A DNA stretch of 64,000 nucleotides from a virus: IMG/VR virus record IMGVR_UViG_3300045988_176357, positions 64,001-128,000 of that record; one strand, given 5' to 3'. Below are positions 1-64,000 of this stretch, piece after piece. Each line of letters starts with the position of its first letter. Positions within the stretch are counted from its first letter, which is position 1. The notes below the pieces were generated by a model. The model saw only the letters and a program-made list of their open reading frames with translations. It made no database searches and was not told where the DNA came from. A program made the position numbers and the translations under genes.

Positions 1-897
1 GGCTGTGACAGCAACGGCAGCGAAGCTATGTACAAGGTAAGGAACGTTGTTCCCAGAGTGCCTGACAAAAAGAGCAAGTTCCGCAAGATCATACTCCAGT
101 CCGGCAGAACACTCATCACATCACCGTGCCACAAGTGGTACATATACAAAGACGACAAGTTCAACCTTGTTCCTGCTTCGTAGCTCAAACAGGGCATGCT
201 TGTTCCAAGAACAGTGTTCCAGACTGTACCTGTAAGGAGTGCAACTGTAGCAGGCAAGCCTGTCACAAGAGAGATAGCAGTCCTTATGGGAAGACTTTGC
301 GCCTCTTTGTAGGTAGTGGGAACAACTGTCAGGTTCTCTTTCGTTCGCGACAGGAACCCTGAAACAGACCAGAGACAGGACATCACAGACGCTCTTGCAC
401 AGCTCGGTGTTGTGAACTACACGATATACACGCACAAATAGCAGACCTGGTGCAACATCAAGGACTGCGTCTTCAGGGACTGGATTGCGTAGAACATCGG
501 TCGCGATTAGCAGCACAAACGCATACCGAAAAGCATGCTCTCACTCGACAGAGGCTATACGAGCATCTTCCTCGATTCCTTCTTCAAGACTCTGGATACA
601 GTCGCATAGGACATCACAGGTGACAACTGGCTGCTCAGGCTTCCCAATCCCACTGTGCGCGACGGTGTTGCGTTCATGCTCACGAAGATCGACACCGATA
701 CCAATTTCAGAGACGCAGTGCTTCCTGATCACAGAATCCACAGAGCACTGCACTTGCTTCCCATACAGAGAGGCAAGCACGATGTCATCCTGTAGCCCAT
801 TGTCAGCATAGAGGAAATGCCGACACCTGGAATGATGATCGACATCGACTGTGACGACAACGTGTACGCAGTTGCGAACGGCATCATCACACATAAC
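1..897 (+). mobile_element. Intein in RpoB (5'-partial); C-terminal splice junction ...VYAVANGIITHN|S at 895-900
   Basis: Block F/G-like DIDCDDNVYAVANGIITHN is followed by Ser and then rpoB extein resumes (SKYGTQAVPLQQRQA). The insertion lies just before the conserved QRQA region. N-terminal boundary is outside the window. Confidence 0.6.
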
Positions 898-3800
898 AGC
901 AAGTACGGAACACAGGCAGTCCCTCTCCAGTAGCGTTAGGCTCCTTTTGTTCGCGCACTTGACTAGCAGTCCGGATAGGACATGCCTACGAGACTCGGAA
1001 GACTCCTCGGCACACAGTGGGCATAGAAGCCAGGTATGGTGAAAGCTGTTCGCAAGGACAGAATCGACATGCTGTACGACGACGGCACGAAGGGATCAGT
1101 GTATCTGTACGACAACTTCCCTGCCAATGCGAAGGGCTGGCTGACCAACTACGTGAAGGTCAAGGCCGGTGACAAGGTTGCTAAGGGGCAGCTGCTGGCG
1201 TCTTCCAACTACACTGACGACAACGGCGTTGCAGCTACAGGCAGGAACCTGCGTGTAGGCTACATGAGCTATCATGGCGCGACGTATGAGGATGCCTGTG
1301 CACTGTCGTAGTCGGCTGCGAAGAAGATGGGCTACACGATCATGTACAAGACAGGCATGGACAAGGACAAGTCCATCCGTACGTCCAAGCAGCTGTACAA
1401 CACCTGGAAGCCAGGACAGTACACAAAGTAGCAGCTGTAGAAGCTGGACGATTTCGGCGTGGTCAAGCCGGGCACTGTTTTGCAACCTGGCGACCCGATG
1501 ATCCTTGGTATCCGAACTACTGAGCCCTCGCCCGGCACACTTGGCAAGAGGATCCTCACCGATGTTACCTAGACATGGTAGCACAGCACACCGGGCACAG
1601 TCACGGACGTGACGAATACCAAGAGCGGCATCAAGGTGTACGCTACCGTCAGCAAGCCACTGTAGGTAGGTGACAAGATGTGCTACGATGAGTAGACGTA
1701 GGTACTGACAGCTGATGGCTGGAAGCGTTTTGCTCAACTCACATTGCATGACAAAGTGTACACGCTCGATCCTGATTCCGATACCATATAGCTGCAGCAC
1801 CCTGTGATGGTACACAGATACAGACATAAGGATCCGATGTACAAGCTCTGCACAAGAGACATCGACCTTATGGTCACTCCCAACCACAGGAACCTTGTCA
1901 GGATACATGCCGCACAGGGACCTGCCAAGTATCGGCTGGTGCAGGCAAGTGAGCATTATGGCGAGCTGCTGTAGATGCGTACAGGTGCGGAAGGTGCTCG
2001 CCGGGATGTGCCCGTGAACTACGCTGCGGACGACGTGTAGCAGTGGGTCGCCTACGACGGCTACGTGTACTGTGCCACTGTGTAGAAGTACCATACGCTG
2101 TACGTGCGCAGGAACGGCAAGGCAGTATGGTCAGGCAACTCTGGCTTCTAGGGCTCCAAAGGCACGGTCGCACAGGTCATCCCTGACGACAAGATGCCGA
2201 GGGACTCGCAGGGCAGGCCGCTGTAGCTGCTGTTCGACCCGCTTGGAATCATCAGTCGCACAAATCCCTCGCAGCTCATGCAGGCAGGACTCGGCAAAGT
2301 GGCAGCCAAGACAGGCAAGCCCATAGTGATGCCTCAGTTCATGCCCAAGGGACAATCAAGGCTCAAGTATGTCAAGGACCTCATGAAGAAGAACAATGTT
2401 CCATGGTCCTAGGACGTGTACGATCCGTAGTCAGGGCGCACAATCAAGAACGTCTTCACAGGCGTCGCCTACTACATGCCTCTCAAGCACCTTGCATAGT
2501 CCAAGATGAGTGCACGAGGCACTGAAGGGTACGATGCATCAGGTGTGCCGAAGTCCGGTGGTGAGCATGGAAGCAAGAAAATAGGACAGCTGTAGAGCAG
2601 CGCTCTGGTCGGACACGACGCCTTCGACTTCCTCACTCAGGACGCCAAGCTCATACGCGGCCAGTCCAACGCCGACTTCTGGCGCTCCATTCGCACAGGC
2701 CAGATACCTGTCGTCCCGGGCTAGCCTCTCGTGCACAAGAAGTTCTTCGCGCACCTGCAGGCTTCTGGACTCAACGTCCGCAGATCCAAGTAGGGCGTCT
2801 CTCTGTTCGCACTCTCCACAAAGGACGTGGACGACATGGCAGGCAACAGATAGCTCAAGTCAACAGACACATACGAGCAGAAGAACTTCAGACCCATCGA
2901 CGGCGGTCTCTTCGGACAGGACATCTTCGGACCCGACGGCATGAACTGGGGCTACATTCAGCTCGACAGCCCTCTCCCGAACCCCGTCATGTAGTAGCCG
3001 CTTGCGCGTCTCCTGCGCATGTCCGACAAGGACTTCCAGGCAGTCGCTCAGGGCAGAGCCACGGTCAATGGCATCTCCAACGCAACATAGATGAAACAGG
3101 CGCTGGCAAAGATCGACCTGTAGAAGGAAGCCCAGCAGTCGCTCGTATAGCTCAAGGATGCACGGCCCTCAAAGAAGGACGCTGCGCTGAAGCGCTATGT
3201 AGCCATTGCCAAGATGCGCGACAACGGTGTTCCTCCTCAGGACTACATGCTGGACAGAATACCGGTGCTGCCTCCCAAGTTCCGCCCGATCACACAGCAC
3301 GGCGGTCTCACAATGGTAGCAGACAGCAACTACCTGTATGCGCAGCTGCTGAACGCAAGGGACGACCTGCGCTAGGCACAGAAAGAAGGACTGCCCGCTG
3401 AGTACATCACCGACGCGAACGCGAAGCTTTACACGAAGTGGAAGGAACTGGTGGGGCTGTACGACCCATAGGACGTGAAGCTGAAGAACAAGTCGGTGAA
3501 GGGCCTGCTGAAGTGGGCCCTCGGCACGAGTCCCAAGCGCTCGGCGTTCGCCACGAAGGTGCTGGGGTCGACGGTGGACACTGTGGGACGCGGAGTCATT
3601 GTTCCCAGTACTAAATTACGATTGAATGAGATCGGGATGCCGGTGGACATGGCGTGGGATGTATATGCGCCTTTTGTGGTGCGCAAGCTGGTGCAGCGGA
3701 ACTACACACCTGTGGACGCCATGAAGATGGTCAAGTAGCGTGTGCCTGCGGCGTTCGATGCACTGCAGCAGGCGGTGAGCGAGCGGCCTGTGGTCATGAA

Positions 3801-5889
3801 CCGCGCTCCCTCGCTGCACAAGCTCAGTCTCATGGGCTTCAATGTGAGGCTGACAAGCGGCAAAGCTATCAAGATCAACCCCTCAATTGTTGTCCCGTAC
3901 GGAGCTGACTTTGACGGAGACTCATGTAAGTCGTTGATAATCATATGGTTACAACAAAAATAGGGCTCTCAGGTAGCAAAAAAGATATATAGAGGCAGTT
4001 AGAATTGGCACTTGACAAATGCGAAATCTGGTGTATATTACCTTCATAATGACAAGGAGCCGCAGCTCCAGAACCAACAATAGAAAGAAGGTAATACAAT
4101 GATTTCCAAAAATGAAAAAGTCTCAGTGATGCCGTATCTTATGGAACTCTCTGAAGTTCCTGTCATCAAAGGATCGGAAGTTGCCAAGTCGCCTACTGTC
4201 ACCGAATGGGATGTTGAGGAAGGCACTTTGGTGAACACCATAGACCCTGCTACAGGTGAGATTGTGTTTGCTCCCATGACAAAGGTATCCAGGCACACAA
4301 ACCTGAAAATGTTCGACGTGAAGTTCGGTATCAGCGGAGCCTATGAGCACATGTCCACAGTGTCTGAGGATCACAGCTTGATCACATATAACAGCACATC
4401 TATGGAACTGGAAAAGACCAGACCTGAAGAAGCCCTCGGCGCATGTGTTCCGATGACCAGATTCAACTGGTGCAACAAGGTTAACGATGAGCAGGGATGT
4501 GCAACTCATATCAACTTCCCGTCTGGTAACTACTCACTGTCCTACGATATGGGTGTCTTCTTTGGCCTCATGGTCGGTGACGGTTGGGTAGCCAGCACAA
4601 GTGCCAACACAAAGGTGGCCCATATCGCTTGCTGCGAAGAGTCCCTGCAGAACTACATATTGGAACTGACAAAGAGCGCGTCTATGCCGTTCACCAAACA
4701 GGCGGCACTATTCAGCTATGCAGCGGATGAACAGAGATTCAGCCAGCGAGACAAGCAGAGATTCACTATCTACATGGATAACGAAGATAAGGCGTTCCTT
4801 GAGAAGCTCATAGGTCATGGTGCCGAGAACAAACATATCCCCTATAAGAGCTTCATGGGAAGCATAGCACACATGATTGGCGTCCTTATGGGTCTGCTTG
4901 CTACAGATGGCGCGGTATCACATACGCCTGGAAGCGGAAACAGAAAGTCAGCTAAGAAAGCTATCATTTACCACACTGTAAGTCCTACACTGAGAGATGG
5001 AGTGCAGGATTTGGCATGCAGGCTTGGTATAAAGACAAGTGTCACGACATACACTGGCACATCTTCTGGAAACACAGCATATGCAATTGTGTTCTCACTT
5101 GAGGACTTTGCTAGACTGTACGATAAGAATCCGACAAGATGTGTGATACCTGTCAGCTATAAGCAGGAAGCTCTTATGCGTATCGTTAACGATGTGCATG
5201 AGAACAATAAAGCGTCGTGCAAGACCACCGTCACTTCTTATGATATAGTGCCGTTCCCTCGCGGACTGTTCTGCGAGTTCAGCTGGGCAAAGATTGTCGA
5301 CATCTCAAGAGACAGTGTCATAGCTGCACGTACCAAAGGCTTCATAAAGAGAAGCGTCGCAAAGCGTATTGCAGATGCTCTTGAGCGTCGCGACTGGTCT
5401 ATCTACAAAGATCCTGCATACCTCAAGAAAGCTGACCAGACGCATCGCACTCCCGCCCAGGCCAAGGCACTTGTGGACAAGTGGATCGCCATGGTACGCA
5501 ACGACGACATCGGCTGGGAAGTCGTGACAGACGTGACTCCGTCCACATGCACTGAGGGATGGGACTGCACAGTGCCTGGACCGTACACCTTCTCGCTCAG
5601 CACAGGAACTATTGTGCAGGACACCGTGAACCTGCACGTGCCTGTTTCACAGGCCGGTATCCGCGACGTGCGCTAGAAGATGATGCCCGAGCACAATCTG
5701 ATCTCAGCGAGAAAGCGCAAGATATTATACGCACCGTAGAAAGCTTATACGCAGGGACTCTATGTAGCCACAAGAATGGGTGAGGCCAAGGACGTGAAGA
5801 CCTTCAACACGCTGCAGGAAGCCAAAGACGCCTACAGAAAAGGCCTCATCGACGTGGATACACCGATACTGATCAAGGAGAAGCGATGA
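1..5889 (+). CDS. rpoB-rpoC: RNA polymerase beta (C-terminal two-thirds, 5'-partial) fused in frame to beta' N-terminal half; TAG read as sense; ends at TGA 5887-5889
   Basis: Frame 1 has no TAA/TGA from nt 1 to 5886 but about 60 in-frame TAGs. Translation matches bacterial RpoB: SKYGTQAVPLQ-Q-R-Q-APFVRA (QRQA motif, both Q encoded by TAG), MSYHGATYEDA (MPWNGYNFEDS), KPLQVGDKM...SGFQGSKGTVAQV (GDKMAGRHGNKGV), LLFDPLGIISRTNPSQLMQAGLG, AYYMPLKHLAQSKMSARG, RPIDGGLFGQDIFGP. It continues without a stop into beta': IPVLPPKFRPI, NRAPSLHKLS, PYGADFDGD, and after the insertion LHVPVSQAGIRDVR...GLYVATRM...AYRKGLIDVDTPILIKEKR. Confidence 0.85.
1681..2139 (+). mobile_element. Mini-intein (153 aa, no endonuclease domain) in RpoB between GDKM and SGFQGSKG
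   Basis: Starts CYDEQTQVLTADGWKRF (Hint block A); block B DLMVTPNHRNLV; block F/G GYVYCATVQKYHTLYVRRNGKAVWSGN followed by +1 Ser. Flanking exteins reconstitute the RpoB motif GDKM|SGFQGSKG. Confidence 0.8.
3922..5622 (+). mobile_element. In-frame intein-like insertion with double LAGLIDADG homing-endonuclease motifs in beta' at the NADFDGD catalytic loop; exact splice junctions uncertain
   Basis: Same frame as flanking rpoC when the three TAGs at 3961, 4000 and 4081 are read through. Hint block B-like TVSEDHSLIT. LAGLIDADG-like motifs GLMVGDGWVAS and MGLLATDGAVS. Extein resumes TVNLHVPVSQ, matching QMAVHVPLS after DGD. Junction residues (S or C at the start, D or N at the end) are non-canonical. 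Confidence 0.55.
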
Positions 5890-6218
5890 CATACGCACAG
5901 GCATACGGACTCACCAAGCAGGCTAACACATAGCAGACTGCGGATAGCGCATTGCAGGATGCCTTCAACCTCGGCGGCCGAATGGGAGGCGCTGTCGGTG
6001 GAGGCACTGCAGGACTTGTAGGCGGAGGTCTTGCAGGCGCCGCGCTTGGGTACAATTTGCCTGACTGGTTCAGCAAGGCACAGAAAGCGGGCAAGCTGAA
6101 CAAGATTCTGGCTGCACTGGGCGGCGGTGTGCTCGGCGCAGGTGCAGGTCTGGTTGCCGGTGCTCATGGCGGTCACTGGATGGGCGGCCGCATCATGGAC
6201 GCAATCTCGAAGCAGTAA
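5886..6218 (+). CDS. Gly/Ala-rich glycine-zipper small protein; ATG overlaps rpoC-N stop (ATGA)
   Basis: ORF MTYAQAYGLTKQANTQQTADSALQDAFNLGGRMGGAVGGGTAGLVGGGLAGAALGYNL...ALGGGVLGAGAGLVAGAHGG, two TAGs, TAA stop. Confidence 0.5.
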
Positions 6219-6278
6219 CGTGCAGCTGGGCCGTACAACTAAGAATCGAAGAACATATACCTAGCAGTTGATGGCATA

Positions 6279-6971
6279 ATGCGTACCTACACACAGATAT
6301 ACAAGCAAGCCAGAGATCTGAGAGATGCAGCAAAAGACGCCCGATGGCGTGCTTAGCTGAAGCACTTTGTGGATACCCTTCCGGATCTGTCACTTATGCA
6401 TCCTGATCTGACTCCGCAGCAGTACGCCGCCAAGGTGAAAGCTTCTCCGCCAGTTCCTTTACAGCCTTTCTCAGCTAAAGTTCTGCGTCCCTATTCCAGT
6501 GCTGCCGGTACTTACAAGCAGAACTTACAGAATGCAGCCATAAATGCCCTTGCGCAGACATAGTCCAGTAATAACAGGTTCGCCGTATCTGCTCCCGATA
6601 GGAAAGGCAGACAAGCTGTTGGAACATACCAGATACGTAGGCCAGCATTGGAACAGCTGAAGAAATGGAAGCTTGTTAAGCCGCATGTTACACAATAGGA
6701 TATTCTGTATGATGCATAGCTGAACAAGACACTAGGACCGCAGTACTTTCAGCGTATAAGTAAAGGCAGCCCATCTCCAGCTGTAGCCTATGCAAGATAC
6801 TTCAGAGGGCCTAATGCATATAAGAATGCTCTGAACAGAGGCTAGCTGCCAAAGGGAACCACGGAATAGGCATGGGCAAATAAGTTCAAGTAGGTACAGA
6901 GATACATGCAGAACTATAACAGGTAGCTGAAGCGCATTCCGGCAACCTCGAAAGGACCTGTGCAGCGATGA
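6279..6971 (+). CDS. Hypothetical protein, weak lysozyme / lytic-transglycosylase-like motifs
   Basis: Frame 0 open 6243-6971 with 9 TAGs. GTYQIRRPALEQL...YDAQLNKTLGPQYF...AVAYARYFRGPNAYKNAL. No catalytic Glu identified. Confidence 0.3.
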
Positions 6972-8272
6972 TCCCAGGGCTCCCCGACAGGCGCAACTAC
7001 GGTGACCTCGCGTCGCTGAAGCCATAGCAGACGTACACATTGCTGCGGCAGCTGCACAATGCACAGCGTGCCGGACGGCACGTGGACTTCCGCATAGGTT
7101 CTCCGTAGCTTGGTCTGTTCAGCTGGGCAGCACCTAAAGACCTTCCGACGCAGGCAGGCCAGAAACGGCTCCTCATATCGCAGCCTCTGCACACGTACGC
7201 ATACAAGGACTTCACAGGTCCCATCTATTCAGCTTATGGGCGTGGCACTGTATAGAAGCTTTAGTAGACGCCTATAGTCATCCTGCAGAACAGCCCTGAC
7301 AAGATCAAGTTCACACGCGCCGACAAGCGCAACGCGCCGGTGTACACAATGATCCGCACGCGCAACGGCAACTGGCTCACGTCCATCGTCAGCGACGACG
7401 CGCCGCCTGTCATCAGGCAGTACGACAAGTAGCACTTCAAAAGCATCTCACTGCAGCAGGCAGCCAATCTACTGGACCTTGGCGCTCAGGCCTATCCGAA
7501 GGCGGACGGCACAGGAGCACTCGCACAGGTGCGCAAGAACAGCATATAGGTGTACGGGATCCGCAAGGACAAGAACGGAAATCTGATACGATACACAGAC
7601 CACATAGGCGGACTCAGGGACATGAAGATCCCTCCGCAGCTTGTAGGCAAGGTATTCCGTGTAGAGGTCACAGGTTAGCAGAATGGCAGACCCATACAGC
7701 CCAATACTCTCTCAGGACTGCTCAATGCTTCTCTGCAGAGGAACATACAGGCACGCAAAGACAATAACATCAATCTGTTCATGTATGCACTTGCTCTTGC
7801 AGACAAGCAGGATCAATATGACAAACAGCAAGTTAACGAGCTTGTCTCCCAGCTGCAGTCTCCGAAGCTGCGTACATTGCCGAAGGTAACAGCACAGTAG
7901 TTCCAGGATCAGCTCAGACAGATGCGTGAGGGTACACATCCCATAACTCAGTAGGGCTTCATAATCCATCCCAAAGGTGGAAGACCGCTCAAAGCTAAAT
8001 TGCTGCAGGATGCAGATGTCATAGTACGTGATATATTCCCTGCATAGACACAGGATGGACAACGCGCAGGAGGATTCACGTACAGCTTGCCTGGACAGTA
8101 GACTGTTGTAGGCAGAGTAGGCACCGGTTTTACACATCAGCAGCTGCAGGATATGCTGCAGCATCCATAGCAATACACAGGCAGGACAGCAAAGATACAT
8201 GCGATGTCTCAGTATCCTTCAGGTGCATACAGAGCTCCTGCCTTCATATCTTTCAGAGCGGAAGGAGATTAA
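6968..8272 (+). CDS. ATP-dependent ligase-like nucleotidyltransferase
   Basis: Frame 2, ATGA overlap with upstream stop, about 20 TAGs. Motif I AYPKADGTGA (KxDG); NINLFMYALALAD; QGFIIHPKGG (motif IV-like); RPLKAKLL (motif V-like); PAFISFRAEGD (motif VI-like). Confidence 0.5.
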
Positions 8273-8617
8273 ATGCCCATTCATCAGAACGAAGACGGTA
8301 CCTGGCAGTGGGGCAAGTCAGGTAAGAAATACAAGAACAAGCAGGACGCAATAAAACAGATGCAGGCTATCTTCGCTTCCGGTTACAGAGAACCTGGGCA
8401 ACGCAAGAAAGCCGGGCTTACCTACATGTCTGCGTACCTGATTAAAAGAGCTGGTGGCGGTTCCTTCCAGGACTACATGAACTCCAATATTCCTGTGGAA
8501 AATGTGGAGCAGAGTCCGCAAAACAATGTGAAACAGGAACCTGAGAAACCTGCACAACAGCCGCCGACCCAGCAGCTTAACAGGCTTACGGGAATCTCTT
8601 TCTAGGAAATCAAATAA
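8273..8617 (+). CDS. Small hypothetical protein (MPIHQNEDGTWQWGKSGKKYKNKQDAIKQMQAIFASGY...)
   Basis: ATG immediately after ligase TAA; one TAG read-through at 8606 extends it to TAA 8615-8617. Confidence 0.5.
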
Positions 8618-8630
8618 GGACCTTATTAAT

Positions 8631-8969
8631 ATGACTTACATCGAAGCCTACAATATGTATAAGCAGGCTGCTCAGGTGAATGCTCCTGCTGCACATCCTT
8701 CTGTAACACCATCCGTTGCCACGAAACCTGCATTTGGTCAGTCGTATGTTAACGGCGGTTCAAAAATGCCTGACCTGCCGGGCACACGTACAGCAGTCAA
8801 AGGTGATACACCGTATCTGTACTGGACGCAGCTCGGCGGGAATAAACATATGCCGTGGCAAAAATGGCTGGGTCAGTTTCTGAAGGATAATCAGCTGAAA
8901 GCGGACGCCAAAGGCAGAGTTCTCCTGAAGCCAGGTCAGAACTATATGCTTGGCCCTGGAATTGAATAA
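8631..8969 (+). CDS. Hypothetical protein (112 aa)
   Basis: Standard ORF without TAG, TAA stop. Confidence 0.45.
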   Translation: MTYIEAYNMYKQAAQVNAPAAHPSVTPSVATKPAFGQSYVNGGSKMPDLPGTRTAVKGDTPYLYWTQLGGNKHMPWQKWLGQFLKDNQLKADAKGRVLLKPGQNYMLGPGIE

Positions 8970-8980
8970 TTGGAGTGACT

Positions 8981-9832
8981 ATGAGCTTTAAAGACATTTT
9001 CAAAGATATGAACAAGCAGGCGGCTTCGATGCTGACACCTTAGGCCATGCAGGCAGCGGCTGTGCCGCCTGAAGGTACTCCGCCTGCAGGTGCACCTATG
9101 GGAGGTGCTCCGATGGATCCGTCTATGATGGGTGCTCCGGCCGGTATGCCTGTGGATCCGGCGATGGCAGGCGCTGCTCCTGCAGGTGCTCCAATGGATC
9201 CGGCAATGATGGGTGGAGCTCCTATGGGGCCTGGACCTGATCCTGCCGGTGCGCCTGGAATGCCTGGAGCATCCGGAGCGTGGATGACTGATCCGATGTT
9301 CCTTGACTTCCTTATGCAGTCAGGTTTCCAGATCGATCAGGTTGGCAACGTAATCGATCCTAATGGACAGCCTATGGATCCTGCTATAATGGATCAGCTC
9401 TACGCTTAGTTTCAGGCACAGATGGGTGGAGCACAGCCAGACGTACAGGGAGCTCCCGCTGAAGGTGCACCTGCATAGCAGCCGCCGATGGAGCTGCCTT
9501 AGGAAGTGCTCAATCAGGTTGCAGGAATTGTGCAGGATGTTATCGACAGCTCTCTGGATGAGAAACTTTCCGCACTGGAGAAGAAGATATCTGCTTTCGC
9601 ATAGAAGCTCGATACCTTGAAGACCATGCTGGACGATATCCTTATCGGTAACACCAACCAGGATTCGCTTAACAAGTCCTAGGAAGCTTCCATTGACTCA
9701 CAGCTGTAGAAAGATCTGCGTTCAGCACAGCAGGTGGATGTGCAGTAGCCTGGAGGAACAGAACAGCTGCTTGCACCTGCTGCGGCTGTTCCTGCGTCCG
9801 GCAGCATATTGTAGCTTATGAGAGGTGCTTGA
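8981..9832 (+). CDS. Pro/Ala/Met/Gly tandem-repeat protein with coiled-coil-like C-terminus
   Basis: Frame 2 checked codon by codon. Repeats GAPMGGAPMDPSMMGAPAGMPVDPAMAGAAPAGAPMDPAMMGGAPMGPGPDPAGAPGMPGASGAWM, 14 TAGs, TGA stop. Confidence 0.6.
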
Positions 9833-10998
9833 TGGAAGTGTCCAGAAACATGAAGATTCTCGCAAAGCTTGCAAGCATAAATAAAGAAGCGCAGGGCAAT
9901 CCGATGCTCGTGTCTTCCCTTATCGGTGCCGGTGCTGGAGGACTTGCAGGAGACCTCACTTCACAGCTGCTGTGGAAGAAGCCGACTAAGACGCAGCGGA
10001 TTCTGTCTGCATTGGTCGGCGCCGGTCTTGGTGCAGGAACTGGCGCTGCTGTTACAGGTTCATTCGGACACAAAGCTGTATAGAATATTCCTGCGAGATT
10101 GCAGTCTATGTATTAGAATGCTATCGGCACAGTGTCAGGCAAATTGCCCTCCAAAGAGGACTTTGCATCCATGTCTCCTACAGCGAAAGCTATGTATGGC
10201 AGCACCAATACAGGAGATAAAGCTGCTGACAGACTAGGATCTGTTGTCAACACTCTGAAAAAGTCAGTAGTCGGATAGAATGACAAAGGCAGCGGTGTTA
10301 TAATTCCAGCACAGTTGGCAGCAGGAGGTATTGGCGGAGTCTTCGGCTGGAAAGGTGCTGTGTAGGCCCTTAACAGGCAGGGCAGACGAATACAGCTTAT
10401 AAAGGCTCTGGAAGATAAAGCAGGTGCTAATCCTGCGTTGTGGCGAGCTGCAGATATCTTGAAGATTTTCAAAATAAAAGGCGGCAATCCTGTTACTAAA
10501 CTTATCGATTAGATACAGGAAAGCTCTAAGCTTACAACGTCACCTCGTGCATATAAAAATAACCTTGCCAGTATAGTTCGGAATTTCCATAAGAGGAATG
10601 AAGCCAGTAAGGCTGCAGGTATGGGAGCTATAAGTGATACAATCCGGCAACGGTATTATGGAAAGTACAGGAACAAAGATCTTGATGCCTTCAGGCTGAA
10701 GGGCAGACAGAATGCCACAGCATTAGAGACCTTGTTCGGTTTGTCGAAACGCAGAGCCGGGCAGGTATTCGACAACACAGGTATCAAGACCGGTATATCC
10801 GCTGACGAAGCTGCCAAACTCCGGAATATGGTGACAAATCGTCCTCTTGGAAAGATGAAAGGTGCGGCTGGACTGCTGGCAGGTATCTTGTCTGCTGCTG
10901 CGTCGGCAGGTGGAGCCGGATATATAGGCAACGCACTTGCAGGTAACAATGCACGGTATCAGCAGGCGCTGACAAACCTGTAGAATGCTTATAAGTAA
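9832..10998 (+). CDS. Gly/Ala-rich hydrophobic (glycine-zipper) protein, possibly membrane or virion associated
   Basis: Frame 1 checked 9832-10998. Start ATG overlaps upstream TGA (TGATG). Segments LVSSLIGAGAGGLAG, ILSALVGAGLGAGTGAAV, AAGLLAGILSAAASAGGAGYIG. 8 TAGs, TAA stop. Confidence 0.55.
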
Positions 10999-13319
10999 CA
11001 GGTGCTGAATTGGCTGTCACCACATTAGGCAGATAGGTAATCAAACAAGCGCTTCCTTAGAAGTACAGGAGCTTCGTTGACTAGCCCCTCACAAAGGCTC
11101 GCCAATAGAAGCTCACTACGCAGCTTGCCAAGGACAATCCATAGGCTTACATAGACATCCTGCAGAAGCTGAATGCCATCGCGTAGTCGACTGTATCTAC
11201 GTACGGCAAAGACACTACCATCACTCTGGATGACATAGATGCTGGAGAGAATGTGCGCAAGATGCATGCTAAGCTCCAGTAGCTGATACGTACTGTTGTG
11301 AACAGGAAAGATCTCACTCCGTAGCAGAAGTAGCAGAAGGTCATCTAGCTGGGTTACAAGTACACTGCACTGATGAAGGACCTTGGATTAAAGGATGCTC
11401 AGTAGCGTCGTACAGGTATTGCAAATCAGATTGCATCTGGATCCCGTGGCAACCCTGTACAGCTTATGCAGCTTCTTGTCGGCGACATGCAGATGCGTGA
11501 TGCCGCCAACAGGGACATCCCTTATCTTGCTACTATGCCGTATGTGGACGGTGATTCGCCTATGTCCTACTGGGCATCGAGCATGTCCGGTAGAAAATCA
11601 ACTTACGATACGCAGGCTGCTACAGGCATGGCCGGTTACCTGAACAAACAGGCAACCAATGTTATTCAGGCAACACCTATAGCTATGCGAGACTGCGGCA
11701 CTACCAATACAGGTGTGCCGGTATCAGCTACAGATCCTTAGAATGTAGGCTCCATACTGCTGCGCCCATGGAAGAACCATCCTGCAGGAACACCTGTCAC
11801 GTAGGAGATGCTGGACTAGGCTTAGTAGGGTGACGAGATTGTGATCCGCAGCCCGAACACATGCAAGGCTCACAACGGTGTGTGCGCTATGTGCTCAGGC
11901 ATCCAGGAAAACGGCAAGCTGCCTGCTGTAGGAAGCTACGTGGCACTGAATGCCATGAAGTCCTTCATCTAGCCGCTTACGCAGGCCGGTGTAAGCTGTC
12001 TGCATCCTGACACAAAGGTAAGTCTGGCTGAAGGTGGATATAAAAGAATAGCAGATATACAGATAGGCGATACTGTAATAGGTTGCGACATAGCAGGTAC
12101 AACTACACCTGTAAAGGTCACCAATGTATTCCATAATGGAATTCAGCCTGTATACAGAACTGTATCTGTTACATAGTCTGGTAAGCACTTGTAGCTCTTA
12201 TCCACACTTACACATAAATGCCTTATGCTGATCTAGGATGCACAAGTTCCAGCACTGCTGCCTATAGGGACACAGGCTAAGAAACGCTATATAGTACTGT
12301 CAGATAGGTCTGAGTAGCAAAAAGCTTAGATAATACAGCAGACATTCGTAGGCGATATATAGACCATAGATATCTAGGTTGACCATCCTGATCATCTGTT
12401 CCAACTTGTTGATTATCAAGTGGTAGCAAATTCGAAGCATGGTTCTGGTATGGGCGGCAAAAAGAGCTAGGACCCAGACGGCTAGGACCAGCCTACAGGG
12501 TTCGACTCCATAGCGCGCATGCTCCTTGTGCCCTCTACATTCCCTGGTGGCGCAGTGCTCTCTCAGGTCGATGGTCGCGTGTCATCTGTACGTCCTGCTC
12601 CGCAGGGAGGCAACTACATTACAGTCGGCACCAATACGGTATATGCGCCACGCGTACGTACAGTAACAGTAAAGCCCGGCGACATCGTGTAGGCTGGAGA
12701 CACCCTTACCAATGGCGTGCCTAATCCCATGTAGGTAGTCAAATACAAAGGTATCGGCTAGGGCAGACATTACTTCACGAACAAGCTTTTCGAGCTGCTT
12801 CCGAAATCCGGCGCAGGCACAGCAAGACGTAATGTGTAGCAGTTCGCCCGCGCCCTCATCAACAAGGTTCGCATAACATCCGACCAGGGTTTCGGCGGCT
12901 ATTATCCTGGCGACATTGCAGATTACGACGATATAGCGTAGAAATGGAGACCCAGAGAGGACAGCAAGATGCTGAACCTCAAGGAAGCCACAGGAAAGTA
13001 CCTGTAGGAGCCAGCACTGTATTACAGCATAGGAACAAGAATAACACCCAAGGTAGCCAAGAAACTGCAACAGTACGGTTACCAGCAGGTGAATACCAAT
13101 TAGAATCCTCCGCCGTTCTAGGCGAAGTTCGTAAGCTCCAAAGCGTTCTCTACTACGTAGAGGCGCTGGTTGCCCAGACTTAACGGAGAACGGCTTAAAG
13201 AGGCTATCTTCGACGCTGCAAGAACTGGAATAACTGACAGTTATGACAGCCCTTCATTCGTCGACAAGCTTATCATAGGCCCCTATAATCCGGCAAACAT
13301 TAAACCAGCAGGAATATGA
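10995..13319 (+). CDS. rpoC: RNA polymerase beta' C-terminal half (rpoC2-like); start codon uncertain (no ATG near ORF opening; TTG at 11010 possible)
   Basis: Frame 0 open 10995-13316 with TGA stop. AELAVTTLGRQVIKQALP (TTVGRAILW), GSRGNPVQLMQLLVGDMQMRDAANRDIPYLATMPYVDGDSPMSYWASSMSGRKSTYDTQAATGMAGYLNKQATNVIQATPIAMRDCGT (ADSGARGS...DCGT region), CAMCSGIQENGKLPAVGSYVALNAM (CAHCYGRDLARGH), GDTLTNGVPNPMQVV, C-terminal LKEAIFDAARTGITDSYDSPSFVDKLIIGPYNPANI. Confidence 0.8.
11997..12431 (+). mobile_element. Mini-intein (145 aa) in beta' C-terminal half after the GEPGTQLT-equivalent motif
   Basis: CLHPDTKVSLAEGGYKRIADIQIGDTVIG (block A), LLSTLTHKCLML (block B), TIDIQVDHPDHLFQLVDYQVVAN|S (block F/G, +1 Ser). 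Exteins FIQPLTQAGVS | SKHGSGMGG. Confidence 0.8.
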
Positions 13320-14791
13320 AGTGTATGTCTAACAATCTCATCATCGACGAAGGCTATCTGCGGAAAACAGCAGCGAATTAGCCTGGCTAGGGGCCGTCCT
13401 TTGAACAGCAGTTCGGCATCCTTGCGAATGCCCAGATCACCGACAAGTACCCCAGCCTCGGCAACTATCTTGTAGCTGCTCAGCTTCTTGACAAGAGTGA
13501 CGACAACTCGTTCGCCGTGTGCGCTGTTGTGTACAAGCTCGGCAACAACTTCATCTACGTGCCTGCTGTGTTCCGCAATGGAAAAATATTCACCGGCTAG
13601 ATCATGGAAGTTCCGTCGCTGCAGAGAATGCTGCCGTTGTCGGATGCATGGATGAGCTGGGTGAAGAACAAGGACATCGGCGGATAGGGCTAGCTAATTC
13701 CTTCATAGCTCTCCAGGCTGTACGGATAGAATGCATCTTCTGCACGCAGCAGAGAGCCTGTCGATCCGCTCATGAAAACAGCGTCTGTGAACAGTGTCTC
13801 TGTTATGGATACGGCATTGAAGCTCGGCAAGAAGGCTTCCTAGAAGCTCGTCGACATGTTCACCAACATTGACTATCTGAATGCCGCCTTCAAGTATTAC
13901 AGCCCTGAACAGATCGACTCATTCGCAAAGAAGGCTGCACAGATGTTCCCATAGACATAGCCTGTTTAGATCATCTCTGTGCTCGACAAGAAAGCTGCTC
14001 TCCTTACATAGGAACAGAAAAAGAATCTGTATGCCGACGGCTTTGTGGTCAAGTAGGGCAATAAAGTAGACTGGGGTCCCGCGTAGGATTCCATTAAGGC
14101 TGTCGAATATAAGAATCTTCGCTAGGCCTTCGTTAAGCCGCAGAAGTCCTGCATGTGCCAGGTGCTGACTCGGACCGGATAGCTGCAGGATGTAACTTAT
14201 CTTGTAGTTGAGGGTAACTGTAACAGAGATGTCTGTTGCTGCTGTGATTAGTGGGATCCCGGTTCCAGATATAAACGTGGAGTCAGTACTGTTAAACACG
14301 TTGCTCCGGCCAAAGACTCTCCATTCTTCGGCAACAGATAGTACAAGAATGTAATAGTTCAGGACGGCCAGTATCTTACTGTGTAGAGTGTTCCGTGTGT
14401 TCTGCTCAGCAGTATCAAGGATATCGACGTTTCCGCTACAGGTAAGAGCATATAGGGTCTCAAATAGATTCCGTACAACAGCATCCTGCTGACAAAAGAT
14501 GGCTACACGATGTTCGGCCTCAGAGGAACGAAGCAGCCGAACGGAGATTTTGTCTCCTATAATCTCACAGTTCACATTACAGAAGATGACAACCTCAAGC
14601 AGCCGCTGATTCTTAAAGAGTATATTGAAGTACCGAAAGGCAGCCGCATCATCTTCCCCGCAGGCAACTACAATACTGACGGCACACCTAAGCAGGATAA
14701 ACTGCAATAGACACACAAGTCTGTGTACGTGGCTTATGGAGATCTCGGCAGAGCCATCGACGCTTTTGATTCCAAGTACTACAGCAAGCTG
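13316..14791 (+). CDS. Hypothetical protein (about 491 aa, about 30 in-frame TAGs)
   Basis: Frame 2 checked line by line; ATG overlaps rpoC stop (ATGA); TGA stop at 14789-14791. Confidence 0.5.
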
Positions 14792-14856
14792 AAGGTAACC
14801 AGCGACGGACAGTAGATTTCCATATCCGGTGCCAAATCCAATCCGGCTGACAGAAT

Positions 14857-15375
14857 GCAGGTGAAAGAAGCTGTGCTGCACCTTGTGCGTGACTACGGAC
14901 TCGCTCCTCTGGATGCAAAGGCGATTGTCAAGAAAGCCGGTGCAGGCAGCATACTGAATCCTGTATCAACTTCGTACAGATTATTCAAATCTGCCGCGTA
15001 GATGGTTTAGAGCGACATGTGGAAACCTGCCGACATCGGCTACTCTGAAGTACAGAATGTTCCTCCGCAGGTGACACAGGAAGATATTCAAGGCAAGGCA
15101 CTGCAGGACGAGCGCTAGATGCAGACTGTGCAGCGTGCGGCTGAAGCAGGTGTGAAGTAGGTGTTCGATACACAGACACTTAAGATGCTTGTGCAGGCTG
15201 CTGATCCGCATGAATAGGTACTGTAGGCGCTGCCGGACTTCATGAACACGCTCGATAAGCTGTGCAAGCTGCTGTTCCTTTTCAGATGCCACTTGAGCGA
15301 TATGTAGAAGAAGTACGGAGCTGTGAAGCTCAGATCACTTTAGTTGTCCATCAAGAACACGCTGAATGATCTGTC
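14857..15375 (+). CDS. Hypothetical protein (about 172 aa); frame overlaps the end of the upstream ORF
   Basis: Frame 1 open 14701-15375; first ATG at 14857; TGA stop. Confidence 0.4.
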
Positions 15376-15465
15376 ATAGCTCACGATTTTCCTCAAGCTC
15401 AGAGGTCTCAACAATGGAGAAGCTCCTGATGCAGGAGATCTGCAGACAGGAACTATGATGAACTG

Positions 15466-16350
15466 ATGCCTGTATCCAACTAGAGCGCACCATTCAAGAG
15501 GAGTCCTGTCTTTTAGCGGGACTCCTTTTTACAACCGCCCGACTGGCGATGGCAGGAAGCCAAGCAAATAGTCAGGGCGCAGCTGACAGACACCAACTAT
15601 ACACCTTCTTCCGACCCGATAATTCTGTATGCTGCTCGTATACAGAGAGCATGTCGGAATACAGATACGAGAAAGTTCGTACAGGCAAAGATGCCCGATG
15701 CCTGGCAGGTGTTCACTCTTGGGACATTTGACAACTCGTCACAGCTCAGAGCCTAGGTGGAAGCATGTCTTATCTATGGCCTGACTCCTTAGAAGACTTC
15801 TTAGAAACTGAAATGGCTGACCCCTGTACAGGTAAGACTGTACTCTGACTTGTTCTGTGACCTCACAGGTGTTCAGGCTATATCAGGGTGGTTTTAGCAA
15901 ATGCTGCTGCAGCCAGCCAGAGTCGGTAAATCTATGAACCTGTTCAGGGCCAGAGCGCTCGCACATTACCACTCCTTATAGGCAGCCCTGCACTCTCTGC
16001 GTTTCGGAAACTCTGGAAAGAGTGCCAAGTAGGCTATGGACGCCATGTGGAGAAACTGCAGAAATACGCAGGTTTTTGACTACATAGCCAAGGAGCTTAA
16101 CGTACCTATCTAGGTGTACACCCAGATGATGTAGCAGGCGGTAAAGAATCGGTAGGATCAGGCATTTATGCTGCAGCAGAAATAGGGTGGAGGCTAGTCG
16201 CAGGCTATCATAGATGCGGCGAATATTCTCAACTCCAGTATAAGAGGATTCAGCAGAGCTTAGATACAGCTTACAACATAGCAGCAGAAAGCCGGTGTTG
16301 ACTTCACTACGCAGTACACTCAGTTTATAAAACATAAATCAGAGGCTTAA
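15466..16350 (+). CDS. Hypothetical protein (about 295 aa)
   Basis: Frame 1 open 15430-16350, 20 TAGs, TAA stop. Confidence 0.4.
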
Positions 16351-16353
16351 TAT

Positions 16354-18087
16354 ATGGGATAGTTAAAGAAACTGGATCAGCTCACAGAATACCAGCTGAC
16401 CAATGCTATTGAGAAGGCGGCTACACTGGCCCTCGGCTCAGACAAGGACAGAAGCTAGATTCTGGCATAGCAGCTTGATCTTGCTGACGTCCCGAAGAAG
16501 CTCACAAAACTTGCGGCACAGGCATTCAATAGAAGGCTTGCTGTAGTCACGCTAGGAAAACGCAATGATTAGCACAAGGCGTAGGACTTCCCGCTTGCCG
16601 ACATCGAAAAGGTAGCTTCACTGCGTGGTGTGTAGCAGCTCGATAAGGTTGCCTCTGTCGGTACTGAGTTTGAGTTCAGAATCAAGGAGCCTGAAAAACC
16701 TGCAATGGTCAAAGCTGCGTCCTTCAAGGAACCACAGCCTGAACCGACTATCGGACAGCTGATGCAGAAGTTGTAGCACATGCTGTAGAAGGAAACCAAA
16801 GCATTCTAGGCGGACTATTACAATCTGATCAATTAGAAGAAAGATCTGGATCGTATGGTCAAGAAAGCCTCTGACATGCTGCGGGATGAGACTAAGCTTT
16901 CCAGGTTGATGTCTACAGTATATGGTGATACATACACTGAACTGTTTAAAGACAAGCTCCCTGAATAGTCTCTGAAGAAATCGGCTGCCTATGCTGTGCT
17001 TCCTGCATCTGCAACTGTTGAGTACGTGTAGAAGACTATACAGCAGGCATAGAATGTGCGATGGCGCCAGAAGTCTCTGTAGAAGAAAGCTCAGGCTCTG
17101 GATGTCTTCTGCACGGAAGCTGTAAAGACATAGAATGCTGTAAGGCAGGGGCTGCTCAGCGGGCTTATTAAAAATGCAGATGGGTATACGGTTGTCAAGG
17201 ATGTCCTTGCAAACATGTTGTCCGTACCTCTGATGGCAGGTATTAAAGGCGGTCAGGGTGCCTTGTAGACGGCAGGAAGCATACTTCGTTCCGGTACAGG
17301 CTCTCAGAGATATGCTGTAAATCCTTAGTCTGCTATTACAGGTGCTCTGCTGAATGCGGACAGATATGACGACAAGGTGATGCGCCTTGCTGACATGCTT
17401 GCAGACAGGGACTTCAAAGACTTCCCTGCACAGTAGATATAGAAAGCTGTGTAGGATGTCATAGTTTAGAACCCCTCATATCTGTCTCCGAGATTCAAGC
17501 AACACCTTAAAACAGCTGTTGCAGCTAGACTGATGCAGGGGGGCAAGACCAATCAGGCATCTCAGGCAGCTTAGGCCGCTACTGTAAAATCTATTACTTC
17601 AGCCGACAGGTAGCGTGCACAGGCTGCAGCTGTCAATGCAGTTAAAGGCATGTCTCCTGTGTAGACTTAGGGAAGTGTAGCTGACCTTGTTCCTGACTTG
17701 TCTAAAGCAATGTAGAGACTGAACCTTGGAAACACTGTATTTGTCGGAAATCTTGGACAGAACTGGTAGCAGTTCTCCAGAGATATCGGCTAGGCCAGAA
17801 AGCAGAACTAGGCTAATAAGTAGAAAGATGCTGAAGCCAGACTCCAGGCAATCAAGAACTACATGTCCAACAGGCAGAAAGCTATCAAGTACCTGGCCAA
17901 TAAAGCAGCTGCAAATCCGAAGCTCCAGAAACAGCTTGGCATTCCCAAAAGGACAGGAAAGAACATCAAAGGACTTACTGATCTGCGACTGTAGAATAAA
18001 CAACCTGCAGTCAATTTGGCTACAGCACAACTTGCAGCTGCCAGTGCACCTCAGCAGTAGGCGCTCTATGCTGAGATTGTCTAGTAA
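16354..18087 (+). CDS. Large hypothetical Lys/Gln/Ala-rich protein (about 577 aa), possible virion internal or morphogenesis protein
   Basis: Frame 1 continuous 16354-18087 (start and end checked, middle read by eye); many TAGs; TAA stop. Confidence 0.4.
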
Positions 18088-18098
18088 GAGGTAATGCA

Positions 18099-20030
18099 AT
18101 GATACAGAAAAGAATCGTCCCTTAGGCTTCCGATTTCGGAGGATAGGAACCTGTACAGATACTTAAAGTCAGTTCCAAAGGGTTGGATAAGTCTGCATCC
18201 ATGCAGAAACGTGCAGCAGCTTTCGACGACATCATAGCAGATCTGAAGCCGATGCCCAAGAAAGCGTACCTGCACGTTATCACTACTGGAGCGATGTAGC
18301 ACTTCGGTATCAACAGGAACTGCTTCGTAGCAGGTACTATGGTTGTCACCTGGAATGGCACGAAAGCAATCTAGCACATTCGTGTGGGTGATCTTGTGCA
18401 GAGCGGCAGCGGTTAGATGCGTAGGGTTAACGACACATCTGCCAGGTGGTACAAAGGTCAGCTTGTAAAACTGACAGCAAAGAACGGATAGATCGTTGTC
18501 ACCATGACATAGGATCATCCGGTACTTGTTCTCGATGCCAGCTAGAAGTGGGGCGACTTTGTTTCTGCCAAGGATATCAAGCCTGGAGCTAAGTTGCTGG
18601 TACCTGACGACAAAGTAACATAGACCGCACTGAAATACAATATAACTGTAGACAAGGTGTAGTTCACTTATACAGAGTCAACTGTCGTCTATGACCTGAA
18701 GATCGAAGTCGAACGTACCTTCTGCGTTCCTTTTGTCGTGCACAACTGCGACGGCTGGAATTAGGATGCTTTTGTGTACAGACCTCCGATGCCTAAAAAT
18801 GCATCCTGCAAGTAGATTCAGCTCGATGGCGGACTCAGGAAGTACCATTCGACATACCTGGACAAGGCAGCTGTATATCAGGAGCACCAGACTGACAAGT
18901 AGAAGTCAGGATAGGTGAAAGCAGCTGTGTACAATGATAAGATGCACAGAGGCTAGTTGCTCATTGAAGTGGACACTGACAAGTGGGCATAGCGGCTGAA
19001 CAAGAAGGCGAACGGCCAGGACATATTCCTTTCGGTTGGAGCTTCGCTGAGAACCGATTATTGCACCGCCTGCGGGAATGCAGCGCACACGCTCGACTAG
19101 CACTGTTAGCACATCAAGAAACATGCAGGAATGGTGCTGTCAGACGGTACCAAGATCGGCATGATAAACGATGCTCCCAAGTTCTATGACATCTCAGGAG
19201 TGAACGTACCTGCAGACCAGATGGCATTCGTGCTGCGCAAGGTAGCATCAGGCGACAGTGCAGCCAAGGCCATTGAAGCTGCGAGGTTCCAGGCAACAAG
19301 ACCTCCTATGTCATTGTCAAAGGCTGCAAGACTTCTCGGTAAACTCGCGTAGCTGTAGAAATGCATTCAGTGTGAAGCACAGGACGATCCGATCTTTGCT
19401 GACTCTCCGGAAGCTGTGGAAGATTTTCTAAAAGCGGTATAGAATTACGACGCCGACTAGATCATCGATCAGTGCAACCGCAAGGCAATCCTTCTGTCAC
19501 CGAAAATGCTCTTTAAGATCCTCGGCAAGGAATCTGATAATCAGTAGCTGTTCAATACCTTTGCCTAGAGCTGCCCTTGCAGTGGTCAGCACCTCATGTA
19601 GGATATGCAGCAGGACTAGGAATTCAAGCCTATGCTCAGCGACGGCAGTTTCGATTCTGTGCTTCCTGTAGATCTCACTTTATAGGATGTTCTTAAACAG
19701 TTCATACCTTAGTTTGGTGTCAGCAGGCCTGCTCTGAACGGCAAAGCTATACGAATATAGATAACATCCGCCTAGCCTTAGAAAGATATGCAGCAGTTCA
19801 AAGACAAACTGCAGGACAGCATGCAGGACTCAGAATCGAGTTAGGACGATGATTCCGGTGATCGACAGAATGAGGATTCAGACAAAGAGGAGGATATGTA
19901 GAAGAAGGCGTCTCTCGTTGGAGACCAGTTCAGAAGAACATATGCCAGATACGTTCTGAGTTTTGCTTAGCGTAACAGTTAGGACACCTGCATGTTAGCC
20001 ATGCAGAAGCTCGCCAGATATAAGTAACGT
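18099..20030 (+). CDS. Hypothetical protein carrying a mini-intein; 3' end approximate
   Basis: Frame 0 checked 18099-19352. Contains HFGINRN|CFVAGTMVVTWNGTKAIQHIRVGDLV...TMTQDHPVLV...VVYDLKIEVERTFCVPFVVHN|CDGWN. Confidence 0.5.
18321..18746 (+). mobile_element. Mini-intein (142 aa) in hypothetical protein
   Basis: Hint block A CFVAGTMVVTWNGTKAIQHIRVGDLV; block B TMTQDHPVLVLD; block F/G TVVYDLKIEVERTFCVPFVVHN followed by +1 Cys. Confidence 0.7.
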
Positions 20031-20212
20031 CACTCTCTATGTGAGATAGATAATCCCAACAAAAAGGTAATATACCCATGAGTATGCTTAACAAGAAAGC
20101 CGCTTTTCTCCACGATCTGCTTGTTCAGTCCGGAGCGCTGCACAAAGTTGCAGGCGGCGAATAGATTACAGAGAAGAAGCTCGATGCTCCGCAGCCCACT
20201 ATCGGCGACAAG

Positions 20213-21333
20213 ATGCAGAATGAAACCGAAGAGGCTACGAATGGCAACTATGCTTCCGATCCCAGTGTGAACGCCGAGGTCAAAGGCACTGTCGAAATGG
20301 TAGAGAACAAGATCGAAGGCGACGATGACAAGAAGGCTGAAAAAGACCTTGCAGAGACCGGTACTGATGTGAAAGACGTATGTCCTGCAGGTATGCCTAC
20401 AGGAACTCCTGCTCAGGTTGCAAAGTCTGCAGCTCTCAAGCAGAAGCTCACGGCCTGCATCAATGCCCAGATCGAAAAAGAAGCCGCTATGAAGAAAGCA
20501 GCTGAAGAAGCTGAGCTTGCCAAACAGGCTGCAGCTAAGCAGGCTGAGAGCAATGAAGTGATGACAGCTACCGAAGTTCTTAACAAGGTTGCATCTTTCA
20601 CTGAGGACAAAACAGCTGAAGAACTTGCAGCGCTTACTGACGACATCGAAGTCAGCTTCAAGAAACTCGCTGCTACCAATCCGCTGTTCAATGTTGCCTG
20701 CGAACAGGCTCTGATTCGCAAGATGGCAGCTGAGGTTGAAGCTCTTTCAGCATCTGAAGGCATTCCTCCGGAAGAAGCGGCTGCGGCGCTCGATGCTGCT
20801 GTCGCTGAAGATCCTGAAGCGATGAGTGAACTTACTAACGAGGCTGAAGGTGAGGCTCTGTCTGATCTTGCAGCTGCGGAACAGGACTCTGCTGCTCTTA
20901 TGGACGGACTCGACCAGACCGCTGCACAGCTCTCTGAAGCTCTTGGTGAACCCGTTACAAGTGACGATATTCTCGCGGCTGTCGATGAAGTCACTGCTCA
21001 GGCCGAACAGCTTGGAGTTCCTCCGGAAGCTCTCGTTCAGGCTGCTGCAGCTGAGATGGCTCAGGGAGCTTAGATCTCTCCTGAAGATGCAGCTGCTGCT
21101 GAACAGCTTGTCAGTGATGCTGCTGCTCAGGGTGTTTCTCCCGAAGAGCTTGTCGAAGGCATTGCTCAGGCTGAAGCTGGTGCTGCCCCTGTCGAAGGTG
21201 CGCCTGCGGAGGCTCCTGCAGCTGAACCTGCACCCACTGAAGAGTAGCTCGCAAAAGAAGCTTGCCTCAGAAAGCTCGCATCTACGAAGCGCGGCGCCAA
21301 TCTCATGAAGATTCTTACTGCCAGCGGCAAGTA
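20213..21333 (+). CDS. Ala/Glu-rich acidic coiled-coil protein, putative scaffolding or head decoration protein
   Basis: 286-aa track ORF extended through 2 TAGs to TAA 21331-21333. Composition AELAKQAAAKQAES...AAEVEALSASEGIPPEEAAAALDAAVAEDPEA. Sits upstream of the capsid candidate. Confidence 0.45.
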
Positions 21334-21345
21334 AGGAGCGCACAA

Positions 21346-21750
21346 TGTCACAGGACTTCCAGAAGATCGCTGAAGAAGCGATTAAACAGTGCGCAGAATA
21401 TGAAGCTCGCATTAACCAGCTCCAGGAACAGATTGCTCTCACCAAGAAGGCAAATCTGGCCGATCCTGAGCTGGTTAAGAAGTCCGTGGAAGCTCTCACT
21501 AAAACAGGAGGTATCACGGCATAGCAGGCAGACGAGACAGCTCAGTTGCTTGCCCACGACCCAAATGCCTCCTTAAGAGCTATTCAGGCTCTGTGCGACC
21601 GCTACACTGACGCAGCTCCCATTGTGAAAAAAGAATCCGATATATAGGGCGGCAGGCTTGTTGATACATTCAATAAGCAGGCATCGGCGGCTCCTGTTGA
21701 AGACGCATACGCTGCAGTTGCCCGTGTCCTCGGACTAAAGATGAATAAAT
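21346..21750 (+). CDS. Small hypothetical protein (about 135 aa)
   Basis: Frame 1 ATG after scaffold stop, 2 TAGs; end approximate. Confidence 0.35.
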
Positions 21751-21763
21751 AAAGGAAACTATT

Positions 21764-22348
21764 ATGGCTATTACAAGGTCTGTTAAACAGCAGTACGAGT
21801 ACTACGTTGCTGTTAAGAGCGGCGTTCTTGATGAGACCAACTGTCTCATGCACACGGCTGTGCTGAATGAGAATGCCGATAAGGTTGTTCGCGGCTCTGT
21901 TATCTCTCTGAATGCTGCGGGCGAATTCGTGCTTGGGCTTACTGAAGGTTCCGGCAATCTGTATCCGATGCCCTGCTTCGCGAAGAAGAATGCGTTTGAT
22001 CCGGATGTCATGACCGGCGCTGTCGGCAGTGCTACCGGCGAAGTTATCGCCAGTTCTACTGTCGGTAAGAAGATGTCCGCCTATGTTGCTACGGGTGCAT
22101 TTGAAATCGAATCCTCTGAGTTCGATAAGGATGCTACGTATGCGATCAATGCTGCACTTGTCTGTGCTGATGGCGACAAGCTTGGAAAGGTCACTCCCGG
22201 TGGTGCGAACGCTGTGTACGGAGCGAAGACTGTCGTCGGTATCGTCAGTGCGCTTCCGTTCCGCTCCAAAGCCAGCCTGAACGTGAACGGCACTGCTGTT
22301 AACCGCATCTGCTTCTGGTCGGTCTTCTTCCCGCCGAAGCGTGGTTAA
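21764..22348 (+). CDS. Hypothetical structural protein (194 aa, TAG-free), possible head decoration
   Basis: Clean ORF with TAA stop inside the capsid module. Confidence 0.4.
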   Translation: MAITRSVKQQYEYYVAVKSGVLDETNCLMHTAVLNENADKVVRGSVISLNAAGEFVLGLTEGSGNLYPMPCFAKKNAFDPDVMTGAVGSATGEVIASSTVGKKMSAYVATGAFEIESSEFDKDATYAINAALVCADGDKLGKVTPGGANAVYGAKTVVGIVSALPFRSKASLNVNGTAVNRICFWSVFFPPKRG

Positions 22349-22404
22349 TCCGCTGTAAGATAAACCAGGGGAGCGTGTCTCCCCGATAACTATAGGAACG
22401 CAAT

Positions 22405-23418
22405 ATGTACACTTCCGATCAGATTGCTGCCATCAATCAGGAGTTTAAAGACAAGCTCCTCAGCGATGACTCCGCTATGGTGAAACAGGCGGGACTCGCA
22501 GGCACCACATATTTCCGTACGCGCATTCGCTAGAATGCCGTATACCGCAAGCTTCTTCCTCCGGTCTCCGTTACGGCTGACAACTTCGATGTGAATGAAG
22601 CCTCCGACCTTCCCAGCATGATTGTCGAGCTCGACATCAACTCCGAAGGTGCAATGCAGGTTCCGTTTGAAACGGCTACCACCGGCGCAACCTTCAACGG
22701 ACGCAAGGCGAGATGTGAATTCGGGCGCATCATGACGCCGAAGTACGAGATCGACAAAATCCGTCTTACCGGATACAAGATGCCGATCCTTGACATCCTG
22801 TACGACCTCATGCTCAAAGACATCATGGATGTCGAAGACGAAGCGTGGGCGGCTGTCAACCAGGAAATCGTCGGCAATGCTGATAACCAGACCGATCAGA
22901 TCGCTGAATTCGGTCTCCGCCGCGCTATCCGCCAGACCTGGGATCGTGAAGGCGTTGCCGGTCTCGGTGCTGCGGCTGCCGGATTGCTCCGCACGAAGGG
23001 CAAATTGAAACCGTCCAAAGGACTCATGAACGAACTTCTGTACATCAGAATGGCTGAGTGGGATCGAAATACCGTTGGCGGCGATATGGCTCAGGACATG
23101 CTGTTCGATGGTGTCACGACCGGCAAGCTGAACAAGCTCGATGTCCTCGTCACCTCCAAGGATACTGTCTGCTCCGAATACGATCTGTGGGTGTTCACTG
23201 ATCCGCAGTTCTATGGTGCGAACTACACGTACCAGGATGTCAGCATGGTTACGGACGAAAAGGATGGAATCTTCCTGAACTTCTTCGCCTATGAGACCAT
23301 CGGCGGTATCGTTGTGAACAGAGCCGGTGTCTGCAAGGTCACGTACGATGCGAAGAACATCAACGAGTGCACCTTCTGGACTGATCCGGTTGATGCTTCC
23401 GACGCCATCGGTGGCTGA
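22405..23418 (+). CDS. Putative major capsid protein (337 aa)
   Basis: Size and position (after the scaffold-like gene, followed by a strong terminator); only 1 in-frame TAG. No motif-level proof. Confidence 0.35.
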
Positions 23419-23442
23419 TTGAAATCAGGTTGCTGATTATAA

Positions 23443-23472
23443 AAGCCCTCCGTAACAGGAGGGCTTTTTTTA
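23443..23472 (+). terminator. Rho-independent terminator
   Basis: AAAAGCCCTCC-GTAACA-GGAGGGCTTTTTTT downstream of the capsid candidate. Confidence 0.7.
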
Positions 23473-23520
23473 TGTCCTTAATGTGGTAAACTGTAAGAAA
23501 CCAACAAGAAAGGAAGTATT

Positions 23521-24309
23521 ATGTCAGTAACTATTCAGACCGTCATCACCAACAAGAGTCGCGGAGTTCGTTCCCTTATTGTTTCCAGATCAAAGACGTA
23601 CAGTCTCAGAGCAGGAGAGACAGTAGTTCTCGATTACGATATCTGGTCGTACCTCACACCTACAGTAAAACGGAAACTTGAACTGGATGTGCAGATGGGA
23701 AGACTCGAGATCACAACAAGGCTGTTCACAGACAATGCCAACATCTCTGTCGACCCTGATGGAACATATAAGATTGCCAACGGCGGACTTGAGGTCGCCA
23801 AGCCCAAAGAGCAGGTGAAAGAAAATAAGCTCCCGGCAGCCAAGGCTGACAAGGCCACCACCAACGGAAAACTGTTTGACAACAGTGGTACGGTTATGGC
23901 TGACAAGAGCTCGTCTGTCATGCAGAAAGCCATCGGAGCCAAGCGTGTTGAGGCTGGTAATACAGATCAGACAGAACAGCCTGCACAGGACAAAACAGGA
24001 TTCACTAAAACCGACATGAGCTCCTCGGGTCTTATGCATACTATGAACAATCTCGAACCTGCACATTCATCCAGCGTGTTCAAAGCCACCTCGACAGATA
24101 CAACCAAAGCAGAGGAAGAAGCCAAAACAGAAACAGAGAAAGAACTGTCACGTCCTGAATACATCGACGAACTGTATGCAGCTAAAGATTACACAGCCAT
24201 CGCAGGAGCGCTGACAGAGTGGTATCCTGGAACAACGTTCACAAAGGCTTCTATCAAGAAATGCAACAGCTATGCTGAACTCAAAGAAAAGTACCCTGTG
24301 CTTGCGTAA
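23521..24309 (+). CDS. Hypothetical protein (262 aa, TAG-free)
   Basis: Clean ORF, TAA stop. Confidence 0.45.
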   Translation: MSVTIQTVITNKSRGVRSLIVSRSKTYSLRAGETVVLDYDIWSYLTPTVKRKLELDVQMGRLEITTRLFTDNANISVDPDGTYKIANGGLEVAKPKEQVKENKLPAAKADKATTNGKLFDNSGTVMADKSSSVMQKAIGAKRVEAGNTDQTEQPAQDKTGFTKTDMSSSGLMHTMNNLEPAHSSSVFKATSTDTTKAEEEAKTETEKELSRPEYIDELYAAKDYTAIAGALTEWYPGTTFTKASIKKCNSYAELKEKYPVLA

Positions 24310-24364
24310 TCAGGCTTATATAACGCTCCGCACTTTGTAGCTCGCTACATCATAACCTCCTCCT

Positions 24365-24420
24365 TTCTTCCGTCTGTACAGTATTACTCCTTTTGCTGTA
24401 CAGACGGTCTTTTATTACGC
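24365..24420 (+). terminator. Rho-independent terminator
   Basis: 12-bp stem CCGTCTGTACAG/CTGTACAGACGG followed by TCTTTTATT. Confidence 0.65.
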
Positions 24421-24461
24421 ACTCACCTTAGTACAGTATAGGAACACAAATGCGTAAATAG

Positions 24462-24998
24462 ATAATTCAGTTTGTAACAGGAACTTAGGGATAGATACAG
24501 CGACTGTGTCCTGTAGCTACGCAGCAACAGCGCCTTATCCTCAATACAACTACAGGACAGGTATTCTGGGACTATGCAGGTGTACGGCATAAAGTAACAG
24601 CATAGATTGCCGACTGGAACCAGCAGGACTCAGATGCCGAGTCGTACATAAAGAATAAGCCTGTAATACCTTCTGATATCAGCCAACTCACAGACAACAC
24701 AGGGCTGATACCTAAAGATGTTACCGATCTTACAGACACTTCAGGTAATGTCGGCTACCTTAAATAGAGTGTCAATATGCAGGATGTAACACAGGACTCT
24801 GGTGCATATTACCTGCAACTTAAAGCCACCAGACTGCCGACATTCATACAGGCACCCTCAGGTGCTGTACATGATATATAGGGAGATTCTCTTACGGTAA
24901 CACCTACAGGGAGTGTGAAGATGAACCTCTCAAGGTATCTTGCATACGAGAATGCAACAATAATAAACTCTCAGTGGAGCTTGTTATACAGTTAATAA
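24462..24998 (+). CDS. Hypothetical protein with tail-fiber-like N-terminal repeats (SDISQLTDNTGLI / DVTDLTDTSGNV)
   Basis: Frame 0 checked 24324-24998, 9 TAGs, TAA stop. Confidence 0.4.
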
Positions 24999-25014
24999 AA
25001 TTAAGGAATGTAAA

Positions 25015-25281
25015 ATGAAAGACAAAGAGTAGAAAGTACCCGGTACCGTTGTGTAGATTAAGTCGGTTGAAACCTGCGATGAAGCTTGTGAAACTTGCAC
25101 CCAGTAGTGCTCTGAGGAGAAGCTTCAGGCTTTGTAGCAGGCTTTACAGTACTCACAGTTTTAGGTCATACAGAAATCAATTCTGCTTGTTGCAGTAACA
25201 GGTAAATTACAGTGTATGATCGGTACAATCCAAATAATTCTCCTCATCGGGCTTATGATCCATATGTTTTTCTTCATGTGA
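25015..25281 (+). CDS. Small protein with Cys-rich N-terminus and C-terminal transmembrane helix, holin-like candidate
   Basis: MKDKEQKVPGTVVQIKSVETCDEACETCTQQC...LLVAVTGKLQCMIGTIQIILLIGLMIHMFFFM, TGA stop. Confidence 0.35.
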
Positions 25282-25284
25282 TAA

Positions 25285-25680
25285 ATGCGGTACACAAGAA
25301 CCTAGCTGGCTAACCACTATAACGTCACAAAAGGAAAGCTTCGGCGTATATTGAAAGCGCTGCAGCTTCAGCCTGTGTAGGTTGAACGTACTGCTACAGG
25401 GCGTCCTGTGTTCTATTATGCCGACAGCACTGTGTTGTAGATCGACAAATACCTGGATGCTCTTATGCAGAAGAAACAGCAGTAGCTTGTAAAGTGCTGT
25501 ATATGTAAGCAGAGTGTCAGTAAGAGCAGTATGATCGGCGGCAGATGCCAGATGTGTTATGTGAAGAAGTGCTGTGCACCTATTATGTACGGAAAGTAGT
25601 TCTGGAACAGGAAGGTAAACGCACAGACTGTCAGCACAGCTATTCGTTATCTGCAGTCAATGTTACCTGGCTCCACGTGA
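25285..25680 (+). CDS. Putative HTH DNA-binding protein with C-terminal Cys-rich zinc ribbon
   Basis: LANHYNVTKGKLRRILKALQLQPVQVERTATGRPVFYYADSTV then CCICKQ...CQMCYVKKCC; frame 1 checked, TGA stop. Confidence 0.4.
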
Positions 25681-26072
25681 CAGGTTTGAACAGTCTGCGA
25701 AGCTTCCTTCTGGTGGCTTTCTTTTTGGCTTTTCTGTGCATCGAATCCGGTGTGACCTATCTGCCACCTGGAGTAGAATTCATGCCGTACAGTGAATTGA
25801 AAGAGCCGTACTTCTTTATGTAGCGCTTTTCCAGTCTGTCCAGCTGCTTGTTAGGCGCCTATTGGAGTATCTAAACTGAGAGCTGATCCCAGTTACCTGT
25901 AGCTTTGAGACGTTTAAGCTCCCTGACCAGCTTTGTACAGCCTGACCAGGGAGCCTTGTGTCGCTACCAGCGCTTTGAGAACGGCGTAGTGGATATGCCT
26001 ATGTAGTGCTTCTGTCCGCTTGTTATGAGATACACATAACCGTTACCCTTCTTGGGTACGTACTAAAAGTAG

Positions 26073-26492
26073 TCAGGATGCATCACCAAGCAGCTCTTTT
26101 ACACAGCATCTTTTGCTGTGTCTGATTTTGTTCATGTGGTAGTGAGCTGCACCGCATCCTCTGCACACATACAGCTGCTTCTTGTGGAAGTCACTAGATA
26201 CATACAGACTGTCTATGTTGAACAGCAGCTGACGCACTTTGCCTGACACTGATCGCTTGTTCCAGTCAGCAAGGTCGCATGAAGTGTGCCACAAAGCGCA
26301 ATCAGCCGTGTTGCATTTCACTTCAGCGCCTTTTCCGTTCTCATAGACGTGCACTTCAGGAATACTGCCGCAGAAAGGACAAGGCAGAACATGCTTAGGC
26401 AGCTTGGCTGTGCCTATTTCGTACTTGTCTGTACCTGGCACTTTGATGCCGTTCCTGCGGAAGATCTTATCTATGACTGTGTGTTTGTGCAT
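26073..26492 (-). CDS. Lar-family-like zinc-ribbon protein (restriction-alleviation-like), standard stops
   Basis: 139-aa − strand ORF with LPCPFCGS...EVKCNTADCALWH and a second CRGCGAAHYH motif. Confidence 0.45.
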   Translation of the reverse strand: MHKHTVIDKIFRRNGIKVPGTDKYEIGTAKLPKHVLPCPFCGSIPEVHVYENGKGAEVKCNTADCALWHTSCDLADWNKRSVSGKVRQLLFNIDSLYVSSDFHKKQLYVCRGCGAAHYHMNKIRHSKRCCVKELLGDAS

Positions 26493-26596
26493 GCTGTTCC
26501 TGTTGGTGTCTCTCCTGTGAAGTATAAAAGGGGCCAGAGTGCTGCAGGAGTTCAGTACTCTTGTCGACTGGCCGGTCTAGGCCCCTTGGAATTAAC

Positions 26597-26713
26597 TGGC
26601 GCTCCCACTGAGATTCGAACTCAAGATCTGGCGGATTTCATTGATAATCGAGGACTTACAACAATCCTGATATCTCTGGACTATATCATCTTCTCCGTTT
26701 CCAGAGAAGGAGC
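26597..26713 (-). ncRNA. Aberrant 117-nt tRNA-like element: canonical T-arm (TTGAG-TTCGAAT-CTCAG), acceptor 3' strand, discriminator and encoded CCA, but non-canonical 5' half
   Basis: Reverse complement ends ...CAGATCTTGAGTTCGAATCTCAGTGGGAGCGCCA; candidate 5' acceptor strand GCTCCTT lies 117 nt upstream; no standard D/anticodon arms could be fitted and no CTA anticodon is present. Confidence 0.35.
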
Positions 26714-26931
26714 GCTTCGGACTTTCGTCCTACTCCCTTGCGGGATAGTCTCTGAACCCTTTCCGGGCTCCATAGCTTTCGCCTTAGGAGATCCCTTGAT
26801 CGGCTGCTGATTGCCTTCGGCGTTACCCGTTAAGGTGTCCCAGCAATTCACTTTCTTGTTCGACACACCTCGCGGTGTGAAGCTCCAAACAGAGTCCGCT
26901 GTTCTGCCATTAAACTATGGGAGCATAATAT

Positions 26932-27007
26932 TGGTTGCGGGGACAGGATTCGAACCTGCATATCCAAGCTTATGAGGCTTGTCGGCAACCGTTGCCACCA
27001 CCCCGCC
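26932..27007 (-). tRNA. tRNA-Met (anticodon CAU), 76 nt with encoded CCA
   Basis: Reverse complement GGCGGGGTGGTGGCAACGGTTGCCGACAAGCCTCATAAGCTTGGATATGCAGGTTCGAATCCTGTCCCCGCAACCA: anticodon stem CAAGC/GCTTG, loop CTCATAA, T-loop TTCGAAT, acceptor 6 bp plus a G1:A72 mismatch. Confidence 0.7.
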
Positions 27008-27405
27008 ATATGTACACCTTAGTGCGCCTTGGTACTCCTTGTTGTTACATGACTAATCTACTGCAGACGTCGAAAAACAAAACAACTAACGCACTCAGCT
27101 CTAGTAAGCAGAAGCATACAAAAGCAATAATAAAAGGACACAACAATGTAGTTAATCACCAGCTTGGTCGCACTGATACTTGCTATATTCGGCGGGTTTG
27201 GGTATATGGTCAGGCAGACCGAGAAAGGATTCAAAAGGCTCTAGACCAGAATCGAAACCTTGTAGAAGAAATTAGATACGACAGTCGATTAGGACACATG
27301 TTAGTAGAGGCGCTGTCATTATGTAACAGCAGTCTCATTCCAAGAGCAGATAAGTTAGCTTACGTTGTCCATACAGCGCCTGACGCAGATATTAGAGAGC
27401 AAAAA

Positions 27406-27831
27406 ATGAAGTACGCGTTGCTTGCTTGTTCTATATTGTTGTTTGGGTTTCTGTTATCTTGTGCGCCCTTTGGCTCTACTGTATAGCCGCAGCCGAAGTA
27501 GCTGACAGTTGTCTAGCAAATAATACAGTAGAACAAAGACAGCATACGCAGCATATCGAATTAGATAAATCAGGACTATTAGATAGGGTATAGAACACAT
27601 AAACTTATCACATAGGTGCAACCTGAATCCGATCTGCACTATAAATAGCTTGGAAAGATTGTTTAGTCGATTGTGAAGTAGGTTTAGCAACAGGCCAACA
27701 AGACAAAGACTCAGCGCAAAGACAGAGCTAGAACTGCAGCTGTAGCAGTGGTAGCTATAGTTTGCCTGTGCGCTATAGGCAGATCTTGCAAAAGGGTAAG
27801 GGCTATATGCAGATCAAATAGAGATTCATAA
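27406..27831 (+). CDS. Lipoprotein-signal plus C-terminal transmembrane protein, unimolecular-spanin-like; extremely TAG(Q)-rich
   Basis: MKYALLACSILLFGFLLSC (lipobox LLSC) ... C-terminal TAAVAVVAIVCLCAIG; 13 TAGs in about 141 codons; TAA stop. Confidence 0.35.
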
Positions 27832-30394
27832 AGCTAATGGCAAAACTCGGATTCAAGCTGATGTAGAATAAAGCAGTCAGGTTTCAGGTTATCCGAAGTC
27901 TGCTTAAGTATTTATCAAGGATGGAATAATGGCTGATATCTGTATTCCTTAGGTCACAGCAGGTGCTGGTGGTGTTGGTGGAGGACAGGGAGCCGATGGT
28001 CAGGCGTCCCTGATGGCTGACGGACACTATGCCACATCATATGGTGTACCTGTTATAAAGATCACCACAGGAATGACAGCCTAGTACACACTGCAGCTGA
28101 CCAGAGACATGTAGGGAACGATACCTGCATAGCTGTAGGACATGCATATAATTCAGTTCATGTGTCTGGCAGACGGCATGCACGGCAAGGCGCTGTTTCA
28201 AGTACCACTCACATATCTCGGCAACGGACGTGTACAGCTGCACCTCACACCGGCATAGGTCGACTACAGACCTGGGCTGCATTATGCATAGATACATTGC
28301 TATGATGAAAACCAGGCATTACGGCACGTGTTCAAGTGCTGTCTGTAGCTATAGAAATCTTTTGATGGCAGCCACATCGACTGCAGACGACCGATAACCA
28401 TTGCCTAGGTTCGTATGTAGCTGTATGATACGTGCTCAAAACAGAATCAGCTGCTGAATGACCTGTAGTTCTCCGACATCGTTATAGCAAGATGTATCGG
28501 CAGAGCTGTACAGGACTGGAACTAGATGCCTCCGACATTAGCCAACGCTTAGACAGCAGCTTCCTTCCCTTTCCCTGCCAACCTGTGTTCCGGCGCAGCT
28601 GCACATTGTCTGAGAATGGCCATGTACAGATACAACAGGAACGGTATGCGTCACTCCAATGCCGGACTTACATTCGATGACAACGATAAAGGAGCTCTTT
28701 ATGCCAGCCTGGCTGACAAAGCTATGACAGACTGGAAGAGCTGGATAATAGCCAAGAAGAGCTAGCTGAACATGCTGTAGTGCATGGGAAGCATTTCAGA
28801 CGGATTCATGTAGGGTTCGTAGCCTTGGTGGAGGTAACATGTCCTCTCCGTTCGATTCCATAAAGGTATTTGTGCAGCCGAATGGCACCAGAGTCGTCAG
28901 CTGGCAATTTACACATGGAGTATAGATTCCATAGACCGCTACCATAACTGTTCAGAGAGCACGAGCTGGTGGCTAGTGGTAGACATTGGAAGAGGGGCTT
29001 CCTGTCTCTTACTGCTACTCTGATACTACCGCCTGGAACAGGAACAAATATCAGAATGACTATTACAGGCTGATACTTCAGACACAAGACGGTCAGAGCT
29101 ACACATCAGATCCGCAGCATACAGGTATGACTCTCTCATATCCTTACTATTCATAGGCTGCGAATCTCATAAGACTGAGCTAGTTGTAGATACAGAGAAC
29201 AGGAAGATAGGGGTATCTGCTGAAAAAGATAACCTATGGACCAAAATGTCCTGTATGTCAGCAATTCGGTGACGATCATCCTGTAAACTAGCACTGTCCT
29301 CAGTGCCTTGGTACAGGTAAAAAGGGCGGGTACTATAAAGCGATTCCTTTAGGTGTTCTGTAGCAAGGATAGTCAGCTGACCAGTCTGTAGCCATGTCCG
29401 GGCAGTAGGTATCATAGACATTGACTGTGAAATGCACTGCATGGCCGATAATACAGCACGGAGATGTGTGGACAGATAAATATACAAGTCTCAGATACTA
29501 CATAGATAAGATACAGGTCGCTTCGAAATTTAAACATGTGCCTTTGATATATACATTACAGATGCATTTGATATAGCAGTCGGATATAATGTATACTGAT
29601 AATGCTGATCAGCTTATTCAGGAAGCACATGTTTAGTACAGCAACCCTGACTGGGACAAGGCCTTCGGTTAGTTATGATATTTACAGACTACACATAGAA
29701 AAGCACATTTCAGAACGGTTACGCTCAGCAGTACCGTATCATGAAGTACTTCAAGGATCTGCTCAATAACTGGTTTGCAGATAAGAGAAACATAAAGGAC
29801 TAGCGCCTTGTCAGTCTGCTGTATGATGTTAATGGGAATCTGAATAAGGACTGCTTCAAGACAGGTACTGCATTCAATCCTGACGGCACTTATGCAGGTA
29901 CTACACCTGCTGTTGTTGTCAGTCTTGGCACTGTCACATACCAGAACAGACCTATTAACAGAGCAGGCAATCCCTAGTTCCTCAGGAATCCAATGCAGCC
30001 GCCTGTAAAATAGTGCAGATTCAAGCTCATTCCGATTCAAATTACCGTCATTACATAGAGTTGTGACGGTACTATCTTATTAGCTGAACTCATATAGCTG
30101 TTTCTTGCTATGAACAGTTAGGTTATACAGCAGGACACAAATGCTCTAAGTTTCGTCAACGTGAACTAGATAAGCAGTCCACAAGCTGTACAGCCCGGAT
30201 CAGGAGGCAACGCGAAACAGCTGTATGCATCTACCATATCTGTGTCTACTATGAGTGTACTCACTTGGACAACAGATACACAAGGACCTGTGTTCAATGG
30301 TTACAGCATGCGGAATGCGGAGCTCGGCAATATTAAGGTAACTAACAGCTGATATGCCCAACAACGTGTCAGTATCGAAACAATAAGGATAAAT

Positions 30395-32398
30395 ATGATT
30401 ACAGACTATAAGGATCCTAGTGTAACCCTTAATCAGGTTTACAAGGCATCCACTGTCGGTACTACACCGGCGTTGGGAGCCTGTATTATCGGTCCGAATT
30501 ACTTTGTACGTACATATTCCGACCTGAAGGAGTCTCTCAGACTCGACAGTTAGGACAATTACGCAAAGTAGGACTATTCGGTCGTGTATACTCCTGCAGA
30601 CGGACTTTCCTTCAGATACTTCCCTGGAAGAGAGACGAAAGACGGCAGTGTAGACGAAGATTCCGTGAAGGTGCTTGTCAAAAACGCCCAGCTCTAGTAC
30701 CTTCCTGAGTTCGGAGCTTCTGACAGCATCACTACGGATGCAGTGTATGGTACAGATACGATCAGTATCAAACAGGAAGGCATCTACTATGTCTTCAACG
30801 GTGCAGGAAGCGACACATCTGTTCCGGCTGTTCAGGCTGGAGACGCAGTGAAGATCACTGTCGCCGGGGATACTGTTGACTGCTACGTTCAGGGTTTCCT
30901 CAGAGACGACGGAGGCAAGTATACCAAGTGCGTTCTTACCAAGAGTCTTCCACAGGGAGACATCACTGCGGTCAGTTTCAGGCGCGTTGTCGATTGCTAT
31001 GTCAACCAGGCATATGTGACTGTCCGCACCGTCGATGGCGTGCAGCAGGTTTCCATCCAGCCTAATGCAGAGGCGACCGTAGATCTCGGTATCGGTCAGA
31101 CAGAGTATCCTATTCTGACAGGTGCTTTCTATGTCGAATACAGGTGTCGGTCCAATCGCTATGTCGGTACTTATGGCATGGTCGCTGATATCGATGATGT
31201 CCAGGGAATGCTTGGCAAAGTCTGCGCGGACAATCCGCTAGGTGTTGCTGTTGCGTGCGCTGTGACTGAATCCGATGGCGCATTCGTGTACTTCACAGCC
31301 ACTGCATAGGAAGACCTCAACAACAGCGCTGTTAAGGTGTACAACGATGCGGCGGATCTCATTGCCGACACTGACGGCATTTACGGCATTGTTCCGTGTA
31401 CTGCCGATGCAGAAGTTACGAAAAACCTGTTCAACTTCGTGACCAACCAGTCCGGTGAGTAGGTTCCGTATCCCAAGTATCTGTATGGCAGCTGCGACAT
31501 TCCGACTGAAGAGAAGCTGAATGGTACGTATCTCACTGTGACAGATTCTTCTGCTTCCGGCAACACAACTACGGTAACGTTCAGCAGCTCTCCGCTGCTT
31601 GCTATGTCTACGGTTGTTAAAGGCGATGTGCTTCGCATAGGCGATAAGAGCTACACCATCACTGGTTCCAACCACAAGGACAAGGTGTATGTTGCAGGCG
31701 ATCAGACAGCAAATATTGCTTCAGGCGCCGTTGCAGACATTTATCACACGCTGACTGACAACGCTCAGATTGTGGCAAGTATCATTGCGGCTAAACCGGT
31801 TGCCGACAGACGAGCATCCATTGTGTTCGCGGACGGCCCGATGTACAACGGATAGCCGGTTCACAATTACTGTGTTGCAGCTGCTCTTGCTGGAATGCGT
31901 TCCGGAACTTATCCGCATGCTCCCCTCAGCAATGTTACCGTCACCGCTGTCACGACTTCATAGGAGCATGGGTTTACAGCCAGTCAGCTCAAGCAGCTCG
32001 GTGCTTATGGTTTCTGGCGTGTCGGACAGAATGAAGAGGGTGTTGTGATCAGTCGCAGACAGCTCACATCCGCTGCAGCCGATGATGTCAATCTCGACGA
32101 GCAGTCTATAGTCTGCAACATCGACAGCATCTGCATTTCGCTTAAGACCACCGGAAGAGATCTTGTTGGAAACTCGAATATCTCTCCGATGCTCCTGACA
32201 TTGCTTAAATCTACGCTGCTTACGAAACTTGAAGGTTTCCAGCAGTATGTTACGGAGCTCATAGGTCCTCAGCTGCTCAGCGCATCTCTGGATTCGATCG
32301 AACAGGACGAGATACATAAGGATAGAATCTATGCGGACATGTCTGGATAGCCTCCGAAGCCGTTCAACAGATTCCATATGAGATTCTATATGAATTGA
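30395..32398 (+). CDS. Large structural protein, putative tail sheath
   Basis: Frame 2 continuous through track ORFs 30743/31538/32045 joined by TAGs. N-terminus KASTVGTTPALGACIIGPNYFVRTYSDL resembles the T4 gp18 N-terminal GTAALAGKFQWGPAF signature. AAGGA 8 nt upstream of the ATG. TGA stop 32396-32398. Confidence 0.35.
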
Positions 32399-32409
32399 GG
32401 TGACAGAGA

Positions 32410-32925
32410 ATGAAAAGCGTTTTCAATAACCCGTATACACAGGCTCCTTAGGTATGGTCTGCACAGGGTGCGGCTGTCACCTGGGGACAGACATAGGCTG
32501 TCGCACAGGCGAATCAGGCTACAGCGAATAAAGTGTTTGCTGCTCTTGGCGGCATCACGATTAATTATCAGCGTCCTGTCAGCACGAGATATCCGATTGG
32601 CGGATCTGCTCCGATTCAGCTTATCGGAGCCCCTTCCGGTGTAGTGCAGCTTAATACGCTCATCGGACCGTCTACGGAACTCAATGACTTCCTGGATGCT
32701 CTGGCAAGTGCCTGTAAGCCGATAACGATTATCGTTACCAACTCTTCCAGTACATCGGGCTAGGATTGTGCTGTCAAGTCTAAGCCTCAGGAAATTGTAT
32801 GTAACGGTGCGATTGGAAGTCAGGTGCAATACAATCTTATCATTGCTTAGGGTGGCATGGCTATTGCACAAGGTACATTTGTACTGCAGTTCACTGAGAT
32901 GAAGTGGTCCAGTACGAACAGCTGA
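32410..32925 (+). CDS. Putative tail tube protein (about 171 aa)
   Basis: Immediately downstream of the sheath candidate; size typical; 5 TAGs; TGA stop. Confidence 0.3.
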
Positions 32926-33153
32926 CACACAGTACATTGATGTTCAATGATGCGCATGTAAGTTACTACATGCGCATTTTTTATATAGGAGCCAACCTTG
33001 AGCGTTCTTAACAGCTTCACTCCATAGAACCAGCCTCTCACGTATGTGGGCAGCTAGGTTATAGCTGGTGTCATATAGGCCTGTCTGCCGAATACAGGTA
33101 CAGCAGTGGTTCGCACCCAGTCGGCAGGTGTCGACAGACAGTTCTCATGTAAG

Positions 33154-35502
33154 ATGTGTGGTGGCGGAGGTATCTTTGGCGCGAGTGTAGCTGGTCTGCC
33201 TGCTGTCGGTTCATCTGTCATAGCCTGGATAAATAAAGCAACAGGTAAAGGCTACATTCTATCTGTGAATCCAGGCGGAGGGTAGCCTAAATCATACAAA
33301 CTATTCTCTTTGCTGCATACCTACAGATGGAACACACCTGTAGGCGACCTGACTTTTTCCACATAGCTGTAGACACTGATAAGCAAGTATGCAAACAGTG
33401 GCGTGAATTCGACTCCCTGCGGTGCCACGTAGGACACATATCCCGGCGACCTTGTAATCGGTGATAAGTATGGACCGTCTGCGTTCTTCGGGAGAGCTCA
33501 GATAACAATAAAGGGTTCCGGACTTGCCTATACAGAGTTCTCCGGACTGGACAACAGTATAACAGTTGTAGCTTAGCACGCTTAGTTCGACTCTTTCAGT
33601 CAGCTGATATAGCACAGTACAGATATAAGCAGATAGCTAACAGCATCTGGTGCCAAATAGGGTCTTGGTGTCCTGCAGACTAATAGCAGTAAACCTGTTG
33701 AGAATAATCCAGGAGACGGAAACACACCGTCAGTTGACTACAGTGCGTAGTCAGGTGATCCTATTTACAGAACGCAGGAATTTAAGGGCGGACTTGTATC
33801 CGGCCAGTTCAGTTCGGTACTGTCTCCTCTGCAGGATTAGTAGTATCAGGACATGGATATACCTGTGCTTGCTACTAATCATGTATCATACGATGGGTAG
33901 ACAGAAACAGTATCGGCAAAAAGCATCAGAATGATAAAGACACCTGATATCTACGCTCCTCAGCAGATATCAGACTAGACAGCGGCTTAGTTATCCTAGA
34001 AGTAGATTCCTAAGTTTCAGACTCCTCAATATACCTCGACAGATAAAGCGCTGCAGATGGATGCGCTGCTGCAGCAATCAGGAACACAGTACATACTTAG
34101 GAACCAACTTACGGATTAGCAGATTCTCAGTTTGTATTCCAACAATGTACAGTGTCTTGCGTAGCCTCTGACAGCCAGGATAACGGATTGGACAGATTCT
34201 GGACAGGCGTCACAGCAATAGTTAGCTCCATGTCAGTACGCATAGATAACGGATACGTATACAGGACAGCAGAAGCGAGTGTATAAATGCGCGTCATTTA
34301 TCACTCAATAGTAGGATGGGTCTATCCTTATCAAGGATGGTTGGGGAAGTTAGATACGAATGACCGGAGGCAACATCTACATATCCAGTGCGCTCGATAC
34401 CTTTATTCGTCCGGGTCGTGACTGCATAGGTTTGATACCAAGACGTATGTAGCTGGATGCCAATGGAGCAGCTGTTATCGCCTCCAAGAAGTCAGTAAAG
34501 GTAGCTGCCTAGGGCAGTCTGTATCTGTCTTCTGCTGTAGGAGGACAAGATGGTTACACGGTGCTGTAGAACAGATCTAAAACATCGTCTGCCGGTATGG
34601 TGATACGCAGTAACGGCAACTTATCTCTCACTTCATCCAGAGATATGTACATAGGACTAAACGATAAGACAACTACGAACGCAGGAGATAAAGCTACCAG
34701 AGGCTCCGGTTCGATCTGCATCGATGGAAGTGTGCTCATGCTCAATGCGGACAGCTATATGAAAGCCACATCCGGATCCATAGGCTTGTATGGATATTCA
34801 GGTGGTACAGGAGCTGGCGTCGTCATAACGCCTAACGCAACAAGTGTGCTGTCACAGGCTTTCTATGTTAATGTAGGATCTACATTTGTTGGAGCACTCG
34901 GAGGAAGGAGCACTGTAACTGTCGGCAATACTGATCAAACTTTTACAGTCAGTGGAGGTTCAGGTTCAGGTATCATGCATGTCAGAGGCTCTATACAATG
35001 CAAAGATATCACAGCTGACGGCACTATGTCTGTAAATGGATCTTTCGGAGCCGCCAGCTATATGGTACTGGGAACAGAACAGGTAGATATAATACCTAAA
35101 GTAACAATAGATTCATTGCGAGCCTTCAAGCAGTCCATTGCTCGTATATTCCAATATAAAATAGATACTCCATCTATATCGTATCCAGAACAGACACAGC
35201 AATGGTACAACGACAACTATATCTGCAGCAAATAGCTGAGCTTCACCTAGTCAGGTGTGTTGAGCTTTGGTGAATACAAAATGCCAAAGATGTGCTGGCA
35301 GACAAATACCTAGTCCGGTCAGATCTTTTAGCCTGTAATAACAATGGAAACAGGTCAGGATCAGCCGACATCCAAGTCATATCCTGGTAAGTCTGCATGG
35401 TAGGCTGGTACAATTTCAACTCTAGATTAGAATTACTCAGTCAAATACGAACTGCCGCTACAGGGCAACTATACAGTGAATACAGATAAGGAGGACCAAT
35501 AA
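33154..35502 (+). CDS. Tail fiber-like protein(s); frame 1 open from 32962; may be two genes, with a second start at ATG 34549 preceded by GGAGGA
   Basis: Frame 1 checked line by line 33001-35502: 847 codons without TAA/TGA, about 60 TAGs. Gly/Ser/Thr-rich beta-like sequence (GSGSICIDGSVLM..., TVTVGNTDQTFTVSGGSGSG). Confidence 0.45.
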
Positions 35503-36079
35503 TGTCATAGACGAACACTTAGAAAGAACTGCTTACATGTCCGTGCTGTGGAAAACCGACATTCCAGGCTCCGGCTAAAGTCGATGACTAGACTAAACAC
35601 AGGTATCTTGCATGCATTATATCAGGCATGCCTTACAAGCAGACTTACAATCTTTTCGATCGGACAGTAAAAATAACTGTTACATAGTTATCCCCTCAGG
35701 TGACTGATAAGATGGTTCGTCTCGGTGCGCTTACTTCCTTGTAGCAGGATAAAGACAGGAAATCCGTCTTATCTGATCTGTTATCAAGACTGTATAGACT
35801 GCTGCCTGTATAGAACATCAGCATCGTTACAGACACCAGTGTATCTGATTACCACGTGAGCTCCGTATGTCTGTAGATTCTGGAGAAAGCTCTGCAACCT
35901 GACTGTACAACACAGCAACTGTCTGAAATGTACGCACGGCTTGTCGATCCTTCCGTTGTTACATCATTGTCAGCAGGTATTCTCGACAAGGTTCTGGTTA
36001 CACATTCAAGAACCATGGAGCTTCTGATTTCCAGTGGATTTGATGATTCTTTTTATCAGGGTATTCCGCACGCCTGTTA
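35502..36079 (+). CDS. Hypothetical protein with CPCCGKP zinc-ribbon motif (about 192 aa)
   Basis: Frame 0 checked; TAATG overlap with upstream stop; TAA stop. Confidence 0.4.
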
Positions 36080-36373
36080 ATGCTATCTCAGCAACGGGAT
36101 ACCTACGGAGCAATAAAAAGATACGCATAGCGCCCAACGGATCGCAATTTCCTGGCTGTTAAACTGCTGGCATCCTCCACGTAGATGCTGTTAAGGGCTG
36201 CTGGTATTCAAATAGCCGCATAGCTTAATATCTAGCTCAATAAGGGTGTGCCTGCTGCAATAAATGACATACTTGGAAGGGCGAGTAAAGAGCTAGAGAC
36301 AGACCTTACGGTAGACGCAAAAAGTATTTATGAGAACACATTACGCGCTGCCGGATTCAAATTACCATAGTAA
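36079..36373 (+). CDS. Small hypothetical protein (about 98 aa)
   Basis: Frame 2; TAATG overlap; TAA stop. Confidence 0.35.
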
Positions 36374-36392
36374 TAACAGTTGAAAGACGTGC

Positions 36393-38888
36393 ATGAGTCA
36401 ATAGTCAAATATACTTAATCAAATTCTACAGGTGCTGTCATCTTTTGTTCAGCGTCCGCAGACTCAACTTGGAGATGACTATTGGCGCAGTGTATCCGGT
36501 ATGCAGACAGGCCCATACTCAATGCATAGCCTGTTACAGTCCACAGTTACATCCGCACTTGGTCCGCTGTTTGGCGGAATTGTAAACAAGCTGATCATAG
36601 GCGACTAGTTTAACAGAGCCGGAAATTTCTCCAGTCCCCTGGCCGGTATGCTGCTTCCAACAAATGGAGGTACATACAGCGGCGCTTTTGCCAGTATGGT
36701 TCAAGATTCGATGCGGACTGCTGCATACTGGAGTAGACAGCAGAACTAGAATGCTTTGAAGCGTGATTTCTACAGATCGTATTTTAATACCTTGTATCCT
36801 AACTAGTCAAATGCGCAGATATAGCAGCGTATATATGGTGTATAGAGAAATCCAATACAGGCTGCAGGGCTTATACAGGCATTTGCCGATCCGTACGAAG
36901 TAACAAGGACAATGCAGGGCATGTAGCTGGCTCAGGCAGGTGTCCTTCAATGGAGTACAAGGCGAAACCCGTTAGATACAAGTGCTGTTACTCGTGCCAA
37001 TCAGTTAGCTGCAGGTATCAGTCAGCTTTCGCAGCAGGCACAGCGCAGAGCAGTACTCGGACAAGGGGAATCTTTTGGGGGGTTCTCAGGAGGAGCTGTT
37101 GCCTAGCTCGCAGGCATAATAGCCAATGCCAGTGATCAGTTCGGTAATGTCAGCGGACAGTAGCTGGCATCAAGCATATAGCGATTCAAGACCAAAGTAA
37201 GAGACACTACAAGAGCTCTGCAGCCGTTAAGAGATATCTTTGGTCAGGACATTCGCTCTATGGTAAATGCCATACAGGGATTTACAGGTCAGAATATATC
37301 TCAACTGAGTGTGTCTGCTGTACAGAACATTTCGACAAGAATCGCCGATATACAGAGGTATGCTCCAGGTGTGTCAATGGGTCAGCTGGCTGATATGGGC
37401 GGTGCAATGCGCCGTATGCTGGCTAACAACGGAATTAGAGGATATGCCGGATTGGGAGCTGGCGTGCTTGGCGTTGAAGTTGCAGGTATGCTTATTCCGG
37501 GCAATACGTCCTATGGTATGACTCCTTAGTAGTTCCAGCAGGGAACGCTTAATGCCTACGCCAGTGCGCAAGGCAGCCGTGGCGTTGACTTCATGTCGAT
37601 GGCTTACAGTCTGTGGAGACAGAGGAACAGAACAGGAACAATCCAACAGTTCAGAGACAGAATCAGCTAGGCACAGGCTAACGGACAGGATGCACTTACA
37701 GCTGCCCGTAACCTTGCTGGCGTAAGCTCCAATGGCTAGCTGCTGAGAGGTCTGTAGTACTCTGATTACAGAGAGGCTCAGATGTCCGGCGCATTTGCTT
37801 CATCCGGTATCAGATAGCAATGGAGACAGCAGCGAGACATCAAAGAACTGCAGTTAATGCAGACAGGCCGCTGGACAAGAGCACAAATCAGCGCTGCCAT
37901 GCGTTAGTTCAGCAACCCTTAGGTCATGGCATAGCTCAGTCGTTCAGGTAATGTTGACCAGGTTCGTGGACTGAACTAGACATCCAGACGCATCATTAAC
38001 TGGGCTGTAAGTACTGACACGAATTTCCTGGCAGGTGCACGCAGAGTATCTCAGATACAGTAGCAGTAGCAGTTCGGACGTACCATGTCCACTATACGCA
38101 ATACATTCAAAGACATGGATGCCACAGGAGGAACAGGTTGGAATACATTTTTCAACAGGTTCATGACAAATAACTGGGGAGATCAGTCCGCTGTCTATAA
38201 GATGTTTGCTCAACAGGTATATGGGTAGACAGATGAGGCAAGAATAACTGAACGCAATACACAGCTGCGAAGTGCTTTAGGTTCGTCAGGGATGCAGTAG
38301 GCACTCCGATACGGGTTTCTTGGAGCCGGAAGGTCAGATAGCGACTATAGACAGCATCTAAAAACGCTCACACAAGCCGATAAGAGTACTCAATAGTACA
38401 AATAGGCGCAGAGATATGTTCTGTCCGCAATCGCAGTAGGCTAGGATAAAAAGCTTAAAGATCTGGCTGCAAGTAAATAGGGGCAGGATGCATACAACGC
38501 TTTTGCAGCAGCCCTGATGCAGGCTGACAACTAGACCGATCAGACAAAGCGTGCTGATGCTGTTCTCACTGCCAGAAGCAACTACAGGTACAGACTGAAT
38601 GCTCTCAGCCGCAGAAACGCACTTAAATAGAGCACTGATTAGTAGTTCACACTGCAGACCAGAAGAGATATGTAGACTCTGCTTAAGGCTTAGTCTGAAG
38701 GCACTGTTGTCAACTAGCAGTATTTCAATACCAACAAAGGCAGATTCAAGTCAATATAGTCTTTCAGCTAGTACAGCAGACTCAGAGCAAAGCTGGGCGG
38801 ATCAGATACAAACAGTGATCTGGCAGGCAAGTTGAACAGTGTTCTGTAGCGTATAGCCAACTTCCTCAAACAGATAGCTTAGAAGAAA
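36393..38888 (+). CDS. Large Gln/Ala/Arg-rich protein (831 aa), putative tape measure protein
   Basis: Frame 0 checked line by line 36384-38888 with about 75 TAGs. Position after sheath/tube/fiber; internal Gly-rich hydrophobic segment GIRGYAGLGAGVLGVEVAGMLIPG. Confidence 0.3.
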
Positions 38889-38904
38889 TGAACAAGGCTG
38901 CTCT

Positions 38905-39387
38905 ATGTCAACTACGGTTTTCCCTATAACAAGTTATATACAATAGACAAAGCTGAAAGGTTACACATACGTTACGCTGAGCCTTGGATCTAAATAGCTG
39001 TATATAGCTCAGGCTCCGATAATGGGCATATAGATATCCTAGCAGATAGACTACAATCTAATAAAGTCTCTTTCAGGCAACTTTGGTATGCTTACCTTTG
39101 AGGACCATCCTGTCAGTATAACTATCTCCGGTTTGCGTATGGCCTTGTAGCCTACGTGCAGCTTGTCTTCTGCTAACCGCAATGCGACCACTATATAGAG
39201 CTTGTCTAAACTTTACATGGACTATAGAGGTTCTATAAAAAATGCTTCCCAGCAATCGCTGCTCACTATAACTGTAGGTACAGATACATATAAGGGAGTC
39301 ATTGTCAGTTTACAGCAGAGTTCAGCCAGCTAGAGTATGCCCGGAGTTATGCAATACCAGCTGACCATGTACGGAGCCAGAATATGA
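38905..39387 (+). CDS. Hypothetical tail/baseplate-associated protein (about 160 aa)
   Basis: Frame 1 open 38836-39387, TGA stop. Confidence 0.35.
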
Positions 39388-41069
39388 TGACGTTATACAC
39401 ATCCGGCTCATTTGTACTTTGTGTCAAGGTGTCCGGAGCTGTAAAGTATTACGCTGTAAAGAACTTCTATCTTCGCAAGGCTAAAGGCGCAATAACTCAG
39501 TGCCGGGTGAGCCTTATGGATGTTACCTGGCAGGTGGAAGTCAGAAATCTGTCTACATATCCGAAACTGTCGGCATTGGCATAGCTGTATAACAGTGCAT
39601 GTCAGCCTGAAACTAAACCCATGTAGTGCCAGCTGCTGTAGTACAACTCCAGATAGAACAGTGGACAGCCTGTACAATGGTTTACAGGACGTGTGTGCGT
39701 CGTAACTCCGGTTCTGGCATAGCGCCCTGGAATTACATCTTAGTATACATGTTTCTGCATGGGAAAGGCGTGCTAGCTGATGTTCTCCTATGTCAGCGAC
39801 TATAAGTATGTGGATGCTAAGTCTGCAAACAATGTGCCATAGCTGTAGAAAAACGGCCTTATAGGAGCCAACGCACAGGCAACCAATATATTCAGCACTG
39901 AAAAACTCGATACAGCGTTGCTGATTTCCAACAGCGGCCAGAGCATATAGGCCGACACCGTAGATCAGCTTTTTACCAAAGCATTCAATTACTTGCAGTA
40001 GATGCGGGCAAAACTGGCTCTTTTCGCATAGACGCCTACTATAGACTTATCCAAATACATAACCTCTCAGTACAAGATAAGTTCTGTAATCAAGTAGGCT
40101 ATCAAGGCGCCTGTAGACTTAGGACATAGTAATCCATATCTTATAGCCTTTGATCAGATGTTCGCATCAGGTATCGATAACAGGCAGCTCATCGATGCTA
40201 TAATGACTACTCTGGCCGGTTAGCGGTTCCTGACAACTGCGCCTGCTTAGCGAACACTTCCCGACGCTTAGGACAAATTGTTTATCATCCCTAATTATGT
40301 ATTGCCTGTTTAGACTCAAGATGCCATCATAACACCGGAAGACATCAATCTTGTACAGGTTACCGCCAATCCGTTGTCCCATTTAAGTATACCTGATAAA
40401 TTGTTTGTCAACCTGACGATGCTGTCGGCTTTCGATATGGGAACAAGATTGATACAGAATATACCTGGATTATATGGTGAGTACGAAGCGGTTACACCAG
40501 CCTCCAAGATAAAGCAGGCAGGTGCTCCGTGGTGGTTACTTACCATAGCTGTATAGAAGTCCAGATTCAAAACATATAAAGCCGATATGAAGAACATTCC
40601 TGTTGGTCAGTCGGTTGTCACATAGATATAGTAGAACGCAAGCTGGGCAGACGGAGCTAAACAGATGTTTGATACATATGCAAAGACACTGTATTTCAGT
40701 ATGTATGCTGCCTAGAAGCAAGCTACTGTGAGTCTGCTGCCGACTGATAAAGCTAAGGATATGGACAGGTATATAGGTAAGTCCATAGCTTTACAGCTTC
40801 CTTTAGATCAACAGAATCTGAATGACAGGAAATACAGTAAATTCTTCGGTGTTCTTGATTCAGTTACATATTAGTACGGATGCTCTACATCACCTCAGCA
40901 GTCGTCATATCTGACAATAACGGCAAATGTGACGGCGCTGACTCCATAGAGCTCTGCCTTCGCCAAGGCTATATTTCAGGATTAGCGGACACCTCTGCTC
41001 TATTAGAAAAGCCTGGCTACATCTGATATGTACGATTACAATAACAGCTCTGATTACAGTGGTTTAGCG
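39384..41069 (+). CDS. Hypothetical structural protein (561 aa)
   Basis: Frame 0 checked line by line; ATGA overlap with upstream stop; about 45 TAGs; TGA stop. Confidence 0.5.
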
Positions 41070-41080
41070 TGAGGTTTAAG

Positions 41081-41913
41081 ATGCCGGGTATATTTGAACA
41101 AATTAAAGGTCTGAATACTTCTTCTCAGAATATTGCGCCTAAACCTGTAAAGCAGCCGCAAGAAGATATCGTACAGACCATAGCCGATTGGCAGAAGAAG
41201 AGCACGCCTGAAACCACCAAACAGATATTGGACTTCATCAGGCCGACTATCGACAGTGCGCTTCATACCTATACACCTGGACAATAGAACACATTCAGAA
41301 TAAAAGCTACATCCTATGCCTTGCAGAGTCTGCGTAACTACGATGTGACAAAGAAAGTGTCTCCAAAGACCTTCGTGTTTTCAAACCTTCAAAGACTCAA
41401 CAGACTCAGAAGGTAGCGTTAGAATATCATTCATATCCCTTAGAATCAGGTCTATATGAAACAGATGCTGGACAATAAAACAGCTTAGCTGTAGAGTGAC
41501 CTGGGAAGACCGCCTACTGATTAGTAGCTGAGCTAGGCTCTGTATATCTCCAAGCGCAAACTGGATAAGCTGCGTTAGCAGTCCTCTGTTACCATAAGTT
41601 AGACAATGTCTCAAGATCCGTAGGGACACTAGATGCTTGGAGCGTCTGATGTCACGGACAGGGATTACTATAATTATGTCTACTCATCTGTATCTCCTGT
41701 AGATAAAAAGATAATGTAGTGGACATCCGGGTACAAAACAAAGCCGCTGTCCAATAATCAGATAGCTGAGAAACTGCATATATCACCTGGGGCTGTATCA
41801 CAGAGAAAGAACAGGATACAGCAGCTCATGGGTTAGGTCAGAGGTCTCGTATGAGAAAACTTATACAGGAAGGCGGAGAAAAGCCAACCGGCTGCTCATT
41901 GCAGCAGCACGAT
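41081..41913 (+). CDS. Sigma-70 family sigma factor, TAG-rich (late?) copy
   Basis: Frame 2 checked. Region 4.2-like HTH LSNNQIAEKLHISPGAVSQRKNRI preceded by VTDRDYYNYVYSSVSPVDKKIM; region-2-like N-terminal segment; 23 TAGs; TAA stop. Confidence 0.6.
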
Positions 41914-41930
41914 AAGTTTATCAGGTATGC

Positions 41931-42254
41931 GATGAACCTCCGTTTAGAATCTCTATAGGATATAGTGGACGGCAGTCAGCAATACCGGGCAACTTAGGCA
42001 CAGAAACCTGCATAGGCATAGCTGTACCTGACAAACCTGGATTAGATTCTGCAGCCTCAGTTCTTGTCCCATCTGCAGAGTAATAAGGATCAGTCTGCAC
42101 AGGTATCTACATTTTAGCAGTACGGCTAGATATTCCGTATAAGCAGAGACTTACTGACTTGCACTTAGAAAAGAAAATCGAGACTGCTTGCCGGTGTCCA
42201 GGAAACGCTTGGAAAAGCATGGGCTAACAGTACAGCTGGAGATGTGTACTTATG
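41931..42254 (+). CDS. Small hypothetical protein
   Basis: Frame 0, TGA stop; read by eye only. Confidence 0.25.
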
Positions 42255-45200
42255 AAGGATATGCAGTTCACGTAGCCTAAAACAATGCTTATATAGCCAC
42301 ATGTGCTTGGAGTAACTTCTGTACAGGGGCTTATTCTGTATCAGAAAATACTTGTGCTTATGCTCAGCTCGTCTTCCTCCAGCTACAGAGAAAATGCCGG
42401 AACACAATTGATAGACTTGTTATCTGGCTCGAATACGCCATCTGACTAGCTTCTTACATCTCTCGGTTCCAACGCATGTGCACAGGCGAGATCTCTGCTG
42501 GACTCATAGGATATTGACAAAATGGACTCACTTACAGCATCTGCAAGTAATGGAGTCTTAAGTATAACCCTGCGGCTCAAAGACGGCTAGACATATACTG
42601 GAGAACTGTCGTGAATTTAACAGAACCAACAAATACTCAATTTCAGCAGGCCTAGTAGACACTGACCAATTTGATGCAGGACTACTCTCAGCAGCTTGAT
42701 GTAAAGAAAGCATCTACCATACGGTAGCTGTTGATAAGACCCTATGCATATGTATTCGCAAAGATAAATCAACTGATGTAGACATGGTTAAGAACTACGT
42801 CTGTAGGTTACCTGTCCTAGTCACAGCTTACACAGAACCAGACTGCGGATATAGTTGCAAGTAATTACTTTGTCACAAGAAAGCAGGGCACATACGCAAA
42901 AGGTGTTGTGACTCTTACCTGTACTGCCTCTTCTGTTCGAGTGACTAAAGGCGCGCAGTTTACTATAGACGGACATATCTTTGTTACTTAGAAGACAACT
43001 ATAGCCTCTGTGAATCCTCTATAGGATACTGAAGACATCAATTACACAAAAATGTACAGCATTAATGGCCAGTACAAGACCAATGTTCCTGTTGTTTCTG
43101 TTGTATCCGGCTACATGGAGATACCGGAAGGGGCTCTGGTCACAGTATCATCGTACATAGCCAATGTCAACCAGGCGTAGCTTACATCTCCGATAACAGG
43201 TGGAGCTTAGAGCTAGACAGACGCATCTATGATGAGCAGATGTAAGGACAGGTGCGGATCTGCTATAGGAACATTAGGAGCTCTACGGATAAAGATGTAG
43301 GAAGCTCCTGTACAGGTTATGAGCTGCAACGCAATAAGCAGCAAAGATCCTGGATGCTTCAGAGCCAGAAACAACAACCTCGATGTGCCTTATGGCGGCA
43401 TAGTTGATGTCTATGTGAAAACGGCAAATCAGACATCATTCGGTAAGCTTCTGTTCTAGTCTATGAAACATGACAGTGATGGCTACTATATATAGGTGTC
43501 CGCAGAAGATGACAGATAGATTGCCGGTTTCACACGCGTAACAAAGGTAATTTCTGCCCGGCAAGGCACATAGATCGGCACATACACTGTATAGTATGGT
43601 TCATCCAACACACTTGTATCTGCGTAGGCAGCAAGACTTACTGTATATCAGACAGCTAAGATACGCTTCCGCCAGTCCCTCGCAGCTTCGGTTCCGGTAT
43701 AGGTGACTGTGTAGTATGTAAACGGCATTACAGACCTGCAGTAGTATATGGACAGTTCTTCAGGCGCCTTCCTTGGACAGGATTGCCTTGTGAAAGCTGC
43801 TGTACCTGCAACAGTACATATATCCGGCTACATACACAGCACACAGCCGATAACATAGGATACCTTATAGTCACTTAAGGTTTTCATATCTCAATATGTG
43901 AACAGCAAACAAGTCGGTGACTATATATTGAATATGGCTTAGGTTGGCTAGGCTCTGCACCAGCAGTATCCTGACATCAATTTAAGACTTCCATATGGTA
44001 TTCAGACAAGCTTGCCGATGACTAATGGTGGCAACTATAACTTTACCACTTCTGACGGCTAGATCGACCTGACATACAGACAAGGTTTGTATATGTGGGA
44101 TCCTCAAGCATATTACTTCTCAACAGTGCCAGCATATATCACACTTGAGGTACTGTAATGTAGAAATGGGCTAAACTTGTTCGCAGAATATGCGGATATT
44201 TCTGGACTACGGTATGGAAAGATACATGGCTGATCTAGCTGCTTGGCAAGTTCTTTCAGCACGTGTCTGGATAGGTGCTGTAGGATAGGCTGCTGCAAAT
44301 AGACAATCAGTTGCATGTTGCATATACGGTGCAGCCTGATAAGTGGCACCCTGTGCGTATACTGGTTGATGCTTAGACATAGAGCAGCGCTGTAATACCT
44401 ATAACACAGTTCGTAATTGGATCATCTTCCATAGGGCAAACTGTGTAGGGCACTAAGTACAGTACTTTGTAGCAGCTTGGTATCCCGATAAAGATACAGA
44501 ATAAGGTGGACACACCTGATATCCTGCTCAATATCGATACCGACTATACTGTGCAGGACGGATGTATTAAGTTCAACCAGCCGTTGGATCAGATCGGATT
44601 CCGATCTACTGTAGTCACTGTAGCCGGTTAGATAAAAGTCTGTTACTAGCTGTGGGGCATCTACTAGAAGTATCAGACACTGAGGGATGCTTTTACCGGT
44701 ATCCTGTAGGTTCCGAATTATTGGTTGTATAAGTATCCGGGAGCTGTGGAGGCGGCCTGGAGCATAAAGCTTAACGGCAGCAACAAGCGAGATGTTCTGC
44801 GGTTACTTGGAGCTGTCGGACAATGTCCTGTAGCTTGGCAGTAGGGCACTGTATCAGATGTACAAGGCAGCACAGTCATTATAGGTGACCACACATATAC
44901 CGGTGAAGGTTCTCCGATAGTTACTAAAGGTCAGTATGTGCTGAAGGGTTAGCCTTTATTTGTCGCAGCTGAAAACGCACTTGACTATCCGAGAGTGATA
45001 ACATGGAAAGATACCATTCCATCTGATATCGCGAGCATACCTGTTGTTACAGATGCCGGAGTGCTTACAGCTTCAAACAGAGACGGACTGAGTCCTGTAA
45101 ACAATGTACTGCCGCTAACAGGTTAGAACTACATACAGTATCAAAGACTGTGTGCATAGTTAAATGCTGATCTGAATATACCGTATATACAGCTTCCAGC

Positions 45201-45782
45201 CAATATGAATCCAGCGCAATTCCTTCTGTCCACAGTATGGAAGCATTCTGGCTTTATCGTTGTAGCTCCGTCTTCCAACTACAAAGACATGTGTATAGCT
45301 GCTCGTGTGATTGTTTAGAACACAGCGCTAGGTGCTATACCTATAATATACAGATATGCTGCACAGACATACGTTACGATATAGCCTGACTTACAGGTGA
45401 CGTCTAAAGCGATAGCTTATTACAGTGAATCCGTGAATAACGGCTTGCAGTATAAGGAGAGGTACAATGACTTTGACAAATAAAGGATCTGAGCTGTTGT
45501 TGCGGGCTCTTCTGCAGGCAGTCAACTCTTGTACAGGACTTACAGATACAGGTAAAGTAGTAAGGAACGGAACTGTCTCTGTTGAGGATAACTCTATAAA
45601 ATGCTGCTTCGATACATACAAATTAGATCACTCGTAGATTGAATAGCAAAAAGATAAAATAGTACATATATGTCTGCTGGATGAAAATAGCTGGTAGCTT
45701 GCCCGCGTGCCGGTATAGCCAACGTGCAGACTCAATGGTGCTGGACTTATATTCAATCTGAGCATGAATATTGGAGGCTTAC

Positions 45783-47366
45783 ATGGCTGAAAGTTACATG
45801 GTACCCAAGTACACATAGGGGATGGCTACTGTTGATAAGCTCAACCAGCCTCTTGACTACATATAGACAGCACTCAACGATATAAGTCAACGTGTTGACC
45901 AAATTTCAAATAAAAGTGCTGTCATACAGTGGTAGGCTGTGCTCGACGCATCTGTACAGACAGGAGACCTTGTATATTTCGATTCTGAAGGGTCGTCAGC
46001 ATGTTTCAAGCCTGCGAAAGCGGCTCTGTTGGGCATTCCCGGAGCACAAGGGCAGTCTGTATAGGCGCCGCAGAGCCGAGTATAGGGCATCGTGCTTTCC
46101 GCAGACCCTGCGGTTATATTGCGATCTGGATACTACTAGTCACCCATCATCTAGGCTACATTAGGTACTGGAGCTTAGGCTGGAATCTATTATTTATCTC
46201 CTTAGACAGCTGGTAAAGCTACAAAGACACCGGGATGGAATCTCAGGCAGCCATGCCTAAGCTATTACGGGGACGGCAAGTTCAGTCTGTTCTCGAACTA
46301 TCTTGCACATGACAACCATCATCACGCAAGTTTGGTTATAGGGTAGTGGCAGTAGCGCGCAGCGTATGACGGAGAGTACACGGCACAAGGAAATTACTTC
46401 TATAAGATATCTGATGCAGACATACTTGGACAGCTGTCCGCAGATACGACCGCTGTGTTCTACAGAGGTCTTCTCAATACTACTGATTTTTCCTTCCAGC
46501 CTGATGCTGTATGGTGTACAGCATCTGATGCACCGCAGGCTGGATAGGTTGTCGTGTTCAATGACTATCCGTTCGCCTATGGGGACTCTGTTGTAAGGAC
46601 TGTAAGAAGTTCTTCTCTCAGTGTGAATTCTCTTAACGGCACATATGAGATCAACCTGCCGCAGTACGTAAAGAACAAAGTTGTTGGTTCGGCCACAGCC
46701 GTTGCCGATATTTCAGGCAAGAATATTTCCATAACACCTATCGTTTCCAGGCTGTATGCAGGTATGGGCATCAAAGTACAGAAGCTTGGATTGGGTATAT
46801 ATCAGATTTCGTCTGCTCAGCACGACGGAGCAAACATCGCCGCTTCTGACATGCGTATGAACGGTACACAGAGAGTTGCGGACGGACTGCTGACGTATAC
46901 TGTCTTCCCGAGATCAGCGACAACCTCGTTCATCATATCTACACCTGTTACGTATTCCGGATAGAACCTGAAAGGACAGACCAAAATATGGTTTACTACA
47001 AGAGGTCCCGGATCAGGACGTGTCAACATCTCTGTGTACTGGATACCTGTAGACACGTCTGGCACTGAATATACTACTATTCCAGGAATACACATAGGCG
47101 ACACAACTGCAGTGTTCTCCAACACCAGCACGTCTATGCTTGCTTACACATAGACAGCTTACATCGGCAACTTTGATCTGAGTACACATGGCACGTTGCT
47201 GGCAAAGGTATAGGCTGTAGCGCCCGGCAGCGACATGTATGTGTATCAGACAGGATTCAAGACAACCGCTGTTGCATAGGTGCAGGAAGACGATACATCC
47301 GATGCTGTATCTCAGGATATCCTCGACCAGCTCGCCAAGGTGCTCACCTACAACGCTAATTACTGA
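45783..47366 (+). CDS. Tail fiber / receptor-binding-like protein (527 aa)
   Basis: Frame 0 checked 45761-47366. Ser/Thr/Gly-rich beta-like sequence (SLSVNSLNGTYEINLPQYVKNKVVGSATAVADISGKNISITPIV...). Confidence 0.45.
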
Positions 47367-50300
47367 GGTGGTAAATGACAGACTATTAGTGGATGAGCCA
47401 TATGGCCGCCCAGACATATCCTCTGGCGGATTAGGTAACAGGACTGTCTGTTACAAGTCAGCTGTTGCCTAAGTATCTGATTTTGGATATGCGCATATTG
47501 GTCCCTGAAGCTACCGGAACTGTAGACGGCGATGCTTTTTATATAAGCAGAGTTCAGGACTAGGGAGCATCTCTGTCTATCTACATAGGATACAACGGTA
47601 TCTAGGTTGCTGTAGGCTCAGGGATTCCAAAAACACTCACTATGACATAGCCTGCTGTGCAGCATTGGTACACATTGACTGCACTATAGGGAGGATCACT
47701 GTCGTGGGCAGCTAAACTTACAGGCTCCATATGTGTAGGACCTACGAATACATATGATATCGGCACACAGGTATACACAGCGAGCAACACTAAGCTTAAC
47801 CGGAATGTCATCAGTGTAATAGGTAAACTGACATATCTTTAGGCGATAAAGGTTAACTAGGTCTATTATGATGGAGTTGTGTAGATCCAGGCAGGATAGG
47901 GGGTCAGCATATCCGCTGCTGTTGAAGGCTAGGTAACGACACTTACTATATCTGTCGACCAGACTTATGTTACCTAGACTGTGCAGTAGTCTGTGGTGCA
48001 ACAGCTGAACGCCTCGACAGGAGCGACACCCATCACCTCTATCAACGGCGTAACTCCTGACTCCAACGGCAATATACAGATTTCAGGTGTTGACTGCGTT
48101 GACGTTGTCGCACAGGGACAGGGTGGGCTGATTGTGAAAAATCCATGTTCCAAGCCGTGCTGTGATTCAACCAATATGTAGAGCACAGTGATTGCTTTGT
48201 AGGCCTTGAAGCAGCAACAGAGTGTCCTGCAGAGTTACTTCACAAATCAGGCCAATACCATTAATTATATGCAGGCGAATTTATCTACGCTAATGAACCA
48301 GCACTGATATGATAACAGAATTGCGCATAGCAGGATATCCTGTAAGTACAAAATACTTAAAGATACAGGGAAAGGATGACCTTAAGGTCACACCAGGAAC
48401 ATCCGGACCGAAGATATCTTATATATTGACTAAGCAGGAGTCTGACAGTTAGTCGGAAGCTCCTGTCGTGCCCATTATAACAGGATCTTACTTAAGGACT
48501 ATAAATGGAGTGTCGCCTCTGTAGTAGGGACAGTTCATGCTGATGGGCGATTACTGTACGTCTGTTGTTTAGGGCGGTGACGATTCAGATCCATAGATAT
48601 CCAAAGTGTCTGGAGCAATAAAGATCTTCGATGGCTGTCAGGCATGCGTCGACTGCAGTTCCCAGTGGTATGTGCAGTCTATGCTCCAGTAGTGTATGTT
48701 GTGGCTTGCTGGGTTGAAGGATTGTATCCTGTACTATGAACCGGCTGCAGCCAGGCTCTGGAACTAGATGCTGCAGAAACGAGTATTGTAGATATAGAAC
48801 TGCGGCAAAAGCGAAATAGATGCGGAGTACAGACAAAGAGAGTTCGGCAAGGCTGTAAAGCTTTTGTATCAATATAAAGCAGTTGTCGCCATGTGGAACT
48901 ATCTGGTGTTTACAAAAGCCAGATCGATAGAAGTGGTTCAGGCGCCTGAGACACACCTGGGCTTTATAATGCAGTCAAAGCGAATCATAGACTTCTGCGA
49001 TGCCGGGCTGAGTACTGTCACACTTCACTTAAAAGCGACATTATAGTCAGGACAGACACAATCTTTCCTTGCGGCGCAAGGCAGAGCAATGCTGCTCTCT
49101 GTTACCAAAGTCACATAGAACACTTACATCTAGTACGGTAAAGATACCGGAAGCCTGGGCGGAGGGCTTGATACAGGCAGCCTCAGTTGTGACATATCGG
49201 CTACGAACTAGCCTGTAATAACGTGCGCTATACAATTCTTCCCGACAAAGTAGTGCAGAGCTGTGTTCTCAGGATCCATTAAAGTGCTGCCTGTCATTGT
49301 ATAGGGAGGCAGCGGCAGTGACGCACAGTTATATTCCAGCCCGCTTGTTGATCTCGGAACATATGCTGAAGCAGCTTATGATGCTACTGATATCGACAAA
49401 GGATAGCTGACAATGACAAACAGGTGGCGTATATAGCTTGCCTGGTAGTTCACACAGGGAGATATGGTGGTCAGCAAATAGGACACCTAGTAGGTAACTT
49501 ATTTCACATCAGGATTTGGTTTGTATCCTTCCAGATCTGATTCAGGGTCTGGATCGGTAAACGTCGGAGACGATGATACCGGCGGTGGCGGACTTATTTA
49601 GATATAATCGGTGAGAGCAATACATGAGCTTTGTAACGACAGAGACAAGCGCACGTACAGATACGTACCCTTTCACATGTTAGGTGCCTTTCGGCAATTA
49701 CTTTATATAGTCGATAAAGTTAGCCCTTAAAGATGTACAGCAGCAGCCTTCTCTTAACATATTGACATCTAAACAGGGCTAGTGCTCGATAACACTGATG
49801 TCGGGTTCTGTAGTGTTGGCTACTGTATAGTATGCAGGCAATCTGTGGATGACTTTTGATACAGCACATGCTTTCGGTTTCGTTAAGTTGCGTGTCAGAC
49901 CTTCTCACACTATAAATTTTTCAGGAAAGCTGCCTCTCCATCCGCTTACATATACATATAGCTACAACAATAAAGGTATCACCAGTATTCAGGCTAACGA
50001 CGACGTGAAGCCTGTCGGAGATACATTAAACATTACTGTGATAGGATCTATCCAGTGTGATAAAGACTAGTTAAACTTTACGAACAAGGGTGCTTTAGGT
50101 GGACCTGACTGGCCTTTCAGTATTCAGAGATTTGACATGGCAGGCAATGTTGTCGGCTATCCGGGAACTCTTACAATAACGCCTGTAGTTAAAAACTCAT
50201 AGCTCATAGCTAACTAGTATGTTGGACAGAATATATGGTATGGTGACACTTACGGTGGTGTAACCCATGCGTATCTGCCTAGTGCTGATTATATGTATAT

Positions 50301-50599
50301 AAGACGTACGCAATAGTCATTGTACAACTTCATATAGACGCCTATAGAATCCAATTAGGTAGTATATACAAACACATAGGTAGGAAAATATATACAGAAC
50401 ATCAATGGGACTCAGACGCAGAACCTGAACATAACAAGTGTATGCGAGCAGATATCTGTTACAGGACCCGTTGCTGTTGGAGACTCTGTCTATGTGATCT
50501 ATGTCTCATCCAATCCGGGCTTCCCTACATGCGCCTAGTATGACAGTGATTCCTTGTCATCTACTGGAAGCTGATCTGCAATAAACAAAAGAGGTAATA

Positions 50600-51370
50600 A
50601 TGAACATTCTTAATGCAGATACGCAGCAGGTGCGGACATTTTCGAAATATCCGTTCGATTAGGCTTCCACTATGCAGATATATAACTACATAGTAAAATC
50701 TACGTGGATACCATCTGTAGGTATTTGTGTATAGCAGGCTAGATTCCCTCTATATATAAGCGGTTTTACACACAACAGCGCCACTACATGCAAGTTACAT
50801 ATAAGTGACAATACAGCTACTGAAATAGCTTATGCCGTACTGTACAGATAGCGCAGTACGGCCCAGACAGCAGGTATATAGAGTGCCGATAAAGTTGTAG
50901 CTTCGCTAGTGGATGTATATGGACATGTCTGTGGGCAATTAATGTATGATGTATAGTTTTCCGGATTCATTCTGAATGTGCTTACTACGGAGCATCTCGG
51001 ATAGATAGCACTGAGCGCGAACAACCTCATACTGTCTCCATAGTGTATAACATGTACACATACAGTGGGGTGTAAACAGGTCATATTTAATGGAAAATAC
51101 AAATATAAAGGGAGTACAACTCTGATTTTCCAGCGCAATGTGACACTCACCGACAGCGGAATACTATCAACACCGTCTATAAATGTGTATGGGGATAAAG
51201 ATACCACAGATGTATCCGCCATTGCATATCAGGCACCGAAGTACCTCAAATATGTGAACGGTAAAGACCTGTCTGGCAGCCATGTGCTGATTAAACCGAT
51301 TGCTCTTTCAGATCTTCGAGTGATAACCAACACAGGAACTATAACGTTCTCAGGGGTACGGAATGCTTGA
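50600..51370 (+). CDS. Tail fiber-like protein (about 257 aa)
   Basis: GAGG 8 nt upstream of the ATG; frame 2 joins to track ORF 51065..51370 (..TGTITFSGVRNA); read by eye. Confidence 0.3.
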
Positions 51371-53522
51371 TAAACTGTACAATATATCTGCTGTATATCC
51401 ATTCTATAACCATACTGGATTGTCTGATACAGACAGACAGACAGCCGGATGTATAGCTTGCTGCAGAATATAGATACGAAAACCGAGACTCAGGCAATTT
51501 TTAGCAGGCTAGGATTACTACAAACCTATTCAGGATACAAATATTCCGACGCAGATAGTTCTTGAAAGAACAGAACCGGGCAAGGCTGTATTTAAAGTGC
51601 AATACGGTTACTATGAGTAGCCGTGGTACATAACATGGACAAGGGATGGGACTTGCTCAGGCACTTTTCTTGTTTCATGCTATATGTAGCTGACAGCTTA
51701 GCTGCCTACATATACAGGCAGCTCTTTAATTCTCCTTAATTAGTGCATGATAATCAGAACGCCTGGAGTAGTGCTGCATGCCGCATCGGATGGAATCCAA
51801 TAGACAGGCGGGATATATCCTAACCAGACCATGTATACGAATGTCAAAGGTTTCTGTGACGGATATAACTGTCAGGTAAGTGCATAGGATTCCAATTTGA
51901 TTATACTGTCGTCGGCTGCAGCAGGTAAAGGGAGACCTAAATACAATGATGTGTGGGGTTCAGACTCACAGGAGTCTTAGTTACCAGCGGAAGCTCCGAC
52001 AGGTGTGCGCACTATAAACACAAGCACGGGAAGCGTAACTTTTCTATCTATAGGCGATGTAACGCAGAACGTTGTTGTTACTTAGTAGGATGACGAAGTT
52101 ACAACTACAGTACAATTAAGTATCTGAGCTTATATGAAACACCTTAAGAAAGACAGATGCGGATGGAAAGAGTATTAGTGTGTAGGCATTAAAGACCTGT
52201 TCTCCGACTCTATATCCATATGCTGTGACACGACAAATTATGATTAGACTGGCGGGTAGAGATAGAACGACTATAACTACCTGAATCTGCCTGTATCTTT
52301 TTAGGGTGTAGTCAACATAGTTCCATTTGCCAACCTGTAGTCACTTGGAGGTGGCGTCGGATGTATATCCAGCTACGATCCGATGGGGGACGGCTTGCAG
52401 GACTGGTTTGACAAAGTCAGTAAAAATTCTGACTACATAGCGGCATATGGTAACTTCAGAGCTTCTCTGGCTTGCTATTTTGATTCTTAGAAGTAGCGTC
52501 CGGGGATAATGACACCGAAAGCTACGCTGAGTCCGTTTAACACAGCACCTTCAGTAGTTGTCCCGACGTCTTAGCTGCGTGTATAGCCTAACGTGGGCGG
52601 CGGAGGTACAAGTTCGTGGGATGGACAGAGTGCCTGCGCTAACGGGTTCGCTATAATACCGCTGGATCACAAGGGCTCTGGATATAGACTGTATGTAAGT
52701 TCAGGCGATGCTATACCTTCTGTAAATGCAAACGGATAGGCTGTATCCTATTACGTAGAAGGAAGATATCCGGAGGGATAGGGTGCTAGATATAAGTCTG
52801 ATCTGTAGGTATACCTGACAGCCAAATATGACTTTACCACCGCAAAATGGGACTTCGGAATTGCGGTCGTGCAGCAGGATCAGGATTGGTAGACTGCTGT
52901 GGACAGATAGTAGTGGGAAAAGGTGACTCTGCTGGGCACTGTAAGTTGTGTCCGGAATGGTAACGCGAAGGTATAGACATACGTAACGCAGACAGCTTGC
53001 TCTCCTGTCGATATGCGCGACTTTGTTTCTTAGGTTCCTATGCCGTCAGGTACTGATACATCAATGTATGTATTCGCTTATCTTGGCAGCAGCAAGATAA
53101 AGAAATGGGTACAGGTAAAGGACTGTTGACTTACATGTAACTTCAGCTAGGCTTAATGAAACTAACTGAAGGAATATAACATGCCAAACTGTCCATGTCC
53201 GTAGTTCGACATTTAGAAGTACAAAGATAAGCCTTACTAGGAAACTCCTTGTGCCAAGTGTTTCCTGTCAAAGTAGACTACCAACACACATAAACACTCA
53301 TAGCTGTTCGACACAGACGGTGTGTAGTCTCAGCAACCTGTCAAACGTCCGTAGCCTGTGTAGATATAGGATATCCTTCCTGAAAAAATTTCTCCTGACA
53401 CGTTGGCTATAATCGTATAGGCGTGTCAGCAGAACTTTATTCTTACACTCAGCAATCTGGTGCTCAAACTTACACGTCTGTCCAAGACATATCCTGTACT
53501 GTTTTAGATTCTCACATACAAG

Positions 53523-53892
53523 ATGCAGCATCCATAGATGTCTTACTTCGAGATAGGCAGGAAGCTTAATCCGCCGTGCTCAAAGCAGAACGTGCTGTAT
53601 CACCTGTCGCACGCTGTCAGATAGTTCCCTCAACTGGAGAAGAGCATTGTTACAGATACAAGGTTCTCAGGAGGAAGATACGCACTGAAGACCATAGCAT
53701 AGCTGGCATCCAGGATCAAGCAGGTGTAGATCGTGCGGCGTAAATTATACGAGCAGAACTAGTACAACACACGTAAAGAGTTCGACGAACTGAAGAGATA
53801 GCTGTAGAGACCATATAAGGTTAACATCATCAGCGAGTTCGACAGCTATCTTCATGAATCCGACAGCGGAGACGACAATGTTAAGAGCAGAT
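53523..53892 (+). CDS. Hypothetical protein (about 123 aa)
   Basis: Frame 0, TGA stop. Confidence 0.3.
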
Positions 53893-54981
53893 GAATAGGT
53901 ATTCAAACTTAATGATTCAAGAGTTAAGGCACTGTCAACAGGTAAGCTGACTGTAGCTGCACTTGCATATACTATCAAACCTGGAGACTACATGATACTG
54001 TACAAGAATACAGTATATGCACTGACAGAAGACTAGTACTATGCCGCTCAACAGATGGACATGTAGAAGTATCTGACAAAAGAAGCATTCTAGCAGGTAC
54101 TCAAATAGGATATAGACAAGCTCGATACAGTAGACAGGAAAGCCGCATAGAGAATCAAGAACAGCAAGACCAATTGTTCCACCTGCCAGTACAACTCGTA
54201 CAAGACTCAGCTGCTCAGAATCATGCAGAAGTATCCATGGCTGCTCAGCAAGTACAATCTTGTGAAGATAAAGCGCCAGATACGGCAATACCCATAGGTA
54301 TCGTAGCCTGTTATATCGAAGGTAAGCGCTCTGTTCCCTACGTTCTTCCAGAAAGTTGAATACGACAGGAAACCGTGTCTTGACTGCGTGTAGAAGCACA
54401 TAGGCATGGCGTACATAAAAGGATGCTAGGCGCAACAGGGCTATCCTGAGCATCTTGTACTTGCAGTAGCTAATTTGCAGGAAGCATATGAGGAATGCCC
54501 TAAGGACTGCTCCGCTATAAGAGAGATGCTGCTGTTCTGCATAGGCAAGACAAAGATCGAGAACAAAGCGTTTATTCCGCTGGATAATCTCCTGTATCTT
54601 ATATAGATAGCCAGACAGGAAACAAGCATGTCGTAGGCTCTGGATAAGAATAAAGCGGATTAGTCGTTCGACCTGTAGCTCGATTAGCAGATGAAGCAGG
54701 AACTTGCAGAGATTCCTGTGCTTAAGAAGCTGGATATAATGAACGAACTTAAGGCGCTCATTGCACTTGAGTACAGCAACAAAGACCACATATCTGTCAA
54801 GTATCAGGGATACATGGGCAGTCTTGCAGACATGATATTGCCGTTTTCTGTGAAGGTAAGTAATCTGATCAGGAACAGGCGCCTTATGTTCAAGGCGTGT
54901 CCGTAGTTAGTGCGTCAGACTGAGTATGATTGCAAAGATTTACAGGAAGCGTTGAAGAGTCCGATGGCGAAAAAGGACTGA
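53878..54981 (+). CDS. Cys-rich hypothetical protein (about 367 aa)
   Basis: Frame 1 checked line by line 53794-54981; motifs CSTCQY, KPCLDCVQKH, ECPKDCSAIREML. Confidence 0.4.
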
Positions 54982-55815
54982 TCTACTACAGAATATCAAA
55001 TTCCATGCCGTAGATGCACATTGTTCCGCTGTTGCTTGTATCGGACTGTGATTCAGAGCTCTAACTGTAGCTTATGCTGTAGCTGGAGCTCTGTGACTAT
55101 GAACCTGACAATGACTGCGAATATGACACAGAGTCGGAGCACGCTGTTCCTGTTGTAAACTAAAAGGCAGTGGCCTGTGCAGAGTTCAGATAGTTCAGAG
55201 CTTTAACAAGCGCTGTTACACCTGTCTTTATTCCGTTTATAGCATGCTGAGCCTGGAAGTCGTTACGAACTCTGAGCTTTATACTGTCTGTGCGGAAATA
55301 CGCGTAATCATCCATAATCTCGGACGGATAATCCTACATATCCACAGGATCTGCAATATGACTGAATCTGTAGTCAGGCTACTTATTGAAGTTCTTCGGC
55401 AGCTTCTATATTACAAAAACATTTGTATCTACGTTACAGGCGGAGGTTGCTTTGCATTCAATATCAACAGCCGCCTTATATCCTGATCGCTGATATCTTT
55501 TGACACTGAAGTGCAGAGTTATGTTCATTGCTGCTCCGTAAATGTGACGCCGCCAATTGTAATTGGCAATTTGAAATTCTATTTAAGAAAAGCATTAAAG
55601 GCTTTATTATATTGTAAGCGCAAAGCAGCTGCTTTCAGTATAGTATGCTTATTTACCTGTTTATGCGGGCACGTTGGACAGCCCTTGATAGCGGCTGACG
55701 CAGCTGCCATAAGAGGGAAGGACTTTAAGTCCATATTGAGTAATTTTTGCTAATCAGGTGTTAAAAACATTTTGCGCTCCTTATGAGCTGGGCGCGTTCA
55801 ACTGGAAAGAATAGA

Positions 55816-56712
55816 ATGGGAACATTGAGTAAAGACTGTTACGCGTATCCTGCCAAGGAACTCTATCCTATACACACCAAATAGGCTGCGCTTAATTCTT
55901 ACAAAGAGTTCTAGCACGATATTGATAAGTATTCAATTGACAGCATCAAGATGATTGCAGCCAATTTCATAAAAGCTGCGTCTGTACACGACATCAAATA
56001 TCCTTGTGCACAGGCTGCGAAATCCAGACAGTGTGTAGACATATAGCTGGATAACGGCGCTGTAGTGTCTATGACCAAAATATAGAACTTGCAAGATGCG
56101 GATAAAGCTGTAGCCATGCTGGATCAGATCAGAGACAACATTGAGCTTAAATCTCTCAGAAAGGTTGCGAGGTATATTGTCAATGAATGTGAGAAACTCA
56201 GCCTGTATCCTACTGACAGCATAAAGCTTCATAAGTACGCTGGTTTTGGTCTTGGCAATGCCTAGTAGATGGCTGCATAGTTCCGCAAGCGCGGTACGCT
56301 CATACTGTTGCCTGAAAGCATCAAATCATAGTTCTATCAGGCATATAGAAACCTTGATCAGCAGGATGCATAGACCATGTACAAGCAATCTGCAGCTATT
56401 TGCGATATGCTTGATGGTATCGACAGACTGTATAAGCTCGAATCTCATTACGGTAACGAAATCAGTAAACCGTAGGATGTGTGCTTTTCGTAGACACTCG
56501 ATACTATGATCAAGTAGGCTTCTGACTATCTCGGAGTCGAGTCGACATCTACCATTCTATCCAAAAAGGCTCTACTACAGGACAAATAGAAAGTAGCCAA
56601 ATTCTTTGCTGATAAATACGGCGCGTAGATAAAAGATGACAATGATATGCTGAATAAGGTAGCGACACTGTCTTCAACCGGAATAAAAGCACTCATAAAG
56701 GAACTTGAATGA
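55816..56712 (+). CDS. Hypothetical protein (298 aa)
   Basis: Frame 1 checked line by line, 23 TAGs, TGA stop. Confidence 0.5.
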
Positions 56713-57359
56713 ACCTATTCTAGCGCAAAGACTGTATGGTTCCTGTATATGCTCTTGCTGCTGTATCCAAGTTTCAGTAGTAGGCTGTAAACTGGGACCC
56801 TCTGGTACTGCGCGACGCATTTTAGGCTCAGTTCAACTGCAAACTGTCACAGCGCGGTTTTGACAAGCTGATGGCAGGTACGTCCATGATAGGTACAAAC
56901 CTGTTCACAGCATCCATATAGAGCTTTTTAGCCTGTACTGCAGCTTGTGCCAACAGAAGCATACAGTCATCACAGCTGAACTATGTATCTCTGAAAGAAT
57001 GCTGTTGGTCTGTATTCGTGTACAAAGATATGATCGGATACAACCAGCAGGAACAGCAAGATCAGTTCGATCCGGATATAGTGATGTATATACAGGGCCT
57101 TATGGATATATAGGGTATATCCAAACTACCTTCATACATGTCCTTTGTCTAGCTGCCGACGTAGAGGATGGCGACTATATAGCAGGCTCTGGTAGGTGAC
57201 GTCACATCGTTCTAGGCCTACAACACAAGGCAGCTGAACTAGATGCAGGATATAAATGCCTACGTGATGCAGATGCAGGCAGATCTTGTATAGCAGCTGA
57301 AGCTGTTGGATCCTATTATACACTGAATTATTCTCAAAGGGAAAAGTGTGTATTTTCCT

Positions 57360-58450
57360 TTGAAAATAGCTAAAAAATGACCACTTTTTTGGCATAATAA
57401 TATGGAGAAGCTTTTAGAGCTTTTCTATGGATGGACTTATCCATCCGGTTTCACGGTGCTGTATTGAGGTCGACTTATGTTGACTGTCAATACAGCACCA
57501 TTCGAATTTGTGACTATTGTTTTCTGTTACCCTGCTTAAATTTTTACTTAGTAGTCGTATATGCATCAGCTACTGTTGCTCGCTGGTAAATTACAACCTA
57601 AGTAAGTTTAGCTACGATGTGAACAAGAAGCTGCTACGGCTTCGATTTGTAGAAGGACCGCCGCGTGTCCGTTACTGATTTCCACTGGAAATTTCATAAG
57701 CGATCTGCCTCTCGTGGTTACGAAGGCCAGATCGCACCTGAAATTACCAAAGAAAATACAAGACATCGTTATCTGAGCATGCAGTTGTTACAACTGCTGT
57801 AAACACATACTAATGGTGGTATGTGATCATATTTCCTGGTACTAGGTATTATGTACCAGGAAATCGATAGATATACAGGTGAACAGTTCGACAAGCAGTC
57901 GGCTGGATATGTCACACTATTTTATTTATGCGGATTCTGTTGCTCTTGTGTCTTGGTTCATTTTAATATTCAATAGACTTCGTATCAGTTACTGATACAC
58001 TTAGAGACCATGTGAGACACATATGTGTGTCTATTACCCTCAGCATACCTCCAGAGTGATACTCTGGAGGTTAACTTTAGGGTAATAAAAGTATTGAATA
58101 TGTTGCCAACAGATGACTAGTACGTGAAATAGAAGTCGTTGCGACTTCGCATCGGATTTGATAAATACCTTATCAAACAAATGAACGGCTGAGAGGCGAC
58201 CCGCCAGGCCCAATTGAGGCACTTGGCTACAGCCAAGTGACCACAAGTGGGCATCGGCGTACGCCTCCCGCCTATCGTTGAGACGTTAAAGCCTGAATCT
58301 ACAATCGTTACGATTGCTTGTATGCTGGCTAGGACAGTATATATGTTATAATTGGAAGGATCATGCTATTATTGATCCTTCCAATTTTAGAGGCGATGAC
58401 TAGTTTATTTATTTGGTAAAACAGATGCACACTAACACGTTACGTGTTAT
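57360..58450. other. Noncoding region of about 1.1 kb, dense in stable hairpins and inverted repeats
   Basis: No long frame free of TAA/TGA. Hairpins include GGATGGACTTATCCATCC, GGTGCTGTATTGA...TCAATACAGCACC (13 bp), TTTCCTGGTAC...GTACCAGGAAA (11 bp), CCTCCAGAG-TGATA-CTCTGGAGG nested in TTACCCT/AGGGTAA, AATTGGAAGGATCA-TGCTATTAT-TGATCCTTCCAATT (14 bp). Confidence 0.5.
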
Positions 58451-59118
58451 TTTACAGCATACAATGGACAACGTTGTATCGCGGTATGTTCTTACTTATG
58501 AAGCCTGCGGCGAGCGCAAAACTCTGCTGTCTATCGACGCAGACTTCAGCGCACCGACGCAGCTTCAGAACTAAGAACAGATCAGATCTGTAAATAAAGC
58601 TGAACTCGAGTCCGTTACGGATTCACAAATGTGTATTACTCAATGCGTGATACACAACAATCCTGGTGCTGCATGGAGCACCTCCGAACAGCACCAGGAT
58701 TCAGAGCTTATACCCCAACACAGCTAAAGCTTTCTCAAGCTAAGCTATAAACTTGGCATCAGGAACAACAGAATTCGCAAACCCTCCAAGCCCGTCCCAC
58801 TGTCCTGCAAGACGCTGTTTAACAGCCTATCTTATCCGCACACCAAGATCCTACAGAACCAGTTTGATCTATTGGCTCTGCACATGGAAGCCTTTCTGCT
58901 CCCATCTGACCCAAATCGGGTACCACCTTGCAAACCGCTTGCATGCGGTAGGCAGAGGATATATAGTATCCCTTCTTCCCTATTTGCCGCGCAACACAAC
59001 GTTGCCGTTTATTGACTAGAGTCTTCTGACCTAGTCAAAAGTGAACTTAGCGTGACTCATAGACTAGTACTGCGTTGCTTCTTTTTTTAGCCTATAGTCA
59101 TTGTTACTGTCAAGTTTA

Positions 59119-60936
59119 ATAACTTTCATATACATCCTCCTATGGGTCTATTACAACAGGGTGACTGGAGACGGCCTGCACGAACTGACTGAACTAGGAT
59201 CTTGGACTGAAGTTCTGATACTAAGCGGCCAGCACAGAAGTGTCGAACTTCTAGCCCAGCACAGGAAATATTCCGAACTTATGCCATAAGGCTGAGCAGG
59301 CAAAGTTGACGGCATGTGCAAAGTCATCAGGCACACCTGGTTTCTTGCCTATGAAGACAACTGTCCTGTTGCCTATATACGCTCTTGGATCCTACTTAAG
59401 CGCAAGAAAGTCATAGGCAAGCTAAGTCTTATCCTATACATTGAACTTCATTATACGTACAGACGTATCTTTCAGCGCCTGCACAATAAGAGCAAGACTT
59501 CTGGACTTGTCTATTGTATAGTTATAATAGTCAGCCTGCTGCTGAGCTTTGTCGTAGCTTATGATGTCGCCTTTCTTAGGTCCGGTATATGTGAACGGAA
59601 CAGGATACGTGCTTGTGAGCAGCAATCCTCGCTGCTTCATGATCTACATGCGCACAAAACCCGCACCACCGTTATCGTGTGCAAATATATCAGGATGCAG
59701 GATATCTATCCATTGCATCAGCTACTAGGCCTGCTATGTCGGCGTCGTTCCTTTAGGGTATCTCTTGCCGAACAATATATCTATGCGGTCTGTATCCGTT
59801 CGCAACCCTGCTACACACGCAGTTGTGAACGACTATGATACAGCGCCCCCTCCGTCCCAGTCTACACCTATGACTATGCATCTGTACATGTGCCTGATAC
59901 CGAGTATATCCTGTACTGAAGCGATGTTGTAGTCATGTTGGGCTGCAACAAGATCACGCAATGTCAGAGGATTGACTGACTAGTCATACGGCCAGCCGAA
60001 AACTTCATTGTACACACGCAGCTTGGAATAACTGTCGACTTTAGCCAGAAGGTCGTACCATTTTCTAGGTTCATTGGTAGCCTAGTCGATCGTAAGATGC
60101 AGCGGATGTATCGGCTGCCCTATATGGTAGCCTGGGAAAGTGAACTGTCTCTAAGGTACGGCATGTACGAAGCCTCCGTTATGTGGAAACACAGTGCGCC
60201 CACACCTGGAACACACAAGGCCGTTCTTTCCGAGCATTCCAAGAAGATCGTGCTATGGATTGGGTATATTGAAATGGTTGCAGTGTGTGCATCTTATTAT
60301 CCACTATGCCTGCGATGACTTATCCCACAGGATACCGCAAGTAGTATCTGTCGTAGTCGGAGTACCCGCATACATGGAATACCCGTGCCGCAGGTTGGCC
60401 GACATAACCTCACGTATGACAGGCACGAAACTGAAATCCACGTCGGCAAGCTCGTCTATGACTATCTGTGAGCATCCGGACAGGCCTCGCAGAGCATCTG
60501 CGTTGGCGTAAGCGGTGCCCAGATACATGAACGAGCCGACATTGAACTGCTTCAGCAGAGTTTTGCTGAGCTATACTTTTTTGATAAGAGATCCGCATAT
60601 CGGACTGGACTCAAGCAGAGGTTTCAGAATGGTAGTGTGATATCGTGTCCTCTGTTCATCTCTTGGTTCGATATGAAGTATATCATAAAACGGTATCAGA
60701 CTGGAACGCAGTACAGACGACTAGGCTATCTGATAGGTCTTACCGACCTGTCGTCCAGTCATCCATACCTGCTATCTAGGATATATAGTGTTGAACATGG
60801 GTGCGAACTGATAGTGCAGATCCAATGTCAGAGGTTTCCCCTTAAGAGAGAAGATACTCAACAGTGGAATGAACGTCCTCAGTTTGTCCTAGGCGATAGC
60901 ATTCAAACACGATTTAACAGCATCAATTAAAGTCAT
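59119..60936 (-). CDS. terL: Large terminase subunit (605 aa), TAG-recoded on the minus strand
   Basis: Reverse-strand frame free of TAA/TGA with 16 CTA (antisense TAG). Walker A MTGRQVGKTY (T4 gp17-type RQxGKT); Walker B QIVIDELADV; nuclease motif CIVIGVDWDGGGA; stop TAA (rc of 59116-59118). Confidence 0.75.
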
Positions 60937-60972
60937 AGTAATTCAAGCATAAAACAGAAAGGAAAAACGAAA

Positions 60973-61335
60973 ATGAAAAGCAAACGGACACCGGAACCAG
61001 ACGCAGAACTCGTAACAGCAATCAAGTGTGCGCCAGACAATGGGGCTTGCGTTACCAAAGTCATCAGCGTACACAAGGCTGCAGCCAATCTGAGCTCGAG
61101 AGCTGCCGCACGTAAAGCTGTACTGGATATAGTTAAAAGCCTGAAACTGAACCATGCCAAAGTCCAGCTGGATTCGGCTGCTTATTTCGATGAAGATATT
61201 TTCAGAGTCCGAATCTGGAAAGAGAAAGCAACAGCAGATGCATGGGATAAGACTGTAATTTACTGGCTCGAGACGATGCCTCTTATAAAGCCGGTCAGGA
61301 ACAAGCTTGCCAAACTGGGATTCAACCTGGACTGA
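60973..61335 (+). CDS. Hypothetical early protein (120 aa)
   Basis: TAG-free ORF, TGA stop; divergent from terminase. Confidence 0.5.
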   Translation: MKSKRTPEPDAELVTAIKCAPDNGACVTKVISVHKAAANLSSRAAARKAVLDIVKSLKLNHAKVQLDSAAYFDEDIFRVRIWKEKATADAWDKTVIYWLETMPLIKPVRNKLAKLGFNLD

Positions 61336-61366
61336 GCTTTACTGTAACAAATGAAAGGAATAAAAG

Positions 61367-61627
61367 ATGAAAAGAAACAATTATGTATTCGCAGTACTGA
61401 GCTCAGGTATATTCCACACGTATATCGAAGCTGCATTTGATAGTGAGCTGTTGGCAATTGCGTACATGCAGAAACGTCTTGATGCTGTGCGGGCAAAGCA
61501 CAAACGAGGATATGGTGGCAGATGGCGTACTGAACCTGACGGGTCGAGAACTGTCATGCTCAGGATGTGTAATCAGCCACACATCCAGCTGAATCTGCAG
61601 AAACTCACCATACAAACCCACCTGTAA
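61367..61627 (+). CDS. Small protein, paralog of 61664..61960
   Basis: Shares AYMQKRLDAVRAKHKRGYGGRWRT with AYMQHRIDMYKRKHRRGWGGKWNT in the next gene. Confidence 0.5.
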   Translation: MKRNNYVFAVLSSGIFHTYIEAAFDSELLAIAYMQKRLDAVRAKHKRGYGGRWRTEPDGSRTVMLRMCNQPHIQLNLQKLTIQTHL

Positions 61628-61663
61628 CCAACACATATACGAAATAACTGAAAGGAAAGACCC

Positions 61664-61960
61664 ATGGCAAAAAATAAGAAATGCGCATACATTGTACTGA
61701 GAGATGACAGATTTTATGACTGCCTGTCAGGAGTCGAAGCTTTGTTCGACACAGCAGAAGCAGCTAAAGCCTACATGCAGCATCGTATCGACATGTACAA
61801 AAGGAAACACAGGCGAGGATGGGGCGGCAAATGGAACACTAAGGCGCCGATGAATGAAGAATGCGAAGCCGAAATACGTGCAGGTGACGGCTATTGGTAC
61901 ACACTGTATGTAGAGAAATTTATCATACACACAAAAGAAGATATAAAGGAGCTTGAATGA
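61664..61960 (+). CDS. Small protein, paralog of 61367..61627
   Basis: See the paralog entry; TGA stop. Confidence 0.5.
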   Translation: MAKNKKCAYIVLRDDRFYDCLSGVEALFDTAEAAKAYMQHRIDMYKRKHRRGWGGKWNTKAPMNEECEAEIRAGDGYWYTLYVEKFIIHTKEDIKELE

Positions 61961-62364
61961 TCGTTATCAGTCGTCTTTATGTCTCCGGACTTCCTTTAGA
62001 TAAACTCGAGCAACTGGCAGATGAAATCAGCCACAAAGACTTCACAGACGGCTGTGTCTTCGCATGCTCTGTCCACAAGGATGCTGCTAGGATGTACATA
62101 GACACCTTTGAAGGCGTCGCTACCGACCAGATGGACGATGATCTCAACGAGATTGGCAGACTCGCGCTGAATTATGGTTGCCGCATTGCAGGCAAAATCT
62201 TCCAATTTGGTGAATTTGCAGTATGGTCCGGAAACTTCAATGATGTGAATGAGATCGAATGGGTTGACATGACTCTGTTCATGGAACTGCCCACACACGA
62301 GCTCAGAAAACTTGCAACATATGTAGGTGCCGACAATGTCGTACAAGCTCAACACAAATGTTAA
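61957..62364 (+). CDS. Hypothetical early protein (135 aa)
   Basis: ATGA overlap with upstream stop; TAA stop. Confidence 0.45.
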   Translation: MIVISRLYVSGLPLDKLEQLADEISHKDFTDGCVFACSVHKDAARMYIDTFEGVATDQMDDDLNEIGRLALNYGCRIAGKIFQFGEFAVWSGNFNDVNEIEWVDMTLFMELPTHELRKLATYVGADNVVQAQHKC

Positions 62365-63136
62365 GCCGCTTACTGCTGCACAGGAAAAAGAGGCATTCGC
62401 AGACTTCCATTCCCAAGATACAAAGAAAAGCGAGGCTGCTGCCGACCTGCTGCTTTCCGCTAACTCAAAATTGATCTTTAAATTGGCGCAGGAATTCAAG
62501 CACCATCCCATTCCTTTCGACGATCTCATAGCCGAAGGTTGTGTAGGTCTTATGGTAGCGGCTGGGAAGTTCGACATCAACAGAGGAACACGCTTCATTA
62601 CATATGCAGCATGGTGGATAAAACAGCGGATGCGCAAAGCTGTGGAAACACAGAGCCGCACAGTGCGAGTACCTGCAAAGACACATGTGACCAAGTCCAG
62701 ACTCCTCAGGATGCAAGACCAGCTGAGAGACGAACTAGGTTACCAGCCGGACATCTATCAGCTGTCCGAGTACACGGGCATGCCTGAATCCAAGATCAAG
62801 ACGCTGCTGAACAGCCTTGGGCACGGTGTGTCTGTAGATGCGGAATCAGAAGACACTGAAATGTCCAACCTGGAGAAGGCACGTGTAGCCATTGCCGATG
62901 ATCTTGGTGACCTGCTGGACGACTCCGAGCTGCTGGACGAGATGCGCAAAGCTTTCAAGCGCCTTCCTAAACGTGACCAATTCGTGCTTGGTATCAGGTA
63001 TGGACTTGATGGCGGCGGCGTATCCACACTGGAGGAAGTCGCGCAGGAAGTCGGCAGGTGCAGAGAACGATGCAGACAACTTCAGGAAGAAGCCTTAAGG
63101 AAGCTTCGCAGAGAAATCAGAAAACGAACAAGTTGA
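62336..63136 (+). CDS. Sigma-70 family sigma factor (TAG-free early copy); start ATG 62336 or GTG 62327
   Basis: Region 2 DLIAEGCVGLMVAAGKFDINRGTRFITYAAWWIKQRMRKAV; region 3 RTVRVPAKTHV; region 4 LPKRDQFVLGIRYGLDGGGVSTLEEVAQEVGRCRERCRQLQEEALRKLR. Confidence 0.85.
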   Translation: MSYKLNTNVKPLTAAQEKEAFADFHSQDTKKSEAAADLLLSANSKLIFKLAQEFKHHPIPFDDLIAEGCVGLMVAAGKFDINRGTRFITYAAWWIKQRMRKAVETQSRTVRVPAKTHVTKSRLLRMQDQLRDELGYQPDIYQLSEYTGMPESKIKTLLNSLGHGVSVDAESEDTEMSNLEKARVAIADDLGDLLDDSELLDEMRKAFKRLPKRDQFVLGIRYGLDGGGVSTLEEVAQEVGRCRERCRQLQEEALRKLRREIRKRTS

Positions 63137-63142
63137 GGCACT

Positions 63143-63448
63143 ATGAAAAACGTATACACAGTGTGTGTCAGCAAACCGGGCAAAAGTCTGATGCGTTCTG
63201 TCACATGTTCTACAGCGAGCCTTGCCAGCTATTACATGCTGTACATGGTCGAGCAATACAATAAGGAACACAAAGACGTGGCGATCAATGCTATGGAAGG
63301 TCCTGACGGCAATATCGACGAAGTGCGCATTGCGGATAAGGATGGCAAGCAGATAGCCTGGATCTTCATTGTTGAAGTTCCTGTACACGCAAAGAAATCG
63401 GATACAGCCAAACTCGGTATGGCTCCCATATTGAAGTGGCTGGAATAA
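63143..63448 (+). CDS. Hypothetical early protein (101 aa)
   Basis: TAG-free, TAA stop. Confidence 0.45.
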   Translation: MKNVYTVCVSKPGKSLMRSVTCSTASLASYYMLYMVEQYNKEHKDVAINAMEGPDGNIDEVRIADKDGKQIAWIFIVEVPVHAKKSDTAKLGMAPILKWLE

Positions 63449-63899
63449 AACTCAAATCAAAATCTAAAATGTCTTCAAAGTAAATGAGAATGACGGTGTG
63501 CAGCTATTAAAAGGAGACACCATGACAAAGTCAGCCTTGAAATTCCTCACCAACATTCACATAGCCCCCTAGGAACGCCTTATAAGGCAGAATACGTTTG
63601 CCACATAGAGAACACAGTAGCGCAAGCGTAAGCCCACGGCTAAGGTAAGACCGACACAGGGTGTAAGCCGATAACCGGCACACCTATTGCAAGAAGACAT
63701 CATCAAGTTCCTTCGTAAGCTGCTATATATAGTCACAGGTATTATTTACACACCTGAACGCAACAAGCTGATTCATAAGCTAACAGCAGAAGCATCCAGG
63801 TATTGTAAAAGACAAGTCACTGAAGACGAAATATACAGCTCCGAATGGAGTAAACCGAACAAAGTAATAAAAGTTTATAACTGTAAAAAGGAGAATAAA

Positions 63900-64000
63900 A
63901 TGAAACGTTGGATTCCAGCACGAAAAGCAGTGCTTCTCCTGCTGTTGGTGCTGGTCGTTGCGGCATTCATGCCGACTACAGTGATAGCTACACTGGTGGC
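63900..64000 (+). CDS. Signal-peptide/TM protein, 3'-partial (MKRWIPARKAVLLLLLVLVVAAFMPTTVIATLV...)
   Basis: ATG with AGGAGA upstream; runs off the window end. Confidence 0.35.
   Translation, partial: MKRWIPARKAVLLLLLVLVVAAFMPTTVIATLV

Follow-up and report, generated by a model that had tools for sequence, protein, structure and literature searches.

Why should a phage that uses TAG as a sense codon through most of a 64-kb stretch of its genome almost dispense with it in two places? The stretch analyzed here (the window) belongs to a human-gut tailed phage with a contig of 192,159 bp (~192 kb), and its genes tile only under a sense reading of TAG. If translation stops at TAA and TGA alone, genes cover the + strand from 1 to 57326 and the - strand from 58701 to 60861, and the + strand tiling picks up again at 60973. 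In-frame TAGs amount to 705 in 19,575 codons over the whole window (1 per 28) and to 690 in 16,837 codons (1 per 24) in the late genes outside the islands, which agrees with the rate of about 1 per 20 to 30 codons given in a preliminary description of this DNA. The labels early, late and highly expressed are taken from gene function and codon bias alone.

From alignments, we infer that late-gene TAG encodes glutamate and not glutamine. In nine ortholog sets, in which four recoded genomes were compared with two standard-code relatives (L005 and L006), 186 of the 533 ungapped comparisons paired TAG with E, which is a 4.0-fold enrichment, and the enrichment of Q was only 1.5-fold. In columns where both standard-code orthologs agreed, the residue opposite TAG was E in 70, D in 16, and Q in 7. 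BLOSUM62 sums opposite TAG placed E at the top in every genome, and the residue profile was that found opposite true Glu codons. Across the six genomes, TAG and GAR (GAA/GAG, the synonymous comparator for TAG) together remain constant at 7.2 to 8.4% of codons, with GAR alone dropping from 7.3% to 2.5%, and the share of Gln is also constant at 3.8 to 5.4%. In addition, Pfam scores are higher with TAG read as E than as Q for Sigma70_r3 (32.0 versus 22.2 bits, and 15.2 with X), Baseplate_J (44.3 versus 37.6), and Rpb1_5 (44.1 versus 39.9). TAG as Glu is apparently a new genetic code for phages; alternatively, the CUA tRNA may be charged with Gln at TAG, which is possible.

Because TAG corresponds to Glu, the correct comparator is GAA/GAG, and since TAG displaces these codons in late genes, the contrast between the islands and their surroundings is close to all-or-none and not just one of density. 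TAG makes up 65 to 95% of the Glu codons in most late genes, and the late genes outside the capsid island have 698 TAG versus 335 GAR (68% TAG). This displacement by a Glu-encoding TAG had gone unrecognized in the preliminary description. A two-state HMM segmentation of all 1,202 Glu-type codons of the window recovered both islands, the first as one block at 20171 to 24286 with 5 TAG among 115 Glu-type codons. The TAG-poor islands are real and far beyond chance, and they probably have different causes. In the capsid cassette (20078 to 24309), 6 of the 117 Glu codons are TAG (5%) and 111 are GAR (Fisher's exact P = 5e-42 against the other late genes), and the module from 60973 onward has 0 TAG versus 52 GAR (Fisher P = 5e-25), which confirms the observation made earlier. 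It might be argued that, by chance or amino acid composition, the island genes offer few TAG-capable positions, and two small island proteins do have 9 and 12 Glu-type codons. The probability of this is negligible, given the 5e-42 contrast with a TAG share of 68% elsewhere and its conservation in relatives; the explanation is refuted by the Glu-codon counts.

The cassette contains 6 TAGs in 1,346 codons, distributed over five + strand genes. The first (20078..21334; 3 TAG versus 54 GAR) encodes a 418-amino-acid Ala/Glu-rich protein (13.6% Glu) in the scaffold position; the start at 20078 is preferred over 20213 because its orthologs are 409, 398, and 431 amino acids long. The second (21345..21752; 2 TAG versus 10 GAR) encodes a 135-amino-acid protein, and neither product has a family match in Pfam or PHROG. 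The third (21764..22348; 0 TAG versus 9 GAR), previously called decoration-like, encodes a 194-amino-acid protein that has no TAG in 4 of 4 recoded genomes and whose single-sequence structure model has a pLDDT of 30. The fourth (22405..23418; 1 TAG versus 18 GAR) encodes the major capsid protein, which has the HK97 fold and matches phrog_2522 (E = 1.9e-5). In a Foldseek search of the PDB with the AF2 model of a homolog (P0001, 85% identical; pLDDT 75.6), the best matches were HK97 gp5 (E = 3e-10), which confirms the earlier capsid candidate, the only label in that description to be confirmed. The lone TAG of this gene is codon 43, where 39 of 45 homologs have Glu. Directly 3' of the capsid gene lies an intrinsic-terminator-like hairpin on the + strand (23441..23468), with an 11-bp stem followed by a T-run, which is the strongest terminator-like structure within 19.5 to 33.5 kb. 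The last island gene (23521..24309; 0 TAG versus 20 GAR) encodes a fast-evolving protein of 262 amino acids, and its general codon bias is not strong (0.24). The earlier TAG counts of 2, 2, 0, 1, and 0 for this module match when the first gene is started at 20213, and that gene has 3 when it is started at 20078.

The low TAG content of the cassette is shared by its relatives, in which the five genes carry 2, 4, 0, 0, and 2 TAGs (L001), 7, 5, 0, 1, and 0 (L003), and 0, 0, 0, 0, and 0 (L004). Recent horizontal import of the cassette from a standard-code relative, with TAGs not yet accumulated, is therefore very improbable: TAG is scarce in the island in four recoded lineages, and its capsid proteins (70 to 85% identical) have diverged in step with the flanks. 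Some TAG columns are common to more than one lineage, such as capsid codon 43 (the window and L003) and scaffold columns 346 and 419. Since divergence, the Glu codons of the island have also been exchanged widely, with a switch between GAA and GAG in 29 of 79 shared columns while TAG stays rare; in the flanks, TAG and GAR have been exchanged in 33 of 91. Possible donors with syntenic cassettes do exist in L005 and L006, but the island genes are only 17 to 47% identical to theirs. Import would have a parallel in a mobile intein-like insertion of 567 amino acids (3922..5622, + strand) in the DFDGD loop of the RNA polymerase gene, which is TAG-poor in such a manner. This insertion forms a third GAR-regime island (3 TAG versus 31 GAR, compared with 43 versus 24 in the remainder of the gene). 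Two small + strand genes at 8273..8969, encoding 114 and 112 amino acids, are also TAG-poor (1 TAG versus 9 GAR) and have no family match.

The cassette has a strong codon bias of the high-expression type, which suggests that TAG is simply another of the codons disfavored there. Relative to the other late genes, the cassette is depleted in ATA (0.02 versus 0.50), GTA (0.06 versus 0.30), and CAA (0 versus 0.15) and enriched in CGC (0.45 versus 0.15); AGA, ACA, and TTA/TTG are also among its non-preferred codons. This bias between island and flanks is present in 6 of 6 genomes, including the standard-code L005 and L006. Among late genes, the TAG fraction rises with the share of non-preferred codons (rho = 0.66, P = 5e-7), a correlation that is partly circular for the island genes because the codon set was defined from the island-versus-rest contrast, but that persists when those genes are left out (rho = 0.54, P = 3e-4). 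The suggestion made earlier that highly expressed capsid genes avoid an inefficiently decoded codon thus fits the cassette, where the shared bias tracks TAG avoidance. The same codon bias is found in a 667-amino-acid late protein in the tail-sheath position (30395..32398, + strand; 8 TAG versus 22 GAR, 27%). This sheath candidate has no match in PHROGs, Pfam, or the PDB, and its gene is poor in TAG in the window and L001, in contrast to L003 (29 TAG versus 16 GAR). The gene at 23521 to 24309 is TAG-free (0/20) without a strong bias, and efficiency selection therefore does not explain the entire island.

The tRNA that would read TAG lies close to the capsid island and was missed in the preliminary description. 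It is a suppressor tRNA with the anticodon CUA on the - strand (26597..26924), recognized from its spliced sequence and Rfam, and a group I intron, inserted between anticodon positions 35 and 36, divides it into a 5' exon (26924 to 26891), a 252-nucleotide intron (26890 to 26639), and a 3' exon (26638 to 26597). ARAGORN missed it in the unspliced sequence and calls the spliced form of 76 nucleotides tRNA(cta). The intron matches Rfam RF00028 with 31 bits (E = 2.8e-5), which is under the gathering score. Group I introns occur in the anticodon loops of cyanobacterial tRNAs. At the same place, L001, L002, and L003 have an unbroken tRNA(CTA). Directly upstream is a tRNA with the anticodon CAU, labeled Met (26932..27007, - strand).

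The suppressor tRNA bodies differ among close relatives, being Glu-like in L001 and of indeterminate isotype in the window, and tRNA-Glu-derived amber suppressors can be charged with Gln in Escherichia coli. Glutaminylation of TAG suppressors is also cited by Borges et al. (10.1101/2021.08.26.457843). TAG decoding may thus be ambiguous, through a mixture of Glu and Gln or partial termination, and this could harm lattice-forming capsid proteins, whose genes would keep true Glu codons, while mixed or truncated products would be tolerable at low copy. Such selection for decoding fidelity is improbable as the explanation of the island, since it predicts neither the cassette bias in other codon families nor the bias of the standard-code relatives, and other multicopy structural genes, such as those of the baseplate, are TAG-rich.

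The second island begins at a sharp boundary. The last recoded gene before it encodes the terminase large subunit (59116..60861, - strand; 20 TAG versus 9 GAR; phrog_675, E = 3e-33; Pfam GpA_ATPase). The genes at 60973..63448 have no in-frame TAG and end in TAA or TGA, as described previously, provided that ATG 62336 is taken as the start of the sigma gene; the alternative ATG at 62321 is immediately followed by TAG. They comprise four small + strand genes (60973-61335, 61364-61627, 61664-61960, and 61957-62364), of which the second and third are paralogs and none has a family match in Pfam or PHROG, a sigma-70 family factor of 266 amino acids (62336..63136, + strand; 0 TAG versus 22 GAR), and a 101-amino-acid protein (63143..63448, + strand), through whose exact sequence the window was located on the 192,159-bp ENA contig. 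The sigma factor is supported by Pfam (Sigma70_r2, 55 bits; r4, 36; r3, 29; all over the cutoffs) and phrog_351 (E = 5.5e-54), and its nearest cellular homologs are RpoD/SigA of Verrucomicrobia. The TAG-free block continues for 9.4 kb or more past the end of the window and includes SbcD, SbcC, and helicases. The terminase-to-sigma boundary is also present in L010 and L012, and L013 is TAG-free from the terminase/sigma junction onward. Codon usage in the block is near that of the late genes (ATA, 0.36 versus 0.50; GTA, 0.30 versus 0.30), and this ordinary usage and the boundary in relatives fit the earlier proposal that early genes must be readable in the host code.

A second, sigma-like protein is encoded among the tail genes. 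Its gene is 41081..41854 (+ strand; TGA stop) with 15 in-frame TAGs versus 4 GAR, and not 41081..41913 with 23 TAGs as previously stated; the longer span does not divide into whole codons, and TAG occurs in it 18 times when all frames are counted. The protein scores 32.0 bits for Sigma70_r3 when TAG is translated as E, which exceeds the cutoff of 25.3, and it matches phrog_351 (E = 8e-6); no region 2 was detected. TAG accounts for 0 of 22 Glu codons in the early sigma gene versus 15 of 19 in the late one. A promoter motif linked to either sigma factor was looked for, and none could be tied to them; a cascade from early to late sigma factor is only compatible with these codon data.

The timing of expression could also bear on the capsid cassette, which might be written for translation without phage tRNAs, for example to be expressed ahead of suppression or to go on being made should suppression fail. 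TAG would then gate the other late genes, and so might ATA if the adjacent tRNA(CAU) is a tRNA-Ile2 that reads it. The cassette does avoid the codons that the neighboring tRNA pair (CUA and CAU, 26597 to 27007) could serve (TAG, 0.05 versus 0.69; ATA, 0.02 versus 0.50), its last gene (23521-24309) is TAG-free without a general codon bias, and it is bounded by hairpins and terminators and could therefore be a separate transcription unit. We nevertheless regard this explanation as unlikely. The standard-code relatives also avoid ATA, GTA, and AGA in their capsid cassettes, so the bias is older than the recoding; the early block, which is necessarily independent of the phage tRNAs, uses ATA freely (0.36); and the avoidance is graded rather than all-or-none, TAG reaching 5 to 17% in some genes of the island and 27% in that of the sheath candidate.

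The joint reading that we consider probable is that the early block is kept readable by the host and that translational selection acts against TAG in the capsid cassette. The codon patterns, TAG at Glu positions, the suppressor tRNA, and the conservation in relatives are observed directly. The timing and levels of expression and the cost per codon are inferred. The genes from 60973 onward most likely lack TAG because they are translated by the unmodified host apparatus while UAG still terminates, the phage suppressor tRNA(CUA) having not yet been made and spliced. The cassette genes would be the most heavily translated, and selection for fast, complete translation would purge TAG together with the other non-preferred codons. 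Each TAG would carry some risk of termination or slow decoding, which virion and tail proteins of low copy number may bear but those needed at hundreds or thousands of copies may not. This cost leaves the 65 to 95% TAG in low-copy late genes unexplained, for which a pressure that favors TAG or disfavors GAR would be needed. In addition, for genes with 35 to 38 TAGs to be translated, suppression would have to be very efficient, which makes a cost of TAG less convincing.

The standard-code early block is an architecture already known for recoded phages. Code 15 gut phages, in which TAG encodes Gln, include crAss-like, Lak, Jade, Sapphire, and phAss phages (Borges et al., 10.1101/2021.08.26.457843; Yutin et al., PMC7886860; Peters et al., PMC9523058; and PMC10607447), for which the existing model is that the code switch times late-gene translation. 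The phage studied here resembles them in its in-frame TAGs in structural and late genes, its phage tRNA(CUA), its contiguous standard-code replication or early block, and its standard-code relatives. Unlike in those phages, TAG here occupies Glu rather than Gln positions, replaces 65 to 95% of GAA/GAG in late genes, and is replaced by standard codons in an island over the capsid cassette inside the late block. Borges et al. (10.1101/2021.08.26.457843) state that TAG to Gln and TGA to Trp were the only reassignments they observed where the phage code differs from that of the host. Avoidance of TAG in capsid genes does not appear in the searched text of Borges et al. (10.1101/2021.08.26.457843) or Peters et al. 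(PMC9523058), in which the word "capsid" occurs zero times and once, respectively. Block-wise multiple genetic codes in phage genomes are described for Mgcod (10.1101/2022.06.29.495998), in the accessible part of that source. As in the Mgcod blocks, the genome here is split by the use of a reassigned stop, with the junction at 60862 to 60972 as a block boundary. As far as that source goes, Mgcod separates codes and not amino acid meaning, and it would miss a 4-kb low-TAG island in a recoded block. Theta ribozymes adjoin suppressor tRNAs in recoded phages (PMC10879173), and intron-containing tRNAs occur in alternatively coded jumbo phages (PMC13037316). The suppressor tRNA(CUA) here likewise would need RNA processing to work; it differs from those systems in its group I-like intron of 252 nucleotides between anticodon positions 35 and 36, with the tRNAs of L001 and L003 being uninterrupted.

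Outside phages, TAG also encodes glutamate in the nuclear code of peritrich ciliates (NCBI table 30), where TAA does so as well. That code is eukaryotic and genome-wide, whereas here TAA is a stop and TAG is sense in part of the genome. Translational selection on codon usage acts on highly expressed genes, phage structural genes included, and is said to have been described for the latter by Lucks et al. in PLoS Comput Biol in 2008. As in such cases, the capsid genes avoid rare codons more than their neighbors do, and the avoidance is conserved across relatives. Unlike in the usual case, the disfavored codons here include a reassigned stop codon, and the most abundant proteins would therefore be readable in the standard code.

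When TAG is read as a sense codon, the longest ORF in the window grows from 531 aa under the standard code to 1,963 aa, and ORFs tile the plus strand from 1 to 57326, the minus strand from 58701 to 60861, and the plus strand again from 60973. Of the 19,575 codons in the resulting gene table, 705 are in-frame TAGs (1 per 28). On functions assigned by homology only, the TAG-rich genes include those encoding the terminase large subunit (59116-60861, minus strand), baseplate J protein (42611-44158), tail proteins, and RNA polymerase, which is found as a fused multisubunit beta/beta' gene (1-5889) and a C-terminal part (11010-13319), while the genes for a sigma-70 factor (62336-63136, plus strand), SbcCD, and helicases have no TAG. 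Because the RNA polymerase gene is TAG-rich, its product cannot be synthesized until suppression is under way. This gene lies in a virion-gene neighborhood and carries several intein-like insertions, one of them within the catalytic DFDGD loop (3922-5622, 567 aa); that insertion has 3 TAG versus 31 GAA/GAG codons, compared with 43 versus 24 in the surrounding gene, and is a mobile element in standard code within a recoded gene. A Hint/intein domain is also present in the gene at 18099-20027, upstream of the scaffold-like gene, and its 950-aa ortholog in the related locus L001 (4795-7647) has a LAGLIDADG-type insertion. A ligase-like gene (6968-8272) with an N-terminal LigD 3'-phosphoesterase domain and a ligase-like C terminus sits among the virion-region genes. 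No DNA-level relative was found in INPHARED by a megablast search of a 25-kb query against 50,697 phage records, and a scan of IMG/VR with the capsid protein recovered no relative. Pfam and PHROGs gave no family for four of the five genes of the capsid island (20078-24309) or for the small early genes, nor for the sheath and tube candidates, and the sheath candidate was also without a match in a PDB sequence search.

The capsid protein has 115 metagenomic homologs, and loci of 21 kb were taken around six of them. Four of these loci, with capsid identities of 85% (L001 and L002), 72% (L003), and 70% (L004), are syntenic with positions 13 to 33 kb of the window and contain in-frame TAGs; the other two, L005 (47%) and L006 (40%), are syntenic and have no TAG within their reading frames, and in L006 TAG serves as a stop. 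Nine ortholog sets were aligned after TAG had been masked as X. Of 533 ungapped comparisons of TAG with the two standard-code genomes, 186 pair it with Glu, which is a 4.0-fold enrichment (Gln, 1.5-fold), and where both of these genomes concur, the residue is E in 70 cases, D in 16, and Q in 7. Summed BLOSUM62 scores rank E first in all four recoded genomes, and the residues that face TAG (E, 0.31; D, 0.13; A, 0.09) are distributed as in a control with genuine Glu codons and not as in a Gln-codon control. In three flank genes, TAG, GAA, and GAG together make up 7.2 to 8.4% of codons in all six genomes; the GAA and GAG share drops from 7.3% where the code is standard to 2.5% in the window, and Gln codons remain steady at 3.8 to 5.4%. 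Pfam scores prefer E over Q in four of five families, clearly so in three (Sigma70_r3, 32.0 versus 22.2 bits; Baseplate_J, 44.3 versus 37.6; Rpb1_5, 44.1 versus 39.9), the other two being near neutral. The sole TAG of the capsid gene is flanked on either side by an invariant residue; 39 of 45 homologs have Glu at its column, and L003 has a TAG there as well. When the RNA polymerase was aligned to solved bacterial beta' chains, its TAGs occupied variable positions and so gave no indication of what the codon means.

By these alignments, TAG occupies glutamate positions; it very probably encodes glutamate, which would also be the residue actually inserted. Genetic code 15, in which TAG is Gln, was rejected, since the alignment enrichment favors Glu and GAA/GAG are depleted while CAA/CAG are not. 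The ratio TAG/(TAG+CAA+CAG), used initially as a comparator, was dropped because the ortholog alignments showed Glu. A public protein collection has used table 15 on this clade, with TAG rendered as Q in the L003 capsid protein (10001-11011) at the column where 39 of 45 homologs have Glu, and database proteins from the clade are likely mistranslated at every TAG. To our knowledge, current pipelines all apply table 15 to phages with TAG as sense.

The window also encodes a suppressor tRNA. ARAGORN calls only a tRNA(CAU) (26932-27007, minus strand), and relatives have a tRNA(CTA) beside theirs, with intact tRNA(CUA) copies at the same place in the close relatives L001 and L003. In the window, the tRNA(CUA) is split (26597-26924, minus strand) into a 5' exon (26924-26891) and a 3' exon (26638-26597) by a 252-nt insert, a group I-like intron interrupting the tRNA between anticodon positions 35 and 36. 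Joining the exons yields a canonical 76-nt tRNA that ARAGORN calls as tRNA(cta), and the splice junctions (...CTCT / intron ...AATG / AAATCC...) have a U at the end of the 5' exon and a G at the end of the intron, as for group I. The insert scores 31 bits (E = 2.8e-5) against the Rfam group I model RF00028, for which the gathering score is 50, and no match is obtained at the gathering threshold. The sole Escherichia coli matches of the L001 suppressor are to tRNA-Glu and are weak (71% identity, E = 2); similarity searches with the window suppressor returned mixed Asn, Arg, Trp, and suppressor matches and gave no isotype. The suppressor tRNA may be charged via the host's Glu pathway. The body of the suppressor tRNA is not alike between close relatives. 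The tRNA(CAU) has a G1xA72 mismatch both in the window and in L001 (14662-14735, minus strand) and could be a tRNA-Ile2 reading ATA, a codon that is the main Ile codon in late genes (50%) and nearly missing from the capsid cassette (2%). The minus-strand stretch 25631-26492, downstream of both tRNAs, contains a TAG-free Cys-rich Lar-like gene (weak Pfam match, 17.6 bits) and also a GIY-YIG homing endonuclease gene with 6 TAGs.

With GAA/GAG as the comparator, TAG accounts for 65 to 95% of Glu-type codons in most late genes; the gene at 27929-28837, for example, has 18 TAG, 1 GAA, and 0 GAG. The share falls to 5, 17, 0, 5, and 0% in the five consecutive genes of the capsid island and to 0% in the genes from 60973 onward. 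The island has 6 TAG to 111 GAA/GAG codons compared with 698 to 335 in the rest of the late genes (p = 5e-42); for the early module, the ratio is 0 to 52 (p = 5e-25). Chance is effectively excluded as an explanation of the island. Two-state segmentation over 1,202 Glu-type codons places the two largest GAA/GAG-regime segments at 20171-24286 (5 TAG in 115) and 60994-63443 (0 in 52) and returns three others at 4087-5554 (0 in 30), 8261-8964 (1 in 11), and 30707-32309 (4 in 23). The preliminary description had counted 2, 2, 0, 1, and 0 TAGs in the island genes, which agrees with our counts of 3, 2, 0, 1, and 0, the first being 2 when the gene is started at 20213 as in that description. Its TAG-free stretch at 60973-63448 also holds, with no TAG when the sigma factor starts at the ATG at 62336, which is also the start in the public gene call, and with stops that are all TAA or TGA. 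In matching flank genes, the TAG share of Glu codons is 0 to 0.5 in L004, 0.3 to 0.6 in L001, and 0.44 to 0.79 in L003 and the window.

The early-like module of the preliminary description makes up the first 2.5 kb of a longer standard-code block. The exact sequence of the last complete window protein, which is also present on further human gut assemblies, led to ENA contig ERZ28595212 scaffold_51 (192,159 bp), whose locus L007 is 100% identical to window positions 53143-64000. Past the window, L007 carries SbcD-like, SbcC-like, unknown, and SNF2-type helicase genes, each with 0 TAG. The TAG profile covers about 73 kb of the 192 kb, a walk via helicase homologs having stopped at contig ends. 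Two related loci (L010 and L012), in which the sigma factor of the representative P0117 is 51% identical to that of the window, have a TAG-rich minus-strand terminase gene and are TAG-free for 10 kb from the gene preceding sigma onward. In the lightly recoded L013, the terminase gene has 1 TAG in 31 Glu-type codons, and the sequence is TAG-free from the same terminase-sigma junction. Codon usage in the early block is similar to that of the late genes (ATA, 0.36 versus 0.50; GTA, 0.30 versus 0.30; ACA, 0.50 versus 0.47) save for Glu. The right-hand island is the known recoded-phage architecture of a standard-code early and replication block. Within it, the small early genes at 61364-61627 and 61664-61960 are adjacent paralogs with the common motif ...A.AYMQ.R.D....KH.RG.GG.W.T.... 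IS605-type TnpB (OrfB) genes occur at differing sites of the early block in L008 (11175-12287), L009 (16269-17035), L010 (15463-16548), and L012 (6934-8052); in L007 (12778-16372), the SbcC-like gene is split around a minus-strand gene (13804-14493).

Regions 2, 3, and 4 of the early sigma factor (62336-63136) all exceed the Pfam cutoffs. The second sigma factor placed at 41081-41913 with 23 TAGs in the preliminary description is, on the contrary, a gene at 41081-41854 with 15 in-frame TAGs, in which Pfam did not detect region 2, region 3 (32.0 bits) is over the cutoff only with TAG as E, and region 4 (16.9 bits) is under it. A scan for sigma-70 consensus promoters gave 15 sites versus 16.7 in shuffled sequence and thus no excess, and the common 9-mers across 18 intergenic regions were solely ribosome-binding-site-like words. 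Among cellular proteins, the early sigma factor comes closest to the RpoD/SigA primary sigma factors of Verrucomicrobia (35 to 40% identity), a similarity that may hint at the host of this human gut phage.

The 337-aa product of the capsid gene (22405-23418) is, on its predicted fold, the capsid protein. An AlphaFold (AF2) model of the 85%-identical homolog P0001 (pLDDT, 75.6) has the HK97 fold, and Foldseek returned HK97 gp5 as its best PDB match (E = 3e-10; probability, 1.00; TM, 0.50 to 0.63). For the 194-aa decoration-like protein, the AF2 model built from the single sequence was unusable (pLDDT, 30). The cassette differs from other late genes in the Ile, Val, Leu, Arg, Thr, Ala, and Gln codon families (p from 1e-3 to 2e-12), with lower fractions of ATA (0.02 versus 0.50), GTA (0.06 versus 0.30), ACA (0.28 versus 0.47), CAA (0 versus 0.15), and TTA plus TTG (0.04 versus 0.16) and a higher fraction of CGC (0.45 versus 0.15). 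A cassette-like codon bias is also found in the 667-aa gene at the sheath position, which is partly TAG-poor. All six genomes, the two with the standard code among them, show the contrast between island and flanks, and the bias therefore predates recoding; from codon usage, it resembles the usual translational selection that acts on the most abundant proteins. In a comparison of 46 late genes, the TAG fraction rises with the fraction of nonpreferred codons (rho = 0.66, p = 5e-7), and the correlation persists when the island genes are removed (rho = 0.54, p = 3e-4). Of the terminator-like hairpins in the region, the strongest lie after the capsid gene and after the tube candidate.

One rival explanation of the cassette is recent horizontal import. 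Its TAG poverty is kept in the recoded relatives, where some of its few TAGs lie at columns common to several lineages, and its Glu codons have turned over, GAA and GAG being switched between the window and L001 in 29 of 79 shared columns; in the flanks, TAG and GAA/GAG are interchanged in 33 of 91. Conservation together with this turnover excludes recent import and a lack of mutational opportunity, so that horizontal import is effectively excluded as an explanation, and the two observations point to selection against TAG in the cassette. Expression bias does not explain the whole pattern, as it leaves the 65 to 95% TAG in low-copy late genes unaccounted for. It also fails for the last cassette gene (23521-24309, 262 aa), because this gene is TAG-free, in the window as in L003 and L004, with only ordinary codon bias; it is the fastest evolving gene of the cassette (50, 30, and 24% identity). 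The two main rivals to selection on expression are that the cassette is set apart by its timing or by its independence of phage tRNAs, and that the fidelity of decoding at TAG is what is selected.

In the mechanism that we consider most likely, the host apparatus would read the early block at a stage when UAG is still a terminator, and the block would supply the sigma factor along with functions in replication and recombination. Next, the suppressor tRNA would be transcribed and spliced, as a prerequisite for completing the TAG-laden late genes, and the phage RNA polymerase subunits, the portal-region, tail, and baseplate proteins, the terminase, and the sigma-like protein would depend on suppression. 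The capsid cassette would escape this dependence because selection on very high output removes slow or risky codons and keeps them out. Codon statistics and comparative data support this mechanism, and from them we infer timing, expression level, and the cost of TAG. More speculative is the combined reading that this clade has a TAG-to-Glu code in which TAG density acts as a dial setting translation gene by gene, which we regard as possible but rather unlikely. The dial would be set to zero in genes needed before the switch, near zero in bulk capsid proteins that bypass phage tRNAs, and to 65 to 95% in low-copy late genes, the timing or yield of which would be tied to the intron-gated suppressor tRNA.

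What is most novel in these findings is that TAG is assigned to Glu and has nearly replaced GAA/GAG. For phages with a code unlike that of the host, Borges et al. (10.1101/2021.08.26.457843) report only TAG to Gln and TGA to Trp, and full-text literature searches recovered no phage in which TAG is reported as Glu. Should TAG be Glu, the proteins of this clade are mistranslated at thousands of residues, and stop reassignment in phages reaches amino acids beyond the reported Gln and Trp, which bears on which host synthetases can be hijacked. The clade spans standard-code, lightly recoded, and nearly completely Glu-codon-replaced genomes and is thus rare material on how reassignment spreads and which genes resist it. 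In addition, the two islands pull apart constraints that are usually confounded, that of being readable before the switch and that of being too highly expressed for a suppressed codon, and constraints separated in this way yield testable predictions on the cost of suppression.

Like other stop-codon-recoded phages with a standard-code early block, the window has in-frame TAG tiling and a matching suppressor tRNA(CUA), and, as in those phages, the recoded codon is found in structural and late genes and is absent from replication and early genes. The early-block pattern is already known for recoded phages; the capsid island, as far as could be found, has no explicit description in the literature. 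For phAss-1, TAG is described in TerL and the tape measure protein and the capsid protein is not listed as recoded, and a survey of 715 code-15 genomes recovered the capsid protein from 407 of them under table 11 and from 475 under table 15, which together hint that the capsid island may be general among such phages.

Follow-up and report, generated by a model that had tools for sequence, protein, structure and literature searches.

Introduction

The four classical bacterial tRNA introns all belong to group I subgroup IC3, whose core (the Azoarcus/Anabaena architecture) carries no P7.1/P7.2 insert. They are small, ORF-less and sporadic, and they sit in the anticodon loop, with U-1 in a U.G pair, a terminal G and exons that together form the anticodon stem. 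They are detected by the intron mode of ARAGORN and a sub-threshold match to the Rfam model Intron_gpI. Scores of 18–20 bits for this model have been accepted together with a split-tRNA call (Williams 2020). Phage introns of subgroup IA2 (T4 td, Twort orf142, Pf-WMP3 DNA polymerase) are located in essential protein-coding genes, often with a homing endonuclease ORF (PMC4227781). Diagnostic of the subgroup is a pair of hairpins, P7.1 and P7.2, which are located between P7 and P3' and joined by the linker G-U-A (PMC3428280, PMC4227781).

Code-15 crAss-like and Lak phages encode a CUA tRNA and carry in-frame TAGs, and their hosts are presumed to use the standard code. In peritrich ciliates and Blastocrithidia (NCBI tables 30 and 31, eukaryotic nuclear codes), UAG and UAA are both read as glutamate. 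TAG suppressor tRNAs were detected in ~40% of TAG-recoded phages, and missed non-canonical tRNAs were suspected (Borges et al.). The 'enigmatic introns' of Lak megaphages are highly conserved tRNA inserts (in Tyr(GTA), Thr(TGT) and others) with presence/absence polymorphism in phages of alternative code. They were found by the eukaryotic mode of tRNAscan and remained unclassified, one of them may encode a tRNA, and they were reported neither as group I introns nor in a suppressor (Devoto et al. 2019, PMC6784885). [quoted passage not shown] 2024, PMC10879173).

The locus described here lies in a 64,000-nt stretch of phage DNA (the window), in which a tRNA(CUA) gene is interrupted by an intron. 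This intron resembles the classical bacterial tRNA introns in all the properties listed above except the subgroup, and it was detected in the same way. It differs from them in the IA2 hallmark P7.1-GUA-P7.2, the phage genome, the stop-codon suppressor tRNA and the site CUCU/AAA between bases 35 and 36. With the phage IA2 introns it shares a homologous core, P7.1 and P7.2 with GUA and a phage host; unlike them, it interrupts a tRNA and contains no ORF. The window phage is like the code-15 phages in its CUA tRNA, in-frame TAGs and presumed standard-code host. Unlike theirs, its suppressor gene is ribozyme-split and escapes tRNA searches at default settings, glutamate is the apparent meaning of TAG, and TAG is found in nearly all genes of the window and not just in late or lysis genes. 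The Lak inserts are similar in their position in tRNAs, the alternative code, the polymorphism and the strong conservation, and different in that the window intron is of group I and splits a suppressor. As with theta ribozymes, a ribozyme would take part in suppressor maturation of a recoded phage, here by predicted splicing; the window has an internal group I intron and an encoded CCA instead. The apparent reading of UAG as glutamate by a CUA tRNA recalls tables 30 and 31, but it concerns a phage clade in which only TAG is reassigned and TAA and TGA are still stops.

Results

Layout of the tRNA cluster

The minus strand of 26597–27007 is probably a cluster of two tRNA genes in a TAG-recoded phage, namely tRNA-Met(CAU), a 7-nt spacer and a suppressor tRNA(CUA). 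With the same probability, a 252-nt group I intron without an ORF, of the IA2 kind typical of phages, interrupts the suppressor between positions 35 and 36 of its anticodon. The features of the locus are as follows.

26932..27007, minus strand: tRNA-Met(CAU), 76 nt, with encoded CCA and a G1.A72 mismatch (ARAGORN and Rfam RF00005); first gene of the two-tRNA cluster
26891..26924, minus strand: exon 1 of tRNA(CUA), 34 nt, starting 7 nt from tRNA-Met; acceptor 5' strand GCUCCCA, D-arm, anticodon-stem 5' strand GCGGA and loop CUCU, including C34 and U35
26639..26890, minus strand: group I intron, 252 nt, ORF-less, IA2-like (ARAGORN i(35,252), Rfam, absence in an intron-less relative, nhmmer, covariation)
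26597..26638, minus strand: exon 2 of tRNA(CUA), 42 nt; A36 A37 A38, UCCGC, 6-nt variable loop, T-arm, UGGGAGC, G73 and CCA
26517..26579, minus strand: branched GC-clamped hairpin GGGGCC...GGCCCC, then UUUUAU (folding against shuffles; conserved in relatives)
26073..26492, minus strand: Lar-like zinc-finger gene, 139 aa, TAG-free (Pfam PF14354, E 0.0046, below the curated cutoff); directly downstream, same strand
25631..26083, minus strand: free-standing GIY-YIG homing-endonuclease-like gene with 6 in-frame TAGs (Pfam PF01541, 4e-8; phrog_314, 2e-13)

The tRNA-Met(CAU) had already been placed at these positions in a preliminary description made from the sequence, and both ARAGORN and the Rfam tRNA model (41.3 bits; cutoff 29) agree with it. 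Its anticodon loop is CUCAUAA and its T-loop UUCGAAU, and the 1:72 pair is flagged as non-canonical. The G1.A72 mismatch is also found in the relative L126, though the acceptor stem shows covarying changes.

The tRNA(CUA) gene covers 26597–26924 on the minus strand and is 328 nt long. Default ARAGORN and Rfam at gathering thresholds gave tRNA-Met only. Ordinary tRNA finders miss the tRNA(CUA) because its gene is split by the 252-nt intron. With introns allowed, ARAGORN called tRNA(cta) c[26597,26924] i(35,252), which is the only CUA tRNA in the 64-kb window. The joined exons make a 76-nt tRNA with a clean ARAGORN cloverleaf, the anticodon CUA and the loop CUCUAAA, with U33 and a purine at position 37 as expected of an amber suppressor. 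The exact junction is given by an intron-less relative, IMG/VR UViG_3300045988_177579 (L001), which is 96.6–97.2% identical with the window over 12 kb. L001 is without exactly 26639–26890, and its exons are contiguous and identical to those of the window. ARAGORN calls an unbroken tRNA(cta) there, with an Rfam tRNA score of 61.4 bits (cutoff 29) and zero non-canonical pairs. The spliced window tRNA is the same as L001 2637–2709 and is thus a member of the Rfam tRNA family.

These results revise the preliminary description in part. It had treated 26597–26713 as a 117-nt unit, which is in fact exon 2 plus the last 75 nt of the intron (P3', P8, P7' and P9), and it had denied the presence of a suppressor tRNA(CUA) in the window. 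The latter statement is refuted by the tRNA(cta) call in the intron mode of ARAGORN, a kind of finding that the description itself had named as decisive against it. The perfect T-arm, acceptor 3' strand UGGGAGC, discriminator G and CCA that it reported are present at 26597..~26640 on the minus strand. Among the three identities that it offered, the intron-containing tRNA was the correct one, albeit with wrong boundaries; the attachment-site remnant and the pseudo-tRNA are unsupported.

The cluster would be transcribed leftward, and the presumed transcription unit would end at the hairpin and U-tract at 26517–26579. A promoter-like site upstream of the cluster (27155->27127) was no better than chance. 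The hairpin 3' of tRNA(CUA) is kept, with compensatory clamp changes and the U-tract, in window-type loci, in L148 and in the distant relative L132 (71% identity in the capsid-like protein), and it probably serves the cluster as an intrinsic terminator or in 3' processing. The GC-clamped hairpin noted earlier at 26523–26579 is real and conserved in relatives, but by itself it is unexceptional (z = -1.3; 19 of 200 shuffles fold equally well or better). [quoted passage not shown]

A search of viral contigs with the Lar-like neighbour gene returned the contig of L001 as the sole match, and no close relative of the tRNA locus was found among GenBank phages. The GIY-YIG gene is ~0.5 kb away from the intron, on its downstream side. 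Collaborative homing of the intron by this gene is unsupported because the intron-less L001 carries the same gene.

Structure and subgroup of the intron

The elements of the intron, in the order of the transcript, are listed below.

26883..26889, minus strand: internal guide sequence UUUGGAG; GGAG with exon-1 CUCU forms P1 (U.G at the splice site) and UUU with exon-2 AAA forms P10
26864..26879, minus strand: P2 hairpin CACACC-GCGA-GGUGUG, with one compensatory pair against L132 (C-G to U-A)
26756..26845, minus strand: P4-P5-P6 domain with the P/Q elements AAUUGCUGGGA and AAUCAGCAGCC (Rfam alignment; covariation in P4, P5, P5a and P6)
Within 26756..26845, in the P6 arm, minus strand: tetraloop-receptor-like hairpin CCUAAG...UAUGG
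26746..26750, minus strand: P7 5' strand GACUA in the R element GUUCAGAGACUA, pairing with 26679-26683; two compensatory pairs against L132 (GAUCA/UGAUC)
26719..26745, minus strand: P7.1 UCCC-GCAA-GGGA, GUA linker and P7.2 GGAC-GAAA-GUCC (alignment; P7.2 covaries)
26691..26714, minus strand: P3 3' strand CGCU (partner 26849-26852) and P8 hairpin UUCUCUG-GAAA-CGGAGAA
26679..26683, minus strand: P7 3' strand UAGUC in the S element GAUGAUAUAGUCC (Rfam alignment, pair check)
26639..26678, minus strand: P9 region, ending in the terminal (omega) G at 26639; substitutions among close copies fall in loops or preserve pairs

The splice sites are those of a group I intron, with U-1 in a U.G pair, a terminal G and a guide that is contiguous for P1 and P10. 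The helices were checked by explicit strings; the MAFFT alignment mis-registers exon 2 of L132. All 91 modelled pairs are standard in the window. P3 has just four standard pairs followed by two A.C mismatches, and the related L122 intron has the same mismatches. There is no ORF in the intron, whose 252 nt are all taken up by ribozyme helices, and hence no homing endonuclease within it.

The Rfam model Intron_gpI (RF00028) matched the intron over its full length with conserved P, Q, R and S strings, at 31 bits and E 5e-6 (701-nt stretch), which is under the gathering threshold of 50 bits. By nhmmer, the intron is homologous to dozens of phage introns, with E values down to 1e-14. RNAalifold with 25 homologues found compensatory changes at 26 of 32 pairs, across P3, P4, P5, P5a, P6, P7.2 and P8. 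The group I core from P3 to P8, including the P3/P7 pseudoknot, is present and covaries, P7 contributing its two compensatory pairs against L132. Judged by P7.1-GUA-P7.2 in its sequence, the intron is IA2-like, and the presence of P7.1 and P7.2 does not fit IC3. IA2 introns have an extended P9 domain (P9.0, P9.1 and P9.2); in the window intron, the part beyond P7' is only ~40 nt long, has room for one or two drawn helices and is unconserved with L132. Among >120 viral contigs sharing the P4-P5-P4' core, none had the intron in a tRNA, and the calls of ARAGORN at lowered threshold resembled false positives.

Distribution of the intron

The complete split gene is found in at least four further metagenome assemblies. 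Five more contigs have the 5' part of the intron directly after tRNA-Met; in four of them the sequence ends there, and in the fifth, L139, the 3' half differs. Disrupted versions of the split gene do exist, since L139 continues from the same exon 1 into a rearranged intron and a TnpB gene, and no exon 2 is detectable in it. The close copies show nine distinct substitutions, six at unpaired positions and three that preserve pairs. L132 carries a 273-nt homologue of the intron at the same CU|A site (nhmmer 3e-30), which is 73% identical to the window intron, with five compensatory pairs in the intron and eight in the tRNA arms. The further copies, their substitutions and the L132 homologue speak for a split gene that is being maintained and is not in decay. 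L126–L131, which are closer relatives than L132, have no intron. A scan of viral sequences with the 5' pattern of the intron gave no matches. From these sequences the intron appears to be sporadic in the clade, being present or absent between ~97% identical genomes and recurring at an identical position in the more distant L132.

TAG as a sense codon

The coverage of the window by ORFs of at least 100 codons rose from 61% to 98% once TAG was read as sense. In-frame TAGs number 650 and are spread over 41 genes; the stop codons used are TGA and TAA only. The ORF coverage and the TAG counts thus agree with the preliminary expectation of a sense TAG. The codon makes up 3.9% of the codons in the window, against 2.2% for GAA and GAG together and 5.0% for Gln. 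A supposed TAG-free minus-strand early block at 20–23.4 kb was dismissed as antisense shadow ORFs.

TAG appears to stand for glutamate and not for the glutamine assumed for such phages. Four independent tests point to this assignment. In two RNA polymerase genes, 39 TAG columns were compared with homologues that use the standard code. The majority residue of these homologues was E at 19 columns, D at 8 and Q at 1, and the well-conserved columns among them gave E 8, D 3 and Q 0; these counts come from related homologues and are thus not independent of one another. At 141 TAG positions of ten more families, compared with a standard-code outgroup, the residues were E (31%), D (13%) and Q (4%). 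With recoded relatives excluded, Glu was enriched 5–12-fold at TAG columns and Gln 1.1–1.3-fold, which is the background level. Across the clade, GAA+GAG goes down as TAG goes up and Gln stays flat. Relatives have tRNA-Glu-derived CUA suppressors at the same locus, and the labelled matches among the best 40 GenBank phage matches are all annotated as tRNA-Glu. The window tRNA(CUA) is not itself recognisably tRNA-Glu-like (66% identity to E. coli tRNA-Glu versus 55–58% to tRNA-Gln; variable loop of 6 nt). Nearest to its spliced form among GenBank phages were either other CUA tRNAs or, as weak matches, tRNA-Asn, and these are uninformative on the isotype. A search of a large E. coli genome collection with a 73-nt divergent query gave no match or meaningless short ones. 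Of the properties of genetic code 15, in-frame TAG with TAA and TGA as stops was found, and glutamine at the TAG positions was not.

Discussion

The arrangement of the gene suggests how a functional suppressor could be made. After transcription the intron would fold, and its guide UUUGGAG would pair with exon-1 CUCU to form P1. A free guanosine would attack after U35 (26891|26890). With exon-2 AAA held by the guide UUU in P10, the 3'-OH of exon 1 would attack after the terminal G (26639). The ligated product would be the 76-nt tRNA with the anticodon loop CUCUAAA, which would decode the in-frame TAGs, almost certainly as glutamate. The occurrence of splicing, its independence of proteins and the identity of the charging synthetase are what we infer from the sequence. 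Removal of the intron would lie on the critical path of the infection because nearly all genes of the window carry TAGs, the phage RNA polymerase genes among them.

The meaning of TAG and the fate of the gene can each be read in other ways. There is little chance that TAG is glutamine (genetic code 15) and the tRNA a Gln acceptor. Code 15 is the only TAG reassignment reported in phages of standard-code hosts, and amber suppressors tend toward glutaminylation in E. coli (Borges et al.). However, the proteome would then hold 9.0% Gln and 2.2% Glu, against 3.5–3.7% Gln and 6.3–6.7% Glu in standard-code relatives, and it is Glu, not Gln, that is enriched at TAG columns. Public databases do render the TAGs of this clade as Q, but these residues are TAG codons translated by default (25/25 in P0073). 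Between the window and L001, TAG and CAG are swapped twice, but TAG is also swapped with GAG twice and with GAC once, in a comparison of five events only. The suppressors of the relatives, moreover, are derived from tRNA-Glu. As to the gene, it is practically untenable that 26597–26713 is a tRNA-derived attachment-site remnant or a pseudo-tRNA fragment. This segment by itself holds just a tRNA 3' half, but 252 nt upstream is the 5' half that belongs to it, whose acceptor and anticodon-stem strands are perfectly complementary to its own, the sequence between the halves is a group I intron, and no integrase is found among the neighbour genes examined. The intron-mode tRNA(cta) call and the uninterrupted allele in L001 refute such an origin.

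A selfish intron might also have killed the suppressor gene, in which case TAG would be read by another tRNA, from a gene beyond the window, from the host or from a co-infecting phage. The Rfam score under the cutoff, the weak P3 and the disrupted version in L139 would agree with this, and an intact second suppressor could lie elsewhere, as the window is part of a genome whose related contigs measure 95–192 kb. Against it, the exons are identical to those of a functional-looking intron-less allele, the 91 modelled pairs are all intact, substitutions among five independent copies avoid or preserve helices, and the L132 homologue retains its helices through compensatory changes. The 64 kb hold no other CUA tRNA, yet 3.9% of the codons need one. 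A dead gene is very unlikely. It is also doubtful that the intron gates the code switch, with suppressor maturation timed or conditioned by ribozyme folding, guanosine/Mg2+ supply or a protein cofactor, or that it shields from nuclease attack either the gene or the anticodon loop of the pre-tRNA. Such a role would suit the place of splicing on the critical path for 41 genes, the persistence of the split allele at the same site in several populations and two distant lineages, the GIY-YIG endonuclease gene 0.5 kb away, and the theta ribozymes already implicated in suppressor-tRNA maturation of recoded phages. But nearly identical phages and L126–L131 live without the intron, which is therefore dispensable; the intron-less genome, too, has the GIY-YIG gene, and the 252 nt contain no sensor domain or extra aptamer. 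Most simply, the intron is a selfish, phenotypically near-neutral element in a suppressor gene that probably remains functional through splicing.

The open-access papers searched yielded no account of a phage suppressor tRNA interrupted by a group I intron, nor of phages that read TAG as glutamate. Here, a phage-type IA2 intron lies inside a tRNA, and that tRNA would define the genetic code of the phage, which joins two fields that reviews keep apart. A joint reading goes further. In it, the clade uses an undescribed phage code of TAG as glutamate, which databases mistranslate as glutamine, and in some members the excision of a group I intron from the anticodon makes the tRNA, so that a ribozyme gates the code switch and nearly all phage gene expression. 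This reading is possible, though on the unlikely side. The natural intron-plus and intron-minus genomes, which are ~97% identical, make the role of the intron directly testable.

If the assignment of TAG to glutamate holds, it is a new stop-codon reassignment for phages, and the proteins of this clade in public databases are wrong at ~3–4% of positions. The intron-split suppressor offers a concrete mechanism for undetected suppressors, and allowing introns in the search recovers the gene. Split suppressors, if true, could account for some of the TAG-recoded phage genomes, ~60% of the total, that have yielded no suppressor tRNA.

Suppressor tRNA gene

The preliminary description had read 26597–26713 as an aberrant tRNA-like element of 117 nt and had seen no tRNA(CUA) in the window. 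The 3′ tRNA features from 26597 onward are real (T-arm, acceptor strand UGGGAGC, G73 and CCA). The 117-nt element is no unit; the matching 5′ half of the tRNA was found upstream, beyond a 252-nt intron. The segments are as follows.

26891–26924 (-), exon 1 of tRNA(CUA)
26639–26890 (-), group I intron
26597–26638 (-), exon 2 of tRNA(CUA)
26932–27007 (-), tRNA-Met(CAU)

GCUCCCA at 26918–26924(-), 7 nt past the tRNA-Met, is perfectly complementary to UGGGAGC. Next come a normal D-arm and GCGGA, the 5′ half of an anticodon stem; the other strand of this stem, UCCGC, is at 26631–26635, just ahead of the T-arm. With introns allowed, ARAGORN predicts tRNA(cta) c[26597,26924], interrupted after gene position 34 by a 252-nt intron; it is the sole CUA tRNA in the whole window. 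The joined exons give a 76-nt cloverleaf with the anticodon loop CUCUAAA. The junction is more than a prediction, since the intron-less allele of phage contig L001 (IMG/VR UViG_3300045988_177579; 96.6–97.2% identity to window 23963–36420) aligns in two blocks that omit exactly 26639–26890. There, GGACTCT is followed directly by AAATCC, and ARAGORN calls an ordinary tRNA(cta) adjoining the same tRNA-Met (Rfam 61.4 bits, zero non-canonical pairs). Moving the junction one base in either direction no longer reproduces this allele. The anatomy of the gene and its junction are established. Judged from sequence, the "missing" suppressor is present and interrupted by a putatively self-splicing intron, and we infer that the tRNA is spliced, processed and charged. 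Precedents are unclassified tRNA introns in alternatively coded phages (Devoto 2019, PMC6784885), group I introns in bacterial tRNAs (Williams 2020) and suppressor tRNA maturation assisted by a ribozyme (Kienbeck et al. 2024, PMC10879173).

The tRNA-Met(CAU), already recognised in the preliminary description, was recovered by ARAGORN and by the Rfam tRNA model (41.3 bits; cutoff 29), which marks its 1:72 pair (G·A) as non-canonical. This mismatch is kept in the related contig L126 (14662–14735), although the rest of the acceptor stem has covaried there. Lack of pairing at 1:72 recalls initiator tRNAs, but the anticodon stem is without the three G-C pairs typical of bacterial initiators. The tRNA may serve as initiator, elongator or Ile2.

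Intron type

The Rfam model Intron_gpI aligned over its full length at 26656–26929. Its score, 31 bits, falls short of the curated 50-bit threshold; E is 5e-6 for a search space of 701 nt. AAUUGCUGGGA, AAUCAGCAGCC, GUUCAGAGACUA and GAUGAUAUAGUCC represent the classical strings P, Q, R and S, respectively. The terminal U of exon 1 forms a U·G pair with the guide GGAG (P1: CUCU/GGAG), the three bases just 5′ of GGAG, UUU, pair with AAA, the first three of exon 2 (P10), and the last intron base is G. The predicted U·G pair in P1, P10 and the terminal G agree with the group I splice-site rules. The core (positions ~35–215) is homologous to dozens of viral-contig introns (nhmmer E down to 1e-14). 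RNAalifold on an alignment of 25 homologous introns recovered P3, P4, P5, P5a, P6, P7.2 and P8, with compensatory changes in 26 of the 32 predicted pairs. Both ribozyme homology and covariation are thus established. Between P7 and P3′ are two hairpins joined by GUA (UCCC-GCAA-GGGA and GGAC-GAAA-GUCC), the arrangement that defines subgroup IA2 (PMC3428280; PMC4227781). The insert is accordingly classified here as a phage-type (IA2) group I intron, whereas all four of the classical introns in bacterial tRNAs belong to IC3 (Williams 2020). Reviews, including PMC4227781, place phage group I introns in protein-coding genes. Consistent with them, none of more than 120 viral contigs with the same P4-P5-P4′ core had the intron inside a tRNA in a search with the window as positive control. 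In the literature searchable here, this intron type has no earlier association with tRNA genes.

Distribution of the split allele

A search with a degenerate 30-nt pattern of the intron 5′ end detected nine metagenome contigs, and in all nine the intron lies directly after tRNA-Met. Complete split genes, all tRNA(cta) i(35,252), are found in four of them (L140, L141, L144 and L146; 112–192 kb), each with 1–5 substitutions relative to the window. Six of the 9 distinct substitutions fall at unpaired positions of the P1–P10 model and three in helices with the pair kept; G178A turns a U·G into a U-A pair in P3. The split form of the gene is being maintained.

In the distant relative L132 (capsid-like protein 71% identical), a different tRNA(CUA) is split at the same position, between CU and A, by a 273-nt homologue of the intron (nhmmer 3e-30; 73% identical). 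Among 70 comparable pairs, 53 are unchanged, 2 show one-sided changes and 13 two-sided changes that still pair, five in the intron (P2, P7 twice, P7.2 and P8) and eight in the tRNA arms. Intermediate relatives carry an intact tRNA(CUA) (L126–L129, 85%; L130/L131, 73%). Therefore, the intron is sporadic, as is typical of mobile group I introns. There is no ORF within the 252 nt. A free-standing GIY-YIG endonuclease-like gene at 25631–26083(-), 0.5 kb downstream, contains 6 TAGs and needs suppression itself; the intron-less L001 has this gene too, so it cannot be tied to the intron. SegE/GIY-YIG-like genes also occur near the tRNA locus in L126–L129 and L134/L135.

Hairpin downstream of tRNA(CUA)

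A branched hairpin with a U-tract follows the gene.

Window 26517–26579 (-), branched hairpin and U-tract
L001 2552–2626 (-), branched hairpin and U-tract

The hairpin alone is unremarkable (z = -1.3). A theta ribozyme was considered and rejected, since those beside phage suppressor tRNAs begin at most 5 nt to either side of the tRNA end (Kienbeck et al. 2024, PMC10879173), whereas the hairpin starts 17 nt past the CCA and has no HDV-like match. The layout (GC clamp, UAGA..., CCUG..GCAG, second clamp strand, U-tract) is common to window-type loci, L132 and L148 downstream of tRNA(CUA), with compensatory clamp differences (GGGGCC/GGCCCC versus GAGGGC/GCCCUC). The hairpin is most economically read as a terminator of the tRNA cluster or an element for its 3′ processing. 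The conserved internal sequence hints at something more than simple termination. The L001 hairpin overlaps a weak, sub-threshold Rfam int-alpA match (24.1 bits against 35.8).

Variation at the suppressor locus

Across the clade, the syntenic locus is occupied by at least five tRNA(CUA) genes that are not orthologous. Besides the window type, these are two types resembling tRNA-Glu, a 94-nt type whose variable arm is long, and the type of L132, which has an intron of its own. The locus is a replacement hot spot.

tRNA(CUA) genes in relatives
L126, 14583–14658
L130, 13840–13914
L132, 16817–17164
L148, 14743–14836

In contig OHCS01000202.1 (L139, 7859–9433), exon 1 and the 5′ half of the intron recur but continue into a different intron 3′ half, followed by a gene for a 376-aa TnpB (OrfB_IS605 3e-22; Cas12f1-like TNB 8e-18). 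Exon 2 was not found within the next 3.4 kb, and the suppressor gene here is either IStron-like or disrupted. Directly after its tRNA-Met, L148 has a second tRNA-like sequence at ~15020–15108(-) (GGGCGCUUAGCUCAACGGUAGAGC...UUCGAGCCACCCAGCGCCCACCA) with good acceptor, D and T arms and an over-long anticodon region. ARAGORN made no call there, and it may be another interrupted tRNA.

TAG as a sense codon

Reading TAG as sense raises the share of the window covered by ORFs of 100 codons or more from 61% to 98%, and yields a head-to-tail gene series with 5–46 in-frame TAGs per gene. TAG makes up 3.9% of codons (41 genes, 16,531 codons), and the stops are TGA (26) and TAA (15) only. This recoding is established, and the window reads as a TAG-recoded phage genome. 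Recognisable genes encode a fused beta-beta′ RNA polymerase with intein-like inserts, a beta′ C-terminal part, a ligase, a baseplate wedge protein, a sigma-like factor and an SLT domain. Since the polymerase genes themselves are TAG-rich, the suppressor is needed before nearly all other translation.

The capsid module at 20078–24309 has normal Glu codons and almost no TAG, while nearly all other genes are TAG-rich.

20078–21334, scaffold-like gene, 3 TAGs
21345–21752, capsid-module gene, 2 TAGs
21764–22348, capsid-module gene, 0 TAGs
22405–23418, 337-aa capsid-like gene, 1 TAG
23521–24309, capsid-module gene, 0 TAGs

The RNA polymerase gene at 28–5889 contains several intein-like inserts. A LAGLIDADG-like one (residues ~1352–1882, about 4080–5675) contains a single TAG among 531 codons and uses Glu codons at a normal frequency (5.65%), in contrast to the TAG-rich flanking extein, which suggests recent arrival from a standard-code source. 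Hint-like inserts also occur within 11262–13319 and 18099–20027, with Pfam matches under the curated cutoff.

Amino acid inserted at TAG

TAG = Gln and TGA = Trp are the only reassignments reported for such phages in the accessible literature (Borges et al.); a search of this literature for TAG = Glu in phages found no publication. In the window, GAA+GAG account for 2.2% and Gln codons for 5.0%. Reading TAG as Gln gives 9.0% Q and 2.2% E, and reading it as Glu gives 6.1% E and 5.0% Q. The standard-code relatives L150/L151 have 6.3–6.7% E and 3.5–3.7% Q, and an intein insert of the same RNA polymerase gene, described as TAG-free and elsewhere as having a single TAG, has 5.65% E. Across the clade, a growing TAG share (1.3% to about 4%) goes with a shrinking GAA+GAG share (7.5% down to 2.6%), whereas Gln stays within 3.2–5.0%. 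At 39 TAG columns of two RNA polymerase genes, standard-code homologues have E as their majority residue at 19, D at 8 and Q at 1; with at least 70% agreement, the counts are E 8, D 3, A 1 and Q 0. VMEEP in the homologues corresponds to VM-TAG-TAG-P in the window polymerase. The residues at TAG columns match the profile of the window's Glu positions far better than that of Asp or Gln. At 141 TAG positions in ten further families, a standard-code outgroup has E at 31%, D at 13% and Q at 4%. These resemble the residues opposite window GAA/GAG codons (E 38%, D 15%), unlike those opposite Gln codons (Q 18%, E 12%). Such Glu-like behaviour is seen window-wide, for example at 28–5889, 11262–13319 and 27929–57326.

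The window's own tRNA(CUA) is not recognisably Glu-like by sequence comparison. Suppressors derived from tRNA-Glu occupy the corresponding locus in relatives; that of L126, a tRNA(CUA), matches annotated tRNA-Glu genes (80–86% identity over 93–97% of length), and all labelled matches among its best 40 are tRNA-Glu. The Glu statistics are established, and TAG, unexpectedly, appears to encode Glu rather than Gln.

The "Q" at TAG columns in the closest database homologues is an artefact: in P0073 (L124 4573–6438), 25 of 25 TAG codons were translated as Q. Public databases likewise render the clade's TAGs as Q in P0060, P0063, P0065, P0066, P0068, P0074 and P0077. Deposited clade proteins with TAG translated as Q are E-poor (1–2.7%) and Q-rich (6–8%), and are probably wrong at about 3–4% of residues.

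Follow-up and report, generated by a model that had tools for sequence, protein, structure and literature searches.

The 64,000-nt window (the whole stretch of phage DNA analysed here) carries, in its baseplate operon, a gene, g40, whose product is, on the evidence of family profiles and a modelled fold, a genuine but divergent three-domain sigma-70 family factor. Its family is conserved among phages, the gene always being found inside this operon. We give a probability of about 0.6 to the reading that g40 is made late, packaged together with the phage RNA polymerase and used on the early genes of the next infection, after which a second, TAG-free sigma factor (g71) would switch the programme. 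The features on which this reading draws are collected in Table 1.

Table 1. Features of the window discussed in the text (positions are those of the window; residues are those of g40).
Feature	Position	Strand	Description
g1, fused beta + N-terminal beta'	1..5889	+	cut at window start; at least three inteins, 46 TAGs
g3, SLT lytic transglycosylase	6279..6971	+	Pfam SLT 25.6 bits against a cut-off of 21.3
g10, C-terminal part of beta'	11262..13319	+	Pfam Rpb1_5 3.6e-10, Hint; intein, 29 TAGs
tRNA(CUA), predicted amber-decoding	26597..26924	-	interrupted after anticodon position 35
252-nt predicted group I intron in tRNA(CUA) anticodon loop	26639..26890	-	Rfam RF00028 E=1.1e-5
tRNA-Met(CAT)	26932..27007	-	directly upstream of tRNA(CUA), same strand; ARAGORN and Rfam
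g37, tape-measure-sized gene	36393..38891		upstream of g40; named from size and position alone
g39, tail/baseplate-region protein	39384..41072	+	562 aa, hub-sized; directly upstream of g40; no PHROG match
g40, divergent sigma-70 family factor	41081..41854	+	257 aa, 15 in-frame TAG, TGA stop
g40, sigma domain 2-like helical bundle	41156..41422	+	residues 26-114; model helices 26-39, 43-64, 73-85, 95-102, 105-114
g40, sigma region 3	41441..41596	+	residues 121-172; Pfam Sigma70_r3 (PF04539) E=1.6e-4
g40, sigma region 4	41657..41848	+	residues 193-256; 4.2 helix-turn-helix at 41753..41818
g41 (134 aa) and g42 (120 aa)	41851..42614	+	two small genes after g40
g43, baseplate wedge (gpJ/gp6-like)	42674..44158	+	phrog_6 E=5.7e-23; homologue of Arash gp13
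g71, second sigma-70 family factor	62336..63136	+	266 aa, regions 2-4, TAG-free; homologue of Arash gp196

The g40 frame begins with an ATG at 41081 that is preceded by a GAGG ribosome-binding site and lies 8 nt beyond the TGA stop of g39. The first-pass annotation had run the gene to 41913 and counted 23 TAG codons, and neither figure holds. A TGA at 41852-41854, which overlaps the ATG of g41, closes the frame, so the gene ends there, and it contains 15 in-frame TAGs; even over 41081..41913 there are only 18 TAG trinucleotides in any frame. With 15 in-frame TAGs, g40 can yield a full-length protein only if TAG is decoded. It has the same orientation as the baseplate genes and is translationally coupled with them. 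Its comparison with a relative at 97.8% identity gives 12 synonymous differences and one non-synonymous difference, and g40 is thus under purifying selection.

Single-sequence searches and family-level searches gave different answers on the identity of g40. The region 4.2 helix-turn-helix that had first drawn attention to it, NNQIAEKLHISPGAVSQRKNRI, was confirmed at residues 225-246, and both a sigma3 region and this helix-turn-helix are found in the protein. However, with g40 alone as the query, all Pfam sigma-70 region models stay under their curated cut-offs: Sigma70_r3 scores 22.2 bits, just below 25.3, Sigma70_r4 (PF04545) gives E=4e-3 and PF08281 E=0.02, and several helix-turn-helix families also match residues 218-251. 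No match to Sigma70_r2 (PF04542) was obtained in g40 even at E<=1, and this domain is absent from the precomputed domains of 53 g40 homologues. When the sequence is read directly, region 2.3 lacks the W-W pair and most of its aromatics. Given a region 2 with neither a Pfam match nor the canonical aromatic melting residues, g40 may deviate from textbook sigma function.

The sigma-70 assignment was unambiguous, on the other hand, both when the family profile was compared with solved structures and in the fold search. Failure in sigma-70 region profile searches, which the first-pass annotation had named as refuting its view, has thus occurred only by half. A profile built from 28 members of the g40 family found Staphylococcus aureus SigB as its best match in the PDB (E=3e-10), aligning to SigB residues 8-192 (regions 2-3); the PDB matches are centred on regions 2.4-3, and those with SigF (1l0o) and FliA (1rp3) run as far as residues 250-253. 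Foldseek was run with the AlphaFold model of a 95%-identical homologue (P0001; pLDDT 74). The top matches were all sigma factors, with probability 1.0 over 219-257 columns (among the 50 matches listed), and the bundle at residues 26-114 of the model was superposed on them; region 4 is modelled as helices at 193-203, 206-216, 225-232 and 236-256. PHROG 351, 'sigma factor', matches g40 with E=3.4e-7. A direct hhalign comparison of g40 with g71 gave a probability of 92.8%, and the alignment runs into region 4, as far as residue 236 in g40 and residue 243 in g71.

The baseplate setting originally assigned to g40 is borne out, as the gene lies in a tail/baseplate block with the phrog_6 wedge downstream. 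PHROG scans of 20 neighbouring genes gave names only for the baseplate wedge and the major capsid protein; the labels scaffold (g15) and sheath (g31) rest on size, position and composition alone. A gene of 562-565 aa, the sigma gene, small genes and a wedge gene of 494-549 aa also occur in this order in a recoded relative with 55% identity, and in two standard-code relatives with 32-41% identity. There are two small genes in each case except the recoded relative L002, where they number one or two. Since the standard-code relatives keep the sigma gene in the same baseplate slot, the arrangement predates recoding.

Long open reading frames appear in the window only when TAG counts as a sense codon. 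Almost every virion and polymerase gene has 3-7.6 TAGs per 100 codons, while the block at 60973..63448 is almost free of them, and so, in a relative, are the replication genes that follow this block over about 30 kb. The major capsid gene and a scaffold-like gene (assigned by composition and position only) are TAG-poor, so a low TAG content, being a property of the major capsid gene as well, does not simply denote an early gene. The opposite codon usage of the two sigma genes, to which the first-pass annotation had attached importance, is therefore a real contrast, but not one that is special to them. Nor does recoding act as a switch specific to g40, given that the polymerase subunits themselves carry 46 and 29 TAGs.

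In this phage TAG probably encodes glutamate and not glutamine. The TAG codons align to Glu 30 times, Asp 23 times and Gln five times in the two standard-code relatives, and to Glu 21 times, Asp 15 times and Gln at most four times, of 102 positions, in Salmonella phage Arash (see below). The deficit in glutamate is -4.07% against +4.01% for TAG, and glutamine is not depleted. In g40, two positions that are Glu in all standard-code homologues are TAG (121 and 149), and the region 3 motif LGRPPTD(TAG)(TAG)LS(TAG)AL would contain PTDEELSEAL if TAG were Glu. Likewise, TAG takes the place of the catalytic Glu in the 'ES' motif of the lytic transglycosylase g3 (codon 95, 6561..6563), where AQT(TAG)SS is aligned to the NES of EtgA. 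An acquired intein has 5.5% GAR and 0.5% TAG codons, as against 0.8-1.5% GAR and 2.8-4.2% TAG in the two main exteins. The pattern that defines code 15, with TAG at Gln positions and CAR partly replaced, was not found. Codon differences from the relative at 97.8% (five between TAG and CAR, two between TAG and GAG) are not numerous enough to tell Gln from Glu. We found no description of a code with UAG as glutamate for any phage or bacterium. The protein database that we searched renders the TAG codons of this clade by code 15; if TAG is Glu, such a translation misplaces Gln at about 4% of residues, catalytic ones included.

Within the sequence examined, a single tRNA that reads TAG was found, the tRNA(CUA) of the phage itself. 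A default ARAGORN scan missed this gene because a 252-nt intron splits it, and we located it through repeats of the intron that pointed back to 26.7 kb. With introns allowed, ARAGORN predicts tRNA(cta) i(35,252), and the predicted spliced form folds as a clean cloverleaf. The interruption is predicted to be a group I intron: it has the core fold (31 bits with RF00028, below the gathering score of 50), a P1 (CUCU paired with GGAG) that places a U.G pair at the 5′ splice site, and a terminal G, these two read from the sequence, and its exons join as the predicted tRNA. A relative at 97% (L017) has an intron-less tRNA(CUA) allele with exactly the same junction. Cyanobacterial tRNA-Leu(UAA) similarly has a group I intron in its anticodon loop. 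In the approximately 36 kb that follow the window on its right, as represented by a relative at 94-97%, default ARAGORN found no tRNA. The D-arm of tRNA(CUA) is identical to those of bacterial tRNA-Gln(CUG), tRNA-Gly(UCC) and tRNA-Trp(CCA), and the anticodon arm most resembles that of tRNA-Gln, which the acceptor stem (G1-C72) does not. With its arms typed so ambiguously, the tRNA itself does not show which amino acid it carries. Speculatively, it might be charged by a non-discriminating GluRS, with G1-C72 keeping it from transamidation.

Two further parts of the first-pass annotation, the phage-encoded beta/beta' polymerase and the complete second sigma factor, are upheld. Pfam finds Rpb2_6 (8e-40), Rpb1_2 (4e-22), Rpb1_1, Intein_splicing and LAGLIDADG_3 in g1. 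The polymerase genes lie near the capsid gene and adjoin the SLT lytic transglycosylase gene, and all polymerase parts are TAG-rich, as the virion genes are. In g71, which has no TAG after its ATG, regions 2 (5.8e-15), 4 (5.5e-9) and 3 (1.3e-6) are all above their Pfam cut-offs, and PHROG 351 matches with E=5.5e-54.

Searches of 50,697 phage records, by megablast with 24 kb and by tblastn with g40, gave no match; phage Arash was located afterwards, by way of its polymerase. Arash Gp10 is annotated as 'RNA polymerase sigma factor' (OQ632216.1; PMC10585845). It matches the g40 family profile with an hhalign probability of 99.2% (E=1.2e-19, 196 columns) and the family by tblastn with 2e-10; the identity between g40 and Gp10 is about 22%. 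The Arash gene order gp8, gp9, gp10, gp11, gp12, gp13 reproduces the slot of g40, with gp11 and gp12 as the small pair. Homology extends to the polymerase, with 29% identity between g1 and gp206 over 100% of the query and with g10 homologous to gp216, to the second sigma factor (g71 and gp196, BLASTP E=5e-19), and to the major capsid, terminase and wedge proteins. In addition to the homology of the sigma factor itself, the two phages thus have in common its baseplate-operon slot, a fused beta-beta' polymerase with a C-terminal part of beta' and a separate second sigma factor. Arash infects Salmonella and was compared as a standard-code reference, whereas the window phage is an uncultured, TAG-recoded phage of the human gut, and unlike Arash it has polymerase genes with inteins and a suppressor tRNA split by an intron.

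The proteins of Arash particles have been identified by LC-MS (PMC10585845). Gp206 (beta) was the most-detected protein, with 128 unique peptides and 3516 spectra, Gp216 (beta') was represented by 40 peptides and 1210 spectra, and Gp10 was covered to 100% by 24 peptides and 467 spectra; the wedge homologue gp13 is a virion protein, and Gp196 is absent from the list (PMC10585845). The preparation comprised 116 proteins, ribonucleotide reductase and kinases included, and its authors allow for carry-over of abundant non-structural proteins (PMC10585845). Based on this homologue of about 22% identity, g40 is probably packaged in the virion too. Because Gp10 is found in virions with the polymerase while Gp196 is not listed, g40 would be made late and act at the start of the next infection, and probably not on late genes.

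According to the mechanism that we propose, g40 would be synthesised late, at the same time as the fused beta-beta' polymerase and the remaining TAG-rich virion proteins. Sigma factor and polymerase would be packaged and would enter the cell along with the DNA, and the injected polymerase would owe to g40 its specificity for the promoters of the first genes, which are TAG-free. Among these would be g71 and possibly tRNA(CUA). Made early and unpackaged, g71 would then redirect transcription to the middle and late genes. A fuller scheme, which we put forward tentatively and at somewhat under even odds, adds that UAG is read as glutamate by the phage tRNA(CUA), here first freed of a self-splicing group I intron, and that the bootstrap problem posed by the recoding of all polymerase subunits is solved by a polymerase-sigma holoenzyme in the virion, with g40 as the injected specificity subunit and g71 as the switch to the recoded late programme.

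The first-pass annotation had instead cast g40 as a late sigma factor that, once TAG is decoded, would direct the phage or host polymerase to late structural promoters, with recoding as the timer. One element of this model stands, namely that 15 in-frame TAGs make synthesis of the full-length protein strictly dependent on suppression; the position of g40 in the late virion block and the presence of a TAG-free sigma for an earlier phase also fit it, as does the proposal that the recoding of stop codons times the late genes (Borges et al.). The late role itself is doubtful, and overall we consider the model unlikely. The operon in which g40 resides, and to whose baseplate genes it is translationally coupled, is one that g40 itself would have to switch on. 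Known late sigma factors such as T4 gp55 and SPO1 gp33/34 are encoded in earlier transcription units. Moreover, the gene occupies this slot in standard-code relatives too, TAG is as frequent in the polymerase as in g40, the major capsid gene is TAG-poor, and the Arash homologue is a virion component (PMC10585845). Against the packaged-sigma reading, a late-made sigma could equally sustain late transcription. It also counts against that reading that promoter motif discovery, which the first-pass annotation had proposed, defined no promoter class. In its favour, sites resembling the sigma-70 consensus were not enriched around early genes relative to shuffled sequences (13 against 17.9±3.9; 6 against 6.0). 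Among k-mers in 44 upstream regions only CCAACAA stood out (five against 0.33 expected), which is not significant when corrected for all 7-mers. A conserved upstream element of 46 nt has two occurrences, both outside the window.

A still less probable reading has g40, whether injected or made late, redirect or sequester the host core RNA polymerase and not the phage enzyme. Its nearest solved relatives are indeed the bacterial alternative sigma factors SigB and SigF, most phage sigma factors act on the host core, and jumbo phages that carry a polymerase are reported to be sigma-less (PMC7824862). However, the Arash polymerase is the most abundant match in the very particles that contain Gp10, and every homologous genome that we inspected, if long enough, carries the polymerase. 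As the phage enzyme is a bacterial-type beta/beta' polymerase (Pfam matches down to 8e-40), it could in principle bind a sigma factor. Finally, it is highly improbable that g40 is a structural protein of the baseplate or tail that merely contains a helix-turn-helix and is no transcription factor: its operon, the failure of Pfam sigma models to reach their curated cut-offs and generic helix-turn-helix families that score like region 4 would agree with this, but the profile and fold matches are to sigma factors only and cover regions 2, 3 and 4, correctly ordered, and about half of the homologues have an entry for PF04539 (region 3).

The preferred reading, of g40 as a packaged sigma factor for the phage polymerase, places it between several known systems. 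With the bacterial group 3 alternative sigma factors SigB and SigF, its best profile and fold matches, g40 shares the order sigma2-sigma3-sigma4 and a length of about 250 aa; it differs in a region 2 undetected by Pfam, in the missing region 2.3 aromatics, in its location in a phage baseplate operon and in its likely partner, the phage polymerase. Phages SPO1 (gp28, then gp33/34), T4 (gp55) and phiEco32 (gp36) time their gene classes by successive sigma factors that act on the host polymerase. These phages have no polymerase of their own, their sigma genes do not lie in a baseplate operon, and none of these sigma factors is known as a virion component. N4 is a case of a virion polymerase. The virion polymerases of phiKZ-like jumbo phages, N4, crAss-like phages and P23-45 share with our proposal the concept of a polymerase that is packaged and injected. 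They have no sigma-70 family subunit, whereas the window polymerase is much closer to bacterial beta/beta' and is accompanied by two sigma-70 family factors. In this concept, a late-made polymerase that is packaged and injected transcribes early genes without the host enzyme (PMC7598289, PMC10770324); crAss-like phages are reported to have a virion polymerase, and phiKZ-like phages are reported to lack sigma factors altogether (PMC7824862).

As regards recoding, the TAG-recoded code 15 phages of the gut (crAss-like, Lak and Agate among others; Borges et al., Peters et al.) resemble the window phage in that TAG is concentrated in virion genes, replication genes are in the standard code and a suppressor tRNA is phage-encoded. 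Unlike in these phages, TAG in the window phage tracks glutamate, and its tRNA(CUA) has a group I intron. Two other groups considered as counterparts were rejected: phAss-1-like recoded phages, for which the paper mentions neither a polymerase nor a sigma factor (PMC10607447), and Zeta crAss-like phages, which have a crAss-type polymerase (PMC7886860, PMC12386605). Shared features of these groups are recoding, the presence of introns and inteins, and a size of 145-192 kb.

Sigma factors have been reported to be lacking in phages that encode a multisubunit polymerase of their own (phiKZ-like), and sigma-encoding phages have been reported to rely on the host enzyme (PMC7824862). The present lineage, of which Arash is a cultured member, would be a different solution, combining a bacterial-type polymerase with two sigma-70 family factors, one of which is apparently packaged. 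Suppressor tRNAs split by introns would help to explain the apparent lack of a suppressor in many recoded phages. Since the transcription machinery is itself among the proteins that depend on the new code, these would have to come from the previous generation, and a TAG-rich transcription machinery alters the reading of recoding as a timer.

Translated in frame, the interval 41081..41913, which the first-pass annotation had taken as one sigma-factor ORF with 23 TAGs, contains 15 TAG codons before a TGA closes the frame at 41852-41854. The gene, here called g40, therefore spans 41081..41854 (257 aa), and the sequence 3′ of this TGA lies outside it; even counted in all frames, the longer interval holds 18 TAG trinucleotides. 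A GAGG ribosome-binding site serves the start of g40, the TGA of the upstream gene lies 8 nt before its ATG, and its stop codon shares nucleotides with the start codon that follows (ATGA), so that g40 is embedded in, and coupled to, its own operon. Relative to a 97.8%-identical strain, g40 has 12 synonymous differences and one non-synonymous difference. The window as a whole makes sense only when TAG is read through as an amino acid: coverage by ORFs of 100 codons or more is 55.6 kb under the standard code, compared with 126.9 kb when TAA and TGA are the sole stops, and the latter code yields a tight gene array, mostly on the plus strand.

The assignment of this ORF to the sigma factors held in profile and fold comparisons, although not in every Pfam search. 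As a single sequence, g40 matches Pfam Sigma70_r3 below the cut-off (22.2 versus 25.3 bits, E=1.6e-4) and Sigma70_r4 with E=4e-3, and the same search returned no match to sigma region 2. However, PHROG 351 (‘RNA polymerase sigma factor’) matches residues 84-248 (E=3.4e-7), and many of the 53 database homologues, with identity down to 32%, carry PF04539. A profile of 28 homologues matches solved sigma factors, the best being S. aureus SigB (E=3e-10; SigB 8-192, i.e. regions 2 and 3), followed by SigA, RpoD, SigF, FliA and RpoS. We also built an AlphaFold model from the family alignment, in which the modelled sequence was a 95%-identical homologue (P0001). This model (mean pLDDT 74) has three helical domains and a disordered linker at residues 171-188, and in a Foldseek search of the PDB every top match was a sigma factor (probability 1.0), the aligned length being 219-257 columns within the 50 matches listed; the TM-scores are low because the domains are freely arranged. 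Finally, hhalign relates g40 to g71, the second sigma factor of the window, with 92.8% probability. That g40 is not a sigma factor is thus very improbable, and we conclude that it is a genuine member of the sigma-70 family, nearest to the group 3 sigmas, with an unusually divergent region 2 in which the tryptophan pair of region 2.3 is missing.

The first-pass annotation had also proposed a complete, TAG-free second sigma factor and phage-encoded β and β′ subunits, and both are borne out (see table). The polymerase genes contain 46 and 29 TAGs, respectively, and thus rely on TAG decoding as much as g40 does.

Features of the window other than g40
Feature	Position	Strand	Remarks
Fused β and N-terminal β′	1..5889	+	Rpb2_6 8e-40, Rpb1_2 4e-22, GADFDGD motif; at least three inteins; cut by window edge
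434-aa TAG-rich gene	6968..8272		between polymerase genes, adjoining SLT gene; LigD-type 3′-phosphoesterase domain PF13298, E=2.4e-8
C-terminal part of β′	11262..13319	+	with another intein
642-aa structural-region gene	18099..20027		also split by inteins
Scaffold-like gene	20078..21334		rich in Glu and Ala; call based on composition and position alone
Major capsid gene	22405..23418		phrog_2522
tRNA(CUA) gene	26597..26924	-	just downstream of tRNA-Met(CAT); strand opposite virion genes
Group I intron (252 nt)	26639..26890	-	RF00028; after anticodon position 35 of tRNA(CUA)
g71, second sigma gene	62336..63136	+	regions 2, 4 and 3 all pass Pfam cut-offs; zero TAG after ATG

Several comparisons indicate that TAG very probably encodes glutamate, not glutamine, across the window. 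In the tail module, Glu codons (1.54%) and TAG (4.01%) sum to 5.56%, while Glu stands at 5.58% and 5.65% in the orthologous modules of two standard-code relatives. Relative to these orthologues, the Glu-codon deficit (-4.07%) mirrors TAG use (+4.01%), no other amino acid in this comparison has a deficit of such size, and Gln codons (CAR) are not depleted (5.3% versus 3.7-4.1%). Across genes, Glu codons (GAR) fall as TAG rises (r=-0.54) and make up 5-13% in genes poor in TAG. TAG positions align to E, D and Q in 30, 23 and 5 cases in the two standard-code relatives, and in 21, 15 and at most 4 of 102 in the cultured Salmonella phage Arash; in standard-code references, the residue opposite CAR is mostly Q and that opposite GAR is E. 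Within g40, codons 121 and 149 are TAG where five of five homologues treated as standard-code have E, and codons 104, 241 and 247 are CAR where four of the five have Q, two of the five having been verified against DNA. With TAG as Glu, region 3.1 reads PTDEELSEAL, and the SLT ‘ES’ motif likewise has a TAG for its catalytic Glu (codon 95, 6561..6563, of gene 6279..6971). The LAGLIDADG intein of the fused polymerase gene (residues 1311-1872) has 5.5% GAR and 0.5% TAG, in contrast to 0.8-1.5% and 2.8-4.2% in the two main exteins, which we also count in favour of Glu; the same contrast with the host gene suggests that this intein was acquired recently from a standard-code source. The few codon changes relative to the closest strain do not discriminate Glu from Gln.

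A decoding tRNA is present, but default ARAGORN and Rfam searches of the window returned a tRNA-Met at 26932..27007 (-) alone. The tRNA(CUA) gene, to which intron-like repeats in a relative led back (26.7 kb), was missed because a group I intron splits its anticodon loop. This intron matches RF00028 with E=1.1e-5, a score under the gathering threshold, and has a CUCU/GGAG P1 pairing with a U.G at the 5′ splice site, and a terminal G. The joined exons form a clean cloverleaf whose loop, CUCUAAA, gives the anticodon CUA; once introns are permitted, ARAGORN calls it as tRNA(cta) i(35,252), and a 97%-identical relative (L017, 2636..2709 (-)) carries the same tRNA(cta) without an intron, its halves meeting precisely at the predicted junction. 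The tRNA has a D-arm and an anticodon arm similar to those of bacterial tRNA-Gln(CUG), but its acceptor stem begins with G1-C72; GatCAB requires U1-A72. Although the amino acid it carries is not readable from the sequence, one could speculate that the tRNA is charged by a non-discriminating GluRS and escapes GatCAB, which would reconcile it with Glu decoding. In a related phage sequence (L014, 94-97% identity), the replication region holds five more group I introns (1936-2222, 14288-14557, 14753-15061, 16023-16335 and 16946-17257; Rfam E 2.5e-9 to 3.8e-5), apparently within protein-coding sequence, sharing 62-92-nt stretches of 98-100% identity with the intron in the tRNA.

TAG-rich does not equal late. 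The scaffold-like gene, the major capsid gene and their neighbours (20078..24309) have 0-0.7 TAG per 100 codons though they are virion genes, compared with 3-7.6 in other virion genes, and a possible explanation is that inefficient suppression is selected against where expression is highest. The block 60973..63448 and ~30 kb of replication genes to its right, in a 94-97% relative, have essentially no TAG.

On its 5′ side, g40 follows a Q-rich 832-aa gene (tape-measure-sized, a call made on size and position alone) and genes of 160 and 562 aa; on its 3′ side lie a 134-aa gene, a 120-aa gene and a baseplate wedge gene (phrog_6, E=5.7e-23). This order is kept in a 55%-identical, TAG-recoded relative (32% GC), in two standard-code relatives (41% and 32% identity) and in Arash (gp8 to gp13), where gp10 occupies the g40 slot. 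Arash, a myovirus of 180.8 kb reached via the polymerase search, encodes a fused β-β′ (gp206, 29% identity across the whole query), the C-terminal part of β′ (gp216), major capsid (gp226), terminase (gp1), wedge (gp13) and structural (gp222) homologues, as well as homologues of g71 (gp196; BLASTP 5e-19) and g40 (gp10; hhalign 99.2%, E=1.2e-19; tblastn 2e-10). The two-sigma-plus-polymerase set, and the baseplate slot of the g40-type sigma, therefore date back to the ancestor of the clade and predate recoding. Window positions 52336..64000 are 100% identical to part of a 192-kb human-gut contig in ENA (ERZ28595212, scaffold_51; L006), and relatives were found on contigs of 91-192 kb; as window and extension exceed 100 kb without circle closure, the genome is probably well over 100 kb.

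The first-pass annotation had read g40 as a late sigma, made only once TAG decoding is active. The constraint on its synthesis stands, but the reading that we favour from virion data of Arash reverses the inferred time of action, and a late sigma is now doubtful. In LC-MS of Arash particles, Gp206 was the most-detected protein (128 unique peptides, 3516 spectra), Gp216 gave 40 unique peptides and 1210 spectra, and Gp10 gave 24 unique peptides, 100% coverage and 467 spectra, while Gp196 is missing from the list (PMC10585845). The authors propose that the polymerase may have a role in early transcription, and caution that, with 116 proteins detected, carry-over of abundant non-structural proteins is possible (PMC10585845). 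In the best-supported reading, to which we assign a probability of about 0.58, g40 would be made late, packaged together with the phage polymerase and serve as its specificity subunit when early genes are transcribed in the next infection; g71, which is TAG-free, would be made early from standard-code mRNA, be left out of the particle and then switch the programme. The conserved virion-operon slot of g40, the polymerase genes near the capsid and SLT lytic transglycosylase genes, and the common TAG-rich coding all fit packaging, and action of g40 on the host polymerase is unlikely.

In the promoter search, consensus sigma-70 sites were not enriched, and no k-mer survives multiple-testing correction. 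The heptamer CCAACAA lies ~10-45 nt before the heads of four virion gene groups (genes starting at 20078, 23521, 30395 and 42674), with a fifth copy upstream of a gene outside the window (5 versus 0.33 expected; not significant when corrected for all 7-mers). Outside the window, two related sequences (L010 13281-13326 and L012 11779-11824) carry the only two copies of a conserved ~46-nt element (TTTGACGTTTTGATTTTC, 8 nt, GATGTATATTRTCTGTATAC) that stops 14 nt short of a TAG-free gene in both cases and is a candidate for an early promoter or leader.

Sigma factors encoded by phages and polymerases carried in virions have each been described before. In a comparative survey of jumbo phages, those found to have sigma factors all lacked a polymerase of their own, and no sigma factor was found where a polymerase was present (PMC7824862); in Arash the combination is present as annotation and a table entry, but is not mechanistically characterised. 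Borges et al. observed only TAG to Gln and TGA to Trp recodings, and our full-text literature searches found no report of UAG as Glu in phages. The probable reading of TAG as Glu and the split tRNA are more surprising results than the sigma factor itself.

Follow-up and report, generated by a model that had tools for sequence, protein, structure and literature searches.

The convergent gap and its features

The window analysed here is a stretch of 64,000 nucleotides from a gut phage in which TAG is recoded to Gln. At positions 57327-58700 it contains a noncoding gap of about 1.4 kb (1.37 kb) between two late operons. On the left, p205 is the last late gene of the plus strand. On the right, a small ORF follows the gene for the large terminase subunit (TerL) on the minus strand. 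The gap is a convergent junction, in which a predicted plus-strand unit runs head-on towards the end of the terminase operon. A sequence-only reading of this DNA had drawn the noncoding region too narrowly, at 57360-58450, and had placed it upstream of the terminase in the sense of the minus strand. TerL runs from 60936 to 59116; the gap therefore lies downstream (3') of the small-ORF/TerL operon. The locus comprises the following features.

57329-57368, no strand assigned: stem-loop right after the p205 stop (57326) and right upstream of the promoter (inverted repeat I5, 16-nt arms, 88% complementary)
57370-57404, plus: promoter-like block, single copy, CTAAAAAA-N7-CTTTTTTGG-CATAAT-AATATG
57402-57428, plus: hairpin at the predicted transcript's 5' terminus (12 pairs, ~5 of them G.U; pairs 3-14/18-29 of alignment fold A2)
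57429-57500, plus: hairpin 2 (57429-57446) and hairpin 3 (57451-57500, 13 + 7 bp), from repeats and alignment fold
57544-57605, plus: closed domain, 8-bp outer stem TTACTTAG/CTAAGTAA and an inner hairpin, from repeats and alignment fold
57636-57768, plus: long extended hairpin, arms 57678-57715/57720-57757, in a hypervariable patch, from folds of its versions
57781-57864, plus: three hairpins, 57781-97 (G-UUA-C triloop), 57804-25 and 57831-64 (12-bp perfect stem), from repeats and alignment fold
57877-57963, plus: imperfect G.U-rich helix, plus strand only (helices 5-6 of alignment fold A3, 26 pairs)
57966-58101, plus: multibranched domain with a 10-bp outer stem, enclosing 57982-98, 58014-31 and 58032-87 (itself enclosing 58047-71)
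58132-58177, plus: two small hairpins, 58132-48 (G-UUG-C apex) and 58157-77, from repeats
58172-58275, minus: GC-rich hairpin of ~90 nt (58187-58275) with U-rich tail TTCATTTGTTTGAT, the most stable element in the window
58303-58464, plus: hairpin 58303-17 (G-UUA-C) and closed domain 58318-58464, which holds 58347-89 and 58426-56
58487-58701, minus: hairpins just 3' of the small ORF, at 58659-58701, 58630-56, 58608-24 and 58487-58579, from repeats
58701-59129, minus: conserved 142-aa ORF after TerL, TAG-recoded (6.0 TAG per 100 codons)
59116-60936, minus: TerL of the GpA type (phrog_675, E=6e-37; PF05876 on homologues), TAG-recoded (3.5 TAG per 100 codons)

The TAG-recoded code opens 98% of the window. 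Under it no ORF spans the gap, as the sequence-only reading had maintained, and hidden coding under another code was rejected: no spanning ORF appears with TAG, TGA or TAA recoded. The sole ATG-led ORF, of 36 codons (58464-58574), was dismissed as a gene (5 of 6 changes nonsynonymous), and the many 1-nt indels between close relatives also support a noncoding gap. The same reading had named a TAG-recoded ORF across the region, or stem-loops that are not conserved, as grounds for abandoning its view; no such ORF was found and the stem-loops are kept in close relatives. No remnants of decayed cargo genes were detected in the gap by tblastn. Neither ARAGORN nor Rfam, even at E<=10, finds a tRNA in 57200-58800. 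Rfam gives no match in the gap at the gathering score, and at E<=10 only sub-threshold hairpin matches resembling miRNA precursors. G+C is 35-40% in parts of the gap, compared with 47% for the window overall.

The phage is remote from those in culture. No DNA similarity to deposited phages was found, and TerL is at most 25% identical to its counterparts in cultured phages. Neither p205 nor the 142-aa ORF has a Pfam or PHROG match, and p298 has no PHROG match; homologues of the 142-aa ORF occur in related loci L002 and L040, and in relatives it is called as a gene of 125-142 aa. Assignment of hosts through MAG bins gives inconsistent phyla. Our literature searches found no earlier description of the locus.

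The promoter-like block and what follows it in relatives

The block at 57370-57404 consists of an A-tract (57372-77), a T-tract (57385-90) and an extended -10 element, TGG plus CATAAT (57390-98, TGGCATAAT). It points rightwards into the gap, with a predicted transcript start at G57404/57405. The exact pattern occurs in 13 of 13 TerL-linked loci and in 32 metagenome loci, 45 altogether, once per locus. Its position weight matrix scores 70 bits here and -2 at the next best site in the 64 kb, and relatives have one copy per 10-15-kb locus. A generic, repeated phage promoter was ruled out by this single copy. Compared with close relatives the block shows 0 of 41 differences, whereas the gap differs by 10-17% and third-codon sites of p298, p205 and TerL by 8-19%. 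Identical in all close relatives, it can still be recognised in phages where TerL identity is down to 32-77%.

In 13-14 of 16 lineages a hairpin begins within the first few nucleotides of the predicted transcript, and the hairpin sequences are unrelated. The block is followed by a Shine-Dalgarno (SD) sequence and ATG in L039 and L042, and by a hairpin, SD and ATG in the L016 group; in the window there is no SD or ATG behind it. Together these features support a single conserved promoter facing into the gap, with start and transcript ends predicted from sequence. Several observations weigh against this reading. The sequence at -35 (CTAAAAAA) does not resemble that of sigma-70 promoters, the conservation of the block exceeds what promoter function strictly requires, and the block adjoins TerL in two different arrangements. 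The block also contains an A/T inverted repeat (A6-N8-T6) whose arms are conserved and whose spacer varies.

Two known kinds of element resemble this arrangement. PeSL elements are cassettes of a stem-loop and an early promoter in hyperplastic regions of T4-like phages (PMC4122927). Partly as in a PeSL, a stem-loop, its sequence kept in close relatives, lies directly upstream of a predicted early-type promoter (57329-68 and 57370-404) and heads a hyperplastic, indel-rich locus of small ORFans. PeSLs, however, are short, numerous in each genome, followed each time by SD and ATG, and act as recombination points, whereas the block is single-copy. In the window it has an extended -10, a -35 that is not sigma-70-like and no SD or ORF, although SD and ATG are present in L039 and the L016 group; deletions here fall between hairpin arms, through microhomology, not between promoter copies.

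The other kind is the stabilising stem-loop at the 5' terminus of Gram-positive and phage mRNAs, such as the aprE leader and the SP82 polypurine stabiliser. Here too a hairpin lies a few nucleotides from the predicted +1, its 5' arm is purine-rich and GGAG-like, and its position is conserved while its sequence is free. By analogy it could have a stabilising role, although what it precedes here is an array without coding sequence and not one mRNA.

Relatives with the same synteny have, behind this promoter and on its strand, 460-630 nt of hairpins and then variable cargo: one to seven tRNA genes, a tmRNA-like RNA, small SD-led genes free of TAG, an HNH gene or a TnpB element. The promoter strand carries tRNAs in L005, L006, L011, L012 and L040, a tmRNA-like domain in L009 and a tmRNA in L039. 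The predicted 751-nt transcript of L005 contains ~15 hairpins, then tRNA-Leu, then two more hairpins (z -15.7). An HNH_3 gene sits inside the tRNA array of L011, TnpB is found in L044, and small ORFs follow the promoter in L007, L009 and L043. All the tRNAs, tmRNA-like RNAs and cargo ORFs lie downstream of the block on its strand. The cargo genes contain 0 TAG in 473 codons (L007) and 0 in 400 (L009), compared with 3.5-6 per 100 codons in the flanking genes, and their proteins match no Pfam family.

Since one promoter leads both hairpins and tRNA or accessory cargo in these relatives, the locus is probably a variable stable-RNA/accessory operon. The window has no tRNA, nor have 17 close relatives, and its whole lineage also lacks an ORF there; its membership in the operon therefore rests on synteny with the relatives. 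An integron-like array was also considered: no integrase was recognised among the neighbouring genes with Pfam or PHROG, and there is no shared attC-type core. Theta ribozymes, which are minimal and HDV-like, are known beside tRNAs in TAG-recoded gut phages (PMC10879173). The kind of phage is the same, as is the kind of locus (tRNA arrays and long noncoding stretches), but the elements here are plain hairpins. The window has no HDV-like Rfam match at E<=10, and a nested double-pseudoknot descriptor of our own making, of unproven sensitivity, gives 0 hits in the window and 0 beside the relatives' tRNAs.

Folding, maintenance and strand of the hairpins

The sequence-only reading had counted at least eight stem-loops, several of them nested. 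These are real, and there are more: a repeat search finds 22 inverted-repeat pairs in 57200-58800, several nested. In one set, 57966-75/58092-101 encloses 58032-40/58079-87, which itself encloses 58047-57/58061-71; in another, 58318-27/58455-64 encloses 58347-63/58373-89. Perfect hairpins with a stem of at least 8 and a loop of 3-12 number 5 in the 1.37-kb gap and 14 in the other 62.6 kb, a 16-fold enrichment (P=2e-5). With stems of at least 7, the counts are 12 in the gap (9.3/kb) versus 34 elsewhere (0.54/kb, P=1.6e-11). Positions 58126-58275 form the most stable 150-nt fold in the whole 64 kb when both strands are scanned. The folding energy of the 992 nt at 57404-58395 is -369 kcal/mol, where shuffles average -261+/-10.5 (z -10.3); on the reverse strand z is -14.8. 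Some twenty RNA hairpins lie behind the promoter over ~1 kb in a modular arrangement. A repeat search of the gap shows no core sequence shared among them, and within the window they have no trans-antisense targets beyond chance. The relatives' gaps, unrelated in sequence, are hairpin-rich as well (3.6 vs 1.0 per kb, P=3e-17).

Are these structures maintained? In the alignment fold, 98.6% of cells are paired and 13 contain double changes; its covariation score of 0.085 was reached by 0 of 500 shuffles, and slid controls leave 33-52% paired. The stems are kept by compensatory change. At the top of 57831-64, distinct sequences divide 6:6 over a double change from A.U to C.G, the multibranched domain 57966-58101 (helices 8-12) shows AU to GC and AU to CG double changes, and a GC/AT double change at ~58161/58169 is split 8:6. 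Helix 3 of 57781-57864 varies at 5 of 8 pairs, always via plus-strand G.U. In helices 5-6, 97-100% of cells are paired; 8 pairs vary on one side yet stay paired, and 2 are broken in some sequences. The hypervariable patch exists in three unrelated versions among near-identical phages. Each of the five full-length versions gives a long hairpin when folded (z -3.2 to -6.2), and those that can be aligned show modest covariation.

Over all minimum-free-energy (MFE) pairs, paired columns vary at 28% and unpaired ones at 29%, which weighs against the interpretation we favour below; blanket purifying selection across all predicted pairs was not seen. The drift of the gap interior at about the neutral rate counts against it too, as does the scarcity of U-tracts among the hairpins. 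Natural relatives have lost modules of 212, 297 and 466 nt, so no single hairpin is essential. The domain 57544-57605 is missing in L028 through a microhomology deletion of 57569-57780, the whole 58303-58464 block is missing in L029 and L013, and 58350-58417 is swapped for the TnpB element in L044. The deletions are microhomology-mediated and lie between hairpin arms, which rules out a site-specific cassette system. An IS200/605 origin of the hairpins was also rejected, since the L044 element replaces a hairpin and is not its source.

On which strand does the structure act? The plus strand is favoured across 57400-57960, by up to 27 kcal/mol; the plus-strand consensus fold of 57400-57539 reaches -56 kcal/mol, compared with -29 for its minus-strand counterpart. 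The hairpin at 57402-57428 can form only on the plus strand, because ~5 of its 12 pairs are G.U. The loop of hairpin 2, CTTA, is inverted to TAAG in relatives. All six G-UUR-C triloops share one orientation; G-UUA-C as a universal motif was discarded, being lineage-specific. A strand-neutral count of wobble changes is balanced (15 vs 15), which also weighs against the interpretation favoured below. GC skew is positive until ~58500 and negative from there, and the minus strand is favoured at 58170-58309 and, by 16 kcal/mol, at 58450-58589. The minus-strand consensus fold of 58187-58275 has 48 pairs, 6 with double changes, and is favoured by 12 kcal/mol; ~6 sites there vary via minus-strand G.U and 2 in the other way. 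With its tail, this hairpin is a candidate terminator of the TerL operon, and hairpin 58659-58701 begins at the stop codon of the small ORF. The right-hand 200-500 nt (58172-58700) agrees better with the minus strand, where it resembles a 3' UTR with terminator belonging to the small-ORF/TerL operon.

A cluster of promoters and terminators had been among the proposals of the sequence-only reading. The promoter part survives as one promoter; a canonical cluster of terminators does not, with 1 terminator-like site inside the gap and 3 in the scanned region versus 1.7+/-1.6 in shuffles. The terminator-like exceptions are 58187-58275 (minus strand, U-rich tail) and 58347-89, a 14-17-bp perfect hairpin with tail AAUUUUAG that reads as terminator-like on the plus strand.

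Function and alternative explanations

We think it somewhat probable that the gap is the meeting point of two convergent units and consists mostly of a promoter-driven, noncoding form of a phage stable-RNA (tRNA)/accessory operon in which only hairpins are present. Structured noncoding RNAs, another earlier proposal, gain support from the compensatory changes and from the tRNA genes behind the same promoter in relatives. In this model the unit would be transcribed early by host RNA polymerase; the early class is suggested by the absence of recoded TAG from the relatives' cargo, in contrast to the late operons on either side. The end of the transcript would be protected by the 5' hairpin. Dense folding and an excess of G over C would stabilise a long RNA that is not translated, shield it from Rho and RNases, and define processing sites. 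Hairpins at the junction would halt the two opposed polymerases before either could read in antisense through the late genes of the other.

The closest analogue is the T4 tRNA gene region. There, a single promoter gives a ~1.75-kb transcript that contains 8 tRNAs together with species I and II RNAs; segB lies in the region, and related phages differ in what it contains (PMC2330249). The likeness at the sequence level lies in one promoter just upstream of a single-strand cluster, in one predicted primary transcript of about 1-2 kb and, in relatives, in tRNAs, a homing endonuclease, small ORFs, variable content and the gain and loss of modules. The hairpin RNAs may be counterparts of the T4 species I/II RNAs. 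There are differences: the window's lineage lacks any tRNA, its non-tRNA part is ~1 kb with some twenty hairpins as opposed to two discrete RNAs of ~120-140 nt, and relatives have a 460-630-nt hairpin leader before the first tRNA. The promoter is of another type, conserved across very divergent phages, and the host is not E. coli.

What was an anonymous hairpin-rich gap becomes a defined unit, in which an exact promoter sequence is followed by a start predicted at 57404/57405 and then by modular RNA. In a broad range of uncultured gut phages with TAG recoding, this promoter flags a variable, probably early locus. Because the 30-nt motif alone retrieves such loci from metagenomes, it is a practical handle for tRNA, accessory or anti-defence cargo. 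What the non-tRNA part of phage stable-RNA operons does is a question that dates from the T4 species I/II RNAs, and a lineage with neither tRNA nor ORF but an invariant promoter is a natural experiment on that part's own function.

The sequence-only reading also proposed a replication origin or a packaging site. An origin, perhaps one that the conserved promoter activates through transcription, is the least credible explanation. The site is unique, the promoter adjoins structured DNA and G+C is lower in the gap than in the window, but neither iterons nor tandem repeats occur in the gap, its direct repeats form no family in excess of chance, and it contains 0 of the window's 26 near-DnaA boxes; cumulative GC skew follows the coding strand without inflection, the interior is unconserved and half of it is deletable. 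Only slightly less remote is the idea that the block, with its A6-N8-T6 inverted repeat, and/or the hairpins form a pac/cos region recognised by the GpA-type terminase. It draws on a single-copy, extremely conserved block near TerL in two arrangements, on the resemblance of TerL to lambda GpA (PF05876) and on conserved arms around a variable spacer. Other lineages, however, have the block at promoter distance from SD and ATG and from the position-conserved 5' hairpin, and it lies anywhere from 45 nt to 4.6 kb away from TerL. The block is AT-rich, unlike the cohesive ends known to us, and no contig end falls consistently there: long contigs, like the window, continue across it, and the ends of short contigs are scattered.

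Three further possibilities deserve more weight, each of them still unlikely. The layout hints at an early transcript that would control a recoded late gene in antisense. In an excludon-like arrangement, a long structured leader would run from 57404 through the array and antisense through the small ORF and TerL to the TAG-free genes from 60973, so that TerL is silent while early genes are made. We regard this as improbable. In its favour, the genes on the plus strand starting from 60931 lack TAG, whereas both TerL and the small ORF are recoded; 36 bp separate the TerL ATG (60936, minus) from the first early ATG (60973); and the promoter is invariant in a lineage with nothing coding behind it. 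No sigma-70-like promoter was found on the plus strand inside TerL, and relatives with extra sequence at the position of those two ATGs have more small SD-led genes and no evident promoter. Yet the transcript must cross 3.6 kb, including terminator-like hairpins such as 58347-89 with its tail. In 58600-61400 there are 6 weak terminator-like sites, 5 on the plus strand, versus 1.7 expected, with the plus-strand excess inside TerL; a promoter off the sigma-70 consensus could sit near 60940, and in L017, L041 and L053 the block faces away from TerL. It is similarly doubtful that the array is itself a functional early RNA, long, noncoding, protected at its 5' end, able to withstand Rho and RNases, and retained behind an invariant promoter once all tRNAs and ORFs had gone; in a locus from which relatives would obtain replacement tRNAs, it could serve as a decoy or sponge for host RNA-targeting nucleases or defences, or else as the excludon's antisense arm, silencing the recoded terminase until the code switch. 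No likelier, in our view, is a neutral hyperplastic spacer, a dispensable insertion hot spot in which hairpins are by-products of template-switch or palindrome-generating mutation and leftover terminators of lost cassettes, and only the promoter matters, for cargo now lost. This fits the near-neutral divergence of the interior, the equal variation of paired and unpaired columns across all MFE pairs, the tolerance of large microhomology-mediated deletions and of the TnpB insertion, the CTTA/TAAG loop inversion typical of palindrome mutagenesis, and stems that are mostly perfect palindromes with wobble lacking strand bias. Against it stand the significant excess of compensatory and double changes, the long hairpin formed by all three unrelated versions of the patch, the recurrence of hairpin enrichment in distant relatives' unrelated sequences and alongside functional tRNAs, the invariance of the promoter in a lineage without cargo and the common orientation of all six triloops.

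The gap and its genomic setting

The phage is TAG-recoded: when TAG is read as sense, coverage of the window by stop-to-stop ORFs of at least 100 aa rises from 61% to 98%. Two converging late operons are separated by a noncoding stretch, here called the gap.

Features of the region
1-57326, plus strand: plus-strand genes, ending with p205
57327-58700: noncoding stretch (gap) between the two converging late operons
57369-57404, plus strand: promoter-like block, GCTAAAAAA-N7-CTTTTTTGGCATAATAATATG
58701-59129, minus strand: conserved 142-aa ORF, after TerL
59116-60936, minus strand: large terminase (TerL; phrog_675, E=6e-37; PF05876, GpA type, on homologues)

The sequence-only reading described a hub packed with hairpins, upstream of the terminase gene. 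The observation is confirmed, with the position corrected: TerL is encoded on the minus strand at 59116-60936, and the hub lies downstream of its operon. Counting perfect hairpins whose stem reaches 7 bp, the gap has 9.3 per kb and the remainder of the window 0.54 (P=1.6e-11); with an 8-bp minimum the enrichment is 16-fold. A repeat search returned 22 inverted repeats, among them several nested ones. No other 150-nt segment of the 64 kb folds as stably as 58126-58275, and for the 992 nt at 57404-58395 the folding z-score is -10.3 (plus strand) and -14.8 (minus strand). The stretch had also been called noncoding, and this holds: a TAG-recoded ORF over the region was looked for and none spans it, close relatives show many single-base indels, and five of six changes in a 36-codon ORF within the gap are nonsynonymous. 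Neither a tRNA nor an Rfam family was detected in the gap, even with the cut-off relaxed to E<=10, where the matches were sub-threshold miRNA-precursor-like hairpins.

TAG density divides the window's genes into two classes. Most plus-strand genes, TerL and the small ORF carry 3-7 TAG per 100 codons; the genes at 60931-63136, 20054-24309, 25207-25656, 26283-26810 and 8532-8969 are TAG-free. This split looks like a map of late and early genes. The sole tRNA in the 64 kb is a tRNA-Met (CAT; 26932-27007, minus strand) that overlaps the start of a plus-strand ORF (26929-27831); despite the recoding, the window has no suppressor tRNA (CTA).

A promoter-like block and the genes behind it

Relatives' loci (L-numbers) were found through TerL homologues or the promoter motif. 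Among the syntenic loci L001 and L005-L015, reached through TerL homologues at 62-99% identity, the gap interior ranges from about 0.7 to 4.1 kb and shows no detectable sequence similarity. Two items are conserved: the small ORF and, at the far edge, a block of about 40 nt in which an A-tract and a T-tract form an inverted repeat, with an extended -10 (TGG CATAAT) after it. The block is single in the window (70 bits versus -2 for the next site). It shows no differences from four close relatives, in a comparison that gives 10-17% divergence for the gap and 8-19% for the third-codon positions of p298 (a neighbouring gene), p205 and TerL. A motif scan of metagenomes added 32 loci. In unrelated lineages, L039 and L042 have AAGGAGG and an ATG at promoter distance from the block, and the L016 group has the block, then a hairpin, then an SD and ATG. 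In 13-14 of 16 lineages, the predicted start has a hairpin beginning at most a few nucleotides away, and these hairpins are unrelated in sequence. The window's own, at 57402-57428, forms only on the plus strand because of its approximately five G.U pairs, and it resembles Gram-positive 5' stabilisers. We infer that the block is a rightward-firing promoter with a predicted +1 at G57404/57405.

In relatives, the block is followed by cargo. Genes for tRNAs lie downstream on the promoter strand in L005 (Leu), L006 (Ile), L012 (Arg), L011 (5-7 tRNAs and, inside the array, an HNH gene) and L040 (6-7 tRNAs), preceded in every case by 460-630 nt of hairpins. The predicted L005 transcript (751 nt, z=-15.7) comprises about fifteen hairpins, a CCA-ending tRNA-Leu and two more hairpins. 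L009 encodes an 81-nt RNA (6827-6907, minus strand) that scores 52 bits on Rfam tmRNA and matches the tRNA-like domain only: it has the acceptor stem, GGUUUCGACG and the T-arm, with 14 nt replacing the ~308-nt mRNA-like part. ARAGORN makes no call on this RNA, a possible mini-tmRNA of the phage or decoy for SmpB. In an unrelated phage lineage, the motif is followed at 1.35 kb by a complete tmRNA (L039:1411-1792, plus strand; tag peptide GEALPIAA*).

Small SD-led genes are added in L007, L009, L012 and L043. In L007, L012 and L043 the cargo operon closes with a recurring family of about 100 aa (...VDDGRM.AWL...) that matches no Pfam family, and many neighbouring proteins are small membrane proteins. 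The cargo genes checked lack TAG (0/473 codons in L007, 0/400 in L009), in contrast to 3.5-6 TAG per 100 codons in flanking genes. Since the recoded genes of recoded gut phages are the late lysis and structural ones (PMC10879173), TAG-free cargo places the unit in the standard-code class and suggests that it is expressed early. The window's 17 close relatives all lack tRNAs and ORFs in the gap, so the hairpin-only state defines this lineage; the promoter is invariant there despite that state.

L007, L009, L011 and L012 also share a conserved 32-aa ORF that gene calling missed (MNKSALKYITRAGIAPVERLIRQDAFATGRTQ in L007). It has a strong SD and lies opposite in strand to TerL, 70-90 nt from the TerL start. 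Further small genes, including ones for membrane proteins, come next.

Strand and maintenance of the hairpins

The best reading of the hub is a plus-strand unit, about 1 kb long, that would run up against the 3' end of the minus-strand TerL operon. The plus strand gives the better consensus fold at 57400-57960 (by up to 27 kcal/mol) and 58240-58520, the minus strand at 58170-58309 and 58450-58589. GC skew is positive, as in plus-strand genes, up to ~58500. Six G-UU(A/G)-C triloop hairpins with 6-7-bp stems (57781-58624) all share one orientation, and GTTAC occurs eight times in the gap, GTAAC never. This triloop is lineage-specific, similar G-UUN-C loops being found only in L005. On the minus strand, a GC-rich hairpin at 58187-58275 keeps 48 pairs with six double changes; with TTCATTTGTTTGAT after it, it is a plausible candidate terminator of the TerL operon. 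Weak terminator-like hairpins are in excess at 58600-61400 (6 versus 1.7+/-1.1 expected): the plus strand has five, of which four are antisense to the small ORF and TerL.

The hairpins are maintained in part. In the alignment of 57765-58110, 98.6% of cells are paired (33-52% with slid partners), and neither the thirteen double-change cells nor the covariation score of 0.085 is reached in any of 500 shuffles. One A.U to C.G exchange splits distinct sequences 6:6, and the 11 varying pairs of helices 3 and 6 change each time through a plus-strand G.U. Three unrelated versions of a hypervariable patch (57636-57768) occur, every full-length one forming a long hairpin (z -3.2 to -6.2), and relatives' unrelated gaps are likewise hairpin-enriched (3.6 versus 1.0 per kb, P=3e-17). 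Against maintenance, paired columns are as variable as unpaired ones when all MFE pairs are counted, a strand-neutral wobble count comes out at 15:15, and the interior of the gap diverges as fast as neutral sequence.

The array is built of modules, none of them indispensable on its own. It also counts against maintenance that microhomology deletions have removed 212, 297 or 466 nt from natural relatives and that in the close relative L044 a TnpB element (IS200/605 OrfB, 361 aa; PF01385, PF12323, PF07282), oriented as TerL, replaces 58350-58417. The loop of hairpin 57429-57446 (57437-57442) reads CTTA in the window and L032 and TAAG in most other relatives, an inversion typical of template switching in palindromes. 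A second TnpB (L010:1454-2428) adjoins TerL.

Alternative readings and known systems

A replication origin, proposed from sequence alone, is not borne out: the gap has no iterons, tandem repeats or DnaA boxes, and there is no skew inflection. A packaging site, suggested at the same time, is a low-probability reading of the block and/or the hairpins. It draws on the block being single-copy, over-conserved and close to TerL in two arrangements, convergent or divergent (45-70 nt in L017, L041 and L053), but the block's spacing to SD/ATG and to the 5' hairpin is that of a promoter. Drift and deletions agree with a neutral spacer, which fits in part and is at odds with the compensatory changes, the recurrent hairpin enrichment and the invariant promoter. 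Excludon-like read-through from the promoter into the plus-strand gene beyond TerL is no more than a possibility: the first TAG-free plus-strand gene (ATG 60973) begins 36 bp from the TerL ATG and TerL contains no sigma-70-like promoter on the plus strand. No trans-antisense targets were found in the window, and searches with Rfam (E<=10) and our own descriptor, of unproven sensitivity, gave no evidence of theta ribozymes.

The closest analogue of the promoter-led locus is the T4 tRNA gene region, in which one promoter yields a ~1.75-kb precursor of eight tRNAs and the species I and II RNAs, a homing endonuclease is embedded, and content differs among relatives (PMC2330249). Its defining feature is that it contains tRNAs; the window has none there and is thus a tRNA-less variant of the T4-type locus, not a member. 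The window recalls PeSL cassettes (PMC4122927) in setting a stem-loop beside a predicted early promoter at a hyperplastic locus, but its element occurs once and has no SD/ORF. A long untranslated RNA could be shielded from Rho by dense folding and G>C skew. The promoter motif is useful, as is the variable early locus that it marks.

Distant TerL relatives (L048-L056, 29-50% identity) sit in MAG bins labelled Planctomycetota, Lentisphaerota, Bacteroidales, Acholeplasmataceae and Saccharibacteria; binning has probably picked up phage contigs here, and the labels are no guide to host. The 99%-TerL cluster includes many independent Logan contigs of 36.7-37.5 kb. One of these, L013, stops ~3.8 kb past the TerL start, beyond window position 64000; the cause may be the physical end of the genome or an assembly break that recurs.
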